Assembly (NCBI GenBank): GCA_002409445.1 | Contig: DHNJ01000268.1 | Location: 1,039-52,295 of the forward strand | DNA: 51,257 bases | Source of the DNA: Armatimonadetes bacterium UBA5419 | Lineage (GTDB): Bacteria > Armatimonadota > UBA10988 | Reading direction: 5' to 3' | Shown here: positions 1 through 51,257 of the stretch, piece after piece | How the letters are laid out: the number at the start of each line of letters is the position of its first letter | Position numbering within the stretch: the stretch's first letter is position 1 | Position numbers and translations under genes: made by a program | Notes under the pieces: generated by a model | Told to the model about the DNA's origin: nothing | Seen by the model: the letters and a program-made list of their open reading frames with translations, nothing else | Database searches by the model: none

Positions 1-222
1 GAGGCGCAGCACCCGTGGGAATTGCGCCCGTGTGGCCAGATGGTCGTGCACCTCGATGGTTGCATGTCCGGTCTGGGCAACGGCAGCTGTGGGCCGGGTG
101 TGCGCCCGCCGTACCAGGTGCCGGCGGAGAACTTCGCCTGGACCGTGCGGCTGCGAGCCATCGACTCCGCGCAGACGAACCCCACCGACTGGGCCAACCT
201 GGCGCGCACGCGGCTCATCTAG
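1..222 (+). CDS. 3' end of a truncated CDS, probably the C-terminal small-chain domain of a GH2 beta-galactosidase
   Basis: Frame 1 is open from base 1 to TAG at 220-222. The tail ...VHLDGCMSGLGNGSCGPGVRPPYQVPAENFAWTVRLRAI... resembles the (M)G(L/V)GGDDSWG ... Y.F.F.L end of LacZ-type enzymes. The start lies outside the window. Confidence 0.45.
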   Translation, partial: EAQHPWELRPCGQMVVHLDGCMSGLGNGSCGPGVRPPYQVPAENFAWTVRLRAIDSAQTNPTDWANLARTRLI

Positions 223-282
223 CGGAGGGATCGGTCCCGGCGGCGTGAATCATGGGCTGTCTGCTCGCGGGAGCCTCAGCCC

Positions 283-2169
283 ATGACTCGCCTGGTTCTG
301 CTCTCCTTGCTCGCGGTCAGCGCCGCCTCGGCCGAGCCGCTCAACGTCCGCGACTTCGGCGCCACCGGCGACGGCGTGACCGACGACACCGCGGCGATCC
401 AAGCCGCGATGGATGCGGCCAGCGCGGCCGGCGGCGGGCTGGTCACCGTGCCCACGGGCAACTACCTCTGCGCGGGCACGCTCAACGTCCCGCCGCACGT
501 CGTGGTCGAGGGCGTCTGGCGCGCGCCGACCGCCCGCAGCCAGGGCCATGGCAGCACCCTGCTGACCACCGCCGGCCGTGGCGAACAGGACGGCACACCG
601 TTCATCTCGCTCCTGGCCAACTCGACCCTGCGCGGCCTGACCATCTTCTACCCCGAGCAGTCGGCCGACGACCCGCAGCCCTACCCCTGGTGCATCCGCG
701 GCATTGGCGACAACATGTCGCTGCTCGACCTGCTCATCGTTAACCCCTGGCAGGCGGTCGACTTCGCCACACTGCCCAGCGGCCGGCACTACATCAACGG
801 CCTCTACAGCCAGGCTATCTACCGCGGCCTGCAGGTCGACAAGTGCCTCGATGTCGGACGGGTCGAGAACGTCCACTTCTGGCCCTTCTGGGACGCGGCA
901 GGCGACGCGGTGCGCGAGATCACGCTGGAACAGGGCGTCGCCTTCAGCTTCGGGCGCACCGACTGGGAGTACGTGACCAACTGCTTTGCTATCTCCTACC
1001 AGGTCGGCTTCGAGTTCATCACCGGTCGCGAGACCGGCGGGCCGATGACGGGCCCGGGCAACGTCCTGCTGACCCAGTCGGGCTCGGACATGTGCCCGGT
1101 GGCGGTCCGTGTGGCGGAGACCCAACCTCACGCCGGAGTCTCGTTCTCCAACAGCCAGATCTTCGGCGACATCATCGTCGAACCGACCAACCGCGGCCCG
1201 GTGCGGTTCTCCTCCTGCGGCCTCTTCGGCAGCATCGACGGCGCCCGCGGGACGGCCCTGGCGCGCATCGAGGGGACCGGCCGCGTCTCCTTCGACAACT
1301 GCCACTTCTACGCGATCCACCCGGAGAACCAGGGCGCCTACCTGATCGACGCGCTGGGTGGGCGGCTCAGTGTGCAGAACTGCGAGTTCCTCAACGAGCC
1401 GGGCCACGGCGCGTACCCCGCCGCGCTCCACCGCGGTCCCGGGCTGCTCTCGTCGACTATCGTCGGCAACAGCTTCGCTAGTGCCGGCGTGGCTCGGATG
1501 CAGGTTGGCACTTGGCCCGACGACCTGCCCAACGACCACATCGTGGCCAACAACGTCTTCGACACCGCCACCAAACAGCGCTACCAGGACGTGGGCGCCC
1601 GCTGGCTGCCGGCGAGCTCCGTCGTCCGTGGCAGCGAGAAGGCGACGCTTGTGCCCAACGGCGACTTCGCGACGTCGTCGGCACCGGACGAGGCCGGCCG
1701 CGACACCGAAGCCGAGGGCTGGCACCGCGTCGGGCCGGCCTTTGTCGAGGCGCCGACGATGTGGCCCGGCATCGAGCACGCGATGGTCGCCCGGCCGGGT
1801 CTCATGCCGGACGAGCCAGTCGGCCAGTACTACCAGCCGCTCAACCTGGAGCCGGACACCGACTACATCGTGAGCGGGTACCTCTGGGCCCGTGAGGACG
1901 GCGCGGGCAGCGTGCGCGTCATGTTCGACATCCTCGGCGGCGAGCCAACCTTCGTGCCCGCCCTGCCGAGCATCCCCGGCGGCATCTTCTTCGCCCTACC
2001 CTTCAACAGCGCGGACGTCGGCGACTCGCCGCTGCTGCGCGTCTGGTACGACAACCCGCGGCGCATCACCGACACCGAACCGTGGATGGCCGCGGCCCGC
2101 TTGGCCGTGACGCGGGCGGACGAGTTCGAGATGCCACAGATCTTCCGCCCCGGCGCCTTCGGAGGCTAA
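283..2169 (+). CDS. Secreted right-handed beta-helix glycosidase (pectate-lyase-3 / GH55-GH28-related) with C-terminal CBM4_9-like jelly-roll
   Basis: Signal peptide MTRLVLLSLLAVSAASA. N-terminal signature LNVRDFGATGDGVTDDTAAIQAAMDAAS..GGGLVTVPTGNY is typical of Pectate_lyase_3 proteins. The C-terminal ~170 aa begin NGDF. Confidence 0.8.
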   Translation: MTRLVLLSLLAVSAASAEPLNVRDFGATGDGVTDDTAAIQAAMDAASAAGGGLVTVPTGNYLCAGTLNVPPHVVVEGVWRAPTARSQGHGSTLLTTAGRGEQDGTPFISLLANSTLRGLTIFYPEQSADDPQPYPWCIRGIGDNMSLLDLLIVNPWQAVDFATLPSGRHYINGLYSQAIYRGLQVDKCLDVGRVENVHFWPFWDAAGDAVREITLEQGVAFSFGRTDWEYVTNCFAISYQVGFEFITGRETGGPMTGPGNVLLTQSGSDMCPVAVRVAETQPHAGVSFSNSQIFGDIIVEPTNRGPVRFSSCGLFGSIDGARGTALARIEGTGRVSFDNCHFYAIHPENQGAYLIDALGGRLSVQNCEFLNEPGHGAYPAALHRGPGLLSSTIVGNSFASAGVARMQVGTWPDDLPNDHIVANNVFDTATKQRYQDVGARWLPASSVVRGSEKATLVPNGDFATSSAPDEAGRDTEAEGWHRVGPAFVEAPTMWPGIEHAMVARPGLMPDEPVGQYYQPLNLEPDTDYIVSGYLWAREDGAGSVRVMFDILGGEPTFVPALPSIPGGIFFALPFNSADVGDSPLLRVWYDNPRRITDTEPWMAAARLAVTRADEFEMPQIFRPGAFGG

Positions 2170-2171
2170 CC

Positions 2172-4298
2172 ATGTTCACGCTTCTCGCTTGTTTGGCCCT
2201 CGCGCCCGCCGACGGGACAGTCGCCATCGCCCGCTTCGAGCTGGTGCGCCCCGTGGCGCGCGCGAGCCGCGTCGAGGACCTGGTGGTCGAACTGCACAAC
2301 AGCGCCGACACGGACCTGCCGCTGACCCTCGCGCTGACCACGCCACCGGGCGTCGACGTTGTCCGCGGCGAGGGCCAGACGACCGTGGAGGCCTATGACA
2401 CCGCGCGGCTGTACCTCGCGGTGCGGGCGCCGGCGGAGATCGAGACGAGCGTCACCCTGTGGGTCCACGGGCCCGACGGCCTGGCGCTGAGCCAGGAGCT
2501 GCCGATCTACTGCCTCCCCGCCCTCGCGCGGACCGCCCCACCCTACATCCCGACGCCCCAGCCCGTCCGCTCCAACCTCCTCGTTGGTGCGCACCATTGC
2601 CCGCTGTGGGAGGCCGACCGGCCGGAGATGTGGAACCAGCTACTGATCCACCCCGAGCGCACGCCCGCCCTCGGCTTCTACGACGGTGCACTGCCCGAGG
2701 TGGCCGACTGGGAGACCAAGTTCGCCGTCGAGCACGGCATCGACTTCTTCATCTACTGCTGGTACCGGGTCAACCAGGGCGGGCCGGTGGAGACGCGCTG
2801 GTCGGATGCGATGCACGAGGGCCTGTTCAACTCGCGCTTCGAGAACGACCTGCGCTGGACCATCATGTGGGAGAACCAGAGCCGCGGCACCGCCGGCGTG
2901 GAGGATGAGGCGGACCTGTTCGACAACTTGCTGCCGTATTGGATCGAGACCTACTTCAGCCGCGATAGCTACCTGAAGGTCGACGGCAAGCCGGTCCTCT
3001 TCATCTACCGGCCCGAGTTCCTGGTCGACGACCTGGGCGGCGAGGCGCAGGTCGCCGCGGCGCTGGACCGGATGCGCGAGGTCTGCCGCGAGGCCGGTTT
3101 CGAGGGGCTGTACATCCTCGGTGAGTACCGCGGCCTGGACCCGGAGCACCTGGCACTGATGAGCCGCCTCGGCCTCGACTACACCTTCGCCTACGTCTGG
3201 TACGTCGGCGGCAACCCGACGCCGGAGCAAGCCATCGCGCGCCAGATGGAGTACCTGCGGACGACAGAGGACCTGGGCATCATTCCCCAGGTGGCCACCG
3301 TCTCGCAGGCCTGGTCTGGCTGGCAGGACGAAGGCACGATCTGGAAGATACCGCCCACCCACTACCGCGACCTACTGGCCCAAGCCAAGAACTTCGTCGA
3401 GGGGCTCGCGCCGGACACGTTGAGCAGCCGCATGCTGCTGCTCGACAATTGGAACGAGTGGGGCGAGGGCCACTACATCGCGCCGTACCGCGAGTATGGT
3501 TTCGGCTACCTGGACGCCGTCCGCGAGGTCATTGCCGGCAACACCGACGCCCACATCGACCACCTGCCCGAGGACGTCGGCCGGGGGCCGTACGACACCG
3601 CATACTGGCAGTGGCGCACGCGGTCGGAGGAGCAGCGGCGGCTGGGCAGCCGGCGGGTCGTTGGGCCCGGCGGCGGCGCCGACGGGCTGGTCGGCTGGTG
3701 GACCTTCGATGAGCCGCGGGACGAGCTGGTCGCCTACGACTACAGCGGTCACCGGCTCGGCGCGGCGCTGCACGAGATCGCGCGTGTGCCGGGGCTCGTC
3801 GGCAGCGCCCTCGATTGCACCGGTGGCGCCGCTGTCGTGCCGTACGCTCCGCTGCTCTCGCCGGACGCCGGCTTCAGTGTCGAGGCGTGGGTCTGGAGCG
3901 ATGTGCCGGACCAGGGCAACACCTGGTTCCTCAACCGCGTGCTGGCCGGCTCCGTGACCGGCGGCTACCGCTTCGGCCTGGTCGGAGGCAAGCCGACCTT
4001 CCAGGTGCCTGAGACCGACTGGAGCCATCATCTGACGAGCGAGGAGCCGCTCCCGCTCGGCCGCTGGGTCCACCTGGCTGGCACGTTTGACGGCCAGACG
4101 ATGCGCCTGTACGTCGACGGCACGGAGCATGGATCAATGGAGCGGCCCGGGCCGGTGAACCCCGCACCCACGCCGCTCCTTCTGGGCAACTACGACCTAG
4201 GCCACGTCGCGTGCTTCCACGGTCTGCTCGACGAGGTCAAGCTGTGGCACCGAGTGCTCACACCGGCCGAGGTGCGCGCTGCGGCGGCCGCTCACTGA
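2172..4298 (+). CDS. Secreted multidomain glycan-active protein: Ig/CARDB-like N-terminus, WbsX-like TIM-barrel domain, C-terminal LamG/concanavalin-like lectin domain
   Basis: ATG at 2172 follows GGAGG and the upstream TAA. Leader MFTLLACLALAPADG. WbsX-type motifs FFIYCWYRVNQGG and LLLDNWNEWGEGHYIAP. LamG-type end GLLDEVKLWHRVLTPAEV. The track ORF 2082 start is probably too early. Confidence 0.8.
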   Translation: MFTLLACLALAPADGTVAIARFELVRPVARASRVEDLVVELHNSADTDLPLTLALTTPPGVDVVRGEGQTTVEAYDTARLYLAVRAPAEIETSVTLWVHGPDGLALSQELPIYCLPALARTAPPYIPTPQPVRSNLLVGAHHCPLWEADRPEMWNQLLIHPERTPALGFYDGALPEVADWETKFAVEHGIDFFIYCWYRVNQGGPVETRWSDAMHEGLFNSRFENDLRWTIMWENQSRGTAGVEDEADLFDNLLPYWIETYFSRDSYLKVDGKPVLFIYRPEFLVDDLGGEAQVAAALDRMREVCREAGFEGLYILGEYRGLDPEHLALMSRLGLDYTFAYVWYVGGNPTPEQAIARQMEYLRTTEDLGIIPQVATVSQAWSGWQDEGTIWKIPPTHYRDLLAQAKNFVEGLAPDTLSSRMLLLDNWNEWGEGHYIAPYREYGFGYLDAVREVIAGNTDAHIDHLPEDVGRGPYDTAYWQWRTRSEEQRRLGSRRVVGPGGGADGLVGWWTFDEPRDELVAYDYSGHRLGAALHEIARVPGLVGSALDCTGGAAVVPYAPLLSPDAGFSVEAWVWSDVPDQGNTWFLNRVLAGSVTGGYRFGLVGGKPTFQVPETDWSHHLTSEEPLPLGRWVHLAGTFDGQTMRLYVDGTEHGSMERPGPVNPAPTPLLLGNYDLGHVACFHGLLDEVKLWHRVLTPAEVRAAAAAH

Positions 4299-6625
4299 GC
4301 TACCTCGAGTGCCAGGTCGGCGACCAGACCCTCGACCAACGCCGCGTTGAACGAGTGGATCCAGACTTCGACCTCGGCCGCGTCGTCCGGCGATGCCACG
4401 GGGAAGGCGAAGATCTGCCAGTCGCGGTCGCCGGCGGTTAGCGTGCCAACCGGCGCCTCGTTGCCCTGGGCATCCGGCTGGCCGATGCGCTCACCGGCGG
4501 CATCGTAGAACCGCACATAGACGCCGACGCCTTCGCCCGCCGTCAGTTGGCTGCGGCCGCGCAGGATGAAGTTGGTCGCCGCCGGCACGGGCGAGCGGGT
4601 GCTCGTCGCGTCCGCGCCGCCGCCGGTGCTGTCGTCGGTCAGGCGCAGCGCGCGGCCACCACCGGGCAGGTCGGCGATGGACGAGAGCGGGTTCAGCCGC
4701 CAGAACCACTCGGCGTTGGCGAAGTTGCCGTCGCGCAGGTAGTTGCCCGTCACCGCCGCATCGGGCAGCGCCACAGGGCGGACCGTTACGGTGACCGTCG
4801 CCGCGGTGACCGGGTCGTCCAGGACGATGCCCAGCCGCGTCGGCTTGATCGGCGAGTCCTCGATGATCTCGTCGAACTCGACGCTGTACGGCACACCGGC
4901 CGTGTCGATGGTCACCTCGACGACTTCGCCGAGGTAGCCGGCCTGGTACACGCCAGGGGCGGTCTCGCGGAAGGCGCCGGCGCAGACGAGCGCGGTCTCG
5001 AACGGCGTCGGCTCGCTGAAGGCGACCTCGTCCACCACGGTCAGGCTGCCGTCGCCGGCGCGGTCGTAGGCGAAGTGGCGGTCAAGCGTCTCCAGCTGCG
5101 GTACGTCGTAGCACGAACGCAGCGACATCGATAGCCGGTCGACGTCGTCGCCCAGGGCCACGTCATGCACCTCGGCCCGCGCCTGCTGGCCAGTGCGCTG
5201 GAGCTTGCCATCGACCCGCGGCACGGGGTGGCCGTACGAGTTGAGCAGGTTGCTCTCGTAGCGGCGGCCGCTGAAGGTGCGCGCGGTGTAGGTCTCGAGA
5301 CCCGGGTCGAGCAGGACGGGGCTAGAGCCGACCACCACCACGTACGAGCCGATGTCGTTGTGGTTGTGGTGTTCGTTGTTGTGGCCGCCCTTGAGCGCGA
5401 CGGCCATCTTCGTCGCCTCACCCGCGCGCGGGCGGCTGATCAGGATGCCGGCTTGGTCGAAGTAGGTATACGGCTCCATGGGCGGCGGCGTGACGTCGCC
5501 GGTGCGGTTGGAGAGGCTGTTGGGCAGCCCGTAGAGCAGCACCGTCTGCAAGCCGGTGGCGCGGACGACGGCGTCCTCCAGCCCCGCCCCATCGCCCCAG
5601 CCGAAGCGGCGGTCGAGGTAGGCGGTGGTCACCGTGTCGGCTCGCGCGTTGACCGCGCAGTCGGCGAAGGCAGGCGAGACGGTGCCCTGGATGAGGATGC
5701 CGCGCGCGAACTGCGACGGGGCGAGCGACTCAGGCCAGCCGAGCAGGTCGATCTGCCCGCCGGTGGCCTGAGCCAGGTGCTCCGCCAGCCGCACATAGTG
5801 GCCGAAGCCGTAGTTCCAGTAGCCGAGCCCCTCGGAGCAGTAGCCGTCGGCGGTGAAGCCGCGGAGGAAGGCCTTGATGCCCTCCTCGGCCTCGGCGACG
5901 AAGACCGCGCGGTCGAGCCGGTCGGTCTCGGTGATCAGCGCGGCCCCGATGCAGCCGGCGACGCAGACCGAGTTCCAGTTGTTGGTCGTCGTCATCCACC
6001 AGTTCTTGTTGCGCCGGCCCTCGATCATGTCGCGGTACGGCCCGGTGATGCGCGCGGCGACGTTGTCGCGAATGAGCTGCTGGACCTCTGGCGAGAGCTG
6101 GTCGCCCAGCACCCACAGCGTGTTGGCGAGCATCCAGCCGACATCGGACGAGCCAAGGTCGATGTCGACGGTCTCGCCGCGGAAGTTAGCGAGGCTAGCG
6201 TCGTGCGCCGGGTAGACCCAGGTCGGCTCGGCGCAGAGCGCGCGGATGGCCTCCTCGATCGGCGCGATGAAGCTGCCCTGGTGCTCCAAGGCTTCGCCGA
6301 CGACCATCGTGGAGATGCGCGAGCGGTTGCGGAAGGCCACGCGCTGCCAGTTGTTGCGGTTGCCGTTGCGGCTGTATTCGAGGAACAGCTCATCGGGCTG
6401 CGCCTCGACGCCGGTCGCGGCGATGGTGTGTGCCCGCGCTATGGCCGCCTGACCCGCCGCGCCATCGGCGATCGGCTGCCACACGGCGCGGTCCGCCGCG
6501 GGCCGGCCGGGACCCTCGGGCTGGGCGGGCAGCATATTGGCGATCTCAGCGATGCGCTCGGGGTCCGCGGTGGCGCAGGCACTGATGCTGGCGCACAACA
6601 GCATCATCAAAGCTCGATTCGTCAT
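4292..6625 (-). CDS. Heparinase II/III-family polysaccharide lyase (putative lipoprotein) with C-terminal CBM-like module
   Basis: Leader with lipobox-like ISAC. Central GGHNNEHHNHNDIGSYVVV matches the Hepar_II_III signature, and the N-terminal part looks like a helical toroid. The C-terminal ~150 aa begin DGNFANAEW. Confidence 0.8.
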   Translation of the reverse strand: MTNRALMMLLCASISACATADPERIAEIANMLPAQPEGPGRPAADRAVWQPIADGAAGQAAIARAHTIAATGVEAQPDELFLEYSRNGNRNNWQRVAFRNRSRISTMVVGEALEHQGSFIAPIEEAIRALCAEPTWVYPAHDASLANFRGETVDIDLGSSDVGWMLANTLWVLGDQLSPEVQQLIRDNVAARITGPYRDMIEGRRNKNWWMTTTNNWNSVCVAGCIGAALITETDRLDRAVFVAEAEEGIKAFLRGFTADGYCSEGLGYWNYGFGHYVRLAEHLAQATGGQIDLLGWPESLAPSQFARGILIQGTVSPAFADCAVNARADTVTTAYLDRRFGWGDGAGLEDAVVRATGLQTVLLYGLPNSLSNRTGDVTPPPMEPYTYFDQAGILISRPRAGEATKMAVALKGGHNNEHHNHNDIGSYVVVVGSSPVLLDPGLETYTARTFSGRRYESNLLNSYGHPVPRVDGKLQRTGQQARAEVHDVALGDDVDRLSMSLRSCYDVPQLETLDRHFAYDRAGDGSLTVVDEVAFSEPTPFETALVCAGAFRETAPGVYQAGYLGEVVEVTIDTAGVPYSVEFDEIIEDSPIKPTRLGIVLDDPVTAATVTVTVRPVALPDAAVTGNYLRDGNFANAEWFWRLNPLSSIADLPGGGRALRLTDDSTGGGADATSTRSPVPAATNFILRGRSQLTAGEGVGVYVRFYDAAGERIGQPDAQGNEAPVGTLTAGDRDWQIFAFPVASPDDAAEVEVWIHSFNAALVEGLVADLALEVAQ

Positions 6626-6740
6626 TCCTCGACTCCATCGAACGTTGTGTTCGGAGGACTCCGCATGAATCCTGCCAATAGCGGGTCAGTTGGCTGCGCG
6701 CGTCGAGATACCACCGCCGCGGCCGTCAGGGAGTTGTGAC

Positions 6741-8273
6741 ATGTCGCTGCCCCGCCATAGCATCCTAGGAGTGTTGTTGATGACCGGACTGAGCCTCTTG
6801 ATCACCTCTGGCGCCGCGATGGCCCAGCCCGAGACCGTTACGTGGGAGCCCGTGACCTGGCAGAAGCTGCCCCGCTGGCGCGGCTTCAACCTGCTAGAGA
6901 AGTTCCAGCAGCCGTGGTCGGGCCGCTTCCGCGAGGACGACTTCCGCATGATCCACGAGCTGGGTTTCAACTTCGTGCGGCTGCCGATGGACTACCGCTG
7001 CTGGATCGTCGATGGCGACTGGGAGCAGATCAACGAGGACGTGCTGGCGGAGATCGACGAGGCGCTGGTCTTCGGCGAGAAGTACGGCATCCACGTGATG
7101 ATGAACTTCCACCGCGCGCCGGGCTACACGGTCGCCACGCCGGCTGAAGCCAAGAGCCTCTGGACCGACGCCGACGCGCAGCGCGTCTGCCGCATGCACT
7201 GGCAGACCTTCGCCCGGCGCTACCGCGACGTGCCGGCCGAGCGGCTCAGCTTCAACCTGTTCAACGAGCCCGCCGGCGTCGATCCTGAGACCTACATCGA
7301 GGTCTGCCGGCCGATCGTCGAGGCCATCCGCGCCGAGAACCCCGACCGCGTGATCGTCAGCGACGGGCTCGGCTGGGGCCGGGAGGTGACGCTCGGGCTG
7401 CTGGAGCTCCAGGTGGCGCAGGCAACGCGCGGCTACAGCCCGATGGGCGTCTCGCACTACCAGGCCTCCTGGGTTGGCGGTGCCGACGGCTGGCCGCTGC
7501 CGGTTTGGCCGCAGCCGCTGGCCAACGGCCTGCTGGTCAACCCAACCAAACCGGACATGCCGGCGGTCGCCTACCTGCCTCTGACCATCAGCGGCGACTT
7601 CACCGGCGCGCGGGCGTTGCGCTTCAAGGTCGGTGTCGTCTCGACCCAGGCGCACCTGGTCGTGCGGGCCGACGGCCGCGAGATCTGGGCTCGCGACTAC
7701 GTCAGCGGTCCGGGTGAAGGCGAGTGGGAAGAAGAGCGCTACGTCGAACGGTACGACGTCTACCAGAACCTCTGGAACACGACGCACGAAGTCGTGCTGC
7801 CGACCGGTGCGCGGGAGGTCGAAATCCAGTGCATGGCGGGCGACTGGATCCGCCTTAGTGAGTTGGCCGTCATCGCCGAGGATGGTACGGAGAGCGCGAT
7901 CGGCTTGAACGATGGCTGGGGCGGACAGCCGGCGGTGCTGGTCTATGAGGACGGCCAGATCCGCGCCGAGAAGTACAACGACCGGCAATGGCTCTGGCAG
8001 AACGAGATCATGCCCTGGCAGGCCTGGGAAGCGGCGGGCGGCGGTGTCATGGTCGGGGAGTTCGGCGCGCACAACCGCACCCCGCACGATGTGGTCCTGC
8101 GCTGGCTGGAGGACCTGCTGCAGAACTGGCAGGAGGCCGGCTGGGGCTGGGCGATGTGGAACTTCCGCGGCTCGTTCGGGCCGTGCGACAGCGGGCGTGA
8201 CGACGTGGAGTACGAGGACTACGAAGGCCTCAAGCTGGATCGCGCGATGCTCGACCTACTGCAGCGCTACTGA
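6741..8273 (+). CDS. Secreted glycoside hydrolase family 5 (cellulase-like) with a large internal insertion
   Basis: Signal peptide MSLPRHSILGVLLMTGLSLLITSGAAMA. GH5 hallmarks FNFVRLPMDY, acid/base NLFNEP, SHY, nucleophile VMVGEFGA. ATG 6741 is preferred over the track start 6690. Confidence 0.8.
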   Translation: MSLPRHSILGVLLMTGLSLLITSGAAMAQPETVTWEPVTWQKLPRWRGFNLLEKFQQPWSGRFREDDFRMIHELGFNFVRLPMDYRCWIVDGDWEQINEDVLAEIDEALVFGEKYGIHVMMNFHRAPGYTVATPAEAKSLWTDADAQRVCRMHWQTFARRYRDVPAERLSFNLFNEPAGVDPETYIEVCRPIVEAIRAENPDRVIVSDGLGWGREVTLGLLELQVAQATRGYSPMGVSHYQASWVGGADGWPLPVWPQPLANGLLVNPTKPDMPAVAYLPLTISGDFTGARALRFKVGVVSTQAHLVVRADGREIWARDYVSGPGEGEWEEERYVERYDVYQNLWNTTHEVVLPTGAREVEIQCMAGDWIRLSELAVIAEDGTESAIGLNDGWGGQPAVLVYEDGQIRAEKYNDRQWLWQNEIMPWQAWEAAGGGVMVGEFGAHNRTPHDVVLRWLEDLLQNWQEAGWGWAMWNFRGSFGPCDSGRDDVEYEDYEGLKLDRAMLDLLQRY

Positions 8274-8530
8274 CCTGGGCCAAACGGCATCACCTGGCGG
8301 TCGGCGTCGCTCGGCGGAATACGTCGCGCGTCGGTCAGCGGCCAGTGACGCAGGAAGCCGAAGCCGACCAGGCTGATCACGATCCAAGCCTGCAGCAGGA
8401 GCACCGACCAGCGCTGGGTCTCGGTCGACCCGGCGAGCGACCCCGTCGCCAGCCACAGGCCGAGGGCCAGCGCGGGCAGGTACGGCACGAAGTCCAGGGC
8501 GGTCCTGGTGTGTCGAAACTGTTGTCTCAT
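8267..8530 (-). CDS. Small two-TM membrane protein, unknown function (last gene of the coupled operon)
   Basis: 87 aa with two hydrophobic helices (FVPYLPALALGLWLATGSLAG; LLLQAWIVISLVGFGFL). Its ATG overlaps the upstream TGA (ATGA at 8527-8530). Confidence 0.5.
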   Translation of the reverse strand: MRQQFRHTRTALDFVPYLPALALGLWLATGSLAGSTETQRWSVLLLQAWIVISLVGFGFLRHWPLTDARRIPPSDADRQVMPFGPGQ

Positions 8531-8877
8531 TGGTGCGGCTCCCCAAACCCGCGCCGCCGGGCCGATCGTTCGTCAGCATCGATCAGGTCGTCGCGGGCTT
8601 TGATCTTGCGCAGCATGATGCTCGCGCCCATGGCGAACAGCACACCGACGGCCGCGCCGATGACCAGAAACGGCAGACTGCCCATCAACCCGCCACAGAA
8701 CGCGGCGCCAAAGATCAGCATCCCCATGCTGACCATGAACGCCGATAGACAGCTGGTCCGCATCTGGCGGCGGCTGTTGAGCTGCCAGGAGGCCTCGCCG
8801 CAGCGCGGGCAGTACTGAGCCGAGGTCTCCATTTCCGAACCACATTGTGCGCACGTGGATCGATGGGCCAAACTCAC
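8527..8877 (-). CDS. Zinc-ribbon plus two-TM membrane protein
   Basis: GTG at 8877 is preceded by TAAGGAGG (revcomp of 8881-8890) and overlaps the lgt-like TGA (GTGA). N-terminal CAQCGSEMETSAQYCPRCG is a CxxC..CxxC zinc ribbon, followed by two TM helices. The long N-terminal extension of track ORF 8527..9405 is rejected. Confidence 0.6.
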   Translation of the reverse strand: MSLAHRSTCAQCGSEMETSAQYCPRCGEASWQLNSRRQMRTSCLSAFMVSMGMLIFGAAFCGGLMGSLPFLVIGAAVGVLFAMGASIMLRKIKARDDLIDADERSARRRGFGEPHQ

Positions 8878-9563
8878 CGTGGCCTCCTTACCCACCACAA
8901 CGATAGCACGCCCAGGGTTGCTATGGCTACTGCCCCCATTTGACCCAACTCCAAACTTCCGCCACCATCGTGCGCTCGGTGCCTCTCGATCAGCCAGCGG
9001 CCGACGCCAAAGAGAACCAGGAACAGCCGGAACAGGTCGCCCTCGCGCGGCAGGCGGCCGCGCGATCGCCAGAGCACCAGCCACGTCAGCGCCGCCCAGG
9101 CCGCCGCGTAGAGCTGCGTCGGGTGCCGCCAGGCGCCGTGCTGCCAGATGGCCCACGGCAGCGCGCACTCCGCGCCGTAGCAGCAGCCGGCCAGCAGGCA
9201 GCCGAAGCGCCCGACCGCCTCGCCGGCGGGCAGCGCCAGGGCCCACAGGTCGCCGGTCGGCCGGGTGATGCCCAGGTGGCGCTTGGTCGCCCAGACCGCC
9301 AGCCAGCCGCCGAGTATGCCCGTGATGATGGTCCGACCGCCCAGCCGCGGGTCGAACAGGCTCAGCGGGCTGGCGCTCCACAGCGCCGGGTCGACGAGCA
9401 GCCAATGGCCCAGCTTGGCCGCCAGCAGCCCGCCGGCGAACCCCGCCGCCGCGACCAGGCCCATGCCGCGCGTCGCCAAGCCGCGACGGCGCGCCTCGTA
9501 GACCAGAACCAACCCGCCCGTGGCGTAGCCCAGATACGTCACTAATGCCGCCCAGTAGATCAC
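8874..9563 (-). CDS. lgt: Prolipoprotein diacylglyceryl transferase (Lgt) family membrane protein, Cys-rich variant
   Basis: Polytopic membrane protein with Lgt-like blocks: FDPRLGGRTIITGILGG, GEAVGRFGCLLAGCCYG, HPTQLY, FLVLFGVGRWLIE. The proposed GTG at 9563 overlaps the radical SAM stop (GTGA). The track start 9647 would overlap that gene by 88 nt. Confidence 0.65.
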   Translation of the reverse strand: MIYWAALVTYLGYATGGLVLVYEARRRGLATRGMGLVAAAGFAGGLLAAKLGHWLLVDPALWSASPLSLFDPRLGGRTIITGILGGWLAVWATKRHLGITRPTGDLWALALPAGEAVGRFGCLLAGCCYGAECALPWAIWQHGAWRHPTQLYAAAWAALTWLVLWRSRGRLPREGDLFRLFLVLFGVGRWLIERHRAHDGGGSLELGQMGAVAIATLGVLSLWWVRRPR

Positions 9564-10987
9564 AGCGGTGCGTCGCCGAACAGCCAGTGCCAGCAGAATG
9601 AGTGGCGTCGCGTGTCCGCCTCGAAAGTCGCGGTATGCGTGCAGCACTGGCGCAGCCGCTCCTCGCGCACGGTCGAGGCGTCCTGGAACTGCTTGATCGT
9701 CAGACGGAAGGCACGCTGGGCGACGGTCGCGAGGACGGTCGGCTCGCGTCGGCCGCGACAGCAGAGCCCCCGCAGCAAGCCCGCCAGCGCCGGCAGCTCG
9801 CCCAGGACGCGGCGCAGGGCGTGCTCCGCCGGCGCGTCGCCGGTGCGCAGCGCGGTCAGCACGGGCGCGCTCAACTCCTCGAAGGTGATCGTGTTACCGA
9901 TCAGCGGCAGCCAGCGCCGTAGCTGTACCCGGCCGATCAACCTGATCACCGACCGCCACGCGTCCTCGGCGTCGCGCACGAAGTAGGCCAGGTCGCAGCA
10001 GTCGGGGTGGCTGCAGGGCAACGGGATGAAGTCATCGACGCTCAGCAGCTCCGGCGCTTGATCGGCGAGGCGCCGCACGACACCAGTCGGCGTCAGGCGG
10101 GCCGTCGGCTCGACCAGGTCGCCCCGCCCCGAGCCGAACACCGGTTGAACCGCCCACCCGGCGACATGCGGCACGCCGAGCCCGTAGCGCAGGATGTCGC
10201 CCAACTGGTGGTCGTTAACGCCCAGGGCCGCCGTCGTGACCAACGTCATCGCCAGCCCGGCGGCGTCGAGGCGCTCGACTACGGCTTGTTTCGTCGCCGT
10301 CAGGTCCTCGGCGCGCAGGCCGCGGTGCGCCTCTGGCCCGAAGCCATCGAACTGCAGGTAGATCTCCAGGTGCGCGCGGTGGGCCGCCAGGCGCGCCAGG
10401 AGCCGGTCATCGGTGGCCAAGCGCAGCCCATTGGTGTTGAGCAGCAGCCGCGTGATCGGCAGCTCGGCCAGGCGGTCGACCAGCTCGGCGAGATCCGGCC
10501 GCAAGGTCGGCTCGCCGCCGGAGAGCATCGCGACGTCCAGCTGCCCACCCTCGCGTGCGGTGACCTGTCGTACCGTGCGCAGGATATCCGGCAGTGGTAC
10601 GTCGATTCCGGTGGTGGCTGGTCCGGCGGTCGCGAAGCAGGTCGGGCAGGTCAGCTGGCAGCGGCCGGTGACGTTGAGGACAAGCGTGCAGGTGTGCTGG
10701 CCGTGGTCCTCGGGCAGGCCTTGGGCGTAGACCGGCAGCTGCGTCGCGAACAGACCGGGCCGGTCGGCCAGCGTTGATCGCGGCGGCACGGACCAGCCTC
10801 GCCGCGCGTGCCACAGTTCGGCGTCCTGCTCGTACAGCGTCGTCACCGTGCCGTGGTCTGGGCAGTCGCGCTGCAGCCAGATGGCGCCCTCGTCTTCGGC
10901 CAGGCGCGCGGGCAGGAAGCGCGGCGGACGCGGCTGCGCGGCATGGCAGGCCGGGCAGATCGCGCGAGTCCGCTCGACGACGGTCAT
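9560..10987 (-). CDS. Radical SAM enzyme with N-terminal rubredoxin/Zn-ribbon-like module and Cys-rich C-terminal domain (COG1964 / Tes-GDGT-MAS-like family by motif pattern)
   Basis: N-terminus ICPACHA...RDCPDHG. Radical SAM CX3CX2C motif NVTGRCQLTCPTCFA. SAM-binding-like MLSGGEPTL. C-terminal Cys clusters PLPCSHPDCCDLAYF and RQCCTHT...SFCWHW. Confidence 0.8.
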   Translation of the reverse strand: MTVVERTRAICPACHAAQPRPPRFLPARLAEDEGAIWLQRDCPDHGTVTTLYEQDAELWHARRGWSVPPRSTLADRPGLFATQLPVYAQGLPEDHGQHTCTLVLNVTGRCQLTCPTCFATAGPATTGIDVPLPDILRTVRQVTAREGGQLDVAMLSGGEPTLRPDLAELVDRLAELPITRLLLNTNGLRLATDDRLLARLAAHRAHLEIYLQFDGFGPEAHRGLRAEDLTATKQAVVERLDAAGLAMTLVTTAALGVNDHQLGDILRYGLGVPHVAGWAVQPVFGSGRGDLVEPTARLTPTGVVRRLADQAPELLSVDDFIPLPCSHPDCCDLAYFVRDAEDAWRSVIRLIGRVQLRRWLPLIGNTITFEELSAPVLTALRTGDAPAEHALRRVLGELPALAGLLRGLCCRGRREPTVLATVAQRAFRLTIKQFQDASTVREERLRQCCTHTATFEADTRRHSFCWHWLFGDAPL

Positions 10988-10996
10988 GGTCCGAGC

Positions 10997-11449
10997 CTAG
11001 GCGGCGGGCGGGCGGCGGGTCAGTCGGCAGCAGTCCCCACCCTTGCCGCGCAGGCACGAGTACAGCTTGCCCCCGGGACAGCCGAAGAAGCAGGACCAGG
11101 TCTTGAGCAGCGTCATGATCCAGAGGATGCGCCAAGCCAGTGCGGCATGGCCGCTCGCTAGGAGGAGCAGCGCCACGCCGATGACCACCGCGGCGAGTGT
11201 GTGCGAGAAGCGGATCGAGCCGACGTCCAGCGGCTCGTAGGGAGAGATGCGCCGCGGGTGGATGTAGTGGGTGTAGAGCACGACCAGCGGCGCGCCGCCC
11301 ACGCCGGTGATCGCGTTGACCACCATCAGCACCCAGACCAGGACGATCGGCGAGGTCCAGCCCGAGAGCACCCCGAGCCACATCAGCCCAGCGGTCACGT
11401 AGCGGCAGAAGCGGAAGCTGTCGCGGGGTACTCGGACCGTCTCACTCAT
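10997..11449 (-). CDS. Polytopic membrane protein with Cys-rich C-terminal tail (DUF4395-like)
   Basis: Start MSETVRVPRD (ATG 11449) overlaps the upstream stop by 8 nt (ATGAGTGA). About four hydrophobic helices. Tail WSCFFGCPGGKLYSCLRGKGGDCC. The DUF4395 assignment is from memory of the family pattern. Confidence 0.55.
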   Translation of the reverse strand: MSETVRVPRDSFRFCRYVTAGLMWLGVLSGWTSPIVLVWVLMVVNAITGVGGAPLVVLYTHYIHPRRISPYEPLDVGSIRFSHTLAAVVIGVALLLLASGHAALAWRILWIMTLLKTWSCFFGCPGGKLYSCLRGKGGDCCRLTRRPPAA

Positions 11450-12059
11450 CGCTCTCTCCACCCGCCAGCCGCGGCCAGAACATGCCCACGCGCGCCTGAT
11501 AGCGGGCATACTCGGGGAACCGCGCGCCGAGCATCTCTTCTTCCAGTGTAGCGCGCCAGCGCATCGCCGGCTGGAAAACGCCAAGCATCAACGCCAGTGC
11601 CAACGGGTTCGCGTGAATGAGGCTGGCGCCAACGCCGAACCAGAGCAGTGAGGCGTACAGCGGATGGCGGACCAGGCGATAGACGCCGCTGGTGACCAGC
11701 GTCTGCTCGACGTACAACGTGGCCTCGTTGGCCCAATTATGGCCCAGGCTGATGCGCCCCAGGAGGTTGACCGCTGTTCCGAGCATCACTAGCGCCAGGC
11801 CCGTGGTCACCAGCACGCTGTCGAGCAGGTCGCCCGGCGGCGGCAGCGCGCCATAGCGGGTCTTGAGGACGAGAGTCAGCACGCCGAAGAAGGCCAGCAT
11901 TGACGCCGTGGCCACCGGTGAGCGCCGCTGGGTGTCGCCGGTGCGCGAGCCGGGCGCGCGGGCGAAGTTGTAAGCCACGGCGCCGACCAGTAGCGCCGCG
12001 CAGACGACGATCACCTGGGCGGCTAGCGCGTGCCGGCTTTGGTAGTCCAGGACCAGCAC
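11442..12059 (-). CDS. Isoprenylcysteine carboxyl methyltransferase (ICMT) / phospholipid methyltransferase family membrane methyltransferase
   Basis: GTG start at 12059 with GGGAGG five nt upstream. Family motif LVTSGVYRLVRHPLYASLLW and C-terminal EEEMLGARFPEYARYQARV. Multiple TM helices. Confidence 0.75.
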   Translation of the reverse strand: MLVLDYQSRHALAAQVIVVCAALLVGAVAYNFARAPGSRTGDTQRRSPVATASMLAFFGVLTLVLKTRYGALPPPGDLLDSVLVTTGLALVMLGTAVNLLGRISLGHNWANEATLYVEQTLVTSGVYRLVRHPLYASLLWFGVGASLIHANPLALALMLGVFQPAMRWRATLEEEMLGARFPEYARYQARVGMFWPRLAGGESDE

Positions 12060-12074
12060 TGTCGCCTCCCGCGG

Positions 12075-13169
12075 CTAGATCACCTCGAGGTCGTCGCGGC
12101 TGCCCAAGGTCGGGAACGCCGCGTGCGGCTCGCGTTGGTACCAGTAGGCGACGCTGGCGATGTCGTCCTGCAGCGGCAGGTAGCGCCCCTCCGAACGCCA
12201 GCCGATGGCCTGCATGGTCACCCGCATCGACTCGGCGAAGCGCACCGGGTCCATGACGTGGAAGCGGTACAAGCCGTGCCGGTTGCCGACCTTGAAGTCG
12301 GGCTGGCCGAACGGGTAGCCGAGGAACGGCGCACTGAAGTTCTCGCCGAAGCCCCAGGCCCCACCGAAGTAGTCCTCGGTGCCCGTCCCGCAGATGGTCG
12401 GGAACTCGTCGTCGCCGTCGAGGAAGAACTTGATCTCGCCCTCACCCCACCAGCCCGCGACGTTCTGCTGCCAGGCCATGTAGACGCCGACGAACTGGCC
12501 CTGCCCGCGCACGCCGTCGAGGATGATGAAGTCCTCGCCGTAGGCCAGCGGGTTGGCGCGGCGGAACTGGGCGTGGAAGTAGCCCTCGTCCTCGGGCACC
12601 TCGGTCAGCGCGTAGTTGATGGTGTAGAAGAACCCACCCTGGGCGTCCGGGGCGCGGTTCTCGATCGTCACCCGCGCGTGGCCGCGGAAGGGCATCGGGA
12701 AGTAGCAGTTCATGCCGCCAGACGGGTTCACGTTGATCGGCAGGCTGAGCACCTTGGCCCGTTTGGCGAAGCCGCAGCAGAAGAAGTCGCCCAGCGGCGC
12801 CTCGACACTGGGCTCGCTCTCGTTGTCCCAGTAGACGCGCAGGATCAGGTCGCGGTAGCGCCGCTCGTCGACGGTGATCCAGATGTGTTGGATCACGCCC
12901 GGACCGTCGACATCCATCAACGTCGTGACGCTGCCGGCGGGCAGGGTGATGCACGGCCGGACCTTCCAGCCGCGGCCCAGGTCACGCGCGGCGGCGTTCG
13001 GACCGTCCCACTGCTGGCCCAGGCGCGCGACTTCCGCCTGCGACTCCTCGCTGAGCTCGGCCATGCCGCCGCGGCCCGGCTCGCCATAGACGTTCTCGGC
13101 GGTGATCGAGCGCGTCTTGGCGTCGCTCAGGCGGCTGATGGAACCCAGGTTCTGGGCGAAGTAGGCCAT
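12075..13169 (-). CDS. DUF2961 / glycoside hydrolase family 172 protein
   Basis: ATG 13169 is preceded by AAGGAG. Characteristic blocks ITAENVYGEPGRGG, GPGVIQHIWIT, LGDFFCCGF, GMNCYFPMPF, WWGEGEIKFFLDGD, CGTGTEDYFGGAWGF, YRFHV. The track N-terminal 85 aa extension is rejected. Confidence 0.8.
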   Translation of the reverse strand: MAYFAQNLGSISRLSDAKTRSITAENVYGEPGRGGMAELSEESQAEVARLGQQWDGPNAAARDLGRGWKVRPCITLPAGSVTTLMDVDGPGVIQHIWITVDERRYRDLILRVYWDNESEPSVEAPLGDFFCCGFAKRAKVLSLPINVNPSGGMNCYFPMPFRGHARVTIENRAPDAQGGFFYTINYALTEVPEDEGYFHAQFRRANPLAYGEDFIILDGVRGQGQFVGVYMAWQQNVAGWWGEGEIKFFLDGDDEFPTICGTGTEDYFGGAWGFGENFSAPFLGYPFGQPDFKVGNRHGLYRFHVMDPVRFAESMRVTMQAIGWRSEGRYLPLQDDIASVAYWYQREPHAAFPTLGSRDDLEVI

Positions 13170-13209
13170 GGTTGCACTCCTTGGTTGGCCCCGGGCTCGG
13201 CGCCGGGGC

Positions 13210-14607
13210 TCAGAGATCGATAACGTCACCGTAGGCCGGCGCGCTCGTCTGCCAGCCCATGCGCTCGGCGACCAGTCCGGCGAAGCGCGCGGCCACGTCA
13301 GCGTCGCCGTGGGTGAAGAAGGCGCGCTGCGGCGGCTGCTGCAGGGCACCGAGCCACTCGAGCATGCCCGGCTGGTCCGCGTGGCCGCTGAGGCTGTTGA
13401 TCTTCTCAATCTTGGCGCGCACACGATGTATCCGGTTGAACAGCCGAACCTCCTCGGCGCCCTCCACCAGCTGCCGGCCGAGCGTGCCCTGGGCCTGGAA
13501 GCCGGTGATTAGGATCGTGCTCTCCGGCCGTGACAGGTTCTGCTCAAGGTGGTGCTTGATGCGCCCGGCGGTCGCCATGCCGGAGGCGGAGATGATGATC
13601 GCCGTGCCCTTGATGCGGTTGATCGCCTTGGACTGCTCGCGGGTCTCGGTGAACTGCACATCGCAGTAGCCGAAGATGTCCACGCCGCGCTCATACAGGC
13701 GGCGTGCCTCGTCGTCGTAGCAGTCGGGGTGCGCGCCAGAGATGCGCGTCGCGCGGATGGCCATCGGGCTGTCGACGAAGGTCATCAGACAAGGGATCTG
13801 GTGCGTGGCGCGCAGTTCGCGCAGGTGGTACAGCATGGTCTGCGTCCGGCCGACGGCGAAGGCCGGCACGACCAGGTTGCCGCCGCGGCGGATAGTGTCG
13901 AGGATGACCTCGCGCAGGCGCACCGGCGTCATGTCGCTCGGCTCGTGGACGCGGTCGCCGTAGGTCGACTCGCAGACCATGAAGTCGGCCTGGTCGAACG
14001 GCTGCGGGTCGCGGAGGATGACGCGGTCTTTGTTGCCGATATCGCCGGAGAAGACGATCGAGCGCGTCCGGCCGTCCTCCTCCCACTCGATCTTGACGTG
14101 CGCGGAGCCGAGGATGTGGCCCGCGTCCTTCCAGGTCGTGTAGACCCCATCGAGGATCTCGGTTCGCTGGTCGTAGCGCACCGCGACAAAACCTCGCAAA
14201 GCCTCCTCGGCCTCGGCGATTGTGTAGAGCGGCTCGGTCGGCGCCAAGGCGCGGCCTTCGCGGCGGTGGCGCTTGGTCTTCCAGCGCGCATCCTCCTCCT
14301 GGATGTGCGCCGAGTCCAACAGCATCAGTTCGGACAGGTCGACGGTGGCCTCGTGGGTGATGACTCGGCCGCTGAAGCCGCGCTTGACCAGCAGCGGCAG
14401 CCGGCCAGTGTGGTCGATATGACAGTGCGTCAGCAGCACGCAGTCGATCTCGGCGGGGTCGAAGGGGAATGGGTCCCAGTTCAGGCCGAGGAATGGCCGC
14501 TCCTGGAACAGCCCACAGTCGATGAGGATCTTGCGTTCACGGATCTCAAGCAGGTAACAAGATCCGGTCACGGACCCGGCGCCACCGCAGAAGGTCAACT
14601 GAGCCAC
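13210..14607 (-). CDS. MBL-fold beta-CASP hydrolase (RNA-metabolising metallo-beta-lactamase family)
   Basis: GTG start with GGAG six nt upstream. N-terminus FCGGAGSVTGSCYLLE, HxHxDH motif LLTHCHIDHTGRLP, and a beta-CASP/RNA-specificity type C-terminus (LSGHADQ..., FFTHGD). Confidence 0.8.
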   Translation of the reverse strand: MAQLTFCGGAGSVTGSCYLLEIRERKILIDCGLFQERPFLGLNWDPFPFDPAEIDCVLLTHCHIDHTGRLPLLVKRGFSGRVITHEATVDLSELMLLDSAHIQEEDARWKTKRHRREGRALAPTEPLYTIAEAEEALRGFVAVRYDQRTEILDGVYTTWKDAGHILGSAHVKIEWEEDGRTRSIVFSGDIGNKDRVILRDPQPFDQADFMVCESTYGDRVHEPSDMTPVRLREVILDTIRRGGNLVVPAFAVGRTQTMLYHLRELRATHQIPCLMTFVDSPMAIRATRISGAHPDCYDDEARRLYERGVDIFGYCDVQFTETREQSKAINRIKGTAIIISASGMATAGRIKHHLEQNLSRPESTILITGFQAQGTLGRQLVEGAEEVRLFNRIHRVRAKIEKINSLSGHADQPGMLEWLGALQQPPQRAFFTHGDADVAARFAGLVAERMGWQTSAPAYGDVIDL

Positions 14608-14649
14608 TATCTACTCCGCGCGTAGCATGGCACAACGCACGGACGACGT

Positions 14650-15684
14650 CTAGGACAGCCCGGCGCGCAACAGGTCCTGGACGTCCACGATGCCCAGCGC
14701 GCGGCCGAACCCGTCGACCACGCACAGGTTGTCCAGCTCGCGGCTCTGCATCATCGACAAGGCCTCGGTCGCCAGGCGGTCCGGCGTGATCGTCGTCGGC
14801 TCGCGGCCCATGACCGAGGCGACCGGCTCGGACAGCACCGCCCCGCCCCGCTGCTCCAAGTTCACGCGCAAGTCGCCGTCGGTGAAGACCCCGACCAGCA
14901 TGCCGTCCTCATCGACGACGTTGGCCACCCCACGCACCGGCGCATGGGTCATGACCAGCAGCGCTTCCTGCACGGTCTGGTAGGCCCGGACAACCGCCTG
15001 GTCGCCACCGGTGCGCATCACGTCGCGCACCGTTAGCAGCAGCTGCCGACCAAGGCTGCCGCCCGGGTGCAGCAGGGCGTAGTCGGCGGTGCTGAACTTA
15101 CGCGCCTCCATCAAGACCATGGCCAGCGCGTCACCCAGTGCGAGCATTACCGTGGTGCTCGAGGTTGGCGCGAGGTTGTGGGGGCAGGCCTCACGCTCGA
15201 CAGCCATGTTCAGCACGACATGCGCGTGCTCGGCCAAGGTCGAGCTGGGTCGGCCCGTGACGGCGATGATCTTCGACCCGAGGCGGACCAACGATGGCAG
15301 CAGCGCGACCAGCTCGTCGCTCTCGCCACGGTGACTAAAGGCCAAGACGACCTCGTCGCGGCCGACCATGCCCAGGTCGCCGTGGACGCCCTCCGCCGCC
15401 GAGACGTAGACGGCGGGGGTGCCGGTGCTCGACAGCGTGGCCGCGGTCTTGTGTGCGATGTGGCCCGATTTGCCGACACCGGTGACGACCACGCGCTTCT
15501 CGGGGCGCTCCAGGATCAGCCGCACCGCCCGCCCGAGCGCTACGTAATCAAGCTTCTGCGTCGCCTCGGCCAAGGCGGTAGTCTCGGCGACCAGCGTCTC
15601 GACCGCGACGTTGACCCATTCCGCGGGCACGCCGGCGGCAATCGCCGCTTGCAGCATGCTCGACGCACCGTGTCCGTCCGTCAT
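14650..15684 (-). CDS. kdsD: Arabinose-5-phosphate isomerase (KdsD/KpsF; SIS domain plus CBS pair)
   Basis: SIS motif [27 protein letters not shown]. The C-terminus is a tandem CBS pair. ATG 15684 overlaps the kdsA TGA (ATGA). Confidence 0.85.
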
Positions 15685-16499
15685 TCGGCCACCACCTTTC
15701 GTAGCGCCTGGACTGTCGCCAGAAGCGCGGGCAGATCCTCGAGTCGAAGCTGGTTCGGGCCGTCGCACAACGCCTCGTTGGGACAGTCATGGACCTCGAG
15801 GAATAGGCCATCTATACCCACCGCAGCGGCCGCCCGTACCAGCGGCGGCACGAACCGCCGGTCGCCACCGCTGGCGGTGCCAGCCGCGCCGGGCAGCTGC
15901 ACGCTGTGCGTGCCGTCGAAGACGACGGGCACGCCGAAGCTGCGCATGATCACGAGGCCGCGGAAATCAACGACCAGATTGTGGTAGCCGAAGCTGCTGC
16001 CCCGCTCCATCAGCGCCACACCGGCCGCACCCGACTGCTGCACCTTGTCGATCACCGCGCGCATGTCCTCGGGCGCCGAGAACTGCGCCTTCTTGACCGT
16101 CACCGGCCGGCCAGTCTCCGCCGCGGCGACCAGCAGGTCGGTCTGCCGCGAGAGGAAGGCGGGGATCTGCAGGACGTCGACCACCTCCGCGACCGGCGCG
16201 CACTGGGCCGGCTCGTGGACGTCTGTGGTCACGGCGAGGCCTAGCTCATCGCGAACGCGCGCGAGAATGCGGAGGCCCTCGGCCTGGCCCGGCCCGCGGT
16301 ACGCGCCGAGCGAGGTCCGGTTGGCCTTGTCGAAGCTGGACTTGTAGACGAACGGTATGCCGGCATTAGCCGCGACGATCGCCAGTCGCTCGGCCATGGC
16401 CAGCGCGTGCGCCTCGCTCTCGATCACGCACGGCCCGGCCAGCAGCACCAGTTCGGGCCCGCCCAGGACTATGCCGTCGCGGATCACCATCGGCTTCAT
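15681..16499 (-). CDS. kdsA: 3-deoxy-8-phosphooctulonate (KDO-8-P) synthase
   Basis: [33 protein letters not shown]..., [42 protein letters not shown] 16499 is preceded by GAGGAG. Confidence 0.9.
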
Positions 16500-16519
16500 T
16501 AGGTCTCTCTCCTCGGACC

Positions 16520-17038
16520 CTAGCGCAGCGCGAACGGGTCGTCGATGCGCAACGAATCGACCTTCGCGCGCTGCTCCTCGGTGAGCGCCTCCCAGACCTT
16601 GGCCCAATGCTTGCTGCGTGCCTTCATCAGCCGCTCGTTGACCGCGCGGCTAGCCTCGTCGCGGCGCTCGACCTCGGCCGGGTCGACCTGCTCGGCGTTG
16701 CCTTCCAAGTAGGCGATGAAGTCGGCGGACGCCGTCTCCATCGCGGCGCGGTCGTCCTTGGTCTCCGCCTCAAAGGCCGTCTGCGCCGCTTGCACGGTCT
16801 TGCGCTGCGCCTCGCTCAGACCGATCTTCGCCGCGCGGGCCAGCGCCCAGGCCGGCTCCGGGTTCTCGCTCAGGGCCTCCAGCGGCGCCTCGGCCAGGCC
16901 TTCGGGGACGGCTGGTGCTTGGGGCTCCGGCGCGACCGCGGCGGAACTGACCGGCGGCGGTGCGGGCGGCACGGGTTCCGGCTGCCCGCAACCGAACAAC
17001 GCCAAGCTCAGGAGCAGGCCCCACATTAGCCGTCGCAT
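16520..17038 (-). CDS. Periplasmic lipoprotein with LTXXQ motifs (Spy/CpxP-like)
   Basis: Leader [18 protein letters not shown] has a lipobox. Two LTXXQ-type motifs are present (LSEAQRK, LTEEQRA). The ATG shares one base with the MFS gene stop (TGATG at 17036-17040). Only the last 172 aa of track ORF 16520..18457 are used. Confidence 0.6.
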
Positions 17039-18423
17039 CAGGCATCCTCCACGGCACGTTCTTCCACCCGCCGCGCGGCCAGCAGCGCACCGAGCACGCC
17101 GACAAAGGCGGCGACGGCGAACGCCCAGCCGACCGCATGATACTCGTTCGCGCCCGCACCCTCGGCGGTGCTGACCACCGCGCCGGCCAGGCCAACACCT
17201 AGCACCATACCACCGTTGCGGGCCGTCGCTAACAGGGCCGAGGCGATGCCCTGGCGGTCCCGCGGCGCCGCGCCGAGCAGGGCGCTGTTGTTCGGCGAGG
17301 TGAACAGCCCCGTGCCGAGCCCCGCCAGCCCCAGACCGAAGGCCAGGTAGACCCAGGAGGTGCTCGCGCTCTGGAAGGCCAGCACCAGCAGACCGGCCGA
17401 CATGATCAGCAACCCCAGTGTGCTGGGCAACCGCGTCCCCACCCGATCCGACCAGTTGCCCGCCCACGGCGAGATCAATGCCATCATCAGCGGCTGCGCG
17501 GTAAGCAGCCGACCGGCCTCCGCCGTCGACCAACCACGCAGCGTGATCAGCGTGTGCGGCGTCAGGTAGACCACGGCGTAGATGGCGATGTAGTTGGCCA
17601 GGGCACACAGCGTCGCCGAGCTGAACTCCCACGAGTGGAACAGCCGCAGGTCCAGCATCGGCGCCGCGAGCCGCGACTCGAGGCGGTAGAAGACCACGCC
17701 CAGCGCTGCCGCCGCGCAGAGGATGCCCAGGGTCAGCGGCGAGCCCCAGCCCCAGTCCGGCCCGCGGTTCAGTGCGATCATGAAGGCGACCATGCCGGTC
17801 AGGAACAGGGCCGCGCCGAGCAGGTCGAACGGCTCCTGGAGTTCGCGGCCGGGGTCGGCGGGGATCACAGTCCAGATGATCACCAACGCCGCGGCACACA
17901 GGGGTGCATTGATCCAGAAGATCCCGTGCCAGTCCCAGGCGTCTGCCAGCCAGCCGCCCAGACTCGGCCCCAGGGTCAAGCCGAGGTAGACCATCGACGC
18001 CTGCAGGCCGAGCACGCGGCCCCGCTCGCGGGCGGGGAAGTGCTGTGTCAGCAGCGCCGGAGCGTTGGCCGAGATCATCGCTCCACCTACCGCCTGCAGG
18101 GCCCGCGCGCCGATCAGCTGGGCTAGCGACTGTGACAGCGCACAGGCCACCGACGAGAGCACAAAGACGACGAAGCCGAGCGAGAAGATTGTCCGGTGGC
18201 CGCGCGCATCGCCCAGCCGGCCGAAGCTTAATTGTAAGCCCGTCAGGCCCAGCAGATAGATGGTGATGACCCACTGCGCCTGCTCGAAATCGGCGCCGAA
18301 CTTGCCCCGGATCGTTGGCAGAATCGCGTTCACCGCGCTGGTATCGAGCGCGGTCAGGAACGAGCCGAGGCCGACCGCGGCCAAGACTGACCAACGTCCC
18401 TTGCGTCGTAAGGCTTCTGTCAT
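17038..18423 (-). CDS. MFS transporter, drug:H+ antiporter (EmrB/QacA-like) family
   Basis: 461 aa and polytopic. N-terminal MFS signature LGSFLTALDTSAVNAILPTI...GRLGDARGHR. Confidence 0.8.
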   Translation of the reverse strand: MTEALRRKGRWSVLAAVGLGSFLTALDTSAVNAILPTIRGKFGADFEQAQWVITIYLLGLTGLQLSFGRLGDARGHRTIFSLGFVVFVLSSVACALSQSLAQLIGARALQAVGGAMISANAPALLTQHFPARERGRVLGLQASMVYLGLTLGPSLGGWLADAWDWHGIFWINAPLCAAALVIIWTVIPADPGRELQEPFDLLGAALFLTGMVAFMIALNRGPDWGWGSPLTLGILCAAAALGVVFYRLESRLAAPMLDLRLFHSWEFSSATLCALANYIAIYAVVYLTPHTLITLRGWSTAEAGRLLTAQPLMMALISPWAGNWSDRVGTRLPSTLGLLIMSAGLLVLAFQSASTSWVYLAFGLGLAGLGTGLFTSPNNSALLGAAPRDRQGIASALLATARNGGMVLGVGLAGAVVSTAEGAGANEYHAVGWAFAVAAFVGVLGALLAARRVEERAVEDA

Positions 18424-18429
18424 TACAAT
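18401..18429 (+). promoter_or_regulatory. Candidate sigma70 promoter for the osmC pair (TTGCGT-N17-TACAAT)
   Basis: TTGCGT at 18401-18406 lies inside the 5' end of the divergent MFS CDS. TACAAT at 18424-18429. The osmC ATG at 18461 is preceded by GGAG..AAGGA. Confidence 0.4.
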
Positions 18430-18460
18430 GATCTCTAGATTCCTGGTAGGAGAACAAGGA

Positions 18461-18868
18461 ATGGCTCAGTTCACAACTACGCTCGAGGATAACTTGCGCA
18501 CCGTGACCGTCTGGGAGGAGACCGGGGAGAAGGTCGTCACCGACGCTCCGGTCCTGTTCAAGGGGCTCGGCGAGCTGATCTCGCCCTCCGACCTGGTGGG
18601 TATTGGCTTGAGCGCCTGCGTGCTGACGATTGCCGGCCTAGAGGGCCAGCAGCGCGGATACGACTTCAGCCAGGCGCGCGTCCGCGTCGACAAGGAGCTC
18701 TCCGATCCGCCGACGGTTCGCGTCAGCAAGCTGCACGTGCACGTCACGCTGCCGGCCACGGTGCCCACGGCGGAGCGGCTGGCCATCGAGCACAGCTTGG
18801 CCAACTGCCCGGTGGGCCTCAGCCTGAGCCCCGACATCGACCGCCGGCTTGAGGTCGAGTGGGTCTAG
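18461..18868 (+). CDS. OsmC/Ohr family peroxiredoxin-like protein, paralog 1
   Basis: 135 aa. Two conserved Cys contexts (LSACVLT and ANCPVG). ATG 18461 is preferred over track start 18260. Confidence 0.75.
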   Translation: MAQFTTTLEDNLRTVTVWEETGEKVVTDAPVLFKGLGELISPSDLVGIGLSACVLTIAGLEGQQRGYDFSQARVRVDKELSDPPTVRVSKLHVHVTLPATVPTAERLAIEHSLANCPVGLSLSPDIDRRLEVEWV

Positions 18869-18934
18869 CGTACCACTGGAACGGCGCGCCGCTGGCCTGG
18901 CCCGCCGAGGAGATTGATAAGGAGCGATAGGCAA

Positions 18935-19342
18935 ATGAGCAAGATCACGACGCGCTTAGGTGACAACCTGCGCACGATTAGCCGCGTGGAGTCGGTTGGT
19001 GCCGACGTACAGACCGACGCCACGAAGACTTGGGGTGGCCTGGGAGAGCTGCCGTCGCCGGGCGACCTGGTTGGGGTCGCGCTGGGCGCGTGCATCCTGA
19101 CGGTCGCCGCCGTCGCGGCGCAGAAGGGCGGATTCGACTTCAGCAGCGCCACGATCTCGGTCGAGCAGGAGTTCTCGTCCGGTGCGAAGGCCCGCATCAC
19201 GACGATCCGCGTGCTGGCTTCGCTGCCGGCGAGCGTGCCTGCGGACGCACGGCCGGCAATCGAGCGCGCACTGCACACCTGCCCGGTGGGCAACAGCCTC
19301 CTGGCCGAAATCGACAAGACTCTCGATGTCGAGTGGGTCTAG
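18935..19342 (+). CDS. OsmC/Ohr family peroxiredoxin-like protein, paralog 2
   Basis: 135 aa, collinear with paralog 1 (GLGEL.SP.DLVG, ACILT, TCPVG, ends LDVEWV). AAGGAG lies upstream of ATG 18935. Confidence 0.75.
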   Translation: MSKITTRLGDNLRTISRVESVGADVQTDATKTWGGLGELPSPGDLVGVALGACILTVAAVAAQKGGFDFSSATISVEQEFSSGAKARITTIRVLASLPASVPADARPAIERALHTCPVGNSLLAEIDKTLDVEWV

Positions 19343-20079
19343 GTCCCGGGCGGCTCTAGGTACCGGACCTTCGCGTCGGTGAAGGTGCCGGCCAGCCAGG
19401 CGTCGGGGAAGCGGCGGCTGCCCTGCAGCACGACCGCCAATCGACCAGAGACGGTCCCGACTTCCTGCTCTCGGGGCCCGCTCGCGCGGTACTTGGTGAC
19501 GTCACGCTTCGAGAGCCGCACCTGGTAGCCGACAGGCGGGCCCCAGTCGGTGACCTGGCTCGGCTCTTCGGGGTCGGTGATGCGCCACGTCCCGCCGCCG
19601 GGCCGCAGCGGCCTCTCGACCGCCACGCCCTCCCGCGGCAGGGCCGGCAGATCGATGGTCAGCCGCCCTCCTTCGACCTCACCCTCGCGTGGCTCGAACT
19701 GCGCGACCAGCCGCCAGCGCCCCAGCTCGTAGATGAACTCGACGCGCTTGACCGTCGCCGGCCTGCCCGTCACGTAGCCCACGGCGGGCTTCGCCGGCGC
19801 GGAGGCGACCTTCGGCGTCTTGGTCCAGGCGAAGCCGCTGGGCGGCGGCTCCGCGGCTGGTGCCTCCACCGTCTCTGGCGGCGGCGCCACCGGCAGCGGA
19901 GTCAGCGGGTCCGCGCCGTCACCCGGCACCACGCTGGGTGCCGGCGGTGCGGGCTTGAAGGGGTCGAACGGCTCAACGATGGTTGGTGCGGGCTGCTCGG
20001 GCACGCGGACCCCGCAGCCCGCGATCAGCAGACCGGCGCACGCGACGAGCCAGCGGCGGCTATGGTTTGTCCAGTGCAT
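19339..20079 (-). CDS. Lipoprotein of unknown function (Pro/Ala-rich linker plus ~150-aa C-terminal domain)
   Basis: Leader MHWTNHSRRWLVACAGLLIAGCG has a lipobox. The start overlaps the upstream glycosidase gene by 20 nt. No recognisable family motif. Confidence 0.55.
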   Translation of the reverse strand: MHWTNHSRRWLVACAGLLIAGCGVRVPEQPAPTIVEPFDPFKPAPPAPSVVPGDGADPLTPLPVAPPPETVEAPAAEPPPSGFAWTKTPKVASAPAKPAVGYVTGRPATVKRVEFIYELGRWRLVAQFEPREGEVEGGRLTIDLPALPREGVAVERPLRPGGGTWRITDPEEPSQVTDWGPPVGYQVRLSKRDVTKYRASGPREQEVGTVSGRLAVVLQGSRRFPDAWLAGTFTDAKVRYLEPPGT

Positions 20080-22606
20080 ACCACAACGTACCCTGTCCCG
20101 GGTCGACCGTCACACGGAACCCGTCGGCCGTCGCGGTCAGCGGTACCTCGGCGCCCGGCACACCGTGCCCGTCCAGCGCGCGCATGCGCCAGCCATCACC
20201 CAGCGACAGGCTGAGATCCGCGGTCAGCGGCTCGATGCGCGTGGGCCCGCTGCCCCAGCGGTTGCCCACGCTGGTCGAGGTGTCGTTCCACTCCATGCCG
20301 GTATTGGCGACCGCCCCGACGACGGCCAGCAGCAGCCGCTCCGACTGGTCCAACGGCCGGCCATCGAGCGCGTTCACGGCGACCGTGGCGAAGCCGTGGA
20401 CCGACTCGCGCAGCGTCACCGCCAGCGGCCCCGCACTGAGCGTCCGCCCCTGAATCATGCCCAGCACGGCCGCGGCCTGCGGTGTGTCGATCAGCGCGTG
20501 CGCCTGCTCAGCGGGCGCGGGCTCCCAGACCAGGGCCGTCGAGGGCGCGATGTCCTGCTCGACGAGGCCCAACTCGCCGCCGTCGGTCAGTTGCACTTCC
20601 GACCGTGCGCGCAGGACGACATCGAACGGTGTCAGGCCAAGGCTGCGCCAGTGGTTGTGGACCGAGCCGCCCTCCATCGCCACGCTGCGGGGCAGCATCA
20701 GCCGCTGCACGCCGGCGGCCGCGGGCATCGACCCGCCGCGGAACAGCACGGCGGCAAACGGCGAGAGCGCGACCTTCGCCGGGTGGTTGACCATCGTGAA
20801 GTAGCCGGTGATCCGCGGATCCGGTGCGACGGTCGTATCACCGTAGTCGAACTGGTAGAGACCGTCCCAGTCCTGCAGGCCGGCGACCGCGGCGAGCAGC
20901 GGCATCATCTCCGCGCTGTAGAAGCTCGGTGCGGGGTGGTCGTACTCGGAGATGGTGTGCGGCTTGCCCGCCGCGCGGTAGCCCGACAGGTTTTGCATCG
21001 TGCCCGCAGTGGTGGAGGCGACCATCGGTGTGTTGCTGATGTACCAGTTGTTGCCGTCCCAGGCGGTGCCGGGGAAGACCGGGTGCTGCCAGTAGGCGTG
21101 CATGTCGATGAAGTCGCCGTGGTTGACCTCGCGCAGCAGCCCGTGCGTGCCGCCGTAGTCAGCCTGGCTGTCGATCACGAGCTTGCTGCCGCCCGCGATC
21201 TCCTGGACCAGCGCCGTGAGGTCGCCGACATACTTGTCCTCGACGCCGACCAGGAACTCGCGGATGTCGGCCGCCTGCACCGAAGACCAGGTGCTCAGCG
21301 GCAGCGGCAGCGGCATCTGGTCCAACTGCGCACCAGGAGGCATCAGCGGCGGCGCGCCTTCGCGCAGCGTGACCCGACGGACCTCGACCCAGCCGAGCCG
21401 GTTGCCCATGCCGAAGGTGATGCGCGTGTGGTCCGGCAGCACGTCGTCGGCGAGGAAGGTGTAGCGGTAGTCCTGCCACTCCGGCGTGAGGGTGAACGAG
21501 TGCGTGCCACCGATGTGCCGCCAGTCGTCGATGTCGCGCCGCGCGCCGGCGGTGATCGGCCGCGCCTCGTTGGCCCGTGCCTGGAACTCGACCGTGTAGA
21601 CCTGCCCCTCGGTCAGGTTGAGCCCGACCTGATGGACCTGGAAGTGCCAGCTCTCCGTGCCCAGGGCGGTCATCTCGGTGCGCAGCGCCGGCGTGCCGTC
21701 ATCCGACTCGACCACGCTGCCGGCGATCTGCGCCGGCGCCGGTGCCTCCAGGGTCCAGCGGGTCAGGCCGTCGGTGAAGTCGCCGTTGGTCAGCATCTGC
21801 GGCCCGAAGCCGGCCGGCACCGTCTGCCAAGCGTTCAGGGCGGCGGCGAGATCGCCATACTTGGCGGCGATGAACTCGCCCCACTGCTGCCGCAGCGGCG
21901 CGACAAACTCGTCGCTTAACTCCAGCCAGGCAGGGTTGGTCGCCTGGCCGGTGAGGCTGTTCTCGTTGTTCAGCTCGACGAACGAGATCGCCGGCTCGGC
22001 GGCGTAGCTGGCGCCGGTGTACGGGTTCACGTGCTCGAGGATGAGCCGTGCGTACTCGTGCTGCTGGCGGATCATCTCCGGGTGGTAGTTGTCGAGCGAC
22101 TTGCCGTAGTTGTAGGTGCGCGGCACGCCGGCCCAGTCGAACCCGGTGTACCAGCGGCTGACGTGCAGGTTCAGGTTCACGTAGATGCCGGCCTGCTTGA
22201 GGTTGTAGATGAGCCAGTCGAGGCGGTCCATCTGCTCGGCGTCGAGGGAGGTCTGCGTGTCGTCGCCCCAGAGACCGCGGGGGATGCCCGCGTTGTCCAG
22301 GTGGTGCAGGCGGACGACGTTGAAGCCAAGTTGCGCCATGCGCTGGGCGATCAGCGGCGACATTGACTTGTCGGGGAAAGCGGTGGCGAAGGTGAGGTTG
22401 GTGCCCAGCAACCGCAGCCGCTGGCCGGCCCCGTCGATGAACTGGCCGTTCTGCACCGTGACCGGGCCGCGGCTGCCGGCCGGCGCGGGGTTGAGGCCGC
22501 TGAGGTCGACGAACGTGCCGGCGGCCTTGACCGGCGGCATCGGGAAGGCCAGCGCGCCGGGCGTCGGCTCGGCGCCCACACAAAGAGCCAGCAGAAGGGT
22601 CAACAT
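20060..22606 (-). CDS. Large secreted GH5-like glycoside hydrolase with internal CBM4_9-like module and C-terminal beta-rich domains
   Basis: N-terminal TIM-barrel features LLGTNLTF, GFNVVRLHHLDN and VELNNENS (acid/base). The CBM-like segment begins LTNGDFTDGLTRWTLE. The start is ATG 22606 or GTG 22630. Confidence 0.7.
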   Translation of the reverse strand: MLTLLLALCVGAEPTPGALAFPMPPVKAAGTFVDLSGLNPAPAGSRGPVTVQNGQFIDGAGQRLRLLGTNLTFATAFPDKSMSPLIAQRMAQLGFNVVRLHHLDNAGIPRGLWGDDTQTSLDAEQMDRLDWLIYNLKQAGIYVNLNLHVSRWYTGFDWAGVPRTYNYGKSLDNYHPEMIRQQHEYARLILEHVNPYTGASYAAEPAISFVELNNENSLTGQATNPAWLELSDEFVAPLRQQWGEFIAAKYGDLAAALNAWQTVPAGFGPQMLTNGDFTDGLTRWTLEAPAPAQIAGSVVESDDGTPALRTEMTALGTESWHFQVHQVGLNLTEGQVYTVEFQARANEARPITAGARRDIDDWRHIGGTHSFTLTPEWQDYRYTFLADDVLPDHTRITFGMGNRLGWVEVRRVTLREGAPPLMPPGAQLDQMPLPLPLSTWSSVQAADIREFLVGVEDKYVGDLTALVQEIAGGSKLVIDSQADYGGTHGLLREVNHGDFIDMHAYWQHPVFPGTAWDGNNWYISNTPMVASTTAGTMQNLSGYRAAGKPHTISEYDHPAPSFYSAEMMPLLAAVAGLQDWDGLYQFDYGDTTVAPDPRITGYFTMVNHPAKVALSPFAAVLFRGGSMPAAAGVQRLMLPRSVAMEGGSVHNHWRSLGLTPFDVVLRARSEVQLTDGGELGLVEQDIAPSTALVWEPAPAEQAHALIDTPQAAAVLGMIQGRTLSAGPLAVTLRESVHGFATVAVNALDGRPLDQSERLLLAVVGAVANTGMEWNDTSTSVGNRWGSGPTRIEPLTADLSLSLGDGWRMRALDGHGVPGAEVPLTATADGFRVTVDPGQGTLWYALDKP

Positions 22607-22671
22607 CGCGCACTCACTGGCCGCGGCCACGACTCCAGCCCGGCACGCGCCCGTTTCGCCGCCGGCGGTGG

Positions 22672-22699
22672 TTTGCCTTCCACGCGGTTACGGTACACT
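22672..22699 (+). promoter_or_regulatory. Candidate sigma70 promoter for wzm-wzt (TTTGCC-N16-TACACT)
   Basis: The hexamers were read directly at 22672-22677 and 22694-22699 in the divergent intergenic region. Confidence 0.3.
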
Positions 22700-22735
22700 C
22701 TCCGTGAGGTCTTGAGCGGCGTGAGCGAACAGGTG

Positions 22736-23587
22736 ATGGTCAACAGCCCGCGGCGCCCGCCGCTGCGCGCCACGCTGCGCGAGCTGTGGGCCTACCGCGA
22801 GCTGGTCACCGAGTTCACCCGCCGCATCCTCATGGTTCGCTATAAGAACAGCGTCCTCGGCCTGGTCTGGTCGCTGATCACCCCGCTGGTGCTGATCGGC
22901 GTGATCACGCTGATCACCAAGTACTTCCTGGGCCAGCCCATCCCCAACTACTCGGCCTATATCTTCCCAGTCATGTTCGCCTGGACCTTCAGCAACAACG
23001 CCATCCCGGACATGTGCATCTCGCTGCTCGAGAACTCGCTGCTGATCCGGCGCTCCTACTTCCCGCGCGAACTGCTGCCCATCTCCGCCCTGCTCGCCGC
23101 GCTGTTTCACTTCCTGATCGGCCTGGTCCTCAGCCTCGGCTACCTGATGCTGCTGCGCATCTTCCCGCAGCAAGTCGGCTGGAGCGTGCTCCTGGTGCTG
23201 CTGATCATCCCCTGCCATCTGTGCTTGCTGCTGGGTCTGGGGCTGATCACCGCGGTGCTCAACGTCATCTACGAGGACATTCGCTTCCTCGTCTCCGTCG
23301 GCCTGCAGATCATGTTCTACGCGCTGCCGGTGATGTACCCGATCGAGCGCGTCGCGGCGGTCGAAGGTCAGCCGTGGTTGCTGCCCGCGTACCTGGCGAA
23401 CCCCTTCGCCGGCCTGCTCGTGCTCTACCAGAAGGCGATGCTGCCGCCGATTCAGAGTGCCGGCCACCCCGCCCTGCCCTTCAGCTGGCCGTTGCTGGGC
23501 CAGACCTGGTTGGTCAGCCTGCTCGTCCTCTGGTTCGGCCTCTGGTACTTCAACCGCCTCAAGTACGTCGCCGTGGAGCGCCTGTGA
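22736..23587 (+). CDS. wzm: ABC-2 type polysaccharide/O-antigen export permease (Wzm/TagG/KpsM-like)
   Basis: LRELWAYRELVTEFTRRILMVRYKNSVLGLVWSLITPL is the classic ABC-2 N-terminal signature. Six TM helices. The start is uncertain (22733-22736). Confidence 0.8.
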   Translation: MVNSPRRPPLRATLRELWAYRELVTEFTRRILMVRYKNSVLGLVWSLITPLVLIGVITLITKYFLGQPIPNYSAYIFPVMFAWTFSNNAIPDMCISLLENSLLIRRSYFPRELLPISALLAALFHFLIGLVLSLGYLMLLRIFPQQVGWSVLLVLLIIPCHLCLLLGLGLITAVLNVIYEDIRFLVSVGLQIMFYALPVMYPIERVAAVEGQPWLLPAYLANPFAGLLVLYQKAMLPPIQSAGHPALPFSWPLLGQTWLVSLLVLWFGLWYFNRLKYVAVERL

Positions 23588-24315
23588 TGAGCATGCCCCC
23601 CGCCATCGACGTGCGCAATGTGACCAAGCAGTTCCGCGTGGTCCACCACGCCGGCTCGCTCAAGCGCGCGGCCCTGGAGCTCCTGCGCCACCGCAGCTAC
23701 GTCGAGCAGATGACCGCCCTCGACGACATCTCGTTCCAGGTCCCCGCGGGCCAGTCGCTCGGGATCATCGGCTCCAACGGCAGTGGCAAGAGCACGCTGC
23801 TGATGCTGCTAGCCGGCATCTACCGCCCGACCGCGGGCGAGATTGAGGTCCGCGGCCGGGTCACCACCCTGCTAGACCTCTTCGCCGGCATGCATCAGGA
23901 CCTCACGGCGGCCGACAACGCGATTGTCGTCGCGATGACCAACGGATTGTCCCGCGCGGAGGCGCTGCAGCGCCTGCCGATGATGTTGGAGTTTGGCGAA
24001 TTGACCGCCCACGCTGACCAGCGCATCCGCCACTTCTCGGCGGGGATGGTCGTGCGCTTGGGCTTCAGCGTGGCCGTTCACTGCGACCCGGACATCCTGC
24101 TCGTCGACGAGGTGCTGGCGGTCGGTGACCAGTCGTTCCAGGCCAAGTGCCGGCAGCGCGTCGGCCAGCTGCAGGCGGCAGGCAAGACGATCATCTTTGT
24201 CTCCCACGACCTGGACACGGTCCGCGCGACCTGCCAGCGGACGATCTGGTTCGAGCGTTCGCGGCTGCGGCTCGACGGGCCGACCGCCGAGGTCCTCGCG
24301 GCCTACGAGGAGTAA
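23587..24315 (+). CDS. wzt: Polysaccharide export ABC transporter ATP-binding protein (Wzt/TagH/KpsT-like), short form
   Basis: Walker A GSNGSGKST, signature FSAGMVVRL, Walker B ILLVDEVLAVGD. The ATG shares one base with the wzm TGA (TGATG). Confidence 0.85.
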   Translation: MSMPPAIDVRNVTKQFRVVHHAGSLKRAALELLRHRSYVEQMTALDDISFQVPAGQSLGIIGSNGSGKSTLLMLLAGIYRPTAGEIEVRGRVTTLLDLFAGMHQDLTAADNAIVVAMTNGLSRAEALQRLPMMLEFGELTAHADQRIRHFSAGMVVRLGFSVAVHCDPDILLVDEVLAVGDQSFQAKCRQRVGQLQAAGKTIIFVSHDLDTVRATCQRTIWFERSRLRLDGPTAEVLAAYEE

Positions 24316-24321
24316 CCAACA

Positions 24322-25146
24322 ATGGCCTGGCGCCGACGGTGGCAGACGGTGCGAGGGCTGGCCCGCGAACGCGGCCTCGGCTACGCGCTGCGCTACGCCC
24401 TGGTTCACACCGGCGGCCCGCACTTCACCGCCGCCCTGGGCCATCTGGCGCGCGCCATCCGCTGGTACCCGCGGCTCAGCGGCGTACCCATCGACCCGCA
24501 TCACCCCCACCTCACCCCGACCCAGGTCGGCTACTGGTGGCTGCTCGGCGCCAGCTACGAGGAGCCCGAAATCACCCTGTCGGCGACTTGGCTGCCACCC
24601 GACCTGCCGGTCGTCGAGCTGGGCGGCTGCCTCGGTGTCGTCGCTTGCCGGGTCAACGCGGGCCGCACCGACCCACACGCGCACGTCGTCGTCGAGGCCG
24701 ACACGCGGTTGGTGGCCGAGATTGAGCGCCTGCGCGACAGCGAGGGCGCGGCCTTCACCGTGCGCGGCGGTGCGCTGGCTTACGGCGGCCCGACCACCGA
24801 GCTCCGGCGCACCGCGCAGAGCCTCATGGGTAGCAGCGTCTACGCGATCAACGAGACAGCCGACGACGACGTGCTGACCGTGCCGACAGTCGGCCTGGCC
24901 ACGCTGCTGGACGAGCAGGGTTGGGCGCGGGCGGCCGTCATCTGCGACATCGAAGGCGCGGAGCACGACCTGCTGGCCAACGAGGGCGACGTGCTCGCCG
25001 CACGCGTCCCGTGGCTTGTGATGGAGCTGCACGAGGTACTGGGGCGGACGATCGACGATGCGCTCGCGCGGCTGGCGGCGCTGGGTTTCGAGCCGCTGGA
25101 GCGCAAGCTGAACACGGTCGCGCTGCGGGGGCCGGCGGCGGTCTAG
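24322..25146 (+). CDS. FkbM-family SAM-dependent methyltransferase
   Basis: SAM motif VVELGGCLG and FkbM-type block ICDIEGAEHDLL. Confidence 0.6.
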   Translation: MAWRRRWQTVRGLARERGLGYALRYALVHTGGPHFTAALGHLARAIRWYPRLSGVPIDPHHPHLTPTQVGYWWLLGASYEEPEITLSATWLPPDLPVVELGGCLGVVACRVNAGRTDPHAHVVVEADTRLVAEIERLRDSEGAAFTVRGGALAYGGPTTELRRTAQSLMGSSVYAINETADDDVLTVPTVGLATLLDEQGWARAAVICDIEGAEHDLLANEGDVLAARVPWLVMELHEVLGRTIDDALARLAALGFEPLERKLNTVALRGPAAV

Positions 25147-26825
25147 TCGCGCGCGGCCTGGCGGTGCTGCCAGTCCAGGAGCCCGTAGGCCGTCCAGAGC
25201 ACCGGCGCCAGACCCGCGGTGCCGTCCCGGTGCGCTTCGAGCAGCCGCAGCAGGAGCGTGCCGTCTAGTCCACACTGACTGTCGCTGGCCTCGTCAGCAA
25301 ACGCCGCGCGGCATCGCTGGTACAACGGCCCGCGCAGCCAATCGTCCAAGGGCAGCCGCCACGGCGTCCTCGGTCGGGCGGCGACACCGGCGGGTAGCAG
25401 CCGCTCGGCCAGGCGCCGCAGCAGCCATTTGCCCTGGCTGTCGCGGTAGAGCAAGTTGTGCGGCAGTCCGAGTGCGTATGCGGCGACCTCGATGTCGACG
25501 AACGGCGTCCGGCCTTCGACGCCGTGGATCATCGTAGTTCGGTCGAACTGCAGCAGCAGGCTGTCGGGCTGCCAGCTGCTCAGGTCCTTGAACTGCGCCT
25601 CGCGGTGGGCCACGGGCAGCAGATCCTCGTCGACCCGGCCGCCGCCGCCGGGGTTGAGCCGCGCGACGAGCTCGGGCGGGGCGATCCAGCGCGCGGACAT
25701 CGACGGCGCGGCGTACAGGGCATAGCCACCAAACAGCACATCCGCGCCGTGGCCGGCGAGCACCACCCGCATCTCGCGGCCGGCTGCGCGCGCCAGGAGC
25801 CAACTGGGGATCTGCCTGGGGTCTCCCAGCGGCTCATCGACCGCCGCGAGGACCTCGTCGAGCGCGGCCAAGCAGTCGTCCTCTGTCAGGACGACGGCCA
25901 CATGCTGTAAATCTAGCGCAGCGGCGGTCGCTGCCGCGGCGCCGCCGGCGCCGCCCACTTCCAGCCCGAAGCTACGCTTGCAGCCCTGGCGGGCGGCGAG
26001 GGCGGCGATAAGACTGCTGTCGACGCCGCCGCTCAGCAGCAGCCCGACCGGCACGTCGCCGCCTAGGTGCCAGTGGACGCTGTCGGACAGCACGGCGTCG
26101 AGCGCGTCGACGGCGTCGTCGATGGTACCGGTCTGCGGCCGGGGCGCCGTGGGCGGCTGCCAGAACGGCCGCGGCGTGCCTTGGCCGAGGGTGACCTCGT
26201 GGCCGGGCGGCATGCGCTCGACGGATTCGACCAGCGGCGCCCGGCCCGGCACCCAGCCGCGCAGCAGCAGCTGCGAGACCGCCTCCGGTCGCAGGCGCAG
26301 CGGCACCAGACCGGGCGCCAGCAATGCGCGTAGCTCGGAGGCAAAGGCCCAAGCGCGGCCGTCGTCCAGTGGCGCGAGGTACAAAGGTTTGATGCCGAAC
26401 GGATCGCGCGCGAGGTGGACGCAGCGCTGGCCCTCGTCGACGACCGCCACAGCGAACATGCCGCGTAGCCGCTTGAGCAGCGTCGGCCAACCCCAGGCGA
26501 GGTAGCCGCGGAGGAGGACCTCCGTGTCGCAGGTGCTGCGGAAGACCTGGCCGGCGGCGGTTAGCTGGGCGCGCAGCTCCGCGTGGTTGTAGATCTCGCC
26601 GTTCTGGGCGACGATCACCTGCCCGTCATCGCTGGCCATCGGCTGCCGGCCGGCGGCCAGGTCGACGATGCTCAGCCGCGTCGCGCCGAGCGTGCTCGAG
26701 GCCGTCGACAGAGTGTGCCGGTCGTCAGTGCCGCGATGGCGGAGCCGGGCGAGCATCGCCTCGGTCAGGTCGGTCCGTCGCAACGGATCCCAGCTCGGCG
26801 CCCAGACACCTGCCAGACCACACAT
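25143..26825 (-). CDS. asnB: Asparagine synthase (glutamine-hydrolysing) family amidotransferase
   Basis: N-terminal nucleophile MCGLAGVW, Ntn amidotransferase blocks (HRGTDD, VAQNGEIYN), and PP-loop LLSGGVDSS. ATG 26825 is preferred over the track start. Confidence 0.85.
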   Translation of the reverse strand: MCGLAGVWAPSWDPLRRTDLTEAMLARLRHRGTDDRHTLSTASSTLGATRLSIVDLAAGRQPMASDDGQVIVAQNGEIYNHAELRAQLTAAGQVFRSTCDTEVLLRGYLAWGWPTLLKRLRGMFAVAVVDEGQRCVHLARDPFGIKPLYLAPLDDGRAWAFASELRALLAPGLVPLRLRPEAVSQLLLRGWVPGRAPLVESVERMPPGHEVTLGQGTPRPFWQPPTAPRPQTGTIDDAVDALDAVLSDSVHWHLGGDVPVGLLLSGGVDSSLIAALAARQGCKRSFGLEVGGAGGAAAATAAALDLQHVAVVLTEDDCLAALDEVLAAVDEPLGDPRQIPSWLLARAAGREMRVVLAGHGADVLFGGYALYAAPSMSARWIAPPELVARLNPGGGGRVDEDLLPVAHREAQFKDLSSWQPDSLLLQFDRTTMIHGVEGRTPFVDIEVAAYALGLPHNLLYRDSQGKWLLRRLAERLLPAGVAARPRTPWRLPLDDWLRGPLYQRCRAAFADEASDSQCGLDGTLLLRLLEAHRDGTAGLAPVLWTAYGLLDWQHRQAARD

Positions 26826-26836
26826 CGTGCCCCCCT

Positions 26837-28357
26837 TTAACTCAAGGTACCGGCGCCGGCCGCGACGAACGCCCGCACGTCCGCACCAAGCTGATGCAGG
26901 CACTCGTCCTTAACGTACATCATGTGCCCGGCCTCGTAGTAGGTCATCTGCAGATGGTCGCGCAAACTCTCATGCAGGCCAAGGTGGGCGAAGGTGTGCT
27001 CCGTCGCAAAATACGGCGTAGCCAGGTCATAGTAGCCATTGGCACAGAGCACGCGCAGCGACGGGTTGTGGGTCATCGCCTCGCGCAGGCAGTCGCTGAA
27101 ATTCAGGTACCGGTTGCCCCACTTGCCATAGCCCCACTTCTCGTAGAGCGGGGCGAGGATCTGGTAGCGCTGCTCGGCACGGAAGCCCAGTTCGCTGCCC
27201 AGGTAGTGGTTCCAGGCACTGGTGTAGGCCCCCGACAGCGCGGCGCTGCTCGGGTCGTACTCGTAGCTGTCGCTAACCAGGGCGCGGTCGCGGCCGAGGT
27301 AGCGGCTGTCCAGCCGGCCGACGGTCTGGCCACGGTCGCGCAACAGTTCCTTGTTGAAGCGGCCCATGTCGATGCGCAGCCGGGCCGCCTCCAGGTAGCT
27401 CGTCGACAGGCCGGTCAGCCGGCTGAGCCGGTCACGCAGGCTACGCGCGCGGCTGGCGGGCAGGCGGTCGCCCAGGAGCAGGCCGCTGGCGTAGTCGCCC
27501 AGCGCGAACTCCTCCGCCTCGGCCAGCAGATCACGGAGGGCGAGCTTCTGCTGCGCTGGCTTGAGCGCGTTGTGGTACCAGGCGGTCGCCGCGTAGGCCG
27601 GTAGGTAGAGGACGTACGGCAAGTCGTTACCGTCGGCGAAGCGGATGGTCGCCATGCTCAGCACGCTGGAGACCAGGACGATGCCCGCGAGATAAAGGCC
27701 GTGGTCGCCTTGCAGCTTCTGCGCGAGACCAGCGGAGCGCATCGTGCCATAGCTTTCGCCGCCCAGGTAGATCGGCGAGGCCCACCGGCCGTTGGCCGTT
27801 AGGTACTGGGTGATGAACGCCGCAACGCTGTCCACGTCGCCCTCAACGTTCCAGAACTGGTCCGCGTCGACACCTTCGGCCGCTTTGCTCAGGCCGGTGC
27901 CGACCGGGTCGATGAAGACCAGATCGGCGACGTCGAGTAGCGTGCCGGGATTGTCGGCCAAGCGTGCCGGCGGCGGCAATGCCTCGCCCTCCGGCCCGAG
28001 GACGACCCGCCGCGGGCCCCAGGCGCCCATATGCAGCCAGACCGATGAAGAGCCGGGCCCGCCGTTGAAGGCGAACAGCAACGGCCGGTTCTGCGGCTCG
28101 CCGGCACCATCCAGGGTATAAGCGGTGAAGAAGAACTCGGCCCACGGCTTGCCGTCATCGGTGCGGACGGTGAAATGTCCGGCTTTCGCCTGGTAGGCCA
28201 ACGTGCGCTCGCCGACGGTGACCTTGCCTTGGCTCTCGACAACGGGGGGCCGATCGCTGCTTGCCGCGGGCGGCGTATTGAGGGTGAGCGCCACCTGGAC
28301 CCGTGGTAGTTCGACCTCACCGGTGTACTGTGCGCTCGTCGGCTTCGACTCACTCAT
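26837..28357 (-). CDS. Peptidase S10 (serine carboxypeptidase) family protein
   Basis: FAFNGGPGSSSVWLHMGAWGP and the nucleophile block YLGGESYGT. GGGGAG lies upstream of the ATG. No obvious signal peptide. Confidence 0.75.
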   Translation of the reverse strand: MSESKPTSAQYTGEVELPRVQVALTLNTPPAASSDRPPVVESQGKVTVGERTLAYQAKAGHFTVRTDDGKPWAEFFFTAYTLDGAGEPQNRPLLFAFNGGPGSSSVWLHMGAWGPRRVVLGPEGEALPPPARLADNPGTLLDVADLVFIDPVGTGLSKAAEGVDADQFWNVEGDVDSVAAFITQYLTANGRWASPIYLGGESYGTMRSAGLAQKLQGDHGLYLAGIVLVSSVLSMATIRFADGNDLPYVLYLPAYAATAWYHNALKPAQQKLALRDLLAEAEEFALGDYASGLLLGDRLPASRARSLRDRLSRLTGLSTSYLEAARLRIDMGRFNKELLRDRGQTVGRLDSRYLGRDRALVSDSYEYDPSSAALSGAYTSAWNHYLGSELGFRAEQRYQILAPLYEKWGYGKWGNRYLNFSDCLREAMTHNPSLRVLCANGYYDLATPYFATEHTFAHLGLHESLRDHLQMTYYEAGHMMYVKDECLHQLGADVRAFVAAGAGTLS

Positions 28358-28469
28358 CGCGTATGCTCCCCGAGCGCGGAAGTGACCCGCGCCGATGGCA
28401 GTATACTCGGGCCAGGGGATGTAATGGAGAGGTGGCAGTATGGCACCGGATGGCCAGAGGGACCGATCG

Positions 28470-29048
28470 ATGAGCGACGCGGAACTGGTGGCGGCGGTGC
28501 TGGCGGGAGATACCGAAGCGTACTCTCTGCTAGTAGAGCGCCATCAGGATCGGGTTGTCGCCGCGGCGTACCACATTGTTTCCGATCGTGACGCCGCGGA
28601 GGATCTCGCGCAGGACGCCTTTGTCGAGGGGTTCCGTTCGCTGCGGCGGCTGCGTGAACCGGCCCGCGTCGGCGCGTGGTTCCACGGCATTGTCCAGCGC
28701 CTCTGCTACAAGTGGCTGCGCCGCCATAGTCGTGTTTCCTCGATTGAGACCGAGCAGTTCGACCTCATGCCGGGTGATTCGCCGCAACCCGACGAGCCAG
28801 GCGACCTGATGGAACTGCTCGCCCAGTTGCCCGAGCAGTACCGGCAAGTGCTCGTCGCGCGGTACCTCGAGGAGTTGGACTATACCGAGATCGCCGACCA
28901 GCTCGGCACGACGGTGAACAACGTGCGCGTCCGGGCCCACCGGGCGAAGATCCGATTGCGTGAGCTATTTGAGACTTTCGATGCCGCGCGCAAGGAGCGC
29001 GATCGGCAGCGGCTGCGCCTCATCGCGGGCGGTGGAGATTCGGCATGA
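28470..29048 (+). CDS. ECF-type RNA polymerase sigma factor (sigma-70 family group 4)
   Basis: Region 2 (YSLLVERHQDRVVAAAYHIVSDRDAAEDLAQDAFVEGF) and region 4 (LPEQYRQVLVARYLEELDYTEIADQLGTTVNNVRVRAHRAKIRLRE). The start is 28470 or 28440. Confidence 0.85.
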   Translation: MSDAELVAAVLAGDTEAYSLLVERHQDRVVAAAYHIVSDRDAAEDLAQDAFVEGFRSLRRLREPARVGAWFHGIVQRLCYKWLRRHSRVSSIETEQFDLMPGDSPQPDEPGDLMELLAQLPEQYRQVLVARYLEELDYTEIADQLGTTVNNVRVRAHRAKIRLRELFETFDAARKERDRQRLRLIAGGGDSA

Positions 29049-29758
29049 CCAAGGAGTGGCGCGAGCGTCTCGCCGCGTACGATGAAGCTGGCCTCGAGCC
29101 GCGTGAGCGTGCGGCTCTCGAGCTACTGCTCGACTCCGACCCCGAGGCGCGCGCCTACCTAGCCGATCTGCGTGAGGATCGCCAACGTTACCGCGAGGCG
29201 CTCGGCGCGATCACCGCGCGCCCCGGCTTCAACGCCGCGGTCATGGCGCGCGTCAGCGCGCACCAGGGCGCCTGGTACCGGCGCTTGGCGCTCAACCTTC
29301 GGCCCCGTGCGCTTGAGATGTTCGCCGTGGGCATGATGGCGTTGGTGGCCTTCGCCATGATCCCGCGTGACGTCGCCGCCCGGCAGCAGACCGTCTGCAA
29401 GACCAACCTTAAGGATCTTGGCCGCAGCCTAGCCGCCTATAGCCAGGACTGGGACGACCATCTGCCCGAAGCCAATACCTGGGCCGTGGCCACCGCTGCC
29501 TACCAGGAGCGGTCCAATGGGCTGATCTGCCCCGTCGACGACCGCGTCCAGGAGGACTCGCACATCGTTAGTTATGGCATGCCGCAGCGCGTCAGCGGGC
29601 AGAACCTGGGCCGCGTCCGCGATCTCGCGACCGAGGTCGCCCTACGCGATGCCGAGGGCTCGTTCCTCGCCCCGCGCCATGACCGGCGGGCTAACGCCGC
29701 CTACCTTGACGGCCACGTTGCCCCGCTGTCCTTCGACCCGCCGATCCCCGGCCGCTAA
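29045..29758 (+). CDS. Anti-sigma factor-like N-terminal domain plus one TM helix, fused to a pseudopilin-type H-X9-DG periplasmic domain
   Basis: ATGA overlap with the sigma gene. Helical N-terminus (RERAALELLLDSDPEARAYLADL) and TM helix LEMFAVGMMALVAFAMIP. Then TVCKTNLKDLGRSLAAYSQDWDDHLP and HDRRANAAYLDG (H at 29678-29680, DG at 29708-29713). Confidence 0.7.
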   Translation: MTKEWRERLAAYDEAGLEPRERAALELLLDSDPEARAYLADLREDRQRYREALGAITARPGFNAAVMARVSAHQGAWYRRLALNLRPRALEMFAVGMMALVAFAMIPRDVAARQQTVCKTNLKDLGRSLAAYSQDWDDHLPEANTWAVATAAYQERSNGLICPVDDRVQEDSHIVSYGMPQRVSGQNLGRVRDLATEVALRDAEGSFLAPRHDRRANAAYLDGHVAPLSFDPPIPGR

Positions 29759-29761
29759 CCG

Positions 29762-30334
29762 ATGGCCAGCCTGCTCGCGGCGAACGTCGCCGCCGCCCAT
29801 GCTGCGTTGGATCTTGCGGCCGCGCTTGACGAGCCGCTCCAGACCGCGGCTGAACTCGTCGCCGAGAGCCTGCGCGCGGGCGGCAAGCTGCTCTGCTGTG
29901 GCAATGGTGGCAGCGCGGCCGAAGCCGGCCACCTTGCGACCGAGTTCGTCGTGCGCTTTCGCGACGAACGGCCGGCGCTTGCCGCGATCGACCTGACCGC
30001 GAGCGGCGCCAACCTAACCGCCGTGGGCAACGACTACCACTGGGACGAGGCGTTCAGCCGCCAGATCGAGGCGCTCGGCCGGCCCGGCGACGTGCTGGTC
30101 GTTTTCACCTCGTCCGGCGCCAGCCCGAACATCGAACGCGCCCTGCACACCGCGCGCAAGCTCGGTGTGCGGCGCTTGGCTTTTCTCGGCCGCGACGGCG
30201 GCAGCTGCCGCGACCTGTCCGATGTCGAGTTGCTCGTCCCCGCCCAGGTCACCGCGCGCATCCAGGAGGCGCACCTCCTCCTCCTGCACACGCTGTGCGA
30301 GCTGGTGGAGCAGCGGCTGGGACTGCTCGGCTAG
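29762..30334 (+). CDS. gmhA: D-sedoheptulose-7-phosphate isomerase (SIS domain)
   Basis: LLCCGNGGSAAEAGHLATEF, VLVVFTSSGASPNI and QEAHLLLLHTLCE. The ATG is 3 nt after the anti-sigma stop. Confidence 0.85.
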   Translation: MASLLAANVAAAHAALDLAAALDEPLQTAAELVAESLRAGGKLLCCGNGGSAAEAGHLATEFVVRFRDERPALAAIDLTASGANLTAVGNDYHWDEAFSRQIEALGRPGDVLVVFTSSGASPNIERALHTARKLGVRRLAFLGRDGGSCRDLSDVELLVPAQVTARIQEAHLLLLHTLCELVEQRLGLLG

Positions 30335-33300
30335 CCGGTCAGGTGCAGGCGGTCCGCGCCGTCGATCTGCTCAGCTCGACCGGTGGCCAGTAGGATCTCC
30401 ACCGCCTCGTTGAAGTACTCGCGCATCGGCGCGGAAACGCGCTGGTACCCCAGCAGCCGCGCCGTTTCGGTGACCAAGTCCTCGCGTGGCAGACCAATCT
30501 GCTGGCGCAGCACCTCGGCGGCCGCGTTGGCAACCTCTTCGGGCGCGATCTCCTCGGCCTTCCGCTTTTCTCGCTCCGCGTCGCCGTTCACCCGGAAGAC
30601 GCGGTACTGCGCCGGATCGGCGCCCGCCGGCCAGAGGAACGTCCGCTCGCCGCGCCGGTGCACGTCGACGGCCGCGGCGGGCAGCGCGTTGTCGACGGCC
30701 ACGCGGACGGGCTTGGTCAAGCTCTTGATGTCCCAGAACTGGATGACCCGGCGCGAGGCGGCCTCGAGGCTGAGCGGCCCCTCGCGCTGCACCACGGCCG
30801 ACAGCACCGTGGCGATCTTCGCTCGTGCTGACGGGCCGAAGAAGTCCTCGCGCGTGCCCAGCGGCGCACGCGGCCTACTCTCGCGGTAGACGGGCCATTC
30901 GGTCTGCGTGTGTGCGGGTGCTGCCTCGTCGGCGGCGAGGACGTCATTGTCGTCCGCCGGTGGCGTCTCGTTCGCTACGGGCTCCGGAGCTTTCTCCGGT
31001 TCGGCCGGCTGCGCATCCGACGGCGCGGCGAGCGCCGCGGAGATCGCCTTCTCCAGCCGCGCGAGCACTCGCTTGGGCTCTTGCCACCATTCCAGCGAGT
31101 AGACCCGCTCCAATCTCCAGCCCAGGCCGGCGAGCACGTCACGGCGCAGCAAGTCGCGGTCACGGACCGAGCTGGCCTGACGGTAGCTAGCACCGTCGCA
31201 AGCGATGCCCAGGATGTGGCGGGTCGGGTCACGTGGGTCGCGCACGGCCAGGTCCAGGCGGTAATCGGACGAGCCGACCGCCAGGTCCACCTCGTGGCCG
31301 CGCGCGCGGAGTGCCTCGGCCAGAGCCTGCTCGATGCTTTGCTCGCTCGCCGCCGTACCGTCGCTCGTGGTGCCGCCGGTCAGCGCGCCGAGACCGCGCT
31401 CAGCGAAGTCGAGATAGGCCTTCAGGTCGCCCACCCCGCCCTCCTTCGAGACGCGGCCAAGGTCGATGTCCTCGGCCCGTAAACTGGCAAAGATCATCGT
31501 CTCGCGCCGCGATCGGGTCACCGCCACATTCAGCCGCCGCGCCCCGCCCGCCTTGTTTAGCGGGCCGAAGTTCATCGCGACCCGGCCTTCGCTATCTGGC
31601 CCGAAGCAGATGGAGAAGAGAATCACGTCGCGTTCGTCGCCCTGGACGTTTTCGAGGTTCTTGACGAACAGTGGCTCCTCGCGCTCCGGGTCCAGCGCGG
31701 CGTCCAGCACCGAATTGCTGCCGCTGCGCATCTCGAGCAGATCCTCGATGAGTCGCTGCTGGGCCATGTTGAAGGTCACCACGCCGAGTGACTGGTGTTG
31801 GCGCAGCGGGTCGGCGAGGCGCTCCTCAATCTCCGTGACGATGGCCTCGGCTTCGGCCTGGTTGGTGCGCTCGCCGCCGCGGTCGTAGGTGCCACCGACG
31901 AAGCGGAAGCTGACCGCCGAGTCGCGGTCGGGCGAGGGGAACGTGACCAGCCGTCGGTCGTAGTAGCGGTGGTTGCTGAACGTGATCAGGCTCTCGTGCC
32001 GGCTGCGATAGTGCCAATTCAGATGATGCTGACCGATCTGCGCAGCCTGGCAGTCGTCCAAGATGCTTTCGAGGTCGCGCACCTCCTCGTCGTCGGCCGG
32101 TTCGTCGTCGGCCTCGGCGCGCTCGAAGAAGCTGGTCGGTGGCAGCTGCCGTGGGTCACCGACGATGACGACGCTGCTGCCGCGTGCCATCGCCCCGATA
32201 GCATCCCAGACCGGGATCTGCGAGGCCTCGTCGAAGACCACGAGGTCGAACGGCGGGTGCTTCGGATCGAGGTACTGCGCAACCGACAGGGGGCTCATCA
32301 GCAACACCGGCTTGAGCTTGCCTAGCAGACGCGGGATCTGCGCGAACAGCGAGCGCAACGGCAGGTGGCCCCGCTGGCGTTGTGTCTGGCGCAAGAGAAT
32401 GCCCACTTCCGAGTTGTCGTTCACGTAGGTGCCGACCTGTGGAACCTCCTTGGCGAGCTTGGCGATCAGATGTGCCTGGGCCGCGTCCATGACTTGCTTG
32501 TCGGCCTTGGCGAACTCGGCGAGGGTGTGCTCGAAGGTGGCCCGTCGGAACCGAAGCAGGGCCGGTTCGGCATCGACGACGAACTGCGTGAACCAGCGCG
32601 CGTACGAGTGCTCGAAACTGTCGGCAACCTCATCCGCTGGTAGTTCGCCCTGTTCGATTGGTGCCAGCAGGGCGCTCAGGCCACCCTGCGCCGCGGCACC
32701 GCGCGCCTGCCGCCAGTCGAGCCAACCTTGGACGTCGCCCAAACTGTCCGTGAGCGCCGCGCTGCGTGCGGCCAGCCGATCGAGGTAGGCGTCGTCGTCA
32801 CTCGGCTCCGCCAGCCAGGACGCCTCAGTGCCGAGTTCTGCCGCGAGAGCGGTGACCGCGTCGTCCAGCGCCACGGCGCCTTGGAGCAGCGCCTGCACGC
32901 GTGGCGCCGCGCCGGCGGCTTGTGCAGTCTCGAGAAATGGGGCCACCGCCTCGGCTGCGCCCTCGCCCAGCAGCGTGTGGGCGGTCTTGCGCAGGCTGGC
33001 CAGCGCGTCCAGCGCCGTCTGCAGGGCGGACCACTCGGTCGCGGCGCCCTGCCACAAGGCGCCAAGCCACGGTTCGGCCGCCGTCGACGCCACCGCCCGT
33101 AGATGCGCGCCGGCGTCCAGCGCGGCCGGTAGGTCGGTCGACAGTGTCGCGGCGGACTCGGGTCCGCCGCCGGCGGCGCACAATACGGCCGCAGCTTCGA
33201 CGGCCTGGCGGGCGTCTGCCACGAGCGTCAGCGCGGTAGTGTGGTCGTCCGGTAGGCTCGTAGGCCAGACGCGGGCGAGGTCTGCTCGCGCCGTCTCCGC

Positions 33301-36300
33301 CTGCTGTGCGGCGGCGTGCAGGTCAGCACGCCGGGCGGCCTCGGCTGGGTCGTGTTGAACAGCGAGTGCGTTGGTCACGACAATGGCGAGGTTGCTGGTG
33401 GCGGACGCGACCAGTTGGTCATGGAAGTCGTCGGCCCAGGCCAGCGTACTCTCTGCGGCGCCTAGGTCTGTCGCCGCACCGGCCCACCGGTCACCCAGGA
33501 GGCGCGTGCCGTCGTTGCTCAGCCGGTCGATCTCGTGCCGCCGGCGCTGCAAGCCGGCGAGCGCCGACAGATGATCGGCGCGCTCGTCGGTGGCTGGCGC
33601 CTGCGTCAATGTGTCGAGAGCAACCAGCGGCGCGAGCACCTGGGCCACCTTGCGGCCTCGCACCAGGAAGAACGCGGCCTGGGCCTGTACCAGCTCGGCG
33701 TGCAGCGCGACCGCGTCCAAGTCGAGCACGGCCGTGCCGTACCGCGCCGTAAGTTCGTCAGTATGTGTGGTGAGGTCGCGCACGGCGTCGACCGCCTCGC
33801 GCGCCGCGGCTAGTGGCGCGTCCGGCGCAACCAGTATCGCGGCGCCCGCCGGCGCGCGCGAGACGAGGTCGGCCAGGGCGCCCAGAGCTGAGGAGGCGGC
33901 CCAACCTGTCGGCACTGCGGCGCCACGGGCCGTGGCCCAGCTGGCCGCGTGAGTGGCGAGCGCTTCCGTTGCCTGTGCGGTGCGGTCCAACACGTCGCGG
34001 ATCGTCTCTGGCGACGTCCAGGCTGCTTCCACCAGGTGCGCCAGTTGCGGGATGGCTTGGCACTCCGCCCCAGTAATGTCCGGCAACTCGGCCAGAGCCG
34101 CAGCACCGTACGTGTCCTGCAGGCGCCCCTGTTCGTCTGCGCTGCGCCGGCCCGACTCGACGAGTGCAGCGAGGTGTGGCTGGGCCGTCGGCCAGTCGTC
34201 GCTCAGGCCGAAACGGGCAAGTGTCCTGTCGATCTGCAGCAGGCTAACGAGCACGTCCGCGACGGTGCGCGATCGGCGGGGGCCCTGGAGGTCGAGTACG
34301 GGCGCCAGCGAGCGCACTGCTTCACGCGCTTGCTGGAACGTATCGAGCGCCGCGCGGAGGTCGCCTAGCCGCTGGCGGACCGCTTCGCGCCAGGCCAACG
34401 AGTAGCTACGCTCGGGTAGCCCGGCCCAGGGACCACCGTCGAGGTGCTCTACGCCTTGCGCCGCCGTGCGCAGGTCGGCCGCCAGCCGCCGGCAGCGGGC
34501 CAGCGTCTCGGGCGGGGGCAGCGTGGTCGGCGGCCATCCGAGATCGTAGGCGGGCATCTCGCGTAGTTGGGCGATCGTGCTGAGTGCGTCGTGCATCGAG
34601 TGCCCGGGTGCCTGTCGCCGGTGCAGCGCGTCGTGATAGCCCTCGAGCTGCGCGCGCAGCTCCTTGTAGTGGTTCGCACACTCCTTCCAGTCGGTGCCGG
34701 CGCGGGAGCGCTGGAGATTCAAGGTGGCGGCCAGATCCGCGAGGACGCTGGCCTTCTGTGCCTTGTTCGAGTGCAGCGCGAGCGTGAAGGGCCCGAGGCC
34801 GAGGCGCTCCAGGCGGGAATGAACGACGTTCAGTGCCGCCGCCTTCTCGGCCACAAACAACACCGTCTTGCCGGCGTACAGCGCGTTAGCGATGAGGCTG
34901 GTGATGGTCTGGGACTTGCCTGTCCCCGGTGGTCCGTGCAGGACGTAGCTGTGCCCGCGCACCGCCGCCTCGACGGCCTTCAGCTGCGACGAGTCCACAC
35001 TGACCACCGGCAGATAGGCCGGGCCATTCCCGCTGGGCTCCGCTGTCAGCACCGCTGGGTCTCGGAAGGCCGCGGTCGGCGTGTCGATCAGGTGCTGCAC
35101 CACCGCATTGCGGCGCAGGTCGTCCGCGCGTACATCGAGATCGCGCCACATCAGGAACTTGGTGAACGAGAAGAGCCCGAGGCAGGCCGCCTGGATGACT
35201 TCCCAGTGGGGCACACCGCTCACCGCGTGCGTGACGATGTTCATCACCTCGTGGATGTCGACGCCATTCTCGTCCGTCGGCAGCGGATCCAGGCCTTCAA
35301 GGGTGAGCTTGTGCTCCTTGGTCAGGAACTCCAGCAGCGTGGAGTTGAAGACGGTCTCGTCATTGCCCGCGCGCAGCTCGAACCGCTCGTGGCGCGAGCG
35401 GCGTTGTATCGTGACTGGCATGAGTAGAAGCGGTGCCACGCAGGCCCGGTTCTGCATTGGAACGAGCCAGACGAGGAAGCCTAGCGCGAGGAATAGCGTG
35501 TTGGCACCGTTCTCGTCGAGTGATAGGCGAGCATCACGGCTGATGCCCACGAGATTGCGCTGTAGCGTCGCCTCGTCGAGCAGCACCCGCAGGCGGCCGG
35601 CCTGGAGCTCCGACTTAAGCAGTTCGTCGGCCAGGTCGTTACCGGTGCGCAGCGCCCGGTCCCGAGCGGCGGCCAGGCGGGATCGCGAGAACTCCTGCGG
35701 TGGACCATGGACCTGCAGCTTCCGGCCGCTGGCCAGCGCGTCTTCAAGGGCGGCGAGGTCTGGCGCTTCCAAGCGTATGGACTTGGCGGTCAGCCGGAAG
35801 TTCAGCAGCCGATTGTTCAGCGAGAAGTCGAGCAACCGCTGCTTCCAGCGGTCCGGCCGCGCGCCCCCGGTGACTTTCTCTGCCGGCGTCTGCGCCGTTG
35901 GGGTCCAAGGCTTGATGAGCTCGTGCGGCATGGCAGCAGCGTGAGCGTCGACGGGAGCGTCCGCAATGACCTCGCCCGTTCCGCCACTCGGCAGGGGGCG
36001 CAGGCCGCTCAGGCGTGTACGGTGGACATCCACCGCCAAGATAAAGTCGCGTCGATCATCGAGCTGGCGCTGGGCAATGCGGGATGCCGCCGCGAACGAG
36101 ATGTTGCGATCGGTGAGCGCCGTGGCCTCAAAGAAGACGACTTGACCCAGGCTGGCGCGCTTACGCAGCTGACTAGCCTCCCAGACGACGGCCTCGGGAA
36201 AGGTGGTGTCCAAGAGCCAGCAGCCAACGAAGGCGTGGGTCCGGGTGATGTACAGAATGGGGTTCAGCGCGGCTTGCTCGAGCACCGCGGCGGCCAAGAC

Positions 36301-36945
36301 CGCCAGATCCAGGCAGTTACCGAGGCCCTGCTCGAGAACATCTTGGGGGAGGCGGATCTTCTGGCCGACGTCCTCGTAACTCGCAGCGATCGTCGAGTAA
36401 GTGATGCCGCGCGCCTGCAGCGCGCCGTAGATCGCCGCGACCGTCGCGCTGACCCGGTCGGAGTCCTCGCCTTGGTAGCTAATCAGCGCCGAAACACCGG
36501 TATGCGTCTCGAGGATCTGCCCCGCCTCGCGCAGGACGGCGTCGATGCGGGGGGCGTTGGGGGTGACGAAGGCAGCTAGCGACTCGGGCACGGTGAACAC
36601 ACCCGTCCACTGGTCGCCTGGCAGCAGCGCAATCTCGCGCACTTGGCTGCCGACGACCTCGTCGCCAACCCGTGCCTCGACGATCAGTTCGCCGCGCATG
36701 CGTTCATTCAGATCACGGAGGAACGAGTGGTTGAGGCGCAAGGCCGGCGGGGGCAGTTCGCGCGGGATATCCGCGAACAGCTGGTCCACACCCACCGTCC
36801 ACGGTTCGCAGAACTCCGGCTCCGAGCGGATACTGACCTGCACTTCCGGCAGGTCTGGCCCGCTCGTTAACTCGACGCGCAAGCCCCAGAGCAGCCGGAT
36901 GTCGTTGTGCCATAGGGCGTACGAAACTGCCGGCTGATCGGCCAT
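30331..36945 (-). CDS. Giant (~2,204 aa) multidomain protein: N-terminal transglutaminase/papain-like module, DUF4011, Upf1-like SF1 helicase (AAA_11/AAA_12) with ~800-aa helical insert, REase (MTES/DUF559-like) domain, DUF3320
   Basis: Positions use ORF-track numbering. GLGNCLDLAV (C267), THAFVGCW (H293), VFFEAT. DUF4011-like RLLDFSLNNRLLNFR. Walker A LHGPPGTGKSQT (727-734), Walker B VVFDEASQ (1628-1631), VGDPRQLPP, NWHYRSRHESL, VQGDERDV, LNVAVTRSR. DYRLDLAV...GIACDGASYRQ...RDRDLLRRDVLAGLGWRLERVYSLEWW. C-terminal DUF3320-like tail. ATG 36945 is chosen; a GTG/TTG slightly upstream is possible. Confidence 0.85.
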   Translation of the reverse strand: MADQPAVSYALWHNDIRLLWGLRVELTSGPDLPEVQVSIRSEPEFCEPWTVGVDQLFADIPRELPPPALRLNHSFLRDLNERMRGELIVEARVGDEVVGSQVREIALLPGDQWTGVFTVPESLAAFVTPNAPRIDAVLREAGQILETHTGVSALISYQGEDSDRVSATVAAIYGALQARGITYSTIAASYEDVGQKIRLPQDVLEQGLGNCLDLAVLAAAVLEQAALNPILYITRTHAFVGCWLLDTTFPEAVVWEASQLRKRASLGQVVFFEATALTDRNISFAAASRIAQRQLDDRRDFILAVDVHRTRLSGLRPLPSGGTGEVIADAPVDAHAAAMPHELIKPWTPTAQTPAEKVTGGARPDRWKQRLLDFSLNNRLLNFRLTAKSIRLEAPDLAALEDALASGRKLQVHGPPQEFSRSRLAAARDRALRTGNDLADELLKSELQAGRLRVLLDEATLQRNLVGISRDARLSLDENGANTLFLALGFLVWLVPMQNRACVAPLLLMPVTIQRRSRHERFELRAGNDETVFNSTLLEFLTKEHKLTLEGLDPLPTDENGVDIHEVMNIVTHAVSGVPHWEVIQAACLGLFSFTKFLMWRDLDVRADDLRRNAVVQHLIDTPTAAFRDPAVLTAEPSGNGPAYLPVVSVDSSQLKAVEAAVRGHSYVLHGPPGTGKSQTITSLIANALYAGKTVLFVAEKAAALNVVHSRLERLGLGPFTLALHSNKAQKASVLADLAATLNLQRSRAGTDWKECANHYKELRAQLEGYHDALHRRQAPGHSMHDALSTIAQLREMPAYDLGWPPTTLPPPETLARCRRLAADLRTAAQGVEHLDGGPWAGLPERSYSLAWREAVRQRLGDLRAALDTFQQAREAVRSLAPVLDLQGPRRSRTVADVLVSLLQIDRTLARFGLSDDWPTAQPHLAALVESGRRSADEQGRLQDTYGAAALAELPDITGAECQAIPQLAHLVEAAWTSPETIRDVLDRTAQATEALATHAASWATARGAAVPTGWAASSALGALADLVSRAPAGAAILVAPDAPLAAAREAVDAVRDLTTHTDELTARYGTAVLDLDAVALHAELVQAQAAFFLVRGRKVAQVLAPLVALDTLTQAPATDERADHLSALAGLQRRRHEIDRLSNDGTRLLGDRWAGAATDLGAAESTLAWADDFHDQLVASATSNLAIVVTNALAVQHDPAEAARRADLHAAAQQAETARADLARVWPTSLPDDHTTALTLVADARQAVEAAAVLCAAGGGPESAATLSTDLPAALDAGAHLRAVASTAAEPWLGALWQGAATEWSALQTALDALASLRKTAHTLLGEGAAEAVAPFLETAQAAGAAPRVQALLQGAVALDDAVTALAAELGTEASWLAEPSDDDAYLDRLAARSAALTDSLGDVQGWLDWRQARGAAAQGGLSALLAPIEQGELPADEVADSFEHSYARWFTQFVVDAEPALLRFRRATFEHTLAEFAKADKQVMDAAQAHLIAKLAKEVPQVGTYVNDNSEVGILLRQTQRQRGHLPLRSLFAQIPRLLGKLKPVLLMSPLSVAQYLDPKHPPFDLVVFDEASQIPVWDAIGAMARGSSVVIVGDPRQLPPTSFFERAEADDEPADDEEVRDLESILDDCQAAQIGQHHLNWHYRSRHESLITFSNHRYYDRRLVTFPSPDRDSAVSFRFVGGTYDRGGERTNQAEAEAIVTEIEERLADPLRQHQSLGVVTFNMAQQRLIEDLLEMRSGSNSVLDAALDPEREEPLFVKNLENVQGDERDVILFSICFGPDSEGRVAMNFGPLNKAGGARRLNVAVTRSRRETMIFASLRAEDIDLGRVSKEGGVGDLKAYLDFAERGLGALTGGTTSDGTAASEQSIEQALAEALRARGHEVDLAVGSSDYRLDLAVRDPRDPTRHILGIACDGASYRQASSVRDRDLLRRDVLAGLGWRLERVYSLEWWQEPKRVLARLEKAISAALAAPSDAQPAEPEKAPEPVANETPPADDNDVLAADEAAPAHTQTEWPVYRESRPRAPLGTREDFFGPSARAKIATVLSAVVQREGPLSLEAASRRVIQFWDIKSLTKPVRVAVDNALPAAAVDVHRRGERTFLWPAGADPAQYRVFRVNGDAEREKRKAEEIAPEEVANAAAEVLRQQIGLPREDLVTETARLLGYQRVSAPMREYFNEAVEILLATGRAEQIDGADRLHLTG

Positions 36946-37040
36946 CTGCAGATCAAGGGCCACCGTCGTGGTCGTGCCTAGTTCACTCGTACCCTCAGCC
37001 AAGCCCCACACTCCCCCGCATCGATAGCGGTCCGTCTCGC

Positions 37041-37070
37041 ATCTTAGCCGCGACCGCGGTCGAGGGGCAA
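37041..37070 (-). promoter_or_regulatory. Candidate promoter for the giant helicase gene (TTGCCC-N18-TAAGAT on minus strand)
   Basis: The reverse complement of 37041-37070 reads TTGCCC ctcgaccgcggtcgcggc TAAGAT, about 95 nt upstream of ATG 36945. Confidence 0.3.
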
Positions 37071-37097
37071 GTCGGTGGGCTCGAGCCCTCGAACCCC

Positions 37098-37126
37098 TTG
37101 TCGGCAGGCGCACCTTCGGGTAGACT
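37098..37126 (+). promoter_or_regulatory. Candidate sigma70 promoter for the tRNA/SRP RNA array (TTGTCG-N17-TAGACT)
   Basis: TTGTCG at 37098-37103 and TAGACT at 37121-37126. The first tRNA begins 13 nt downstream. Confidence 0.45.
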
Positions 37127-37138
37127 AATTGGCTAGCG

Positions 37139-37226
37139 GGAGAGGTGGCCGAGCGGCTGAAGGCGTCCGCCTGCTAAGCGGGAGCACCCTAGACCGGTGC
37201 CGCGGGTTCGAATCCCGCCCTCTCCG
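37139..37226 (+). tRNA. tRNA-Ser (anticodon GCU), class II with long variable arm
   Basis: Hand-folded. Acceptor GGAGAGG/CCTCTCC, anticodon stem TCCGC/GCGGG with loop CTGCTAA, variable stem GCACC/GGTGC, T arm GCGGG-TTCGAAT-CCCGC. No encoded CCA. Confidence 0.85.
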
Positions 37227-37234
37227 TAGTCTGT

Positions 37235-37306
37235 GCCCCTGTAGCTCAATGGATAGAGCGGCCGCCTCCTAAGCGGTAGATCTGGGTTCGATTCCCGGTA
37301 GGGGCA
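37235..37306 (+). tRNA. tRNA-Arg (anticodon CCU)
   Basis: Acceptor GCCCCTG/TAGGGGC, D arm GCTC-AATGGATA-GAGC, anticodon loop CTCCTAA, T loop TTCGATT. Ends are good to about 1-2 nt. Confidence 0.8.
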
Positions 37307-37333
37307 GGCACGGGCGAGGTCCCGTAACCCTGT

Positions 37334-37421
37334 GGAGGGGTGTCCGAGTGGTTGATGGTGCCGCTCTCGAAAAGCGGTGTGCGGTGTCCCCGCACCGTGG
37401 GTTCGAATCCCACCTCCTCCG
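37334..37421 (+). tRNA. tRNA-Ser (anticodon CGA), class II
   Basis: Acceptor GGAGGGG/CTCCTCC (one G-U pair), anticodon stem CCGCT/AGCGG with loop CTCGAAA, variable stem GTGCGG/CCGCAC, T arm GTGGG-TTCGAAT-CCCAC. Confidence 0.85.
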
Positions 37422-37467
37422 TGTCCGCAGTATCCTTGGTGCGTGCGGCGGACGTTAGAAGAGATGA

Positions 37468-37539
37468 GCCCCCGTAGCTCAGTGGATAGAGCGCAGGTCT
37501 CCGGAACCTGAGGCGCTAGTTCAATTCTAGCCGGGGGTA
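37468..37539 (+). tRNA. tRNA-Arg (anticodon CCG)
   Basis: Acceptor GCCCCCG/CGGGGGT, D arm GCTC-AGTGGATA-GAGC, anticodon stem CAGGT/ACCTG with loop CTCCGGA, T arm GCTAG-TTCAATT-CTAGC. Confidence 0.8.
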
Positions 37540-37572
37540 TTGACGAGTTGGCGAGGTGCGCTCGTCGTAGCT

Positions 37573-37660
37573 GGAGGAGTGACCGAGCTGGTTTAAGGAG
37601 CGCGATTGGAAATCGCGTGTGGGCGAAAGTCCACCGGGGGTTCGAATCCCCCCTCCTCCG
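37573..37660 (+). tRNA. tRNA-Ser (anticodon GGA), class II
   Basis: Acceptor GGAGGAG/CTCCTCC, anticodon stem CGCGA/TCGCG with loop TTGGAAA, long variable arm, T arm GGGGG-TTCGAAT-CCCCC. Confidence 0.85.
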
Positions 37661-37675
37661 CTGAGATCGTGCTAG

Positions 37676-37941
<266 letters not shown>

Positions 37942-37942
<1 letters not shown>

Positions 37943-37970
37943 CACCCGACTCAGCCCCTGAGTCGGGTGG
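37942..37970 (+). terminator. Intrinsic-terminator-like hairpin closing the tRNA/SRP RNA array
   Basis: Perfect 13-bp stem CCACCCGACTCAG / CTGAGTCGGGTGG with a 3-nt loop, followed by CGCGCTTTCGTCTT (a weak U-tract). Confidence 0.55.
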
Positions 37971-37982
37971 CGCGCTTTCGTC

Positions 37983-38011
37983 TTGACACTCGTCACACCA
38001 GCCACCAAGAT
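37983..38011 (+). promoter_or_regulatory. Candidate sigma70 promoter (TTGACA-N17-CAAGAT) for the serine hydrolase gene
   Basis: Consensus -35 TTGACA at 37983-37988 and CAAGAT at 38006-38011. The ATG is at 38022, which implies a very short or absent leader. Confidence 0.35.
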
Positions 38012-38021
38012 AGGCAACACC

Positions 38022-39068
38022 ATGGCTATCCACCCTAAGCTCGCGGACTGGTGGCGCTCGGTCACCAAGGGCATCGATGCTGGTGCTGCGCCGGGGGTCG
38101 CCTGCTGGGTCCAGCGCCGTGGGGAGGTCGTGCTCCACGATTGCCATGGCCTGGCTGCAGCCAAACCCGAGCCCGACCCGGTGCGGCTCGACATGTGGTG
38201 GGATCTCGCCTCCCTGTCCAAGGCCTTATCCACAACCCTCTGTGCGCTCAAGTTGGCGGAGGACGGCCGCCTGCCGCTCGATGTCCCGCTCGGCCAGTCC
38301 GTGCCCGGCCCCTTCGCCGAGGACGACCGACTCGCGTTCATCACCCCGCGGCTGCTGCTGACGCATACGACCGGCCTACCCTCCTGGCGTCGGTTCTACC
38401 GCACCTACCAGTCGCGCGCCGAGGTGCGCGAAGCCCTGCTGGCGACCAACCCCACCCAACCTGCCGGCCGCGGCTGCGTCTACTCCGATCTCGGCTTCCT
38501 GCTGCTCGGCTTCGCGATCGAGGCTGCGGCCGGCCAGCGGCAGGACGAGTTCTTGGAGGAGTCGATCCTCACCCCGCTCGGGCTCAGCGGCCGCCTGCGC
38601 TACGGCCCGCTGCCGCCGGAGGACTGCGCGGCGACCGAGGACTGCCCCTGGCGCGGCTACATCGCGCGGGGCGAGGTCCACGACGAGAACTGCGCCGCCT
38701 GTGACGGCGTCTCCGGGCACGCGGGTGTCTTCGCTACCGCCGAATCGGTCGGGTTGCTGCTCGAGGCGGTCATGCGTCGCCGGCTGCTCACGGCCGAGAC
38801 CTGGAACGACTGCTTCACCGTGCGTGAGGATGTGGCCGCCGGCCGCTTCTGGCTGGGGTTCAAGCGGCTGGGCTACGAGAGCGGTGACGAGACCGCCTTC
38901 GGCCACGACGGATTCACCGGCACGCTCGGCTGGGTCTGCCCGCGGGAGGAACTGGTCGTCGCCCTGCTGACCAACCGGGTCCACCCCACGCGCCAGAACT
39001 CGCTGCTCTATGACTACCGGCCGCGCTGGATCGCCGACCTGGCCAAACTGGCGGGCGAAACCTGGTGA
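38022..39068 (+). CDS. Serine hydrolase, beta-lactamase (class C)/penicillin-binding-protein-related family
   Basis: SxxK motif DLASLSKAL, YxN-like VYSDLGF, and HDGFTGT near the C-terminus. Confidence 0.75.
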   Translation: MAIHPKLADWWRSVTKGIDAGAAPGVACWVQRRGEVVLHDCHGLAAAKPEPDPVRLDMWWDLASLSKALSTTLCALKLAEDGRLPLDVPLGQSVPGPFAEDDRLAFITPRLLLTHTTGLPSWRRFYRTYQSRAEVREALLATNPTQPAGRGCVYSDLGFLLLGFAIEAAAGQRQDEFLEESILTPLGLSGRLRYGPLPPEDCAATEDCPWRGYIARGEVHDENCAACDGVSGHAGVFATAESVGLLLEAVMRRRLLTAETWNDCFTVREDVAAGRFWLGFKRLGYESGDETAFGHDGFTGTLGWVCPREELVVALLTNRVHPTRQNSLLYDYRPRWIADLAKLAGETW

Positions 39069-39628
39069 CCGTCTGGAAGCTGCTGGGCATCGCGCTCGGG
39101 CTGTCGATGGACGCCTTCGCGGTGGCCGTGGCGTCCAGCATCGCGTTGGTGCGGCTCGGCCGCCGGCGCATCTTCCGCCTCTCGTTTCACTTCGGTCTCT
39201 TTCAGGGCCTGATGCCCGTGATCGGCTGGCTGGTCGGCGTCCAGGTCGGCCCGTGGCTGCACGCCATCGACCACTGGATTGCCTTCGGCCTGCTCGCCTT
39301 CCTCGGCGGCCGCAGCATCCATGAGGCGCTGCACCGCGAGCCCGACGAGTCGCCGCTGGGCGACCCCACGCGCGGCTGGCGGATGGTCCTGCTGTCCTTG
39401 GCGACGAGTATTGACGCGCTCGCCGTGGGCCTGATCTTCGCTCTGGAGCGCGAGGAGATCCTCTGGCCGGCGCTAGTCATCGGCGTCGTCTGCGGCACGC
39501 TGACGATGGTCGGCATGAAGCTGGGCAGCCGCGTCGGCCGGCGCTTCGGCGTCCGCCTAGAGGTCGCGGGCGGTCTGGTGCTCGTCGCGATTGGACTCAA
39601 GATACTCTTGGAGCACCTGGGCTGGTAG
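39065..39628 (+). CDS. mntP: Manganese efflux pump MntP (DUF204 repeats)
   Basis: LGLSMDAFAVAVASS and LSLATSIDALAVGL repeats, six TM helices. The GTG start overlaps the upstream TGA (GTGA). Confidence 0.8.
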   Translation: MTVWKLLGIALGLSMDAFAVAVASSIALVRLGRRRIFRLSFHFGLFQGLMPVIGWLVGVQVGPWLHAIDHWIAFGLLAFLGGRSIHEALHREPDESPLGDPTRGWRMVLLSLATSIDALAVGLIFALEREEILWPALVIGVVCGTLTMVGMKLGSRVGRRFGVRLEVAGGLVLVAIGLKILLEHLGW

Positions 39629-39642
39629 CCTAGATCCAAGCT

Positions 39643-40020
39643 ATGTCTCATTTCACTCGCATCCGAACCAAGCTGCGCAACCTTGTCCTCCTGGAGCGTG
39701 CCCTGCGCGACCTCGGCTACGTGCCGAGTGTCGGCAACGTGCGTGTCCGCGGTTGGCACGGTGAGTCGCGGCGCGCCGACCTGGTCGTCCAGCAGCCCAA
39801 CGGCTACGACTTTGGCTTCCGCCTCGTCGATGGCGAGCTGGTCATGCTCGCCGACGTCTACGGCTTCCGTGGCAACCCCGCCGATCTGCTCGGCACGATC
39901 AGTCAGCGCTACGCCTACCACGTCTGCCGCGAGCAGGCCGAGGCGCAGGGCTTCCAGGTCACCGGCGAAACAGTCGACGAAGACGGCACGATCCGCCTCG
40001 TCGTCGAACGCTACAGCTGA
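39643..40020 (+). CDS. DUF1257 (Ycf35-like) domain protein
   Basis: MSHFTRIRTKLRNLVLLERALRDLGY... matches the remembered DUF1257 N-terminal pattern. 125 aa. Confidence 0.65.
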   Translation: MSHFTRIRTKLRNLVLLERALRDLGYVPSVGNVRVRGWHGESRRADLVVQQPNGYDFGFRLVDGELVMLADVYGFRGNPADLLGTISQRYAYHVCREQAEAQGFQVTGETVDEDGTIRLVVERYS

Positions 40021-40032
40021 GCGGAGGTCCCC

Positions 40033-40242
40033 ATGGCACGCGAACGTATCGAATTCACCATTCGGCCCGACGGCACCGTCGAGGAGCGCACGATCGGTAT
40101 CCCCGGTGAAGCGTGCGAGGAGGCGACCGCCGGCGCCGAGGCGGCACTGGGCGAAATCGTCCACCGCGAAGCCACCGCCGAGCGTTACGAGGCGCCGGTC
40201 GACGAAGCGCCGCCGGTCTACTCCCGGCGGGACGACGACTGA
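40033..40242 (+). CDS. DUF2997-like small protein
   Basis: IEFTIRPDGTVEERTIGIPGEACEEATAGAEAALGEIVHREATAEY-like pattern. 69 aa, lying 12 nt after the DUF1257 gene. Confidence 0.55.
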   Translation: MARERIEFTIRPDGTVEERTIGIPGEACEEATAGAEAALGEIVHREATAERYEAPVDEAPPVYSRRDDD

Positions 40243-40243
40243 G

Positions 40244-41329
40244 ATGGCTCGTCACGCGGTCGCGTTGTCCGGCGGGGTCGACAGTGCGGTGGCCGCCGCG
40301 CTGCTGGCCGCCGAAGGCCACGAGTTGCTCGCACTGACTCTCAACCTCGGCACCGCGAGCGGCTCCTGTGCTGGTCCGGCAGATGTCGAGGCGGCGGCCC
40401 GCGTCGCCGACCAGCTGGGCCTGCAGCACGAGATCATCAACCACGGCGCCCACTTCGAACAGGCCGTCATCGGACCCTTTGTCGACGCCTACGCCGCTGG
40501 CCTGACGCCGAACCCCTGCGTGTGCTGCAACGCCACGGTAAAGTTCGGCCTGCTGCTTGACCTGGCCGCCGAGCGGGGCTGCGAGGCCCTGGCGACCGGC
40601 CATTACGCGCGGTGCGAGCCGGCTGCTGACGGCGGCTGGCGGCTGCGACGAGGCACCGACCCACGCAAGGACCAGTCCTACGTGCTGCACGCTCTGAGCC
40701 AGGACCAACTGGCGCGTGTGCGATGGCCGCTGGGCGGGTTCGATAAGGCCCGGACAAGGGCGCTAGCCGCCGAGTTGGGGCTAGTGGCTGCTGAGCGGCC
40801 CGACAGCCAGGATCTGTGCTTCGCCGCCAACGGCCACGCCGCGTTTGTCGTCGCGCGGCGGCCGGAGGCGGGCCAGCCCGGCGCCATTGTCGACGGCGAC
40901 GGCCGCGTGTTGGGTACGCATCGCGGCGTGGCCTGGTATACCGTGGGCCAGCGGCGGGGTCTGGGGCTGGCGCGGGCCGAGGCCTGGATCGTCGTCGAGC
41001 TGCGCGCGGCCAGCCGAGAGGTGGTGGTTGCACCGTTGGATGAGGCGGGCTGGACGGACTTTGCCCTGGCGCCGACCGGTGAGCCGACCCCAAGGCGGCT
41101 GCTGTCGCCGAAGCTTGCCGCCTTGGCACAGGTGCGGTACCGTATGATGGTGCGGCCGTGCCAAGCCAGTGGCGTAGGCGAGCGAGTGGTGCAGGTCCGT
41201 TTGGACCAACCCATGACGGGCATCGCTCCTGGTCAAGCGGCGGTCTTGTATGACCAGCAGGGCTACGTTTTGCTCGGCGGGCCCATACTTGTCGCGCAAG
41301 ACGCCATGACAGAGGAGAGTGCTCGATGA
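40244..41329 (+). CDS. mnmA: tRNA 2-thiouridine(34) synthase
   Basis: PP-loop VALSGGVDSAVAA, NPCVCCN, ATGHYAR, KDQSYVL. ATG 40244 is 1 nt after the DUF2997 stop. The track N-terminal extension from 39683 is rejected. Confidence 0.85.
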   Translation: MARHAVALSGGVDSAVAAALLAAEGHELLALTLNLGTASGSCAGPADVEAAARVADQLGLQHEIINHGAHFEQAVIGPFVDAYAAGLTPNPCVCCNATVKFGLLLDLAAERGCEALATGHYARCEPAADGGWRLRRGTDPRKDQSYVLHALSQDQLARVRWPLGGFDKARTRALAAELGLVAAERPDSQDLCFAANGHAAFVVARRPEAGQPGAIVDGDGRVLGTHRGVAWYTVGQRRGLGLARAEAWIVVELRAASREVVVAPLDEAGWTDFALAPTGEPTPRRLLSPKLAALAQVRYRMMVRPCQASGVGERVVQVRLDQPMTGIAPGQAAVLYDQQGYVLLGGPILVAQDAMTEESAR

Positions 41330-42366
41330 TCATCATCATGAAGCCCACCGCGACCCGCGAAGAGACCGCGGCAGTCGTTGACGAAGTCCGCGCCAAGGGC
41401 TACGCGCCGAACCCGATCTACGGCGAGCAGTTGACAGTGGTGGCGGTGGTGGGCAAGCACCCCGGGGAGTTCCAGGGCTACTTCGAGGGCTTGGACGGCG
41501 TCGAGCGGTGCGTACTGATCGACCAGTCGTACAAGCTAGTCGCGCGCGCCGGTCGCCAGAGCCTCGGCTTCAAGGTCGGTGGAGACCTCACTGTTGGCGG
41601 TGGCAACCTCGTGGTCATCGCTGGGCCCTGCTCGGTCGAATCGGACGAGCAGATGATGGCTTGCGCGCGCGTGGCCAAGGAAGCCGGTGCGACGATGCTT
41701 CGCGGCGGCGCCTACAAGCCGCGCACCTCACCGTACAGCTTCCAAGGCATGGGTGAGGAAGGCCTCCAGTTGCTGGCCCACGTGCGCGACGAGACGGGCC
41801 TCAAGATTGTCTCCGAGTTCACGGACGCCCGCCAGTTTGACAATGGCGAGCACGAGTACGTGGACATGATTCAGCTCGGCGCCCGGAACATGCAGAACTT
41901 CGCGCTGCTGGCCGCCGCGGGCGAGACCGGCAAGCCCGTCCTGCTCAAGCGCGGCCTCGCCGCGACGATCGAGGACCTGCTCAACGCTGCCGAGTACATC
42001 GCCAGCCGGGGCACCGAAAACATCCTCCTCTGCGAGCGCGGTATACGCACCTTCGAGACGGCGACCCGCAATACGCTGGATATCGCGGCTGTGCCGGTGC
42101 TGCGTAAGCTCACGCACCTGCCCATCTGCTTGGACCCAAGCCATGCGGCAGGCGTGCGCGAGTTCATCCCACCGCTCGCTGCGGCCTCGGTGGCGGTTGG
42201 TGCGGACGCCTTGATGCTCGAGATTCACCCCAACCCCGCCGTGGCTAAGTCCGATGGCAGCCAGGCGCTCGAGTTCGACCTCTTCCGTGGGTTGATGAAG
42301 CGCATCATGAGCATGCCGCGCTGGACGTACGGCGAGGACATCCGCATCGGTGACGAGGAAGCTTGA
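41326..42366 (+). CDS. aroF: 3-deoxy-7-phosphoheptulonate (DAHP) synthase, type I-beta with N-terminal regulatory domain
   Basis: [50 protein letters not shown]. The ~70-aa N-terminal ferredoxin-like extension resembles the Thermotoga-type enzymes. ATGA overlap with mnmA, and GAGGAG is upstream. Confidence 0.85.
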
Positions 42367-42896
42367 TGGTAGACGACGCTGACCGACAGGATCTCGATCC
42401 GGGCGCCGAGTCGGCTGAGCCAGAGGCCGTTGCCGAGATGGTGCCGGCCGAGCAGTATGTGACCGTGGTCGCAGAGCGCGACCGCTACCTGCGCGCGCTG
42501 GCCGACGCCGACACCCGTGCTCGCCGCGCTGCCGAACAGGCGCAGATCCAGGTCGCGCGGGCCAACGAAGGCTTTCTGCTAGGTATCCTGCCAGTTCTGT
42601 CGGGAGTGACCCGCGCACTCGATGCTGCCCGTAGCGCCGATGACCTGGAGCAGATGAGCACCGGCCTTGAGTTGATCGACCGGCAACTGCACAGCTTCCT
42701 GGAGTCGGTCGGTGCAGTCTTCCTGGTGCCTTCGCCGGGCGACCCGTTCGATCCCGACCGGCATGAGGCCGTTTATAGCCAGCCGCCGACCGCCGCGGTC
42801 CCCGTGGGCCATATTATCGGTGTGATCGAGCCGGGCATCATGTTGCACGGTCAGTTGCTGCAGCCGGCCCGTGTGGCGGTCGCCGCGGCCGAATGA
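42366..42896 (+). CDS. grpE: Nucleotide exchange factor GrpE
   Basis: Coiled-coil RDRYLRALADADTRARRAAEQ, then FDPDRHEAV and G.IIGVIEPGIMLHGQLLQPARVAV at the C-terminus. Confidence 0.8.
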   Translation: MVDDADRQDLDPGAESAEPEAVAEMVPAEQYVTVVAERDRYLRALADADTRARRAAEQAQIQVARANEGFLLGILPVLSGVTRALDAARSADDLEQMSTGLELIDRQLHSFLESVGAVFLVPSPGDPFDPDRHEAVYSQPPTAAVPVGHIIGVIEPGIMLHGQLLQPARVAVAAAE

Positions 42897-43930
42897 GCGC
42901 GGCACGCCGTCACCGGTGGCTGCGCTGGGCTGTGCTGGCGGGTATCGTCTGGCTGGCGGTCAGCGGTGGCGTCTTCCACCGGGTCTGGAATGACCCCTAC
43001 AACTCCCAGGTGCGGCCCGTCATCGCTGACGACCGATCGGCGGAAGACATCCCGCTGGACACCGAGACCAATGATCAGCCTGGCTGGTCGAGCCAGGCGC
43101 TCGGTGTCGAGCGACGCGAACTGCGGGCGTTCGAAAGTTGGTTCGAGCGTAAGCTCGGTGCGCCGACGACCTCGCGGCTGACCTTCTCCACCGAGCGCGC
43201 CGACCGCACCCAGCGGGTCGAATGTCTCGTCTTGACCCCGAAGAGCCCCGGCCCGGAGGTTGTGCTCTACCTAGCCAGTTCTGGCTCGCGGCAGGGCTGG
43301 ACCTTCGACATCGAGGCCATGGCGGCCTACCGCGCGCTGGGTCGCGAGGTGCGCATGCTTGTCGTGCCGCTGCCGGCCGAAGAGCAGCGTGGACCGGGCT
43401 GGCAGGCCCTGGCGACCCTGGACTTGCCAGGCCTCGAAGGCATGCTGCGCCAGAGCGTGCTCGACCTGACCCGCGCGGTCCGAGTCTGTCAGGCGCAAGG
43501 CTGGGAGGTGACCACGGCGGCCGGCTACAGCCTAGGTGCACTGTTCATGGCCAGTGCCGTCGGCCTACGACCCGATGTCATTGACCCACCGGAGTTGGTC
43601 CTCTGGGGCATGGGCGCCGACCTGGAGCTACTTGGTAAGTTGTCGGAGCACCGCCTGGCGCGGCTGTTGCGTGGTGGGGATGGCATCGACGAGGGGTACC
43701 GGCGCCAGCTGGTCGCGCGCTTGGACCCGCTGACCCACCTGCGGCGCGCACGGATCACCAACGCTCGCTTGATCGCGGGGCGCAAAGATGCCATCATCCC
43801 ACCGGTCTGTGTGGAGGCGCTCGCTAAGGACATGCGCGCCCATCACATCGACACGGAGATCGAGTGGGTCGACGGTGGTCACTACGCGGTGATCGGTGTG
43901 CCGACCCGCGTTGAACGCCTTTTCATGTAG
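42893..43930 (+). CDS. Membrane-anchored alpha/beta hydrolase (putative Ser-Asp-His triad)
   Basis: N-terminal TM helix WAVLAGIVWLAVSGGVF, nucleophile elbow AGYSLGA, later RKDAIIPP and VDGGHYAV. ATGA overlap with grpE. Confidence 0.55.
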   Translation: MSAARRHRWLRWAVLAGIVWLAVSGGVFHRVWNDPYNSQVRPVIADDRSAEDIPLDTETNDQPGWSSQALGVERRELRAFESWFERKLGAPTTSRLTFSTERADRTQRVECLVLTPKSPGPEVVLYLASSGSRQGWTFDIEAMAAYRALGREVRMLVVPLPAEEQRGPGWQALATLDLPGLEGMLRQSVLDLTRAVRVCQAQGWEVTTAAGYSLGALFMASAVGLRPDVIDPPELVLWGMGADLELLGKLSEHRLARLLRGGDGIDEGYRRQLVARLDPLTHLRRARITNARLIAGRKDAIIPPVCVEALAKDMRAHHIDTEIEWVDGGHYAVIGVPTRVERLFM

Positions 43931-43997
43931 AATCGGCGGCGAAGTGGAAACCTTCGGGGGGCGCCTCTCGTCAACAAGCACTAGAGGGATTATCTAG

Positions 43998-45107
43998 GTG
44001 AGTAGACTCCTGACATGGTGGCGTGCGGTGTGTGGCCGGAGCTGCGTCCTTGCCGTCACCGTGCTGCTCGCCGGCGTGCCGCTGGCCGCCTTCGAGAACA
44101 CCACGGACGCCCGCCTCACACTGCCGGAGGGGCCGTGGACCTCGGCCGAGACGCCGCTGGTCGTGGCCCTCGCGCCAGCAGGCGATGACCTTGAGACCCT
44201 CGAGACCCACCTTTCGCCGCTAACGCGTGAGCGCGGCGCCGCATTGTTGACCGCTGTTGGCGGCGACGATCTGCGGCTGGCCGCGGTGGTCAACGAGATC
44301 ACGGGTGAGCACAAGCTGCCACAGAACAACGTGATACTCGCCTACGTCCCGCTGAACAGTAATGCCGCCTGGGACTCGCTCGGTGTCTGGACGTGGCAGC
44401 TACTATTGCGGCAGCCGAGCCTGTACGGTGGTTGCCTGCTGGTCAACCCACCCGCCCCGGAGAACCCCGAGCCGGTGCCCGGTCAGGGCCCCACAACGAG
44501 CGGCAGCGCGGTGCTCCTGGTCACCCGCCCGGACCGGCTGGAGTCGGGCCAGGCGCTCCAGCAAGCGCTCGCCCGCTGGGGCCTGCAGACGCACATCCAG
44601 ATCGTACGCCCCGAAGAGCTTGGGTTGTACGTGGGCGCCGGAATGAGTGCCCTCCTGCCCGCCTCGGCGCACCTTTCGGAACTGACAGACCCGTCGACCA
44701 AGGCACACTTCAAGGCGCCTGAAGGCTGGCATTTCGAGCGCCGCGACGGTTACCTCGCGGTCGCTATTAACGAGGCCTGGCCCGATGATGTGATGGTCGA
44801 GCTGGTCAGCGGCATGCTGGTCGATCGCACCTTCGAGGACTACGTCGCCGAGGTGGGTAATGTCGCCCTGCGCGCCGACTGGATCGAACTGACCGACACC
44901 GAGCGGCTCCCGCCGCCGCGTGAGGACTACCTCCTCCACCGCTTCACCGCTATCGACCGCCGCGGCTACGTGCCGCATCGTATCCAGTGGTACCTGGTCG
45001 GCTCGGGCGATCGGATCGTCTCGCTTCGCGCGGTCGGTACGGCGGAGGCCCTCAATCAGGTACAGGCGGACCTGCAACAAATGGTCAACGGCGTCGTCTT
45101 CGACTAG
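43998..45107 (+). CDS. Secreted hypothetical protein
   Basis: GTG start. The signal-like segment is MSRLLTWWRAVCGRSCVLAVTVLLAGVPLAAFE. Codon-like composition, but no recognisable family motif. Confidence 0.5.
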   Translation: MSRLLTWWRAVCGRSCVLAVTVLLAGVPLAAFENTTDARLTLPEGPWTSAETPLVVALAPAGDDLETLETHLSPLTRERGAALLTAVGGDDLRLAAVVNEITGEHKLPQNNVILAYVPLNSNAAWDSLGVWTWQLLLRQPSLYGGCLLVNPPAPENPEPVPGQGPTTSGSAVLLVTRPDRLESGQALQQALARWGLQTHIQIVRPEELGLYVGAGMSALLPASAHLSELTDPSTKAHFKAPEGWHFERRDGYLAVAINEAWPDDVMVELVSGMLVDRTFEDYVAEVGNVALRADWIELTDTERLPPPREDYLLHRFTAIDRRGYVPHRIQWYLVGSGDRIVSLRAVGTAEALNQVQADLQQMVNGVVFD

Positions 45108-45134
45108 GCTCGCCTCTGACCCGCGACCCAGTGG

Positions 45135-45162
45135 TTGACGCCCACGGCCGGCTGGCTACAAT
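45135..45162 (+). promoter_or_regulatory. Candidate sigma70 promoter for gcvH (TTGACG-N16-TACAAT)
   Basis: The hexamers are at 45135-45140 and 45157-45162. GAAGGAG follows, then ATG 45189. Confidence 0.5.
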
Positions 45163-45188
45163 CGGCAGTGAAGGAGCCGCGAGACGCC

Positions 45189-45563
45189 ATGGAAACCCCT
45201 GCCGACCTCCGCTTTCTGCCGAGTCATGAGTGGTGCCGAGTTGAGGGCGACCGCGCCACCTTCGGCATTACCGACCACGCCCAGAACGAGTTGGGCGACG
45301 TCGTCGCCATCGAACTGCCGGCCGAAGGCGATGAAGTCACTGCCGGGCAGGCCTTCGGCTCCGTCGACTCGGTCAAAGCCACTAGCGAGCTCATCGCGCC
45401 CCTGTCGGGCACGGTGGTCGAGGTCCACGAGGCGCTCATCGATCAGCCGGAGTTGATCAACGAGTCGCCCTACGCCCAGGGCTGGATGGTGACGATCGAC
45501 GTGAGCGACCCGGCCGAGGCTGACGCCCTGCTCGACCTCGCTGCGTACGAGGCCTCGCTCTGA
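45189..45563 (+). CDS. gcvH: Glycine cleavage system protein H
   Basis: SHEWCRVEGDRATFGITDHAQNELGDVV and the lipoyl-lysine block SVDSVKATSELIAPLSG. Confidence 0.85.
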   Translation: METPADLRFLPSHEWCRVEGDRATFGITDHAQNELGDVVAIELPAEGDEVTAGQAFGSVDSVKATSELIAPLSGTVVEVHEALIDQPELINESPYAQGWMVTIDVSDPAEADALLDLAAYEASL

Positions 45564-45567
45564 GCTA

Positions 45568-46353
45568 GTGTCCGCCACCCCTGCCCGCCTACTCCTTACG
45601 CCACCGCTGGCCGGCGCCCTTAACATGGCGCTGGATGAGGTACTGCTTACCACGCTCAGCGCACCGGTGGTACGGGTCTACGAGTGGCAGCCGCACACGA
45701 TCACCCTTGGCTATGCGCAGCGTGCGGCGGACGTCGACCGGGCGGCATGTGAGCGCTGGGGGCTCGATGTGACGCGCCGGCTGACCGGTGGCCGCGCGGT
45801 GCTCCACGCGGACGAGTTGACCTATTCAGTCATCGCCCCTCCTGACCTGGTCGGTGGTCTCCGCAACTTGACCCGGAGTTACCAGCTCATCTCGGGCTGC
45901 CTGGCCACCGCCCTGCGCGCCGCCGGCCTGGCGATCGAGTTCAGCGAGCGGCCGACCGCACCCGCGGCACGGCTGGGTGCGCACGATCCGGCATGTTTCG
46001 CCGCGTCGCTCGGTGGTGACCTGGTCGTCTCTGGGCGCAAGCTCGTCGGTAGTGCACAGCTCCAGCGGCTGGGTGGTGTGCTTCAGCACGGCTCGCTGCC
46101 GCGCACGCTGGACCATCGACCGCTCGACGAGTGCCTGCGTCGACCCGCCGGTGCGCAGCACAATTGGACCAGCCTTAGCGATCTCGGCGTCGGCCTGTCG
46201 CCGCTGCGTTTCGCCCAGCTGATGGGTGAGGCGTATGCCGAGTTGTTCGGAGCGCTGACCGAGCCCCAGGAGCCGACCGCGGACGAGTGGGCCGCGGCGC
46301 GGGCGCTGGCCGCGGAGAAGTACGCGACCGACGCCTGGATCGAGCGGCTCTAG
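45568..46353 (+). CDS. Lipoate-protein ligase / octanoyltransferase family protein (BPL_LplA_LipB domain)
   Basis: VRVYEWQPHTITLGYAQ, RRLTGGRAVLH, GRKLVGSAQ (catalytic Lys context). GTG start 4 nt after the gcvH stop. Confidence 0.7.
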   Translation: MSATPARLLLTPPLAGALNMALDEVLLTTLSAPVVRVYEWQPHTITLGYAQRAADVDRAACERWGLDVTRRLTGGRAVLHADELTYSVIAPPDLVGGLRNLTRSYQLISGCLATALRAAGLAIEFSERPTAPAARLGAHDPACFAASLGGDLVVSGRKLVGSAQLQRLGGVLQHGSLPRTLDHRPLDECLRRPAGAQHNWTSLSDLGVGLSPLRFAQLMGEAYAELFGALTEPQEPTADEWAAARALAAEKYATDAWIERL

Positions 46354-46367
46354 CCGCCGGCACCGAC

Positions 46368-46396
46368 TTGACGCGCGGAGTGCGCGGGCCTAGACT
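46368..46396 (+). promoter_or_regulatory. Candidate sigma70 promoter for the riboswitch-led operon (TTGACG-N17-TAGACT)
   Basis: The hexamers are at 46368-46373 and 46391-46396, about 25 nt upstream of the riboswitch P1 stem. Confidence 0.5.
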
Positions 46397-46418
46397 CTGC
46401 GTAACTTGGATGACCGTG

Positions 46419-46590
46419 TGAGTAGCGCTCTCGGAAGTCGGTGAGAAGCCGACGCAGCCCCTGCTACGGTAACCGGAGACGAACGCCGCAGGCCCTCGGT
46501 GAGGGCAGCCATTGACCAACCTGGGTGATCAGACCGGTCGAGAAGGCGCGGCGGGAGGACGACCTGGAAGCCCGGAGACCTCGCTACCCA
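46419..46590 (+). promoter_or_regulatory. Cobalamin (B12) riboswitch
   Basis: CGGAAGTCGGTGAGAAGCCGACGCAGCCCCTGCTACGGTAACC parallels E. coli btuB GGGAAUCCAGUGCGAAUCUGGAGCUGACGCGCAGCGGUAAGG. GCCATTGACC...GAGAAGGCG is also present. B12 box GGAAGCCCGGAGACCTCGC at 46566-46584. The closing P1 stem pairs GTAGCG 46422-46427 with CGCTAC 46582-46587. Confidence 0.85.
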
Positions 46591-46621
46591 CCTGGCCACC
46601 GGCTCAGCGGGAGCACGGCCC

Positions 46622-47857
46622 ATGGCGACCAGCGAGTTTGTGCATCAACGGCGCTACCCCGTCGCGCCACGCCCCTACCCGCTGCTCTGGTCGCTCGCGG
46701 TCGCCGCACCGCTCGTCCTGCTCGCCCTTGCGCTCGTGCGCCCGCCGGCGACCGAAACCGCCCCGCCGCAGACACTCCGCCGGCTGCGCCCGGTACGCGT
46801 GAGCCACGCAGCACTGCGCTCGGCGGCGCCAGCAACCACTGTGCAGCCAGGCCGCGCCACGCAGGCCGCCACAACGCCCGCGGCGGCACGCCCAGCATCG
46901 CGAACAGCCCATGTGCCCGCGCACGCCCCGGCGCTGCGCCGCAGCCCGGCGACGGCGCCTGCAAGCTCGCCGCGGGTCACCGCATCCACCCCCGTTGCCA
47001 CGGTGGCGGACAGCACACCTACACCGGCGGCCAGCCCGGGCTCGGCCTCACGCCGCAGCCCCGCCACCGAACGACCTGCCATGCCCGTGGCCACCTTCCA
47101 AGGCGGCGGTACCGGCGGCAGCGCGCGGCCGCAAGCCCCTGGGCGCCTCGCCACCAGCGCCGCCCTGCCCAACGCTGCAACTCCCGGCCCCGGCGGCGCG
47201 CGAATCGGTGTGACTGGCCCCGGTGAGATCATGGTTCGTCCGGGCACCGCGGCGCCCGTCGGCGGTGGCCTGCGCATCGCCGCCAGTAGCTCCGCCGGCG
47301 TGGCTGCCGGCCTCGCTGGGGCTGGCCGCGGCGCTGACGGCACCTCCGCCGGCAGCAGTCAGCCGACACCGCGAAGCGGCGTTAGTGCGCCTCGCCCCGG
47401 CGCGGCTGTCGACGTGGCCACGCCGCCCTCTCGCCCTGCCCTCCCTGCAACCCCGGCACCTACCCCACCGCCTCCGGCCACTCCCGTGCCGGCTCCAACG
47501 CCCGCCGCCGCGCCGCCCAAGGTGGTCGCGCCGGCCGTCCCCGCTCCTCGGCCCACGCCTCCTCCCCCGCCGGCCGCGAAACCTGAGCCCAAGCCCGAAC
47601 CGAAGTCGGACCTACCCGCCGAGCCGCGCCTGGTCTCGCGAGCCACACCGAGCTTCCCGCCCGCCGACGCCGCCGGCTCCGTGACCATCGCCATCGCCGT
47701 CAATGCCGGTGGCACCGTGACCTCGGTGGATGTGACCAACTCGTCGGGTTCCTCGGCCATCGACTCGGCCGCCCGCGCGGCTGGGCGCCGGTTCCGCTTC
47801 TCGCCGGCGCAGCAGGGCAAGACCTTCTACCAGACCTTCCGCTACAGCCCGCAGTGA
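46622..47857 (+). CDS. tonB: TonB-family energy transducer with an exceptionally long Ala/Pro/Thr/Ser-rich linker
   Basis: N-terminal TM helix YPLLWSLAVAAPLVLLALALV, about 300 aa of low-complexity linker with a Pro-rich tract (PPPPAAKPEPKPEPK), and a TonB_C-like end GSVTIAIAVNAGGTVTSVDVTNSSGSSAIDSAARAAGRRFRFSPA. Confidence 0.7.
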   Translation: MATSEFVHQRRYPVAPRPYPLLWSLAVAAPLVLLALALVRPPATETAPPQTLRRLRPVRVSHAALRSAAPATTVQPGRATQAATTPAAARPASRTAHVPAHAPALRRSPATAPASSPRVTASTPVATVADSTPTPAASPGSASRRSPATERPAMPVATFQGGGTGGSARPQAPGRLATSAALPNAATPGPGGARIGVTGPGEIMVRPGTAAPVGGGLRIAASSSAGVAAGLAGAGRGADGTSAGSSQPTPRSGVSAPRPGAAVDVATPPSRPALPATPAPTPPPPATPVPAPTPAAAPPKVVAPAVPAPRPTPPPPPAAKPEPKPEPKSDLPAEPRLVSRATPSFPPADAAGSVTIAIAVNAGGTVTSVDVTNSSGSSAIDSAARAAGRRFRFSPAQQGKTFYQTFRYSPQ

Positions 47858-47865
47858 GGCACCCG

Positions 47866-49767
47866 ATGCGTTATCTCTGGTTTACGGTCGTTGCCGGCTG
47901 CGGCTGGCTCTGCCTCGTTGCGGTGCCGGCGGTCGCCCAGTCCGAGGCCCCGCCCCCGCCGGCGTCCACGGCGATCGAGGAGCTGCCTGACATCGAGGTC
48001 ACCGTCGCCCGTGTTCGGCAGCGGCCCGCGGACGTAACCGCACCGGTCGATATCGTTCGACCCGAGCAGGTGGTTACGCCGGCCGCCACGGCCGTGGCGG
48101 ATACTCTCTCCCGCGTCCCCAGCCTCGACCTGCGCCCAGCGGGTACCGATGGGGGTATCACGGGCTTCAGCCTCCGCGGGGCCAAGGCTGAGCAGGTGCT
48201 CGTGCTCATCGACGGACGTCGTCTCTCGACCGCTCAAGGTGCCGGCGTCGACCTGGGTGACCTACCGCTGCACAGTGTCGAGCGCATCGAGGTGCTGCGG
48301 GGCGGCGCGTCAGCGATGTACGGCACTGACGCGATCGGTGGCGTTATCAACATCATCACCCGCCACGGCGGCGATGGCCGGCTCAAGGCCACGGTCCGTG
48401 GCGGGTCGTTCGGGGCGCTGGGCGGCGTGCTTAACGCTGGCGGCACGACCGGCCGCGCCACCTGGCGCTGGGACGCCGAGTACTACACCCAGGACGGGGA
48501 CTTCCGCTTCCGCCACCGCGGTTGGCAGCGCCGCGCCAACAACCGGCTGCAACGCGCTGGTCTCAGCGGCGCCGGCAGCTACGACTTCGGTCGTGCTGGT
48601 GTGCTGCGCGCCGGAGCCGACTTGTACCGAGCCAAACGCGGCGTACCGGGCCTGATCGAGTTTCCCACGCCCGGTGCCTGGCAGACGGACGACCGTCATG
48701 GCGTGTGGCTGCAGCACGGGGTCGAACTCACCTCGGGCCTGCGACTGGACAGCCATCTGACCTGGCTCGACTCGGAGCGCGACTACGTCGACCTGCTCAA
48801 CACCTTCGGCGTCGACTCGCACCACGACAACCGGCAGTTCGCCGCAGGAACACAGGCGCACTTCGCCGTTGCCGGCGCCAACCAGGCCACCGTTGGCCTC
48901 GACTGGCGGCGGGACGAGCTGCGCAGCAACACCGCCGGCGGTCACCACCGCATCACCGTTGGCCTGTTCGGGCAGTACGAGATCGGCTTAGGGCGCGTAC
49001 GGCTGGTGCCGTCGGCGCGCGTCGATTGGCAGACCCAGCAGCGCGCCGTGCTCACGCCGCGTCTGGCCAGCACGTGGCAGGTCAGCCCCTCGGTGCGGGC
49101 GCGCGCGAGCTGGGGCCAGGCCTTCCGTGCCCCATCGTTCGACGACCTCTACTGGCCCGCGGACAACCTGGCGGTCGGCAACCCCAACCTTGGCAGCGAA
49201 CGCTCGACCGAGTGGAACTTTGGGGTCAGCTGGCAGCCGTGGGCGCGCGGCAACCTGGAGTTGGACTACTTCAACCGCGACCTGAGCCAGATGATCGTCT
49301 GGCAACCGATCGGCGGTGGACGCTGGTCACCAACCAACGTCGGCCGCGTTCGCTTCCAAGGCCTCGAACTGGCCGCCGAGACCCCGTTACCGCACGTGCC
49401 GCGGCTGGTCTTCACCGCCAGCTACGCCTACCTGAAGGCCACGACACACACGGGTAGCCAAGCCGAGATTGGCCGCCAACTGGTTGGCCGGCCCTTCCAT
49501 CAGGCCAGCGCCTCGCTCAACTGGCGCGGCGCGACCTGGGATGCCGGGTTCGACCTGACCAGCTCCAGCTCGCGTTACCTGACTACCGCCAACACCGACT
49601 CGCTGCCCGGCTTCGTCACCGCCGACCTGCGCGGCCGCTGGCGGGTCAGCGCGCTGGACGAGCTCAGCATCGAGCTGCGGAACGTCCTCAATCACCAGTA
49701 TCAGACTGTCGACGGGTACCCGCTGCCGGGCCGCGAGTTGCGGGTAGCCTACCAAAGAACCTTCTAA
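47866..49767 (+). CDS. btuB: TonB-dependent outer-membrane receptor (BtuB-like, by riboswitch context)
   Basis: Signal peptide ...CLVAVPAVAQS, plug motifs (ERIEVLRGGASAMYGTDAIGGVINIIT), beta-barrel repeats, and a terminal aromatic residue (...AYQRTF). An alternative GTG start at 47854 overlaps the tonB-like stop. Confidence 0.85.
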   Translation: MRYLWFTVVAGCGWLCLVAVPAVAQSEAPPPPASTAIEELPDIEVTVARVRQRPADVTAPVDIVRPEQVVTPAATAVADTLSRVPSLDLRPAGTDGGITGFSLRGAKAEQVLVLIDGRRLSTAQGAGVDLGDLPLHSVERIEVLRGGASAMYGTDAIGGVINIITRHGGDGRLKATVRGGSFGALGGVLNAGGTTGRATWRWDAEYYTQDGDFRFRHRGWQRRANNRLQRAGLSGAGSYDFGRAGVLRAGADLYRAKRGVPGLIEFPTPGAWQTDDRHGVWLQHGVELTSGLRLDSHLTWLDSERDYVDLLNTFGVDSHHDNRQFAAGTQAHFAVAGANQATVGLDWRRDELRSNTAGGHHRITVGLFGQYEIGLGRVRLVPSARVDWQTQQRAVLTPRLASTWQVSPSVRARASWGQAFRAPSFDDLYWPADNLAVGNPNLGSERSTEWNFGVSWQPWARGNLELDYFNRDLSQMIVWQPIGGGRWSPTNVGRVRFQGLELAAETPLPHVPRLVFTASYAYLKATTHTGSQAEIGRQLVGRPFHQASASLNWRGATWDAGFDLTSSSSRYLTTANTDSLPGFVTADLRGRWRVSALDELSIELRNVLNHQYQTVDGYPLPGRELRVAYQRTF

Positions 49768-49792
49768 GTACACCAAGACCAAGGAGCAACCG

Positions 49793-51181
49793 ATGATCTC
49801 TCGAACTCGCTCGGCCGTGGTCATGACCATGGCCGCCGCACTGGTCGCGATGCTGGCGCTGGCTGGCTGTGGCTCGTCCAGCAAGGGCCTCGATCTGGGC
49901 GGCAGCAGCAAGGATCTGACCACCACCCGTGCCCTGGGCGCCCTCGAAGCCCGCATCGTCAACGCCGACCGCACGCCGGCGGCTGGCCAGGCCGTGCTCG
50001 TCAGCGGCACGCGCGCGGCGACCACCTCAATCAGCGTGACCACCGACGCCCGCGGCATCATCCGCCTCGGATCGCTGGCACCGGGCAACTACCAGTTGCT
50101 CATCGGCGCGGTGGCCTTCCGTGCACCGATCGAGGCCGGCCAGGTGACCACACGGCTCTACAACCTTGGCCAACCGAACGTCACGCGCACCGATCTGGGC
50201 GAGATGTTCATCCTCAACGGTTTGGGCCAGACGCTGAGCCGTCTCGACACCGAGACCGGCACCATCGCCAACAACGTCGTCAAGACCGGCAAGTGGCCCA
50301 ACGCCGTCGCCTTCTACAAGGGCATCGGCTACATCGTCAACTCGGGCGACAACAGCATCCAGCGCTTCAACCCCGTCGACGGCAAGACCATCGACACGAC
50401 CGACCTGGGTGCCGGTCGCAACCCGTACTACATTGCCTTCTGGCAGGACAAGGCGTTCGTGACCAACCTACTGGCTAACCAGGTGCAGGTGCTCAACCTG
50501 GCCGAGGACAAGCCGGTCCTGGGCAAGACGATCGATGTGGGCACGCAGCCATCCGGGCTGGTTGTGACCAACGACAAGGTCTACGTCTTCTGCACCGGCG
50601 CGTCGTGGGTCGGCTCGGACGTGACGTACGCGCAGGGCACGGTCCATGTGCTGAACGCGGGCACCGAGACCGTCGAGGCCGTGCTGGAGCTCGGTGAGAA
50701 GTCCAATCCGCAGGCCGGTGTCGTCGGTGCTGAAGGCCACGTGTACGTCCTCTGCACCGGTGACTACCAGACCGTCGGCAGCTCGGTGCTGCGGGTCAAC
50801 GCACGGTCCAATACGCTGGACGGTGCGCCGCTGCCGCTGACCCGCGAGGGCGGGCTCGTCTCGGCGCGGGCGATCACCATCGCGCCGAACGGTCGCGCCT
50901 TCATCGCCGACCAGAGCGGCGCGCGCATTCACGTCGTCGATACGAAGGAGCACAAGGTGCTGCGCACCGGCCGCAACGCGCTGGACCAGGGCGGCAACCC
51001 GCTGGACCTGGCCGCAAGCGCCAACGGGCTGGTTTGGGTCTTCAACTTCTCTGACGACCAGGTCCGCGCCTTCGACGCCGGCAGCTACGCGCGGCGCTAC
51101 GGCCCGCTCGGCGCCGGCGACGGCCCGATGTACGGCGGCACGCGCGAGCGGCAGCCGGCGGCCGCGGTGGCCGTCCGCTAG
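49793..51181 (+). CDS. Lipoprotein with CarboxypepD_reg-like N-domain and YncE/YVTN-type beta-propeller
   Basis: AAGGAG upstream. Lipobox LALAGCG. N-domain RIVNADRTPAAGQAVLV...TDARGIIRLGSLAPGNYQL. Repeated propeller-like blades follow (NAVAFYKGIGYIVNSGDNSIQRF; NPYYIAFWQDKAFVTN; PSGLVVTNDKVYVF; ARAITIAPNGRAFIADQSGARIHVVD). Confidence 0.7.
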   Translation: MISRTRSAVVMTMAAALVAMLALAGCGSSSKGLDLGGSSKDLTTTRALGALEARIVNADRTPAAGQAVLVSGTRAATTSISVTTDARGIIRLGSLAPGNYQLLIGAVAFRAPIEAGQVTTRLYNLGQPNVTRTDLGEMFILNGLGQTLSRLDTETGTIANNVVKTGKWPNAVAFYKGIGYIVNSGDNSIQRFNPVDGKTIDTTDLGAGRNPYYIAFWQDKAFVTNLLANQVQVLNLAEDKPVLGKTIDVGTQPSGLVVTNDKVYVFCTGASWVGSDVTYAQGTVHVLNAGTETVEAVLELGEKSNPQAGVVGAEGHVYVLCTGDYQTVGSSVLRVNARSNTLDGAPLPLTREGGLVSARAITIAPNGRAFIADQSGARIHVVDTKEHKVLRTGRNALDQGGNPLDLAASANGLVWVFNFSDDQVRAFDAGSYARRYGPLGAGDGPMYGGTRERQPAAAVAVR

Positions 51182-51199
51182 CCCGCGTCCCAACGCAGC

Positions 51200-51233
51200 C
51201 CGCGCCCCGTCAGCCGAAGCTGGCGGGGCGCGG
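51200..51233 (+). terminator. Intrinsic-terminator-like hairpin after the B12 operon
   Basis: CCGCGCCCCG(T)CAGC-cgaa-GCTG(G)CGGGGCGCGG gives a ~15-bp GC-rich stem, followed by TGCTTTGGGG. Confidence 0.55.
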
Positions 51234-51257
51234 TGCTTTGGGGAACGCTGCTACTAG

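Follow-up and report, generated by a model that had tools for sequence, protein, structure and literature searches.

Do six membrane-associated genes that run one behind the other in a genome of the Armatimonadota serve a single pathway, and if so, what might it make? The genes lie in a stretch of 51,257 nucleotides from Armatimonadetes bacterium UBA5419 (the window), and the original prediction took them for a pathway of membrane-lipid or lipoprotein remodelling. All six open reading frames are found where it had placed them, on the minus strand from 12059 to 8267, and its domain calls are correct, since Pfam returns ICMT/PEMT, DUF4395, Zn_ribbon_HMPTM with Radical_SAM, and LGT. The features are as follows.

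12075..13424, minus strand: GH172/DUF2961 gene, directly upstream of the ICMT gene (Pfam DUF2961, 314 bits)
11442..12059, minus strand: ICMT/PEMT-fold membrane methyltransferase, 205 aa, GTG start
10997..11449, minus strand: DUF4395 four-TM protein, 150 aa
9560..10987, minus strand: Tes/GDGT-MAS-family radical SAM enzyme, 475 aa
10637..10660, minus strand: radical SAM cluster motif CxxxCxxC (Cys110, Cys114, Cys117), invariant in 26/26 family members
9995..10018, minus strand: subfamily-specific motif PCSHPDCC (Cys325, His327, Cys330, Cys331), invariant in alignment A1
8874..9563, minus strand: Lgt paralog with altered active site, 229 aa, GTG start inside the GTGA overlap
9174..9212, minus strand: Lgt signature motif in altered form, GRFGCLLAGCCYG where E. 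coli has GRLGNFINGELWG; Cys replaces Asn146 and Glu151
8527..8877, minus strand: zinc-ribbon/two-TM small membrane protein, 116 aa from GTG 8877
8800-8853, minus strand: zinc ribbon of that protein, Cys9-Cys26
8695-8697, minus strand: its conserved Cys61, at the outer end of TM1
8267..8530, minus strand: 87-aa two-TM protein without cysteines, translationally coupled

The genes are tightly packed, and the junctions that had been predicted can all be read off the DNA. The ICMT stop and the DUF4395 start overlap by 8 nt (ATGAGTGA at 11449-11442), the radical SAM ATG (10987) follows the DUF4395 stop (10997) after 9 nt, GCTCGGACC, and the other junctions are GTGA at 9563-9560 (radical SAM/Lgt), GTGA at 8877-8874 (Lgt/zinc-ribbon) and ATGA at 8530-8527 (zinc-ribbon/87-aa). 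Shine-Dalgarno-like sites precede the starts of the ICMT (GGGAGG), DUF4395 (GGAGAG), zinc-ribbon (AAGGAGG) and 87-aa (GGGGAG) genes, and no promoter-like or terminator-like site was found in 7800-14800. The annotation of GCA_002407825.1 (contig DHOZ01000083.1) has the same genes but gives the zinc-ribbon gene a later start, an internal ATG that leaves 101 aa; with the GTG at 8877, both CxxC pairs seen in homologues are retained. Start/stop overlaps are weak evidence on their own, because they are common in operons, and the one stoichiometric unit that had been seen in the six genes would be a reading of them. The 4-nt coupling recurs in a relative whose radical SAM enzyme is 57% identical (L164) and in Mycolicibacterium goodii.

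What, then, is conserved? A same-strand Lgt-like gene lies at most 3 kb away in 63 of the 65 radical-SAM-anchored loci that have enough flanking sequence, and the pair occurs in five phyla, namely Armatimonadota, Abditibacteriota, Actinomycetota (including Mycolicibacterium), Acidobacteriota and Chloroflexota. The reverse test agrees: among metagenome loci anchored on the Lgt-like gene, the radical SAM gene shares the strand in 18 of 21 with enough flank and lies on the other strand in one more, while it is present in 23 of 27 Lgt-anchored loci of at least 6 kb. Gene order is rearranged from clade to clade (rSAM-LGT, LGT-x-rSAM, rSAM-ICMT-DUF4395-LGT and, in M. goodii, LGT-212aa-rSAM-86aa), so the linkage is not a matter of conserved DNA. 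Some contigs (L087, L095, L107) have Lgt-like, zinc-ribbon and two-Cys genes and no adjoining radical SAM gene. The invariant core is the radical SAM and Lgt-like pair, a conserved functional cluster and not a chance arrangement. This core is kept across phyla, but the six-gene set that had been put forward is not the conserved unit. The window operon is a local copy of a widespread, unnamed bacterial membrane module.

Two genes of the neighbourhood do not travel with this module. The 87-aa protein, which had been counted as a member of the set, has a homologue in no related locus and belongs to no Pfam or NCBIfam family. Its gene sits in the slot held in relatives by a two-Cys mini-protein, to which it shows no significant similarity. 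The stop of the GH172 gene (12075-12077) lies 15 nt from the ICMT GTG at 12059, and the gene may be co-transcribed with the operon, as had been suggested, but it has no linkage to the module elsewhere: tblastn found no GH172 gene across about 160 related loci, and the L164 operon begins at the ICMT gene, behind a divergent gene. GH172 therefore stands outside the module.

The radical SAM enzyme had been assigned to the family of the archaeal tetraether synthase, and here sequence and fold agree. It gives a full-length profile match to 7TOL (GDGT-MAS; residues 3-494, E 4e-55), and its AF2 model (pLDDT 78) aligns to 7TOL with TM-scores of 0.75/0.73, the runner-up reaching at most 0.38. In the characterised members of the Tes family, hydrogen is abstracted at the terminal carbon of a glycerolipid tail, an auxiliary-cluster sulfur takes up the radical, and a C-C bond is then made. 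The window enzyme is 24% identical to MJ0619 and scores 240 bits against NCBIfam TrsS and 187 bits against Tes, both under cut-off (490 and 450 bits). Besides the cluster motif, the family conserves the rubredoxin-like Cys11, Cys14, Cys42 and His45 and a C-terminal CC-H...C motif; PCSHPDCC is also present in actinobacterial members, while MJ0619 has PVPSVAPISVL in the aligned segment and no such motif. The Cys triad in the N-terminal domain of Tes is absent from the subfamily, and the window enzyme has Gln at 435, a position that is Met in MJ0619 and in 25 of 26 relatives, so the chemistry may differ from that of Tes.

Its partner is a true Lgt-fold paralog (Pfam LGT, 108.9 bits), but reading it as a diacylglyceryl transferase is not safe, because several residues essential in E. 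coli Lgt are replaced; its score against the lgt equivalog TIGR00544 is 58.7 bits, under the cut-off of 118.9. When aligned to E. coli Lgt, all 77 radical-SAM-linked paralogs have Cys at 146, which is also found in 124 of the 150 best representatives library-wide. In the linked set, His103 is replaced by Leu, Ile or Val and Tyr26 by Gly/Ala or His, and Arg143, Gly154, Arg239, Glu243 and Arg246 are unchanged. Judging from these substitutions, a paralog without Tyr26 and Asn146, both reported essential in E. coli, may have a role other than transfer.

On what could this pair act? The zinc-ribbon protein is a member of a multi-copy, client-like family of 108 ORFs over 54 loci, present in tandem at 1-7 per locus; the window protein itself matches Pfam zinc ribbons slightly under cut-off. 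A cysteine at the end of TM1 is found in 99 of 103 members in a lipobox-like context, with Gly at -2 in 43% and Ala/Ser/Gly/Thr at -1 in 68% (Ala/Gly/Ser in 58%). The likeness to a lipobox is only partial, because the -1 residue is bulky in the actinobacterial client motif and in the window protein, which has Phe. An actinobacterial small protein ends in GxCTG[LI]NP, and at distant loci a three-TM, Pro-rich protein ending in [LV]VGAC stands in place of the zinc-ribbon clients. By predicted topology, the conserved client cysteine would lie where an in-to-out helix reaches the periplasm, much as in a lipoprotein signal peptide.

The accessory genes come in two versions. The DUF4395 protein of the window (PF14340, 49.9 bits) has an N-terminal FRFCR motif and a Cys-rich C-terminal tail, GCPGGKLYSC...DCC, conserved in alignment A4 as GxCP..C..CC. 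The ICMT gene product matches Pfam ICMT (41.9 bits) and PEMT (39.4 bits), and scores 62 bits against the NCBIfam isoprenylcysteine methyltransferase, under the cut-off of 160. These two form a recurrent pair in 10 of 160 loci, where they replace the two-Cys mini-protein; they occur together in the window, L002, L003, L148, L149, L151 and L164, and L114 has an ICMT-DUF4395 fusion. The two-Cys mini-protein is present in 92 loci and co-occurs with DUF4395 in none of the 160. The mini-protein and the DUF4395 and ICMT pair are thus mutually exclusive accessory options.

To account for these findings we propose, with about an even chance of being right, that the radical SAM enzyme and the Lgt paralog make covalently cross-linked lipid-protein or lipid-lipid species on a phosphatidylglycerol-type lipid. 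Both enzymes would hold to the chemistry of their families, with this lipid as substrate. At the cytoplasmic face, the radical SAM enzyme would couple or functionalise acyl-chain ends by C-C or C-S bonds. The Lgt paralog would bind the same lipid class through the phosphatidylglycerol-binding and gating residues that it has kept (Arg143, Arg239, Glu243, Gly154), and would transfer or tether the diacylglyceryl part onto a cysteine, either that of a client or its own Cys146. Candidate clients are the zinc-ribbon protein of the window, with 1-7 copies elsewhere, or the Pro-rich three-TM protein. A protein with cytoplasm-side cysteines, be it the two-Cys mini-protein or, in the window, DUF4395 with the ICMT-fold methyltransferase, could serve as an adaptor, and loci of the DUF4395 type would add a further step, methylation of a carboxylate, phosphate or thiol by the ICMT-like enzyme. 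We infer the function of the module, lipid remodelling included, and with it the substrates, the order of steps, the topology and the product. The active site of Lgt is periplasmic and that of the radical SAM enzyme cytoplasmic, and direct hand-off would therefore need lipid flipping or a membrane-spanning product; among the module hosts, only some Acidobacteriota are known to make membrane-spanning lipids. For the two families, functional data exist only for archaeal Tes and canonical Lgt. A literature search found no paper on the radical SAM-Lgt pairing, in line with the earlier view that no such system had been described, and we envision that the module points to a new kind of covalent membrane-lipid or lipid-protein chemistry.

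Could lipids be the only substrates? The radical SAM enzyme could be a bacterial synthase of tetraether or membrane-spanning lipids, joining acyl tails tail to tail into macrocyclic or bola lipids; the Lgt paralog would then do no more than bind or present phosphatidylglycerol, and the small proteins would be scaffolds or anchors, not substrates. We regard this as possible but rather unlikely. It would fit the full-length Tes homology and the fold, the glycerol-phosphate head groups of Tes substrates and the phosphatidylglycerol bound by Lgt (PMC13459092), and brGDGT synthesis has been proposed for bacterial Tes homologues (PMC8941075). Moreover, Acidobacteriota are among the hosts (L028, L036, L079), and their membrane-spanning lipid synthase is still to be identified; the screens demanded at least 30% identity (PMC13159169) and would miss this clade because of its 24% identity to MJ0619. 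However, this leaves unexplained the invariant TM-end cysteine of the clients, their tandem copies (up to 7) and the way in which Lgt subtype and client type vary together. Production of membrane-spanning lipids is not known from most hosts (Mycolicibacterium, Nocardia, Arthrobacter, Armatimonadota). Small paralogous ORF arrays beside a radical SAM gene are also typical of peptide-modifying systems, and the tandem zinc-ribbon proteins might be peptide substrates of a RiPP-like maturation with the Lgt paralog as membrane partner only. We hold this very improbable: the enzyme is not of the SPASM/RRE type (every SPASM peptide maturase model scores below 45 bits), its sole close structural relative is the lipid enzyme 7TOL, the conserved client cysteine is predicted periplasmic, and many loci with the pair have no clients or different ones.

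A relay in which membrane cysteines pass a thiophilic species (sulfur, selenium, a metal or metalloid) across or along the membrane, to be alkylated or methylated by the radical SAM and ICMT-like enzymes, seems improbable to us. Cysteines are indeed kept in each partner (Cys146/151/152 in the Lgt cavity, the two-Cys protein, the CC tail of DUF4395, TM1 of the zinc-ribbon protein), and an ArsP/SaoE/SO_0444-like CxC permease sits between DUF4395 and Lgt in L114 and in P0365 forms one protein with a CC-type Lgt paralog. Yet the permease is found in only a few loci, and no metal-responsive regulator is consistently linked. The closest named NCBIfam family, TrsS, is a selenoprotein (PMC13188914), the ICMT family includes the methanethiol S-methyltransferase MddA, itself a weak hit, and one two-Cys protein has a weak match to MerC (E 0.04), but these weak matches all fall under family thresholds; across its entire length the radical SAM enzyme looks like one that works on lipid tails, and the lipid head-group arginines are kept in the Lgt paralog. 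Finally, an ordinary housekeeping lgt with unrelated neighbours would be consistent with the clear Pfam LGT domain, the frequency of mixed-function operons and a GH172 gene only 15 nt upstream. We give this hardly any credence, and the conservation data already contradict it: the equivalog cut-off is failed, Asn146, His103, Tyr26 and Glu151 are gone, and the radical SAM linkage holds in five phyla despite rearranged order. In fact, M. smegmatis has a separate major Lgt, MSMEG_3222, and its second copy, MSMEG_5408, has Y26H and N146C and a low Lgt activity that is only presumed (bioRxiv 10.1101/2025.03.27.645668). All actinobacterial paralogs in our set show this pattern.

How does the module compare with known systems? 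Tes/GDGT-MAS (MJ0619, 7TOL) shares its four-part layout, including a rubredoxin-like zinc ribbon (3 Cys + His), a radical SAM core and a C-terminal Cys domain. Apart from the low identity (24%) and score (187 against 450 bits) of the window enzyme, Tes has an N-terminal triad, C-x3-C-x2-C-x2-H, where module enzymes have GLPxxHGQHTC, and lacks their new invariant PCSHxDCC motif. It is archaeal, whereas the module host is bacterial with ester lipids, and an Lgt paralog and small Cys proteins are not described as its neighbours. Bacterial Tes homologues (Zeng et al. 2022, PMC8941075) and Mss of Thermotoga/Clostridia (PMC13159169) are radical SAM enzymes in or near the Tes family with lipid-tail coupling hypothesised or shown, and these papers make no mention of an Lgt partner. 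Identity to archaeal Tes is 40-42% for the published acidobacterial candidates (PMC8941075), so the module clade is much more distant; Mss is by report only remotely related to Tes (PMC13159169).

Canonical Lgt (E. coli, 5AZB) shares the fold and Arg143, Gly154, Arg239, Glu243 and Arg246, but the module paralog has Cys146, an aliphatic residue at 103, no Tyr26 and, in the Armatimonadota type, Cys151 as well; at 229 against 291 aa, it has no N-terminal arm and a smaller head domain. TrsS, a radical SAM (seleno)protein (NCBIfam NF045646; Haft and Tolstoy 2025), is the top-scoring named family for the window enzyme (240 bits) and gives 312-363 bits with the enzymes of L114 and L148, both rSAM-ICMT-DUF4395-Lgt loci. 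All module scores are nevertheless below the 490-bit cut-off, and the window gene has no in-frame UGA. Eukaryotic CaaX processing, in which cysteine lipidation is followed by ICMT methylation, differs in that 3 residues follow its cysteine, not the 7-10 found after CC, in its CaaX-type protease, which is not linked to the module, and in its prenyltransferase, where the module has an Lgt-like enzyme. By analogy only, the ICMT/DUF4395 variant may be likened to it, for an ICMT-fold enzyme lies beside, or is fused to, a protein with CC-[AS]-[FV]-x-[KR][KR] at the end of its cytoplasmic tail, next to a homologue of a cysteine-directed lipid transferase.

The cluster in the window consists of six minus-strand open reading frames, all of which ORF calling recovered where the original prediction had put them:

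Genes of the cluster in the window
12059-11442, minus strand: ICMT-like protein, 205 aa
11449-10997, minus strand: DUF4395 protein, 150 aa
10987-9560, minus strand: radical SAM enzyme (rSAM), 475 aa
9563-8874, minus strand: Lgt-like protein (LGT), 229 aa
8877-8527, minus strand: zinc-ribbon/transmembrane protein (ZnR), 116 aa
8530-8267, minus strand: small membrane protein, 87 aa

Direct reading of the sequence confirmed each claimed junction, namely ATGAGTGA, a 9-nt gap, GTGA, GTGA and ATGA, together with the 15 nt that separate the stop codon of the GH172 gene from the ICMT-like gene, and the domain labels first assigned agree with Pfam and NCBIfam. Public gene calls (GCA_002407825.1, contig DHOZ01000083.1) match the six frames except at the start of ZnR, where they begin at an internal ATG (101 aa) and so lack the first of the two CxxC pairs. 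The GTG at 8877 overlaps the Lgt stop codon, has AAGGAGG upstream and restores the full ribbon with both CxxC pairs, as in all homologues; we therefore prefer the start originally proposed (8527-8877, minus strand) to the public one. The ICMT-like protein passes the Pfam cut-offs for both ICMT (41.9 bits) and PEMT (39.4 bits) and falls under the 160-bit cut-off of the isoprenylcysteine methyltransferase equivalog NF040696 (62.3 bits). The DUF4395 protein reaches 49.9 bits against PF14340 (gathering cut-off 24.5), covering model positions 1-128 of 130. Promoter, terminator, Rfam and tRNA scans of the cluster and its immediate flanks brought up nothing resembling a promoter or terminator and no RNA element.

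The flanking regions abound in glycan-active genes (pectate-lyase-like, WbsX/LamG, two GH5 and GH172, in 1-8273, 12075-13424 and 20060-22630) and include the envelope genes KdsA and KpsF; none of these glycan-active and envelope genes is conserved beside the module in other loci. Taken at its longest, the GH172 frame (12075-13424, minus strand, 449 aa) shares about 215 nt with the beta-CASP/metallo-beta-lactamase gene upstream of it; the public annotation uses a later start (364 aa), and Pfam matches the frame from residue 190 onwards. ARAGORN calls a tRNA-Ser(GCT) at 21003-21076 (plus strand) inside the opposite-strand GH5/CBM4_9 frame (20060-22630), probably a false positive since Rfam does not confirm it. 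Elsewhere in the window lie a giant 2260-aa frame (30331-37113, minus strand) with DUF4011, SF1 helicase (AAA_11/AAA_12), MTES_1575 restriction-endonuclease-like and DUF3320 domains; five tRNA genes (Ser-GCT, Arg-CCT, Ser-CGA, Arg-CCG and Ser-GGA) with the large SRP RNA immediately behind them (37139-37930, plus strand); and a cobalamin riboswitch (46433-46579, plus strand) that precedes genes for a TonB-like protein (46622-47857) and a TonB-dependent receptor (47854-49767).

By profile and modelled fold, rSAM is a member of the family that includes the archaeal tetraether synthase Tes, as had been predicted. A profile of 26 homologues matches the full length of the archaeal enzyme MJ0619 (GDGT-MAS, PDB 7TOL; hmmsearch E 4e-55, profile 3-494, chain 13-490), and the AlphaFold model of the window enzyme (pLDDT 78, pTM 0.84) finds 7TOL as its top Foldseek match (TM 0.75/0.73, E 3e-28), all others reaching at most 0.38. 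The CxxxCxxC motif (Cys110, Cys114, Cys117; Pfam Radical_SAM, 62 bits) is invariant in 26/26 members. An N-terminal rubredoxin-like domain (PF23545 Zn_ribbon_HMPTM, 42 bits) keeps Cys11, Cys14, Cys42 and His45 aligned with their MJ0619 counterparts, and the C-terminal CC-H...C motif, with invariant Cys448, Cys449 and Cys465, aligns with the CC...FC motif of MJ0619. Residue 435 (9683-9685, minus strand) is Gln in the window enzyme and Met, within an FMD motif, in MJ0619 and 25 of the 26 relatives; if this Met is the one reported to ligate the C-terminal cluster (3 Cys + 1 Met), the window enzyme would be atypical.

Judged by its NCBIfam equivalog scores, rSAM is equivalent neither to Tes (NF045702: 187 bits, cut-off 450, matching only model positions 2-314 of 486) nor to TrsS, the nearest named family (NF045646: 240 bits, cut-off 490). 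In Tes, the [4Fe-4S] motif of the N-terminal domain is GCPYDCGLCPNH, which provides three Cys and one His (ligands according to a review's description, not coordinates), whereas the window enzyme carries GLPEDHGQHTC at this segment, so that the three Cys are gone and only the His is kept; the subfamily consensus at the site is GLPxxHGQHTC. A different set of Cys and His residues is invariant here (Cys100, Cys325, His327, Cys330 and Cys331), and the invariant PCSHxDCC motif is new relative to Tes. Both the replaced triad and PCSHxDCC are common to the actinobacterial members, which thus belong with the window enzyme in a distinct subfamily.

The active site of the Lgt-like protein is altered as well. 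Sequence matches place it within the Lgt fold (PF01790, 108.9 bits, residues 28-252 of the long frame; phmmer E 2e-6 to E. coli Lgt, PDB 5AZB). The Lgt-like label first given is sound at the level of the Pfam family, but the protein misses the TIGR00544 equivalog cut-off (58.7 bits, cut-off 118.9) and its residues 26, 103, 146 and 151 (E. coli numbering) are replaced. When 77 radical-SAM-linked paralogs are aligned to E. coli Lgt, all 77 have Cys in place of Asn146, His103 is Leu, Ile or Val, and Tyr26 is Gly or Ala in the Armatimonadota type and His in the actinobacterial type. The Armatimonadota type has a further Cys in place of Glu151, and hence the signature GRxGCxxNGCCxG; in the window protein the four positions read Ala, Ile, Cys and Cys. 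The residues of head-group binding and gating, Arg143, Gly154, Arg239 and Glu243, are invariant in 77/77, as is Arg246. The subfamily is large, since an exhaustive search returned 1121 representatives at E <=1e-10; among the best 150 of these, 124 have Cys146 and 83 the C..CC form. Distant Lgts with 'CD or CC' at N146/E151 have been listed with no context given (bioRxiv 10.1101/2025.03.27.645668).

These two enzymes are obligate neighbours. A profile scan with rSAM over one genome per GTDB species gave more than 560 relatives, and the best 80, which we analysed, come from Armatimonadota/Fimbriimonadaceae, Abditibacteriota, Actinomycetota (Mycobacterium, Mycolicibacterium, Nocardia, Nonomuraea, Arthrobacter, Microbacterium and Acidimicrobiia), Acidobacteriota and Chloroflexota. 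Among the 80, 65 loci have flanks long enough to tell, and in 63 of them a same-strand Lgt-like gene lies within 3 kb of rSAM. Conversely, when metagenomes were scanned with the Lgt paralog, an adjoining same-strand rSAM turned up in 18 of the 21 loci with room for one, plus one on the opposite strand; counting loci of at least 6 kb, rSAM is present in 23/27. Three loci (L087, L095 and L107) carry the Lgt paralog with ZnR and the two-Cys mini-protein TwoCys and have no rSAM within 5 kb upstream; rSAM can thus be encoded elsewhere or missing. HMMs built from the loci resolve several gene orders:

Module architectures
Armatimonadota-like clade: rSAM-LGT-ZnR(1-6)-TwoCys
Second clade: LGT-ZnR-rSAM-TwoCys
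Actinomycetota: LGT-[ProRichCys]-rSAM-TwoCys, ProRichCys being a Pro-rich protein
Scattered lineages: ICMT-DUF4395-rSAM-LGT or rSAM-ICMT-DUF4395-LGT

Because gene order varies between clades, functional selection is the only reasonable explanation of the linkage. The proposal that all six genes form a conserved cluster has to be narrowed: ICMT-DUF4395-rSAM-LGT recurs as the unit of a subclade and ZnR belongs to the wider module, but the 87-aa gene is conserved in neither. The related locus L164, whose rSAM is 57% identical, contains ICMT-DUF4395-rSAM-LGT and one unrelated two-TM protein, with junctions that are overlaps or 4-nt gaps, and has no homologue of GH172 or of the 87-aa protein. Its operon begins at the ICMT gene, after a divergent gene, and GH172 is absent from the approximately 160 related loci; we therefore reject a functional link to GH172, which had been proposed as possibly co-transcribed. 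The 87-aa protein might be a decayed TwoCys, but it shows no significant similarity to TwoCys and has no homologue in related loci.

Every small partner carries conserved cysteines, and Pfam and NCBIfam recognise no family for any of them. TwoCys is a membrane protein of 80-100 aa with two invariant Cys, in AFxFCK and G[KQ]RxTRC or, in Actinomycetota, in DPLRLC and RS[KR]C. ZnR is represented by 108 frames spread over 54 loci, with a maximum of 7 in one locus, and in 99/103 a Cys lies at the distal end of the first hydrophobic helix, some 30-40 residues past the ribbon, preceded by Gly at -2 in 43% and by Ala, Ser, Gly or Thr at -1 in 68%. By the positive-inside rule this helix would run from cytoplasm to periplasm, which would set its Cys at the position of the lipoprotein lipobox Cys. 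The actinobacterial ProRichCys ends in KGLGLGLMIGWAL-(TM)-GxCTG[LI]NP, and distant DUF4395-type loci encode a three-TM protein with a terminal [LV]VGAC.

A word-indexed homologue search with DUF4395 returned only one near-identical sequence, and the associations of this protein are drawn from metagenome loci. It occurs in 10 of 160 loci, of GC content from 36% to 73% (the window locus, L002, L003, L164, L114, L140, L147, L148, L149 and L151), alongside ICMT wherever the contig allows, the two being fused in L114. TwoCys and the DUF4395-ICMT pair are found either one or the other: TwoCys is in 0/10 DUF4395 loci, and DUF4395 or ICMT in 0/92 TwoCys loci (Fisher p 1.3e-4 over 160 loci, with kinship ignored and contigs taken as complete). 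Homology between TwoCys and DUF4395 was considered and set aside, as hhalign aligned only a 15-column N-terminal motif, FxFC[KR]xxT, at 27% probability and hmmsearch was not significant in the window. We treat the two as apparent positional and functional alternatives of unproven homology. DUF4395 has a conserved, probably cytoplasmic, Cys-rich tail, GxCPxxKL[YH]xC...CC-[AS]-[FV]-x-[KR][KR].

What could such a module do? That it is conserved, lipid-directed and distinct from both Tes and Lgt we hold with good confidence; our best explanation overall we believe about as much as we doubt it, and a specific lipid-protein mechanism is offered only tentatively. Both enzymes would act on a phosphatidylglycerol-type lipid, a head group common to Tes substrates and Lgt donors (PMC13459092). 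On the cytoplasmic side rSAM would functionalise the ends of the acyl chains, and the Lgt paralog would transfer the diacylglyceryl moiety to a cysteine or tether it there. The small proteins would act either as clients, with a Cys on the periplasmic side, or as adaptors (TwoCys or DUF4395), with a Cys on the cytoplasmic side. It is possible, if rather doubtful, that we are looking at a new form of protein lipidation or membrane stapling, in which rSAM and the Cys-site Lgt paralog attach small membrane proteins to tail-coupled glycerolipids, which may themselves span the membrane or carry thioether links. Where DUF4395 is present, ICMT-type methylation would then follow, a step that, on the reading we propose, echoes eukaryotic CaaX processing.

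The main rival is a lipid-only module, that is, a synthase of membrane-spanning lipids. A thiol relay for thiophilic species is also kept alive by an ArsP/SaoE-like permease with a CxC motif, which adjoins the Lgt paralog in one locus and is fused to one elsewhere. In L114, this ArsP/SaoE/SO_0444-like permease (3165-4040, motif TPFCSC) lies between DUF4395 and a CC-type Lgt paralog, and in the library protein P0365 (463 aa) a permease of the same type is fused to a CC-type Lgt paralog.

The attachment of small proteins to coupled lipids and its rivals could be confronted in mycobacteria, where the locus offers a tractable test bed. In M. goodii the genes are arranged LGT-212aa-rSAM-86aa with 4-nt overlaps throughout, and in this genome (CP012150, 982-4558 of our locus L163) the module adjoins a P-type ATPase, an ArsR-type regulator and a ZIP-like membrane protein. 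We take this locus to correspond to MSMEG_5408 and its neighbours, given the matching Y26H/N146C pattern and the synteny with the eno-ppx region. Many bacteria possess a second Lgt copy in which Cys replaces Asn146 and which is mostly written off as a weak duplicate; MSMEG_5408 of M. smegmatis is an example. MSMEG_5406, two locus tags away, is reported to go down about 9-fold in zinc starvation (PMC7174638).

How does the module compare with known systems? Bacterial Tes homologues were noticed in 2022 as a proposed source of the branched tetraethers used as palaeoclimate proxies. To our knowledge, none of these homologues has ever been characterised. They have been proposed for brGDGT synthesis (PMC8941075); homologues of at least 30% identity occur in just 3/14 Acidobacteria that produce iso-diabolic acid, from which another enzyme was concluded, and the bacterial membrane-spanning lipid synthase Mss is only remotely related to Tes (PMC13159169). 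The rSAM clade, at 24% identity to MJ0619, would escape screens set at 30% or more, and could be the sought-after synthase of membrane-spanning lipids in aerobic soil bacteria, for example Acidobacteriota. The papers examined on Tes homologues and Mss, including PMC8941075 and PMC13159169, make no mention of an Lgt partner of Tes-type enzymes, and literature searches for DUF4395 with radical SAM, for Tes with diacylglyceryl transferase and for the MSMEG locus tags found no description of an rSAM-Lgt pairing. Here, rSAM and the Cys146 Lgt are neighbours across at least five phyla, accompanied by small, client-like Cys proteins. Thus, the uncharacterised Tes homologue and the overlooked second Lgt copy, so far two separate loose ends, become a single hypothesis.

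Follow-up and report, generated by a model that had tools for sequence, protein, structure and literature searches.

The closest described relatives of the enzyme analysed here are Tes/GDGT-MAS (MJ0619 of M. jannaschii, structures 7TOL and 7TOM; MA_1486). The ligand identities of the Fe site and of the N-terminal cluster, [4Fe-4S]N, of MJ0619 used below are those of PMC9433317, which also gives Met439 and Tyr459 as completely conserved across 1000 homologues from archaea. A second related group, TrsS (NF045646), has no known function. The bacterial membrane-spanning lipid synthase Mss of Thermotoga and Thermoanaerobacter, which comes from anaerobes and is said to be only remotely related to Tes (PMC13159169), is also a radical SAM enzyme, for which coupling of lipid tails has been proposed, as ours might do; we compare the two by description.

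On the lipoprotein side the reference is Lgt (E. coli, 5AZB). An N146C change is reported for MSMEG_5408 of M. smegmatis and for "distantly related Lgt-s" (bioRxiv 10.1101/2025.03.27.645668). In the papers found, the MSMEG_5408-type paralog figures as an Lgt that is weak or redundant, and a radical SAM partner goes unmentioned.

We analysed a 51,257-nucleotide stretch of DNA from Armatimonadetes bacterium UBA5419 (contig DHNJ01000268.1), hereafter the window. It encodes a Tes-like radical SAM enzyme that is paired with an Lgt paralog and belongs to a family separate from both Tes and TrsS.

Results

The radical SAM gene and its operon

The reading frame of the radical SAM gene is intact, running on the minus strand from an ATG at 10987 to a TGA at 9562-9560. 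The original prediction had placed at 9560-10987 an enzyme with an N-terminal Cys module, a CX3CX2C core and two C-terminal Cys clusters. All these motifs are present, and most are conserved in the family in an alignment of 126 sequences (93 members of the enzyme's own family, 13 Tes, 14 TrsS and 6 other relatives). The gene lies in a minus-strand operon:

11442..12059, minus strand: ICMT/PEMT-family membrane methyltransferase, 205 aa (PF04140 and PF04191)
10997..11449, minus strand: DUF4395 membrane protein, about 150 aa (PF14340, 48.8 bits), ending 9 nt before the radical SAM start
9560..10987, minus strand: Tes-like radical SAM enzyme P0001, 475 aa (reading frame and translation; Pfam, NCBIfam and fold match)
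8874..9563, minus strand: LgtL, an Lgt paralog, 229 aa (PF01790, 109 bits), whose GTG start overlaps the radical SAM stop (GTGA)
8527..8877, minus strand: zinc-ribbon protein with two TM segments, 116 aa, candidate substrate or partner (GTGA overlap with LgtL, AGGAGG upstream)
8267..8530, minus strand: Cys-free membrane protein, 87 aa (overlapping the zinc-ribbon gene through ATGA)

The last four genes overlap successively through GTGA or ATGA, that is, they are translationally coupled. The six same-strand genes, an Lgt-like and an ICMT/PEMT-like gene among them, bear out the lipid-enzyme operon that had been proposed.

A distinct family within the Tes/TrsS superfamily

The enzyme consists of a Zn-ribbon/rubredoxin module, a radical SAM core and a C-terminal cluster/lipid domain. 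Pfam recognises the core (PF04055, 62.2 bits, cut-off 29.5) and, in the N-terminal module C11-P-A-C14 ... C42-P-D-H45-G, Zn_ribbon_HMPTM (PF23545, 42 bits, cut-off 27). The closest solved structure is GDGT-MAS/MJ0619 (7TOL, E 3e-37). An AlphaFold model (pLDDT 89.2, pTM 0.90) matched 7TOM in Foldseek with E 1e-33 and a TM score of 0.79 over ~506 columns; other radical SAM structures scored 0.40 or less. Pairwise identity to MJ0619 is 26% with E 1e-46, weaker than the E<1e-50 used as the threshold for calling bacterial Tes homologues in PMC8941075.

The curated family models gave lower than cut-off scores. The Tes model NF045702 reached 187 bits against a cut-off of 450 and aligned residues 7-328 alone. 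The highest-scoring curated model was that of TrsS, at 239.9 bits against 490.

We then placed the enzyme in a tree built from a quick search, with no outgroup and with the acidobacterial Tes homologues left out. The Tes sequences were gathered with an MJ0619 fragment, the top 150 cluster representatives having held no true Tes. Tes (support 100), TrsS (99) and Tes plus TrsS (100) were all recovered, and the window enzyme fell outside them, several well-supported branches away. It lies inside a clade of 35 rows (support 98), in all of which, except L080, an Lgt paralog adjoins the radical SAM gene. Thus, the enzyme does not group with a different characterised subfamily, the outcome that would have spoken against the original prediction; it groups with an uncharacterised one, apart from Tes.

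Tes orthology was rejected on the score below the HMM cut-off, the position outside the Tes clade and a differing ligand pattern. TrsS membership was rejected on the bit score, the position outside the TrsS clade and the ten TrsS loci examined, which have no Lgt-like gene within 6 kb. The enzyme belongs to a distinct family of the Tes/TrsS superfamily (COG1964, Zn_ribbon_HMPTM) that so far has no name. The proposed resemblance to Tes/GDGT-MAS is therefore real at the superfamily level (fold match, rubredoxin-like site, radical SAM motif and three C-terminal Cys) and fails at the level of a Tes orthologue.

Cluster ligands

The following sites were located in the enzyme:

10829..10978, minus strand: rubredoxin-like Fe/Zn site, residues 4-53 (C11, C14, C42 and H45, aligned to MJ0619 C9/C12/C33/H36)
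10694..10741, minus strand: [4Fe-4S]N remnant, residues 83-98 (QLPVYAQGLPEDHGQH), with P85, Q89 and P92 in place of the Cys ligands and H95 retained
10637..10660, minus strand: radical SAM motif C110-QLT-C114-PT-C117 (CX3CX2C), invariant in every group aligned
9995..10015, minus strand: C325-SHPD-C330-C331, C330 being the MJ0619 C338 equivalent in the alignment
9593..9694, minus strand: C-terminal cluster segment, residues 432-465, with C448 and C465 equivalent to MJ0619 C455 and C470

With Tes the enzyme thus shares its full-length fold, the C-X2-C...C-X2-H site, the CX3CX2C cluster and the three C-terminal Cys. The rubredoxin-like site is invariant or nearly so across Tes, TrsS and the Lgt-coupled family. 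C330 is retained in 85/93 family members, and C330, C448 and C465 are each present in 80-85/93; we infer from their invariance that they are ligands of the C-terminal cluster.

The differences are equally consistent. The Tes-type C73/C77/C80 are invariant in the 13 Tes, the 14 TrsS and the six other relatives, and are Cys in just 14-17 of the 93 family members. K432 occupies the position of the labile Met439 (Lys in 78/93), and T452 that of Tyr459; both Met439 and Tyr459 are conserved in 13/13 of the Tes sequences sampled. Conversely, the enzyme has three Cys that Tes does not. C100 (nt 10688-10690), ten residues upstream of C110, is Cys in 93/93 family members, 14/14 TrsS and the six other relatives; the position is I, V or L in Tes, so that among the groups sampled this Cys is missing from Tes only. 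C325 is found in 93/93 family members, 8/14 TrsS and 6/6 other relatives (S, F or V in Tes), and C449 in 92/93 family members. The enzyme is also ~30 residues shorter than Tes in the helical lipid-pocket region. TrsS resembles it in having C100, partly C325 and C449, and a C-terminal domain shorter than that of Tes; unlike our family, TrsS still has the [4Fe-4S]N Cys as well as Met439, and it forms its own clade beside Tes.

Judged by these alignments, the enzyme lacks the three Cys ligands of the surface N-terminal [4Fe-4S] cluster, and with them probably the cluster itself, and appears to have a rebuilt C-terminal ligand set, with Lys for Met and C325 and C449 as candidate extra ligands. Absence of the auxiliary-cluster Cys pattern had been named beforehand as grounds for refutation: the C-terminal Cys are there and the N-terminal pattern is gone.

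An Lgt paralog is the conserved partner

LgtL scores below the lgt equivalog cut-offs of NCBIfam, and a canonical Lgt is encoded elsewhere in the same genome (C305, 187 bits). The catalytic loop of LgtL reads GRFGCLLAGCCYG. LgtL shares the PF01790 fold family with E. coli Lgt and retains R143, G154, R239, E243 and R246. In contrast to E. coli Lgt, it has no head or arm region, carries Ala for Y26, Cys for N146 and Cys for E151, and has I-T (TIITGIL) at the H103-G104 positions (MSFHGGL). Across loci, Cys occupies position 146 in 73 of 74 Lgt paralogs, with R143, R239 and E243 kept. The N146C change is the one seen in MSMEG_5408.

A same-strand Lgt paralog adjoins the radical SAM gene in 73/80 genome loci from about ten phyla, and in all Armatimonadota loci with sufficient flank. 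Hosts of the pair include Mycobacterium, Arthrobacter and Brevibacillus; in the mycobacterial loci L049, L050 and L055 (relatives of M. smegmatis) the two genes adjoin. Two natural proteins, P0141 and P0143, fuse the two in the order LGT-Zn_ribbon_HMPTM-Radical_SAM. All-against-all clustering of the ORFs within 5 kb at the 80 loci returned the radical SAM enzyme and LgtL as the sole widely conserved clusters. A third cluster in this analysis consisted of antisense ORFs over the radical SAM gene.

No Lgt-like gene was found within 6 kb of true TrsS in 10/10 loci examined. The pairing therefore separates our family from TrsS, with which the neighbourhood comparison was made. Literature searches (TrsS, DUF4395, MSMEG_5408, and diacylglyceryl transferase with radical SAM and tetraether) found no published description of it.

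Small membrane proteins and accessory genes

The zinc-ribbon protein has weak Zn-ribbon Pfam matches and a Cys in or after TM1 (GAAFC60GG). Homologues follow LgtL elsewhere in Armatimonadota, and in most of them TM1 ends with a G-[GAS]-C motif. For the 87-aa protein, Pfam gives no match. The same holds for the lineage-specific genes that lie between LgtL and the radical SAM gene in Arthrobacter, Chloroflexia and Mycolicibacterium.

Small proteins beside the pair are very diverse and were detected in some loci only. Small TM ORFs that have a lipobox-like Cys close to their C-terminus number 0.33 per kb there and 0.005 per kb-strand in flanks at a distance, an enrichment (~66-fold) that is partly post hoc because the criterion was designed after the sequences had been inspected. 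Such Cys-tail ORFs are present in 39/75 loci. The window's own small proteins fall outside this pattern: the zinc-ribbon Cys, which follows a Phe, lies 56 residues from the end, and the 87-aa protein is Cys-free.

Upstream, the DUF4395 protein has the motif SFRFCRY in its N-terminal part and a C-terminal tail rich in Cys; its gene also adjoins the radical SAM gene in L001, L012-L014, L035, L108 and L111. It is absent from the pair-bearing genomes of Fimbriimonas, Brevibacillus and Aquimarina. The ICMT-like methyltransferase scores 62 bits with NF040696, under the cut-off, is weakly similar to MddA and accompanies the pair in several phyla. DUF4395 and ICMT were rejected as core parts and are best seen as accessory because both are missing from many genomes that carry the pair.

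Discussion

Our analysis demonstrates the placement of this family, its ligand pattern and fold, its gene coupling and fusions, and its distribution. For the substrate, the bond formed and what the small proteins do, we infer the following. The most likely role of the enzyme is radical chemistry on acyl tails in a diacylglyceryl group that its obligate partner, the Lgt paralog, handles, rather than bulk brGDGT synthesis; we give this reading about an even chance. The pair would consist of the radical SAM enzyme and the specialised, N146C-type Lgt paralog, joined in most lineages by small Cys-bearing membrane proteins. The paralog would take a diacylglyceryl group from a phospholipid and put it on, or hold it at, a thiol, which would most likely be the lipobox-like Cys of an adjacent zinc-ribbon/TM micro-protein. 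The radical SAM enzyme would abstract hydrogen from an acyl tail of the lipid so bound, and its C-terminal cluster would form a new C-C or C-S bond, comparable to the action of Tes on phytanyl tails. In the window's operon, the ICMT-like methyltransferase and the DUF4395 protein might perform or aid a further step.

Two alternatives are about equally unlikely in our view. The enzyme could be a genuine bacterial synthase of tetraether or membrane-spanning lipids that couples the tails of two bulk membrane glycerolipids (diabolic-acid or brGDGT precursors), with the Lgt paralog merely feeding or positioning phosphatidylglycerol. It does have the Tes-like fold over its full length, C-terminal domain included, and the C-terminal cluster Cys, and its neighbours are lipid enzymes. 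The family is nonetheless common in aerobic Actinomycetota, Bacillota and Bacteroidota (Mycobacterium, Nocardia, Arthrobacter, Microbacterium, Brevibacillus, Pedobacter, Aquimarina), hosts from which we know of no membrane-spanning lipids; Tes differs in this respect, our family being bacterial with mostly aerobic hosts. Bacterial Tes homologues have been proposed to account for brGDGTs (PMC8941075), and a passage of PMC11868695 cites a co-occurrence study that names Armatimonadota as possible producers of overly branched GDGTs. Against this, screened producers of diabolic and iso-diabolic acid lack even closer bacterial Tes homologues, with 3/14 iso-diabolic-acid-producing acidobacteria positive (PMC13159169). 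The position outside the Tes clade, the sub-threshold Tes score and the replacement of the Tes-invariant Met439 and Tyr459 also speak against a tetraether synthase, and the obligate Lgt paralog with its altered catalytic loop and the Cys-bearing micro-proteins would be left unexplained. The original prediction had recommended the gene as a good test case for branched membrane-spanning lipids; with the [4Fe-4S]N Cys missing as well and the hosts largely aerobic, that recommendation is not supported.

The other unlikely alternative is a protein or peptide maturase that would install a thioether or cross-link on the adjacent small Cys-bearing membrane proteins, the Lgt paralog lipidating the same Cys earlier or later. 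Peptide maturases are frequent among multi-cluster radical SAM enzymes. The weaker fold matches include SkfB, SuiB and anSME, and small Cys-bearing membrane proteins are enriched beside the pair. However, these proteins are highly diverse and not detectable at every locus, Pfam gave no SPASM/twitch match and no RRE domain, and the C-terminal domain is Tes-like, not SPASM-like. Just one partner is conserved throughout, and it is homologous to a lipid transferase.

Sulfur insertion is less probable still. By analogy with LipA, BioB and MiaB, which have sacrificial clusters, the C-terminal cluster might give sulfur to a lipid carbon, and the ICMT-family enzyme might methylate the product; the ICMT family includes the thiol S-methyltransferase MddA, to which the ICMT-like neighbour is weakly similar. 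In favour of this reading, the Lys that replaces the labile Met in 78 of the 93 members is again a non-Cys residue. The argument is purely analogical, the ICMT is not a core partner, and the two additional invariant Cys suggest full ligation of the cluster rather than an open site. To our knowledge, no sulfur-lipid product comes from taxa carrying the family. Tes itself forms a C-S bond between its substrate and its own C-terminal cluster (PMC9433317), which is consistent with sulfur transfer.

A non-lipid cofactor role or other soluble-metabolite chemistry is very improbable: although some sources still give homologues the old MJ0619 name (7,8-dihydro-6-hydroxymethylpterin dimethyltransferase), and although fusions to MobA-like nucleotidyltransferase, HD or methyltransferase domains occur elsewhere in the superfamily, so that the superfamily is not confined to lipids, Lloyd et al. 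failed to reproduce the MJ0619 pterin activity (PMC9433317) and every conserved partner is an integral membrane protein.

Because the family is separate and adjoins, and in places is fused to, an Lgt variant, remodelling of a lipid anchor is the probable task of the enzyme, and synthesis of tetraether membrane lipids the less likely one. A bolder version, which we hold only as a speculative possibility, is that the pair and its micro-protein define a new class of lipid-anchored protein, in which a diacylglyceryl group on the micro-protein Cys has its tails radical-coupled to each other or to a second lipid. If so, the tail-to-tail product would be a macrocycle, comparable to GDGT-MAS and macrocyclic archaeol, and the second-lipid product a protein-tethered membrane-spanning lipid. 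Such a lipid-anchored product would be spread over about ten bacterial phyla, mycobacteria included, and some lineages would finish it by ICMT-type carboxyl methylation, recalling eukaryotic CaaX processing.

Surveys of genomes and metagenomes are counting bacterial "Tes homologues" to mark producers of brGDGTs or membrane-spanning lipids. One branch of the superfamily, large and widespread, departs from Tes in its cluster complement, its obligate Lgt-paralog partner and its hosts, which are not known tetraether producers. Because of these differences, loose homology searches would yield false positives when sources are attributed to palaeoclimate proxies. The pair itself suggests a lipid or lipoprotein modification not described before, and it places the second Lgt found in mycobacteria, of the MSMEG_5408 type and so far unexplained, in a concrete context.

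Results

A radical SAM gene in a tightly packed operon

The gene for the radical SAM enzyme (rSAM) is a single intact 475-aa ORF spanning 9560-10987 of the window on the minus strand. All the motifs listed by the original prediction are present: C11-PA-C14 ... C42-PD-H45-G at the N-terminus, the core C110-QLT-C114-PT-C117, C325-SHPD-C330-C331 toward the C-terminus, and a last Cys group, C448-C449 ... C465. Pfam detects an HMPTM-type N-terminal zinc ribbon (42 bits vs a cut-off of 27) and a Radical_SAM domain (62 bits). The source genome is an Armatimonadota MAG (3.38 Mb, 323 contigs, ~80% complete). The lipid-enzyme operon that had been proposed was confirmed, as six minus-strand genes, rSAM among them, are tightly packed:

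Genes of the operon
11442-12059, minus: ICMT/PEMT-like methyltransferase (ICMT)
10997-11449, minus: DUF4395 protein
9560-10987, minus: rSAM
8874-9563, minus: Lgt-like protein
8527-8877, minus: zinc-ribbon 2-TM protein
8267-8530, minus: 87-aa membrane protein

GTGA/ATGA overlaps link the last four genes. A canonical Lgt lies elsewhere in the genome (187 bits vs 109 for the Lgt-like neighbour). ICMT and DUF4395 adjoin the pair formed by rSAM and the Lgt paralog in the window's family, locus L035, two Bacteroidota and one archaeal MAG. Because DUF4395 is absent from several pair-bearing genomes, ICMT and DUF4395 are lineage-specific accessory additions; what is specific to the window is an operon that joins ICMT, DUF4395 and zinc-ribbon proteins to the pair. 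Upstream on the same strand lie a DUF2961 protein gene (12075-13424, minus, 314 bits) ending only 15 nt from the ICMT start, a beta-CASP metallo-beta-lactamase nuclease (13210-14607, minus) and kdsD-kdsA for Kdo synthesis (14650-16607, minus).

rSAM has a predicted Tes-like fold and belongs to a separate family

The closest solved structure by sequence is the archaeal tetraether lipid synthase Tes (GDGT-MAS/MJ0619, 7TOL; E 3e-37), with 26% identity across the full length (pairwise BLASTP, E 1e-46). An AlphaFold2 model built from 60 family sequences was confident (pLDDT 89.2, pTM 0.90). In Foldseek it matched 7TOM/7TOL at TM 0.79 over ~506 aligned columns, whereas the next radical SAM structures (MoaA, SkfB, viperin, SuiB) reached only 0.3-0.4, which marks the entire modelled architecture, C-terminal domain included, as Tes-like.

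The proposed placement in the Tes/GDGT-MAS family thus holds for the full-length fold but not for membership. rSAM scored 187 bits against the NCBIfam Tes model (cut-off 450), residues 7-328 alone being aligned, and none of the best 150 cluster representatives of the window protein scanned reached that cut-off. Against TrsS, a radical SAM (seleno)protein model, it scored 240 bits (cut-off 490). In a maximum-likelihood tree of 81 sequences (quick IQ-TREE, LG+C20, SH-aLRT supports), the 13 archaeal Tes formed one clade (100) and the 14 TrsS another (99), the two uniting at 100. The window rSAM fell apart from both, in a separate 35-row clade (98). Score and tree rule it out as a member of either. 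rSAM belongs to a distinct, unnamed family marked by its coupling to an Lgt paralog.

The predicted metal sites differ from those of GDGT-MAS

In GDGT-MAS, C9/C12/C33/H36 form the rubredoxin site, C73/C77/C80 plus a His the N-terminal auxiliary cluster, and the C-terminal cluster carries a labile Met439; conservation of Met439 and Tyr459 is complete among archaeal homologues (Lloyd et al., PMC9433317). We compared these residues in a 126-sequence L-INS-i alignment.

MJ0619 residues; state in Tes/TrsS; window; Lgt-coupled family (n=93)
C9/C12/C33/H36 (rubredoxin); invariant; C11/C14/C42/H45; invariant or nearly so
C98/C102/C105 (RS cluster); invariant; C110/C114/C117; invariant
C73/C77/C80; invariant; P85/Q89/P92; Cys in only 14-17
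C338/C455/C470; invariant; C330/C448/C465; retained in 80-85
Met439; Met; K432; Lys in 78
Tyr459; Tyr in Tes (13/13), Val in TrsS (12/14); T452; V/I/T

Of the expected auxiliary-cluster cysteines, the C-terminal set is therefore kept and the N-terminal set lost, a loss common to most of the family (~76-79/93). Three Cys absent from Tes are invariant or nearly so in the family: C100 (93/93), C325 (93/93) and C449 (92/93). The sequence pattern suggests that rSAM would bind two [4Fe-4S] clusters, not three, plus a mononuclear site. Judged by their invariance, the three C-terminal Cys would be the cluster ligands in GDGT-MAS; in rSAM the fourth ligand has probably changed, to C325, C449 or possibly Lys.

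The Lgt paralog is coupled to rSAM across phyla

In Armatimonadota, the Lgt paralog adjoins rSAM in every homologous locus with sufficient flank. A wider survey, one genome per species, gave 80 rSAM loci from Actinomycetota (Mycobacterium, Mycolicibacterium, Nocardia, Nonomuraea, Arthrobacter, Microbacterium, Janibacter), Chloroflexota, Vulcanimicrobiota, Abditibacteriota, Bacteroidota, Planctomycetota, Bacillota, Rhodothermota and Myxococcota. The paralog was adjacent on the same strand in 73; the exceptions were mostly contig ends. Clustering of all neighbouring ORFs at the 80 loci revealed no further widely conserved gene. Two cluster representatives, P0141 (671 aa) and P0143 (733 aa), are natural fusions of LGT, Zn_ribbon_HMPTM and Radical_SAM. 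No Lgt-like gene occurred within 6 kb of ten true TrsS loci (>490 bits; a Clostridia-type phylum), whereas L144, a non-TrsS relative from that phylum, has one. Lgt coupling thus characterizes the part of the tree that includes the window rSAM and does not extend to the whole Tes/TrsS superfamily. We found no paper connecting an Lgt paralog with a Tes-like enzyme.

A true TrsS (G497:C8:34053-35348) and an Armatimonadota relative (L033, G074:C132:3004-4251) each contain one in-frame TGA codon, which fits the description of TrsS selenoprotein forms. In a Clostridia-type genome (L143), two Tes/TrsS-like paralogs that score under the TrsS cut-off stand in tandem (G449:C39:277034-279795), and a third copy lies ~35 kb away.

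Our alignment of 74 Lgt paralogs also included E. coli Lgt and the canonical copy from the window's genome. The paralogs retain G142, R143, G154, R239, E243 and R246, and N146 is Cys in 73/74. At Y26 most paralogs carry His, the window's copy Ala. The family consensus has an aliphatic residue at H103, and the window has I-T at H103-G104 (TIITGIL vs MSFHGGL of E. coli Lgt). E151 is variable, and Cys in the window (GRFGCLLAGCCYG). The window paralog shares N146C with MSMEG_5408; the change is also reported in 'distantly related Lgt-s', with low Lgt activity presumed (2025 preprint, bioRxiv 10.1101/2025.03.27.645668). A second preprint proposes that the lipid preference is different, and a radical SAM neighbour is mentioned in neither of the two.

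Small membrane proteins accompany the pair

In 39/75 loci we found small TM ORFs on the same strand that have a Cys after G/A/S, 4-20 residues from the C-terminus. Their density was 0.33 per kb beside the pair vs 0.005 per kb-strand >1.5 kb away, an enrichment whose size should be read cautiously because the criterion was fixed after examples had been seen. The Armatimonadota counterparts are zinc-ribbon + TM proteins, in most of which TM1 ends with G-[GAS]-C, a motif that resembles a signal-peptide lipobox. The window protein matches less well (GAAFC60GG).

A second recurrent small membrane protein (84-122 aa) lies beside the pair in Chloroflexota, Vulcanimicrobiota, Abditibacteriota and Armatimonadota (L062:9515-9883, L078:9521-9847, L088:9475-9738, L045:9787-10041, L025:89-439, L003:8788-9111). 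It has two conserved Cys, in 'AFTFCK' and 'TR(S/x)(R/K)C'. Since AFTFCK is like the 'SFRFCRY' start of the window DUF4395, this small protein could be related to DUF4395, in a shorter form. The operon's last product, the 87-aa protein (8267-8530, minus), is without Cys and, by eye, may be a degenerate AFTFCK/TRxxC copy (ALDFVPY ... TQRW).

Discussion

By analogy, rSAM would work like a Tes-type lipid-tail radical enzyme. True membrane-spanning lipid synthesis (bulk tetraether) by rSAM is unlikely: the phylogeny, the missing Tes-specific residues and the hosts, ordinary aerobic heterotrophs, weaken it, and even bacterial Tes homologues closer than rSAM do not track diabolic-acid production (PMC13159169). 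Peptide maturation also seems doubtful. Sulfur insertion is improbable; in a Fimbriimonadaceae MAG, a ThiF + rhodanese (MoeZ-like sulfur carrier activating) gene (L004:4831-5991) ends 10 nt from the rSAM start and could hint at sulfur chemistry. Elsewhere, MobA-like nucleotidyltransferase, HD or class I methyltransferase domains are fused to Zn_ribbon_HMPTM radical SAM proteins (P0209, P0237, P0250, P0268), so the superfamily has non-Lgt contexts, perhaps non-lipid ones; a non-lipid role for rSAM itself is very improbable.

The reading we favour, at about an even chance, is radical modification of diacylglyceryl acyl tails. The Lgt paralog would transfer a diacylglyceryl group to a thiol, or hold it there, most plausibly that of the adjacent small Cys-bearing membrane protein, and rSAM would radically modify the acyl tails of the group so held.

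Follow-up and report, generated by a model that had tools for sequence, protein, structure and literature searches.

A divergent ProA/PDC-S37 family protein with a degenerate nuclease site, encoded between housekeeping genes of an Armatimonadetes bacterium

On the minus strand of a 51,257-nucleotide stretch of contig DHNJ01000268.1 from Armatimonadetes bacterium UBA5419 (the window), a giant gene lies between a phosphoheptose isomerase-like gene and a tRNA array. An earlier note, made from the sequence, took it for a candidate one-gene defence system in which protease-like, helicase and nuclease-like modules are fused. The locus thus raises the question whether the gene belongs to a defence family, and through which of its parts the protein would act.

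The giant gene (30331..37002, minus strand; 2223 codons from TTG 37002, identical to the public gene call P0001) is a real and intact single open reading frame. The longest open frame of the region extends over 30331..37113 (minus strand, 2260 codons). The earlier note had the single gene right, and placed its start at ATG 36945, which yields a protein of 2204 amino acids. The start is probably TTG 37002, 57 nt upstream, as in the public gene calls (2223 amino acids), because a GGGGAG sequence precedes this codon by approximately 9 nt and the residues ahead of the ATG (TVALDLQ) match a β-strand by which the conserved VNYAMQQND motif is preceded in homologs. Residue numbers given here count from ATG 36945 (2204-amino-acid numbering). 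The frame of 6,672 nt (6.67 kb) is free of stops and frameshifts, is nearly identical in five independent assemblies from different samples, and is found at the same locus in each assembly of the species that spans the region. An apparent 110-amino-acid fragment of the protein in the metagenome-assembled genome GCA_002407825.1 was rejected as a pseudogene, being an artefact of a scaffold N-gap.

From the N- to the C-terminus, the protein comprises a β-sandwich, a transglutaminase-like core, DUF4011, a split Upf1-like SF1 helicase, a Vsr-like REase domain (MTES_1575) and a DUF3320 tail. Pfam recognizes DUF4011, AAA_11/AAA_12, REase_MTES_1575 and DUF3320, and the module order read earlier from the translation holds; the transglutaminase-like assignment is sub-threshold in Pfam and is backed by AlphaFold and Foldseek. 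All motifs quoted in that reading are present, including RLLDFSLNNRLLNFR at residues 370–384 and the full SF1 set, and the residues it designated C267 and K733 are C211 and K677 in the numbering used here (an offset of 56).

The N-terminal β-sandwich domain (residues 1–107; 36625..36945, minus strand; AlphaFold pLDDT 72–92) finds β-sandwiches in Foldseek, including the N-terminal domain of TG2, and is preceded by the strand encoded between TTG 37002 and the ATG (36946–37002, minus strand). The core that follows (residues 110–320; 35986..36618, minus strand) scores under the Pfam gathering thresholds for both DUF553 (17.6 bits, cut-off 20.5; E 0.0027) and Transglut_core (16.1 bits, cut-off 23; E 0.014). 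Its AlphaFold model is confident and is matched best in the PDB by transglutaminases, PNGase and putative cysteine proteases (3kd4, TG2, 3isr and PNGase; probability 0.6–1.0, E 1e-3 to 1e-1). In the model C211 begins a helix (211–224), H237 begins a strand (238–243), and E273 follows a strand (269–272). The residues C211, D213 and H237 are invariant across the family, and the acid at position 273 is Glu in this protein and Asp in some homologs. Based on the model, the core is predicted to adopt a transglutaminase-like/papain-like fold with its putative Cys-His-acid site intact. The module is found almost exclusively at the N-terminus of proteins of ~1930–2300 amino acids (774 representatives at E ≤ 1e-30), and a transglutaminase was named as part of the same architecture (PMC3710099).

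A disordered, poorly conserved linker (residues 321–361; 35863..35985, minus strand; pLDDT below 50 for residues 322–360, with variable or gapped alignment columns) leads to DUF4011 (residues 362–632; 35050..35862, minus strand; PF13195, E 5e-40). A search of the DUF4011 model (pLDDT 84, pTM 0.77) against the PDB gave no structural relatives (best E 0.058, probability 0.11), and a profile search against PDB sequences gave no meaningful match. One marginal match of the model in BFVD is a phage 'AAA domain protein'.

The helicase is divided into two stretches. The N-terminal part of domain 1A (residues 646–760; 34666..35010, minus strand; Pfam AAA_11, AAA_30 and AAA_19) contains the Walker A motif GPPGTGKS (671–678, with K677), and the rest of 1A plus 2A (residues 1541–1830; 31456..32325, minus strand; the second AAA_11 stretch and AAA_12) contains DEAS (1572–1575), VGDPRQLPP (1595–1603), NWHYRSRHESL (1643–1653), VQGDERDV (1767–1774) and LNVAVTRSR (1805–1813). 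All SF1 motifs could thus be located, AAA_11 and AAA_12 score above their cut-offs (65.4 and 55.3 bits), and 130 of the 140 family-conserved positions of the helicase are kept (93%). The helicase core matches IGHMBP2/SMUBP-2 among PDB sequences; among solved structures of relatives, nothing was found beyond this core and RAP-domain proteins, the latter for the REase domain. Between the two stretches lies an Ala/Leu-rich helical insert of ~780 amino acids (residues 761–1540; 32326..34665, minus strand) with zero Pfam matches at E ≤ 10. Its middle (~880–1260) corresponds to the length-variable region of the family as mapped by BLAST, and a unit-versus-protein search showed that this region is built from a tandem repeat with a unit of ~95–110 amino acids, present in one, two or three copies in the 1975-, 2230–2300- and 2284–2297-amino-acid forms, respectively.

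The helicase is followed by the Vsr/DUF559-like REase fold (residues 1870–1970; 31036..31338, minus strand), an acidic, Pro/Ala-rich linker seen in the translation (residues 1971–2019; 30889..31035, minus strand) whose alignment columns are unconserved or gapped, and the C-terminal tail with DUF3320 (residues 2020–2204; 30334..30888, minus strand; PF11784, E 1e-6 when the tail was searched alone). All 13 family-conserved positions of the tail are kept. The DUF3320 region has been described as two winged helix-turn-helix (wHTH) domains (PMC3710099).

The combination of domains was thought at first to be widespread and functionally uncharacterised. In fact the same combination characterizes an anti-phage family that now bears a name, and a report of the fusion dates from 2013 (PMC3710099). 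The giant protein scores 1999.7 bits against the NCBIfam equivalog NF058533.1, 'anti-phage protein ProA' (curated cut-off 1500), the lowest value among the members tested; four homologs reach 2301–2416 bits over the full profile. Its strongest PADLOC match, covering most of the profile, is PDC-S37 (PDLC05009; 1281.6 bits, E 0, a match given as score and E rather than against a curated cut-off). The PADLOC Hhe profile (PDLC02194) is matched at 546 bits, and the Hhe equivalog NF042953.1 at 781.3 bits, under its cut-off of 2000. Segment BLAST showed the best 120 homologs to be collinear from the N-terminal module through the tail, and identity to other members is 36–45%, 45% at most. Judged from these profiles and alignments, the protein is a divergent member of the known ProA/PDC-S37 family and a relative of Hhe. 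The 'anti-phage' label of ProA derives from NCBIfam curation and from the relative Hhe. Our literature search found no publication introducing the name ProA and no mention of PDC-S37; going by the name, our guess is that ProA may equal the DefenseFinder system 'Prometheus' of Pseudomonas papers.

ProA has the same domain order as the giant protein, from the β-sandwich/transglutaminase-like module to DUF3320; the giant protein differs as a long-insert variant in which the Glu and His of the REase are replaced and which stands outside an island. PDC-S37 is a single-gene candidate, rather than a validated system, in PADLOC-DB v2 (a 2023 database). Hhe of Klebsiella/E. coli, which protects against lambda, T3, T7 and PhiV-1, is likewise encoded by a single gene and shares DUF4011, the split Upf1-like SF1 helicase and the MTES_1575/Vsr-like REase (38% identity across ~570 amino acids). 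However, Hhe begins with DUF4011 (30–308) and lacks both the transglutaminase-like module and DUF3320, which the giant protein has. The same fusion and size class are found in MTES_1575 of Microbacterium testaceum (~2,160 amino acids), described as transglutaminase, SF1 helicase, novel Vsr-type REase and two wHTH domains overlapping DUF3320 (Anantharaman et al., 2013; PMC3710099). An active HEPN domain was also assigned to MTES_1575 (PMC3710099), whereas such a domain was rejected for the giant protein: its insert has no Pfam HEPN match and no conserved Rx4-6H, and the Rx4-6H strings that occur there fall only within query-specific, unconserved columns. Mokosh (MkoA and MkoC; PADLOC 83 and 71 bits) shares the Upf1-like SF1 core and a similar coupling of helicase to effector, but the likeness of Mokosh and other Upf1-like defence helicases is confined to the helicase, and their accessory domains differ. 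Hachiman (HamAB) and Gabija are alike in outline, with a nucleic-acid-surveying helicase coupled to a nuclease-fold effector; they are two-protein complexes unrelated in sequence to the giant protein, in which the nuclease site is degenerate.

We consider the best explanation, held with somewhat more than even confidence, to be that this divergent ProA/PDC-S37 member is a single-polypeptide anti-phage or anti-mobile-DNA protein, related to Hhe, whose output would not pass through its nuclease. The proposal of one-gene defence is upheld as regards family (ProA equivalog, PDC-S37 and the Hhe relationship), but not as regards setting, since this copy has no island or mobile-element context. Housekeeping genes neighbour it on both sides. 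Downstream, it converges on a SIS-domain gene (SIS_2, gmhA-like, annotated as phosphoheptose isomerase; 29762–30334), with which it shares overlapping stops at CTAG (30331..30334), as noted before. Upstream, an intergenic region of 136 bp (37003..37138), presumed to hold the promoter, separates it from a divergent array of five tRNAs and the SRP RNA, beginning with tRNA-Ser at 37139; a further 'tRNA-Ser' that ARAGORN placed at 21003 was discarded as a false call, bearing no relation to the genuine tRNA-Ser and having no counterpart among the Rfam matches. The array had been seen in the first reading, and the candidate promoter claimed there was not recovered in a sigma-70 scan of 36800–37300. 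PADLOC gave no matches among ten neighbours of the giant gene. Insertion at the tRNA array in recent times was rejected, as there are no flanking repeats (no att-like direct repeats) and no integrase, and both GC and GC3 resemble those of the host; rather than a recent acquisition, the gene looks like a long-standing resident of the genome.

The surroundings of homologs differ from those of this copy. Six of seven sampled homolog loci lie beside defence or mobile genes, including type I R-M, GmrSD, STAND NTPase, NERD-UvrD, PLD-SNF2/methylase, SLFN, transposase and resolvase genes, and 458 plasmid records carry homologs, among them a conjugative P. aeruginosa plasmid. Phages are not typical carriers of the family, given that IMG/VR, with 2.9 million viral contigs, contains only 9 related loci. 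The tRNA neighbourhoods are not conserved in the distant genomes compared. The gmhA-like neighbour itself has no relative above 66% identity among 5.8 billion proteins (53–58% for the top matches in the GTDB species genomes), and at this large distance a giant-gene homolog is absent from the surroundings of all 80 gmhA loci compared from other genomes.

The setting of this copy invites a different reading, in which a former defence gene has been domesticated as a helicase for host DNA or RNA maintenance (R-loops, protein-nucleic-acid blocks, repair) and no longer needs its nuclease. The purely housekeeping neighbourhood with its convergent stop overlap, the host-like composition, the identity of the locus in all species assemblies spanning it and the loss of nuclease residues beside intact helicase motifs are all in line with such a role, for which there is also a precedent in P. 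aeruginosa, all isolates of which carry a DUF4011 gene as part of the core genome (PMC10250203). That core gene, however, borders a defence hotspot (PMC10250203), so that being core does not exclude defence. Moreover, the protein retains the family-specific N-terminal catalytic triad, for which a helicase engaged solely in maintenance would have no obvious use; the family as a whole is patchily distributed, occurs on plasmids and is associated with islands; and the gmhA linkage does not recur at the 80 gmhA loci of other genomes. We therefore regard domestication as rather unlikely, and a defence protein acting without its nuclease as the preferred reading.

Whether the nuclease still cuts is the second point to be decided. 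The match to PF18741 (MTES_1575; 89.7 bits against a gathering cut-off of 38.2, E 1e-25) establishes membership of the fold, and the catalytic competence of the domain is doubtful from its residues. D1898 and D1917 are retained, as are the RDRD and GLGW motifs. Position 1915, a Glu in 108 of 120 homologs, is Ala; position 1922, the His of the YH motif in 110 of 120, is Arg; and position 1946, a His in 105 of 120, is Glu. Overall, 10 of the 41 conserved REase positions differ (76% match, the lowest of all domains), and the substitutions are the same in five assemblies of the species. In the alignment with Hhe, IECDG..YH (IECDGAAYH) of the latter stands opposite IACDG..YR, and with the numbering reconciled A1915 corresponds to Hhe E1731, whose mutation to Ala abolishes defence. 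The Glu/His pair is also missing in about 10 other members among the 120, and its loss recurs independently in at least three to four lineages that keep the remainder of the protein; one homolog without the pair (P0102) is still flanked by a type I R-M system on one side and by a NERD-UvrD gene on the other.

A canonical helicase-nuclease with full activity, cutting through D1898/D1917 and other residues and restricting invading DNA as proposed for Hhe, would fit the clear recognition of the fold and the retained Asp residues and motifs. In Vsr the position equivalent to the Glu is served by the backbone of a Thr, and Vsr-type enzymes tolerate a non-acidic residue there; catalysis could thus survive the loss of the Glu alone, and the stronger argument is the loss of the His. 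Against an active enzyme, the Ala is the very substitution that inactivates Hhe, two conserved His residues are replaced, the domain keeps the smallest share of its family-conserved positions, and the joint loss of Glu and His in other lineages is what would be expected of a functional pair. Since the Hhe-essential Glu is Ala and its paired His is Arg, DNA cleavage by this domain appears unlikely, and an active canonical enzyme seems to us distinctly improbable. The 'helicase plus nuclease' logic invoked in the earlier note probably does not apply to a REase that has lost the Glu and His kept by ~90% of the family; the sequence checks suggested in that note did place the protein in a defence family and homologs in defence contexts. 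A decaying relic without current function might be suspected from the degenerate site, the low family score and the want of a partner or island, but is very improbable for a frame uninterrupted across five assemblies from different samples, with 93% of the conserved helicase positions, all of those in the tail and the catalytic Cys and His retained.

For a defence protein of this kind we infer the following working model. DNA would be held by the REase-fold domain together with the pair of winged-helix domains at the C-terminus, and the Upf1-like SF1 motor, driven by ATP, would translocate along nucleic acid of the invader or along replication/recombination intermediates and act as the sensor. 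In canonical members the Vsr-like nuclease would cut next; Hhe defence requires the Glu of the IECDG motif. In the giant protein, with Glu replaced by Ala and the paired His by Arg, this step is unlikely, and the output would instead come from remodelling by the helicase itself, from a reaction of the C211/H237/E273 module on protein (proteolysis, deamidation or cross-linking), or from the two together. The helicase and the protease-like module are thus the parts through which the protein probably acts. More tentatively, and with the odds against it, proteins of the ProA type may possess a second effector arm that does not depend on the nuclease: in lineages without the Glu and His, the transglutaminase-like module, driven by the helicase, would act on a protein target, in immunity or another function.

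The earlier reading correctly rediscovered a defence family that had already been catalogued, and opens no new category. Giants of the Hhe/ProA type are widespread, numbering hundreds to thousands of clusters at 50% identity and occurring on hundreds of plasmids, and our literature search found no published mechanism for them. The interest of the present protein is moderate and is mainly due to its naturally degenerate, probably dead nuclease site: it carries the Hhe-inactivating Glu-to-Ala change as wild type and keeps the motor and the Cys-His site. As such losses are recurrent, it offers a ready-made test of whether Hhe/ProA-type proteins need to cut DNA. If the nuclease-independent arm exists, the giant protein would be a natural separation-of-function allele for dissecting it.

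The giant gene is one very long open reading frame on the minus strand, with 30331 as its end. A GTG at 37113 opens the longest frame (2260 codons), public annotation of the identical protein (P0001, 2223 aa) begins at a TTG at 37002, and the earlier note had placed the start at an ATG at 36945, from which the frame is indeed open (2204 aa). The TTG at 37002 is the more likely start, as a GGGGAG lies approximately 9 nt upstream of it and the residues preceding the ATG (…TVALDLQ-MADQP-AVSY…) align with the β-strand that in homologs precedes the conserved VNYAMQQND motif. Residues are numbered here from the ATG at 36945, so that C267 and K733 of the earlier note correspond to C211 and K677; the motifs it quoted are all present in the protein. 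The stop codon overlap (CTAG) with the gene for a SIS-domain (gmhA-like) protein was confirmed in the sequence. Upstream, and divergent from the giant gene as proposed, are five tRNA genes (Ser-GCT, Arg-CCT, Ser-CGA, Arg-CCG and Ser-GGA; 37139–37661), followed after approximately 6 nt by an SRP RNA of the large bacterial type (37667–37930). With its alternating Ser and Arg tRNA genes and the SRP RNA, the stretch 37139–37930 forms a single compact non-coding RNA cluster. The candidate promoter proposed for the giant gene was not recovered: a sigma-70 consensus scan upstream of the gene gave no site, which is a weak negative result.

The window protein scores 1999.7 bits against the NCBIfam equivalog model NF058533.1 (“anti-phage protein ProA”; curated cut-off 1500) and 781 bits against the Hhe equivalog, below the cut-off of 2000. 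PADLOC gives the single-gene candidate PDC-S37 as top match (1281.6 bits), followed by Hhe (546 bits). The protein is thus an unusually divergent new member of the already catalogued ProA family, and PGAP would annotate it as such. Four homologs from different phyla match the entire ProA profile from their N-termini (2301–2416 bits), so that the model takes in the transglutaminase-like module. The best 120 of 1221 homologs are collinear with the query over 7/7 segments. The N-terminal module alone retrieves 774 representatives at E ≤ 1e-30 and 2099 at 1e-10 among 1.84 billion, and in nearly all matches it forms the N-terminus of proteins of 1930–2300 aa. In contrast, Hhe (Klebsiella/E. coli, 1911 aa) begins at DUF4011, and neither the N-terminal module nor DUF3320, both of which the window protein possesses, is present in it. 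The fusion itself, reported in 2013 for MTES_1575 (PMC3710099), joins a transglutaminase to an SF1 helicase, a Vsr-type REase of a novel kind and a pair of wHTH domains that overlap DUF3320. An active HEPN domain was assigned to it (PMC3710099), whereas no conserved Rx4-6H (HEPN) motif was found in the window protein or the family. The architecture had been called functionally uncharacterised, but the family already has a name, models in two defence databases and an architectural description that dates from 2013. Our literature search found no source publication for the name ProA. Three recent Pseudomonas and Pectobacterium papers list a DefenseFinder system called “Prometheus”, with which ProA may be identical, a guess from the name alone.

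Residues 1–640 were modelled with AlphaFold2, using 19 diverse homologs as input (mean pLDDT 80). The model comprises a β-sandwich (residues 1–107), a transglutaminase-like α/β core (110–320), a disordered linker (322–360) and DUF4011 (362–632). Its best matches in the PDB are the putative protease 3kd4, several entries of transglutaminase 2, the putative cysteine protease 3isr and PNGase, with modest E-values (1e-3 to 1e-1) and probabilities of 0.6–1.0; in transglutaminase 2 a β-sandwich likewise precedes the catalytic core. The Cys-His site is present: three residues are invariant across the family, namely C211, where a helix begins, D213, and H237, where a strand begins, and position 273 is E or D. 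Since the fold matches and these invariant residues coincide, the Cys-His-acid transglutaminase/papain-like module of the earlier note is supported in its predicted fold and putative active site; by curated sequence thresholds it is not, as the Pfam hits (DUF553, E = 0.0027; Transglut_core, E = 0.014) are both sub-threshold. For DUF4011, modelled by itself with confidence (pLDDT 84, pTM 0.77), a search of the PDB gave no structural relative (best E = 0.058, probability 0.11). The remaining modules had been correctly parsed, with Pfam matches to DUF4011, REase_MTES_1575 (residues 1872–1968, E = 1e-25) and, at the C-terminus, DUF3320, and with the helicase motifs in place.

The SF1 motor is intact, with the Walker A motif at residues 671–678 and motif II (DEAS) at residue 1572, and is split by approximately 780 residues between the two. 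This Ala/Leu-rich insert has no match in Pfam even at E ≤ 10, and its middle is the length-variable region of the family. In homologs this region (about residues 900–1200) consists of tandem repeats of a helical unit of approximately 95–110 aa, present once in the forms of approximately 1975 aa, twice in the homologs P0016, P0025 and P0058, and three times in P0032, P0041, P0049 and P0053. The length classes (approximately 1975 and 2230–2300 aa) thus correspond to one, two or three copies. In length the window protein falls into the long class, but repeats of its own are too diverged to score. Such variation in copy number inside an insertion of the motor might govern its reach or its binding of partners.

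We examined the genomic context of the family, for which the earlier note had proposed a test of defence-island association. Defence or mobility genes adjoin the homolog at 6/7 loci: a 1670-aa STAND NTPase, a resolvase and DUF6538 in Geomonas; GmrSD at the locus of P0058; a type I R-M system, a transposase and NERD-UvrD in Paenibacillus elgii; type I R-M and TrwB/DUF87 genes in a Phycisphaerae MAG; PD-(D/E)xK, ResIII, HD and transposase genes at the locus of P0108; and PLD-SNF2, a type ISP-like methylase and SLFN/AlbA_2 at that of P0006. Among plasmid records, 458 carry homologs and 207 of these are conjugative, one example being a P. aeruginosa conjugative plasmid that also has ICE genes, ParDE and an integrase; IMG/VR holds only 9 related loci. 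No partner gene stands out as conserved, which fits a single-gene system. The related hhe occurs in 302/5426 complete E. coli genomes, and on Klebsiella pKP6701 it is flanked by two DUF262 genes and IS elements. In Bacteroides finegoldii (NZ_OY725931.1, labelled a plasmid but chromosomal in appearance; positions 14843–15973 of the fetched locus) a ProA-type homolog is convergent with a “reverse transcriptase family protein” gene and adjoins rpsA; the two genes could form a defence islet amid housekeeping genes.

The locus of the window copy has a different appearance, and domestication of the giant gene to a housekeeping role is the alternative that retains most weight, although we consider it unlikely. 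At least five assemblies, made from different samples, show the identical arrangement, in the order cellulase, ABC transporter, AsnB, S10 peptidase, ECF sigma factor, 237-aa protein, SIS/gmhA, giant gene, tRNAs, SRP RNA, β-lactamase-fold protein, MntP, DUF1257, DUF2997 and MnmA. PADLOC gave no match for 10 neighbours of the giant gene, no direct repeats were found flanking it, and its GC and GC3 are host-like (GC3 0.83 vs. 0.79–0.93). In P. aeruginosa, a DUF4011 gene beside the defence hotspot cDHS1 belongs to the core genome of all isolates (PMC10250203), and a fixed chromosomal position is therefore compatible with a link to defence. None of 80 gmhA-like loci fetched carries a homolog of the giant gene (0/80), these being distant relatives: the closest non-self match of the gmhA-like protein is 66% identical, and the best in GTDB genomes 53–58% (Phycisphaeraceae, other Planctomycetota, Verrucomicrobiota). 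An ARAGORN call of tRNA-Ser(GCT) at 21003–21076 (74 nt, within the cellulase/CBM coding region) is Rfam negative and does not align to the real tRNA-Ser (37139). This call is most likely spurious and not the remnant of an att site.

Elsewhere in the window, a cobalamin riboswitch (46433–46579, 69.7 bits) lies directly upstream of an ORF (46622–47857) with an unusually high second-position GC of 0.74. The DUF1257 and DUF2997 gene pair (39643–40242) is located between MntP and MnmA. Two long ORFs at 12030–13223 and 16520–18457 (GC1/GC3 0.93/0.64 and 0.82/0.63; neighbours GC3 0.8–0.9) are probably shadow frames of genes in another frame or strand.

The nuclease-like module has the REase fold, but its active site is degenerate. 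Relative to the family consensus (…YRID…LGIECDGAxYH…RDRD…GW…HR), the window protein keeps D1898 and D1917, and carries A1915 where 108/120 homologs have Glu, R1922 where 110/120 have His, and E1946 where 105/120 have His. In all, 10/41 highly conserved REase positions differ; 76% of family-conserved positions are kept in this domain, the lowest of any, compared to 93% in the helicase and 100% in the tail. In Hhe, the Vsr-domain mutation E1731A is reported to abolish defence against T7 (preprint 10.1101/2022.06.16.496414). The sole Glu near this position in RefSeq Hhe (1911 aa) is E1727, within IECDG; as an in-frame ATG exactly 4 codons upstream of the RefSeq start (positions 2966–2980 of the pKP6701 hhe locus) gives a 1915-aa reading, E1727 is the E1731 of the literature. 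In BLASTP this Glu aligns gaplessly with A1915, so that the window protein has, as its wild-type state, the substitution by which Hhe is inactivated. Two further clades (P0119/P0104/P0113/P0118 and P0102/P0110/P0106) and P0120 have likewise lost Glu and His jointly, and the nearest relatives of the query retain the pair, which implies that it was lost independently at least three or four times. In the proteins concerned the remainder is conserved, and one of them (P0102, Paenibacillus elgii) still lies in a clear defence island, with a type I R-M system on one side and NERD-UvrD on the other. That the REase of the window protein, with both Asp residues in place, is a still-active nuclease is distinctly improbable. 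That the gene is a relic is scarcely credible, as the frame is intact in 5 assemblies, which also share the REase substitutions; the 110-aa C-terminal fragment called in MAG GCA_002407825.1 (DHOZ01000083.1, a contig ending within the tRNA array) is not a pseudogene but an annotation artefact of an N run (10917–11077) that splits the gene.

We favour, with moderate confidence, a divergent defence protein of the ProA type that is probably functional and whose REase domain is non-catalytic. In such a protein the wHTH pair and the REase fold would hold DNA, and the Upf1-like motor would move along invader nucleic acid or aberrant intermediates. Work on Hhe suggests that the trigger is formed by the consequences of phage DNA-metabolism genes and not by direct recognition of a single protein (10.1101/2024.10.10.617714). 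Cutting of the DNA would follow in canonical family members and is most likely impossible for the window copy; the output of this copy would therefore consist of remodelling by the motor, of a reaction that the transglutaminase-like module directs at proteins, or of both. What is notable is the natural loss of the nuclease site and its recurrence, the variation in repeat number within the helicase insert, and a DUF4011 that stands without structural assignment.
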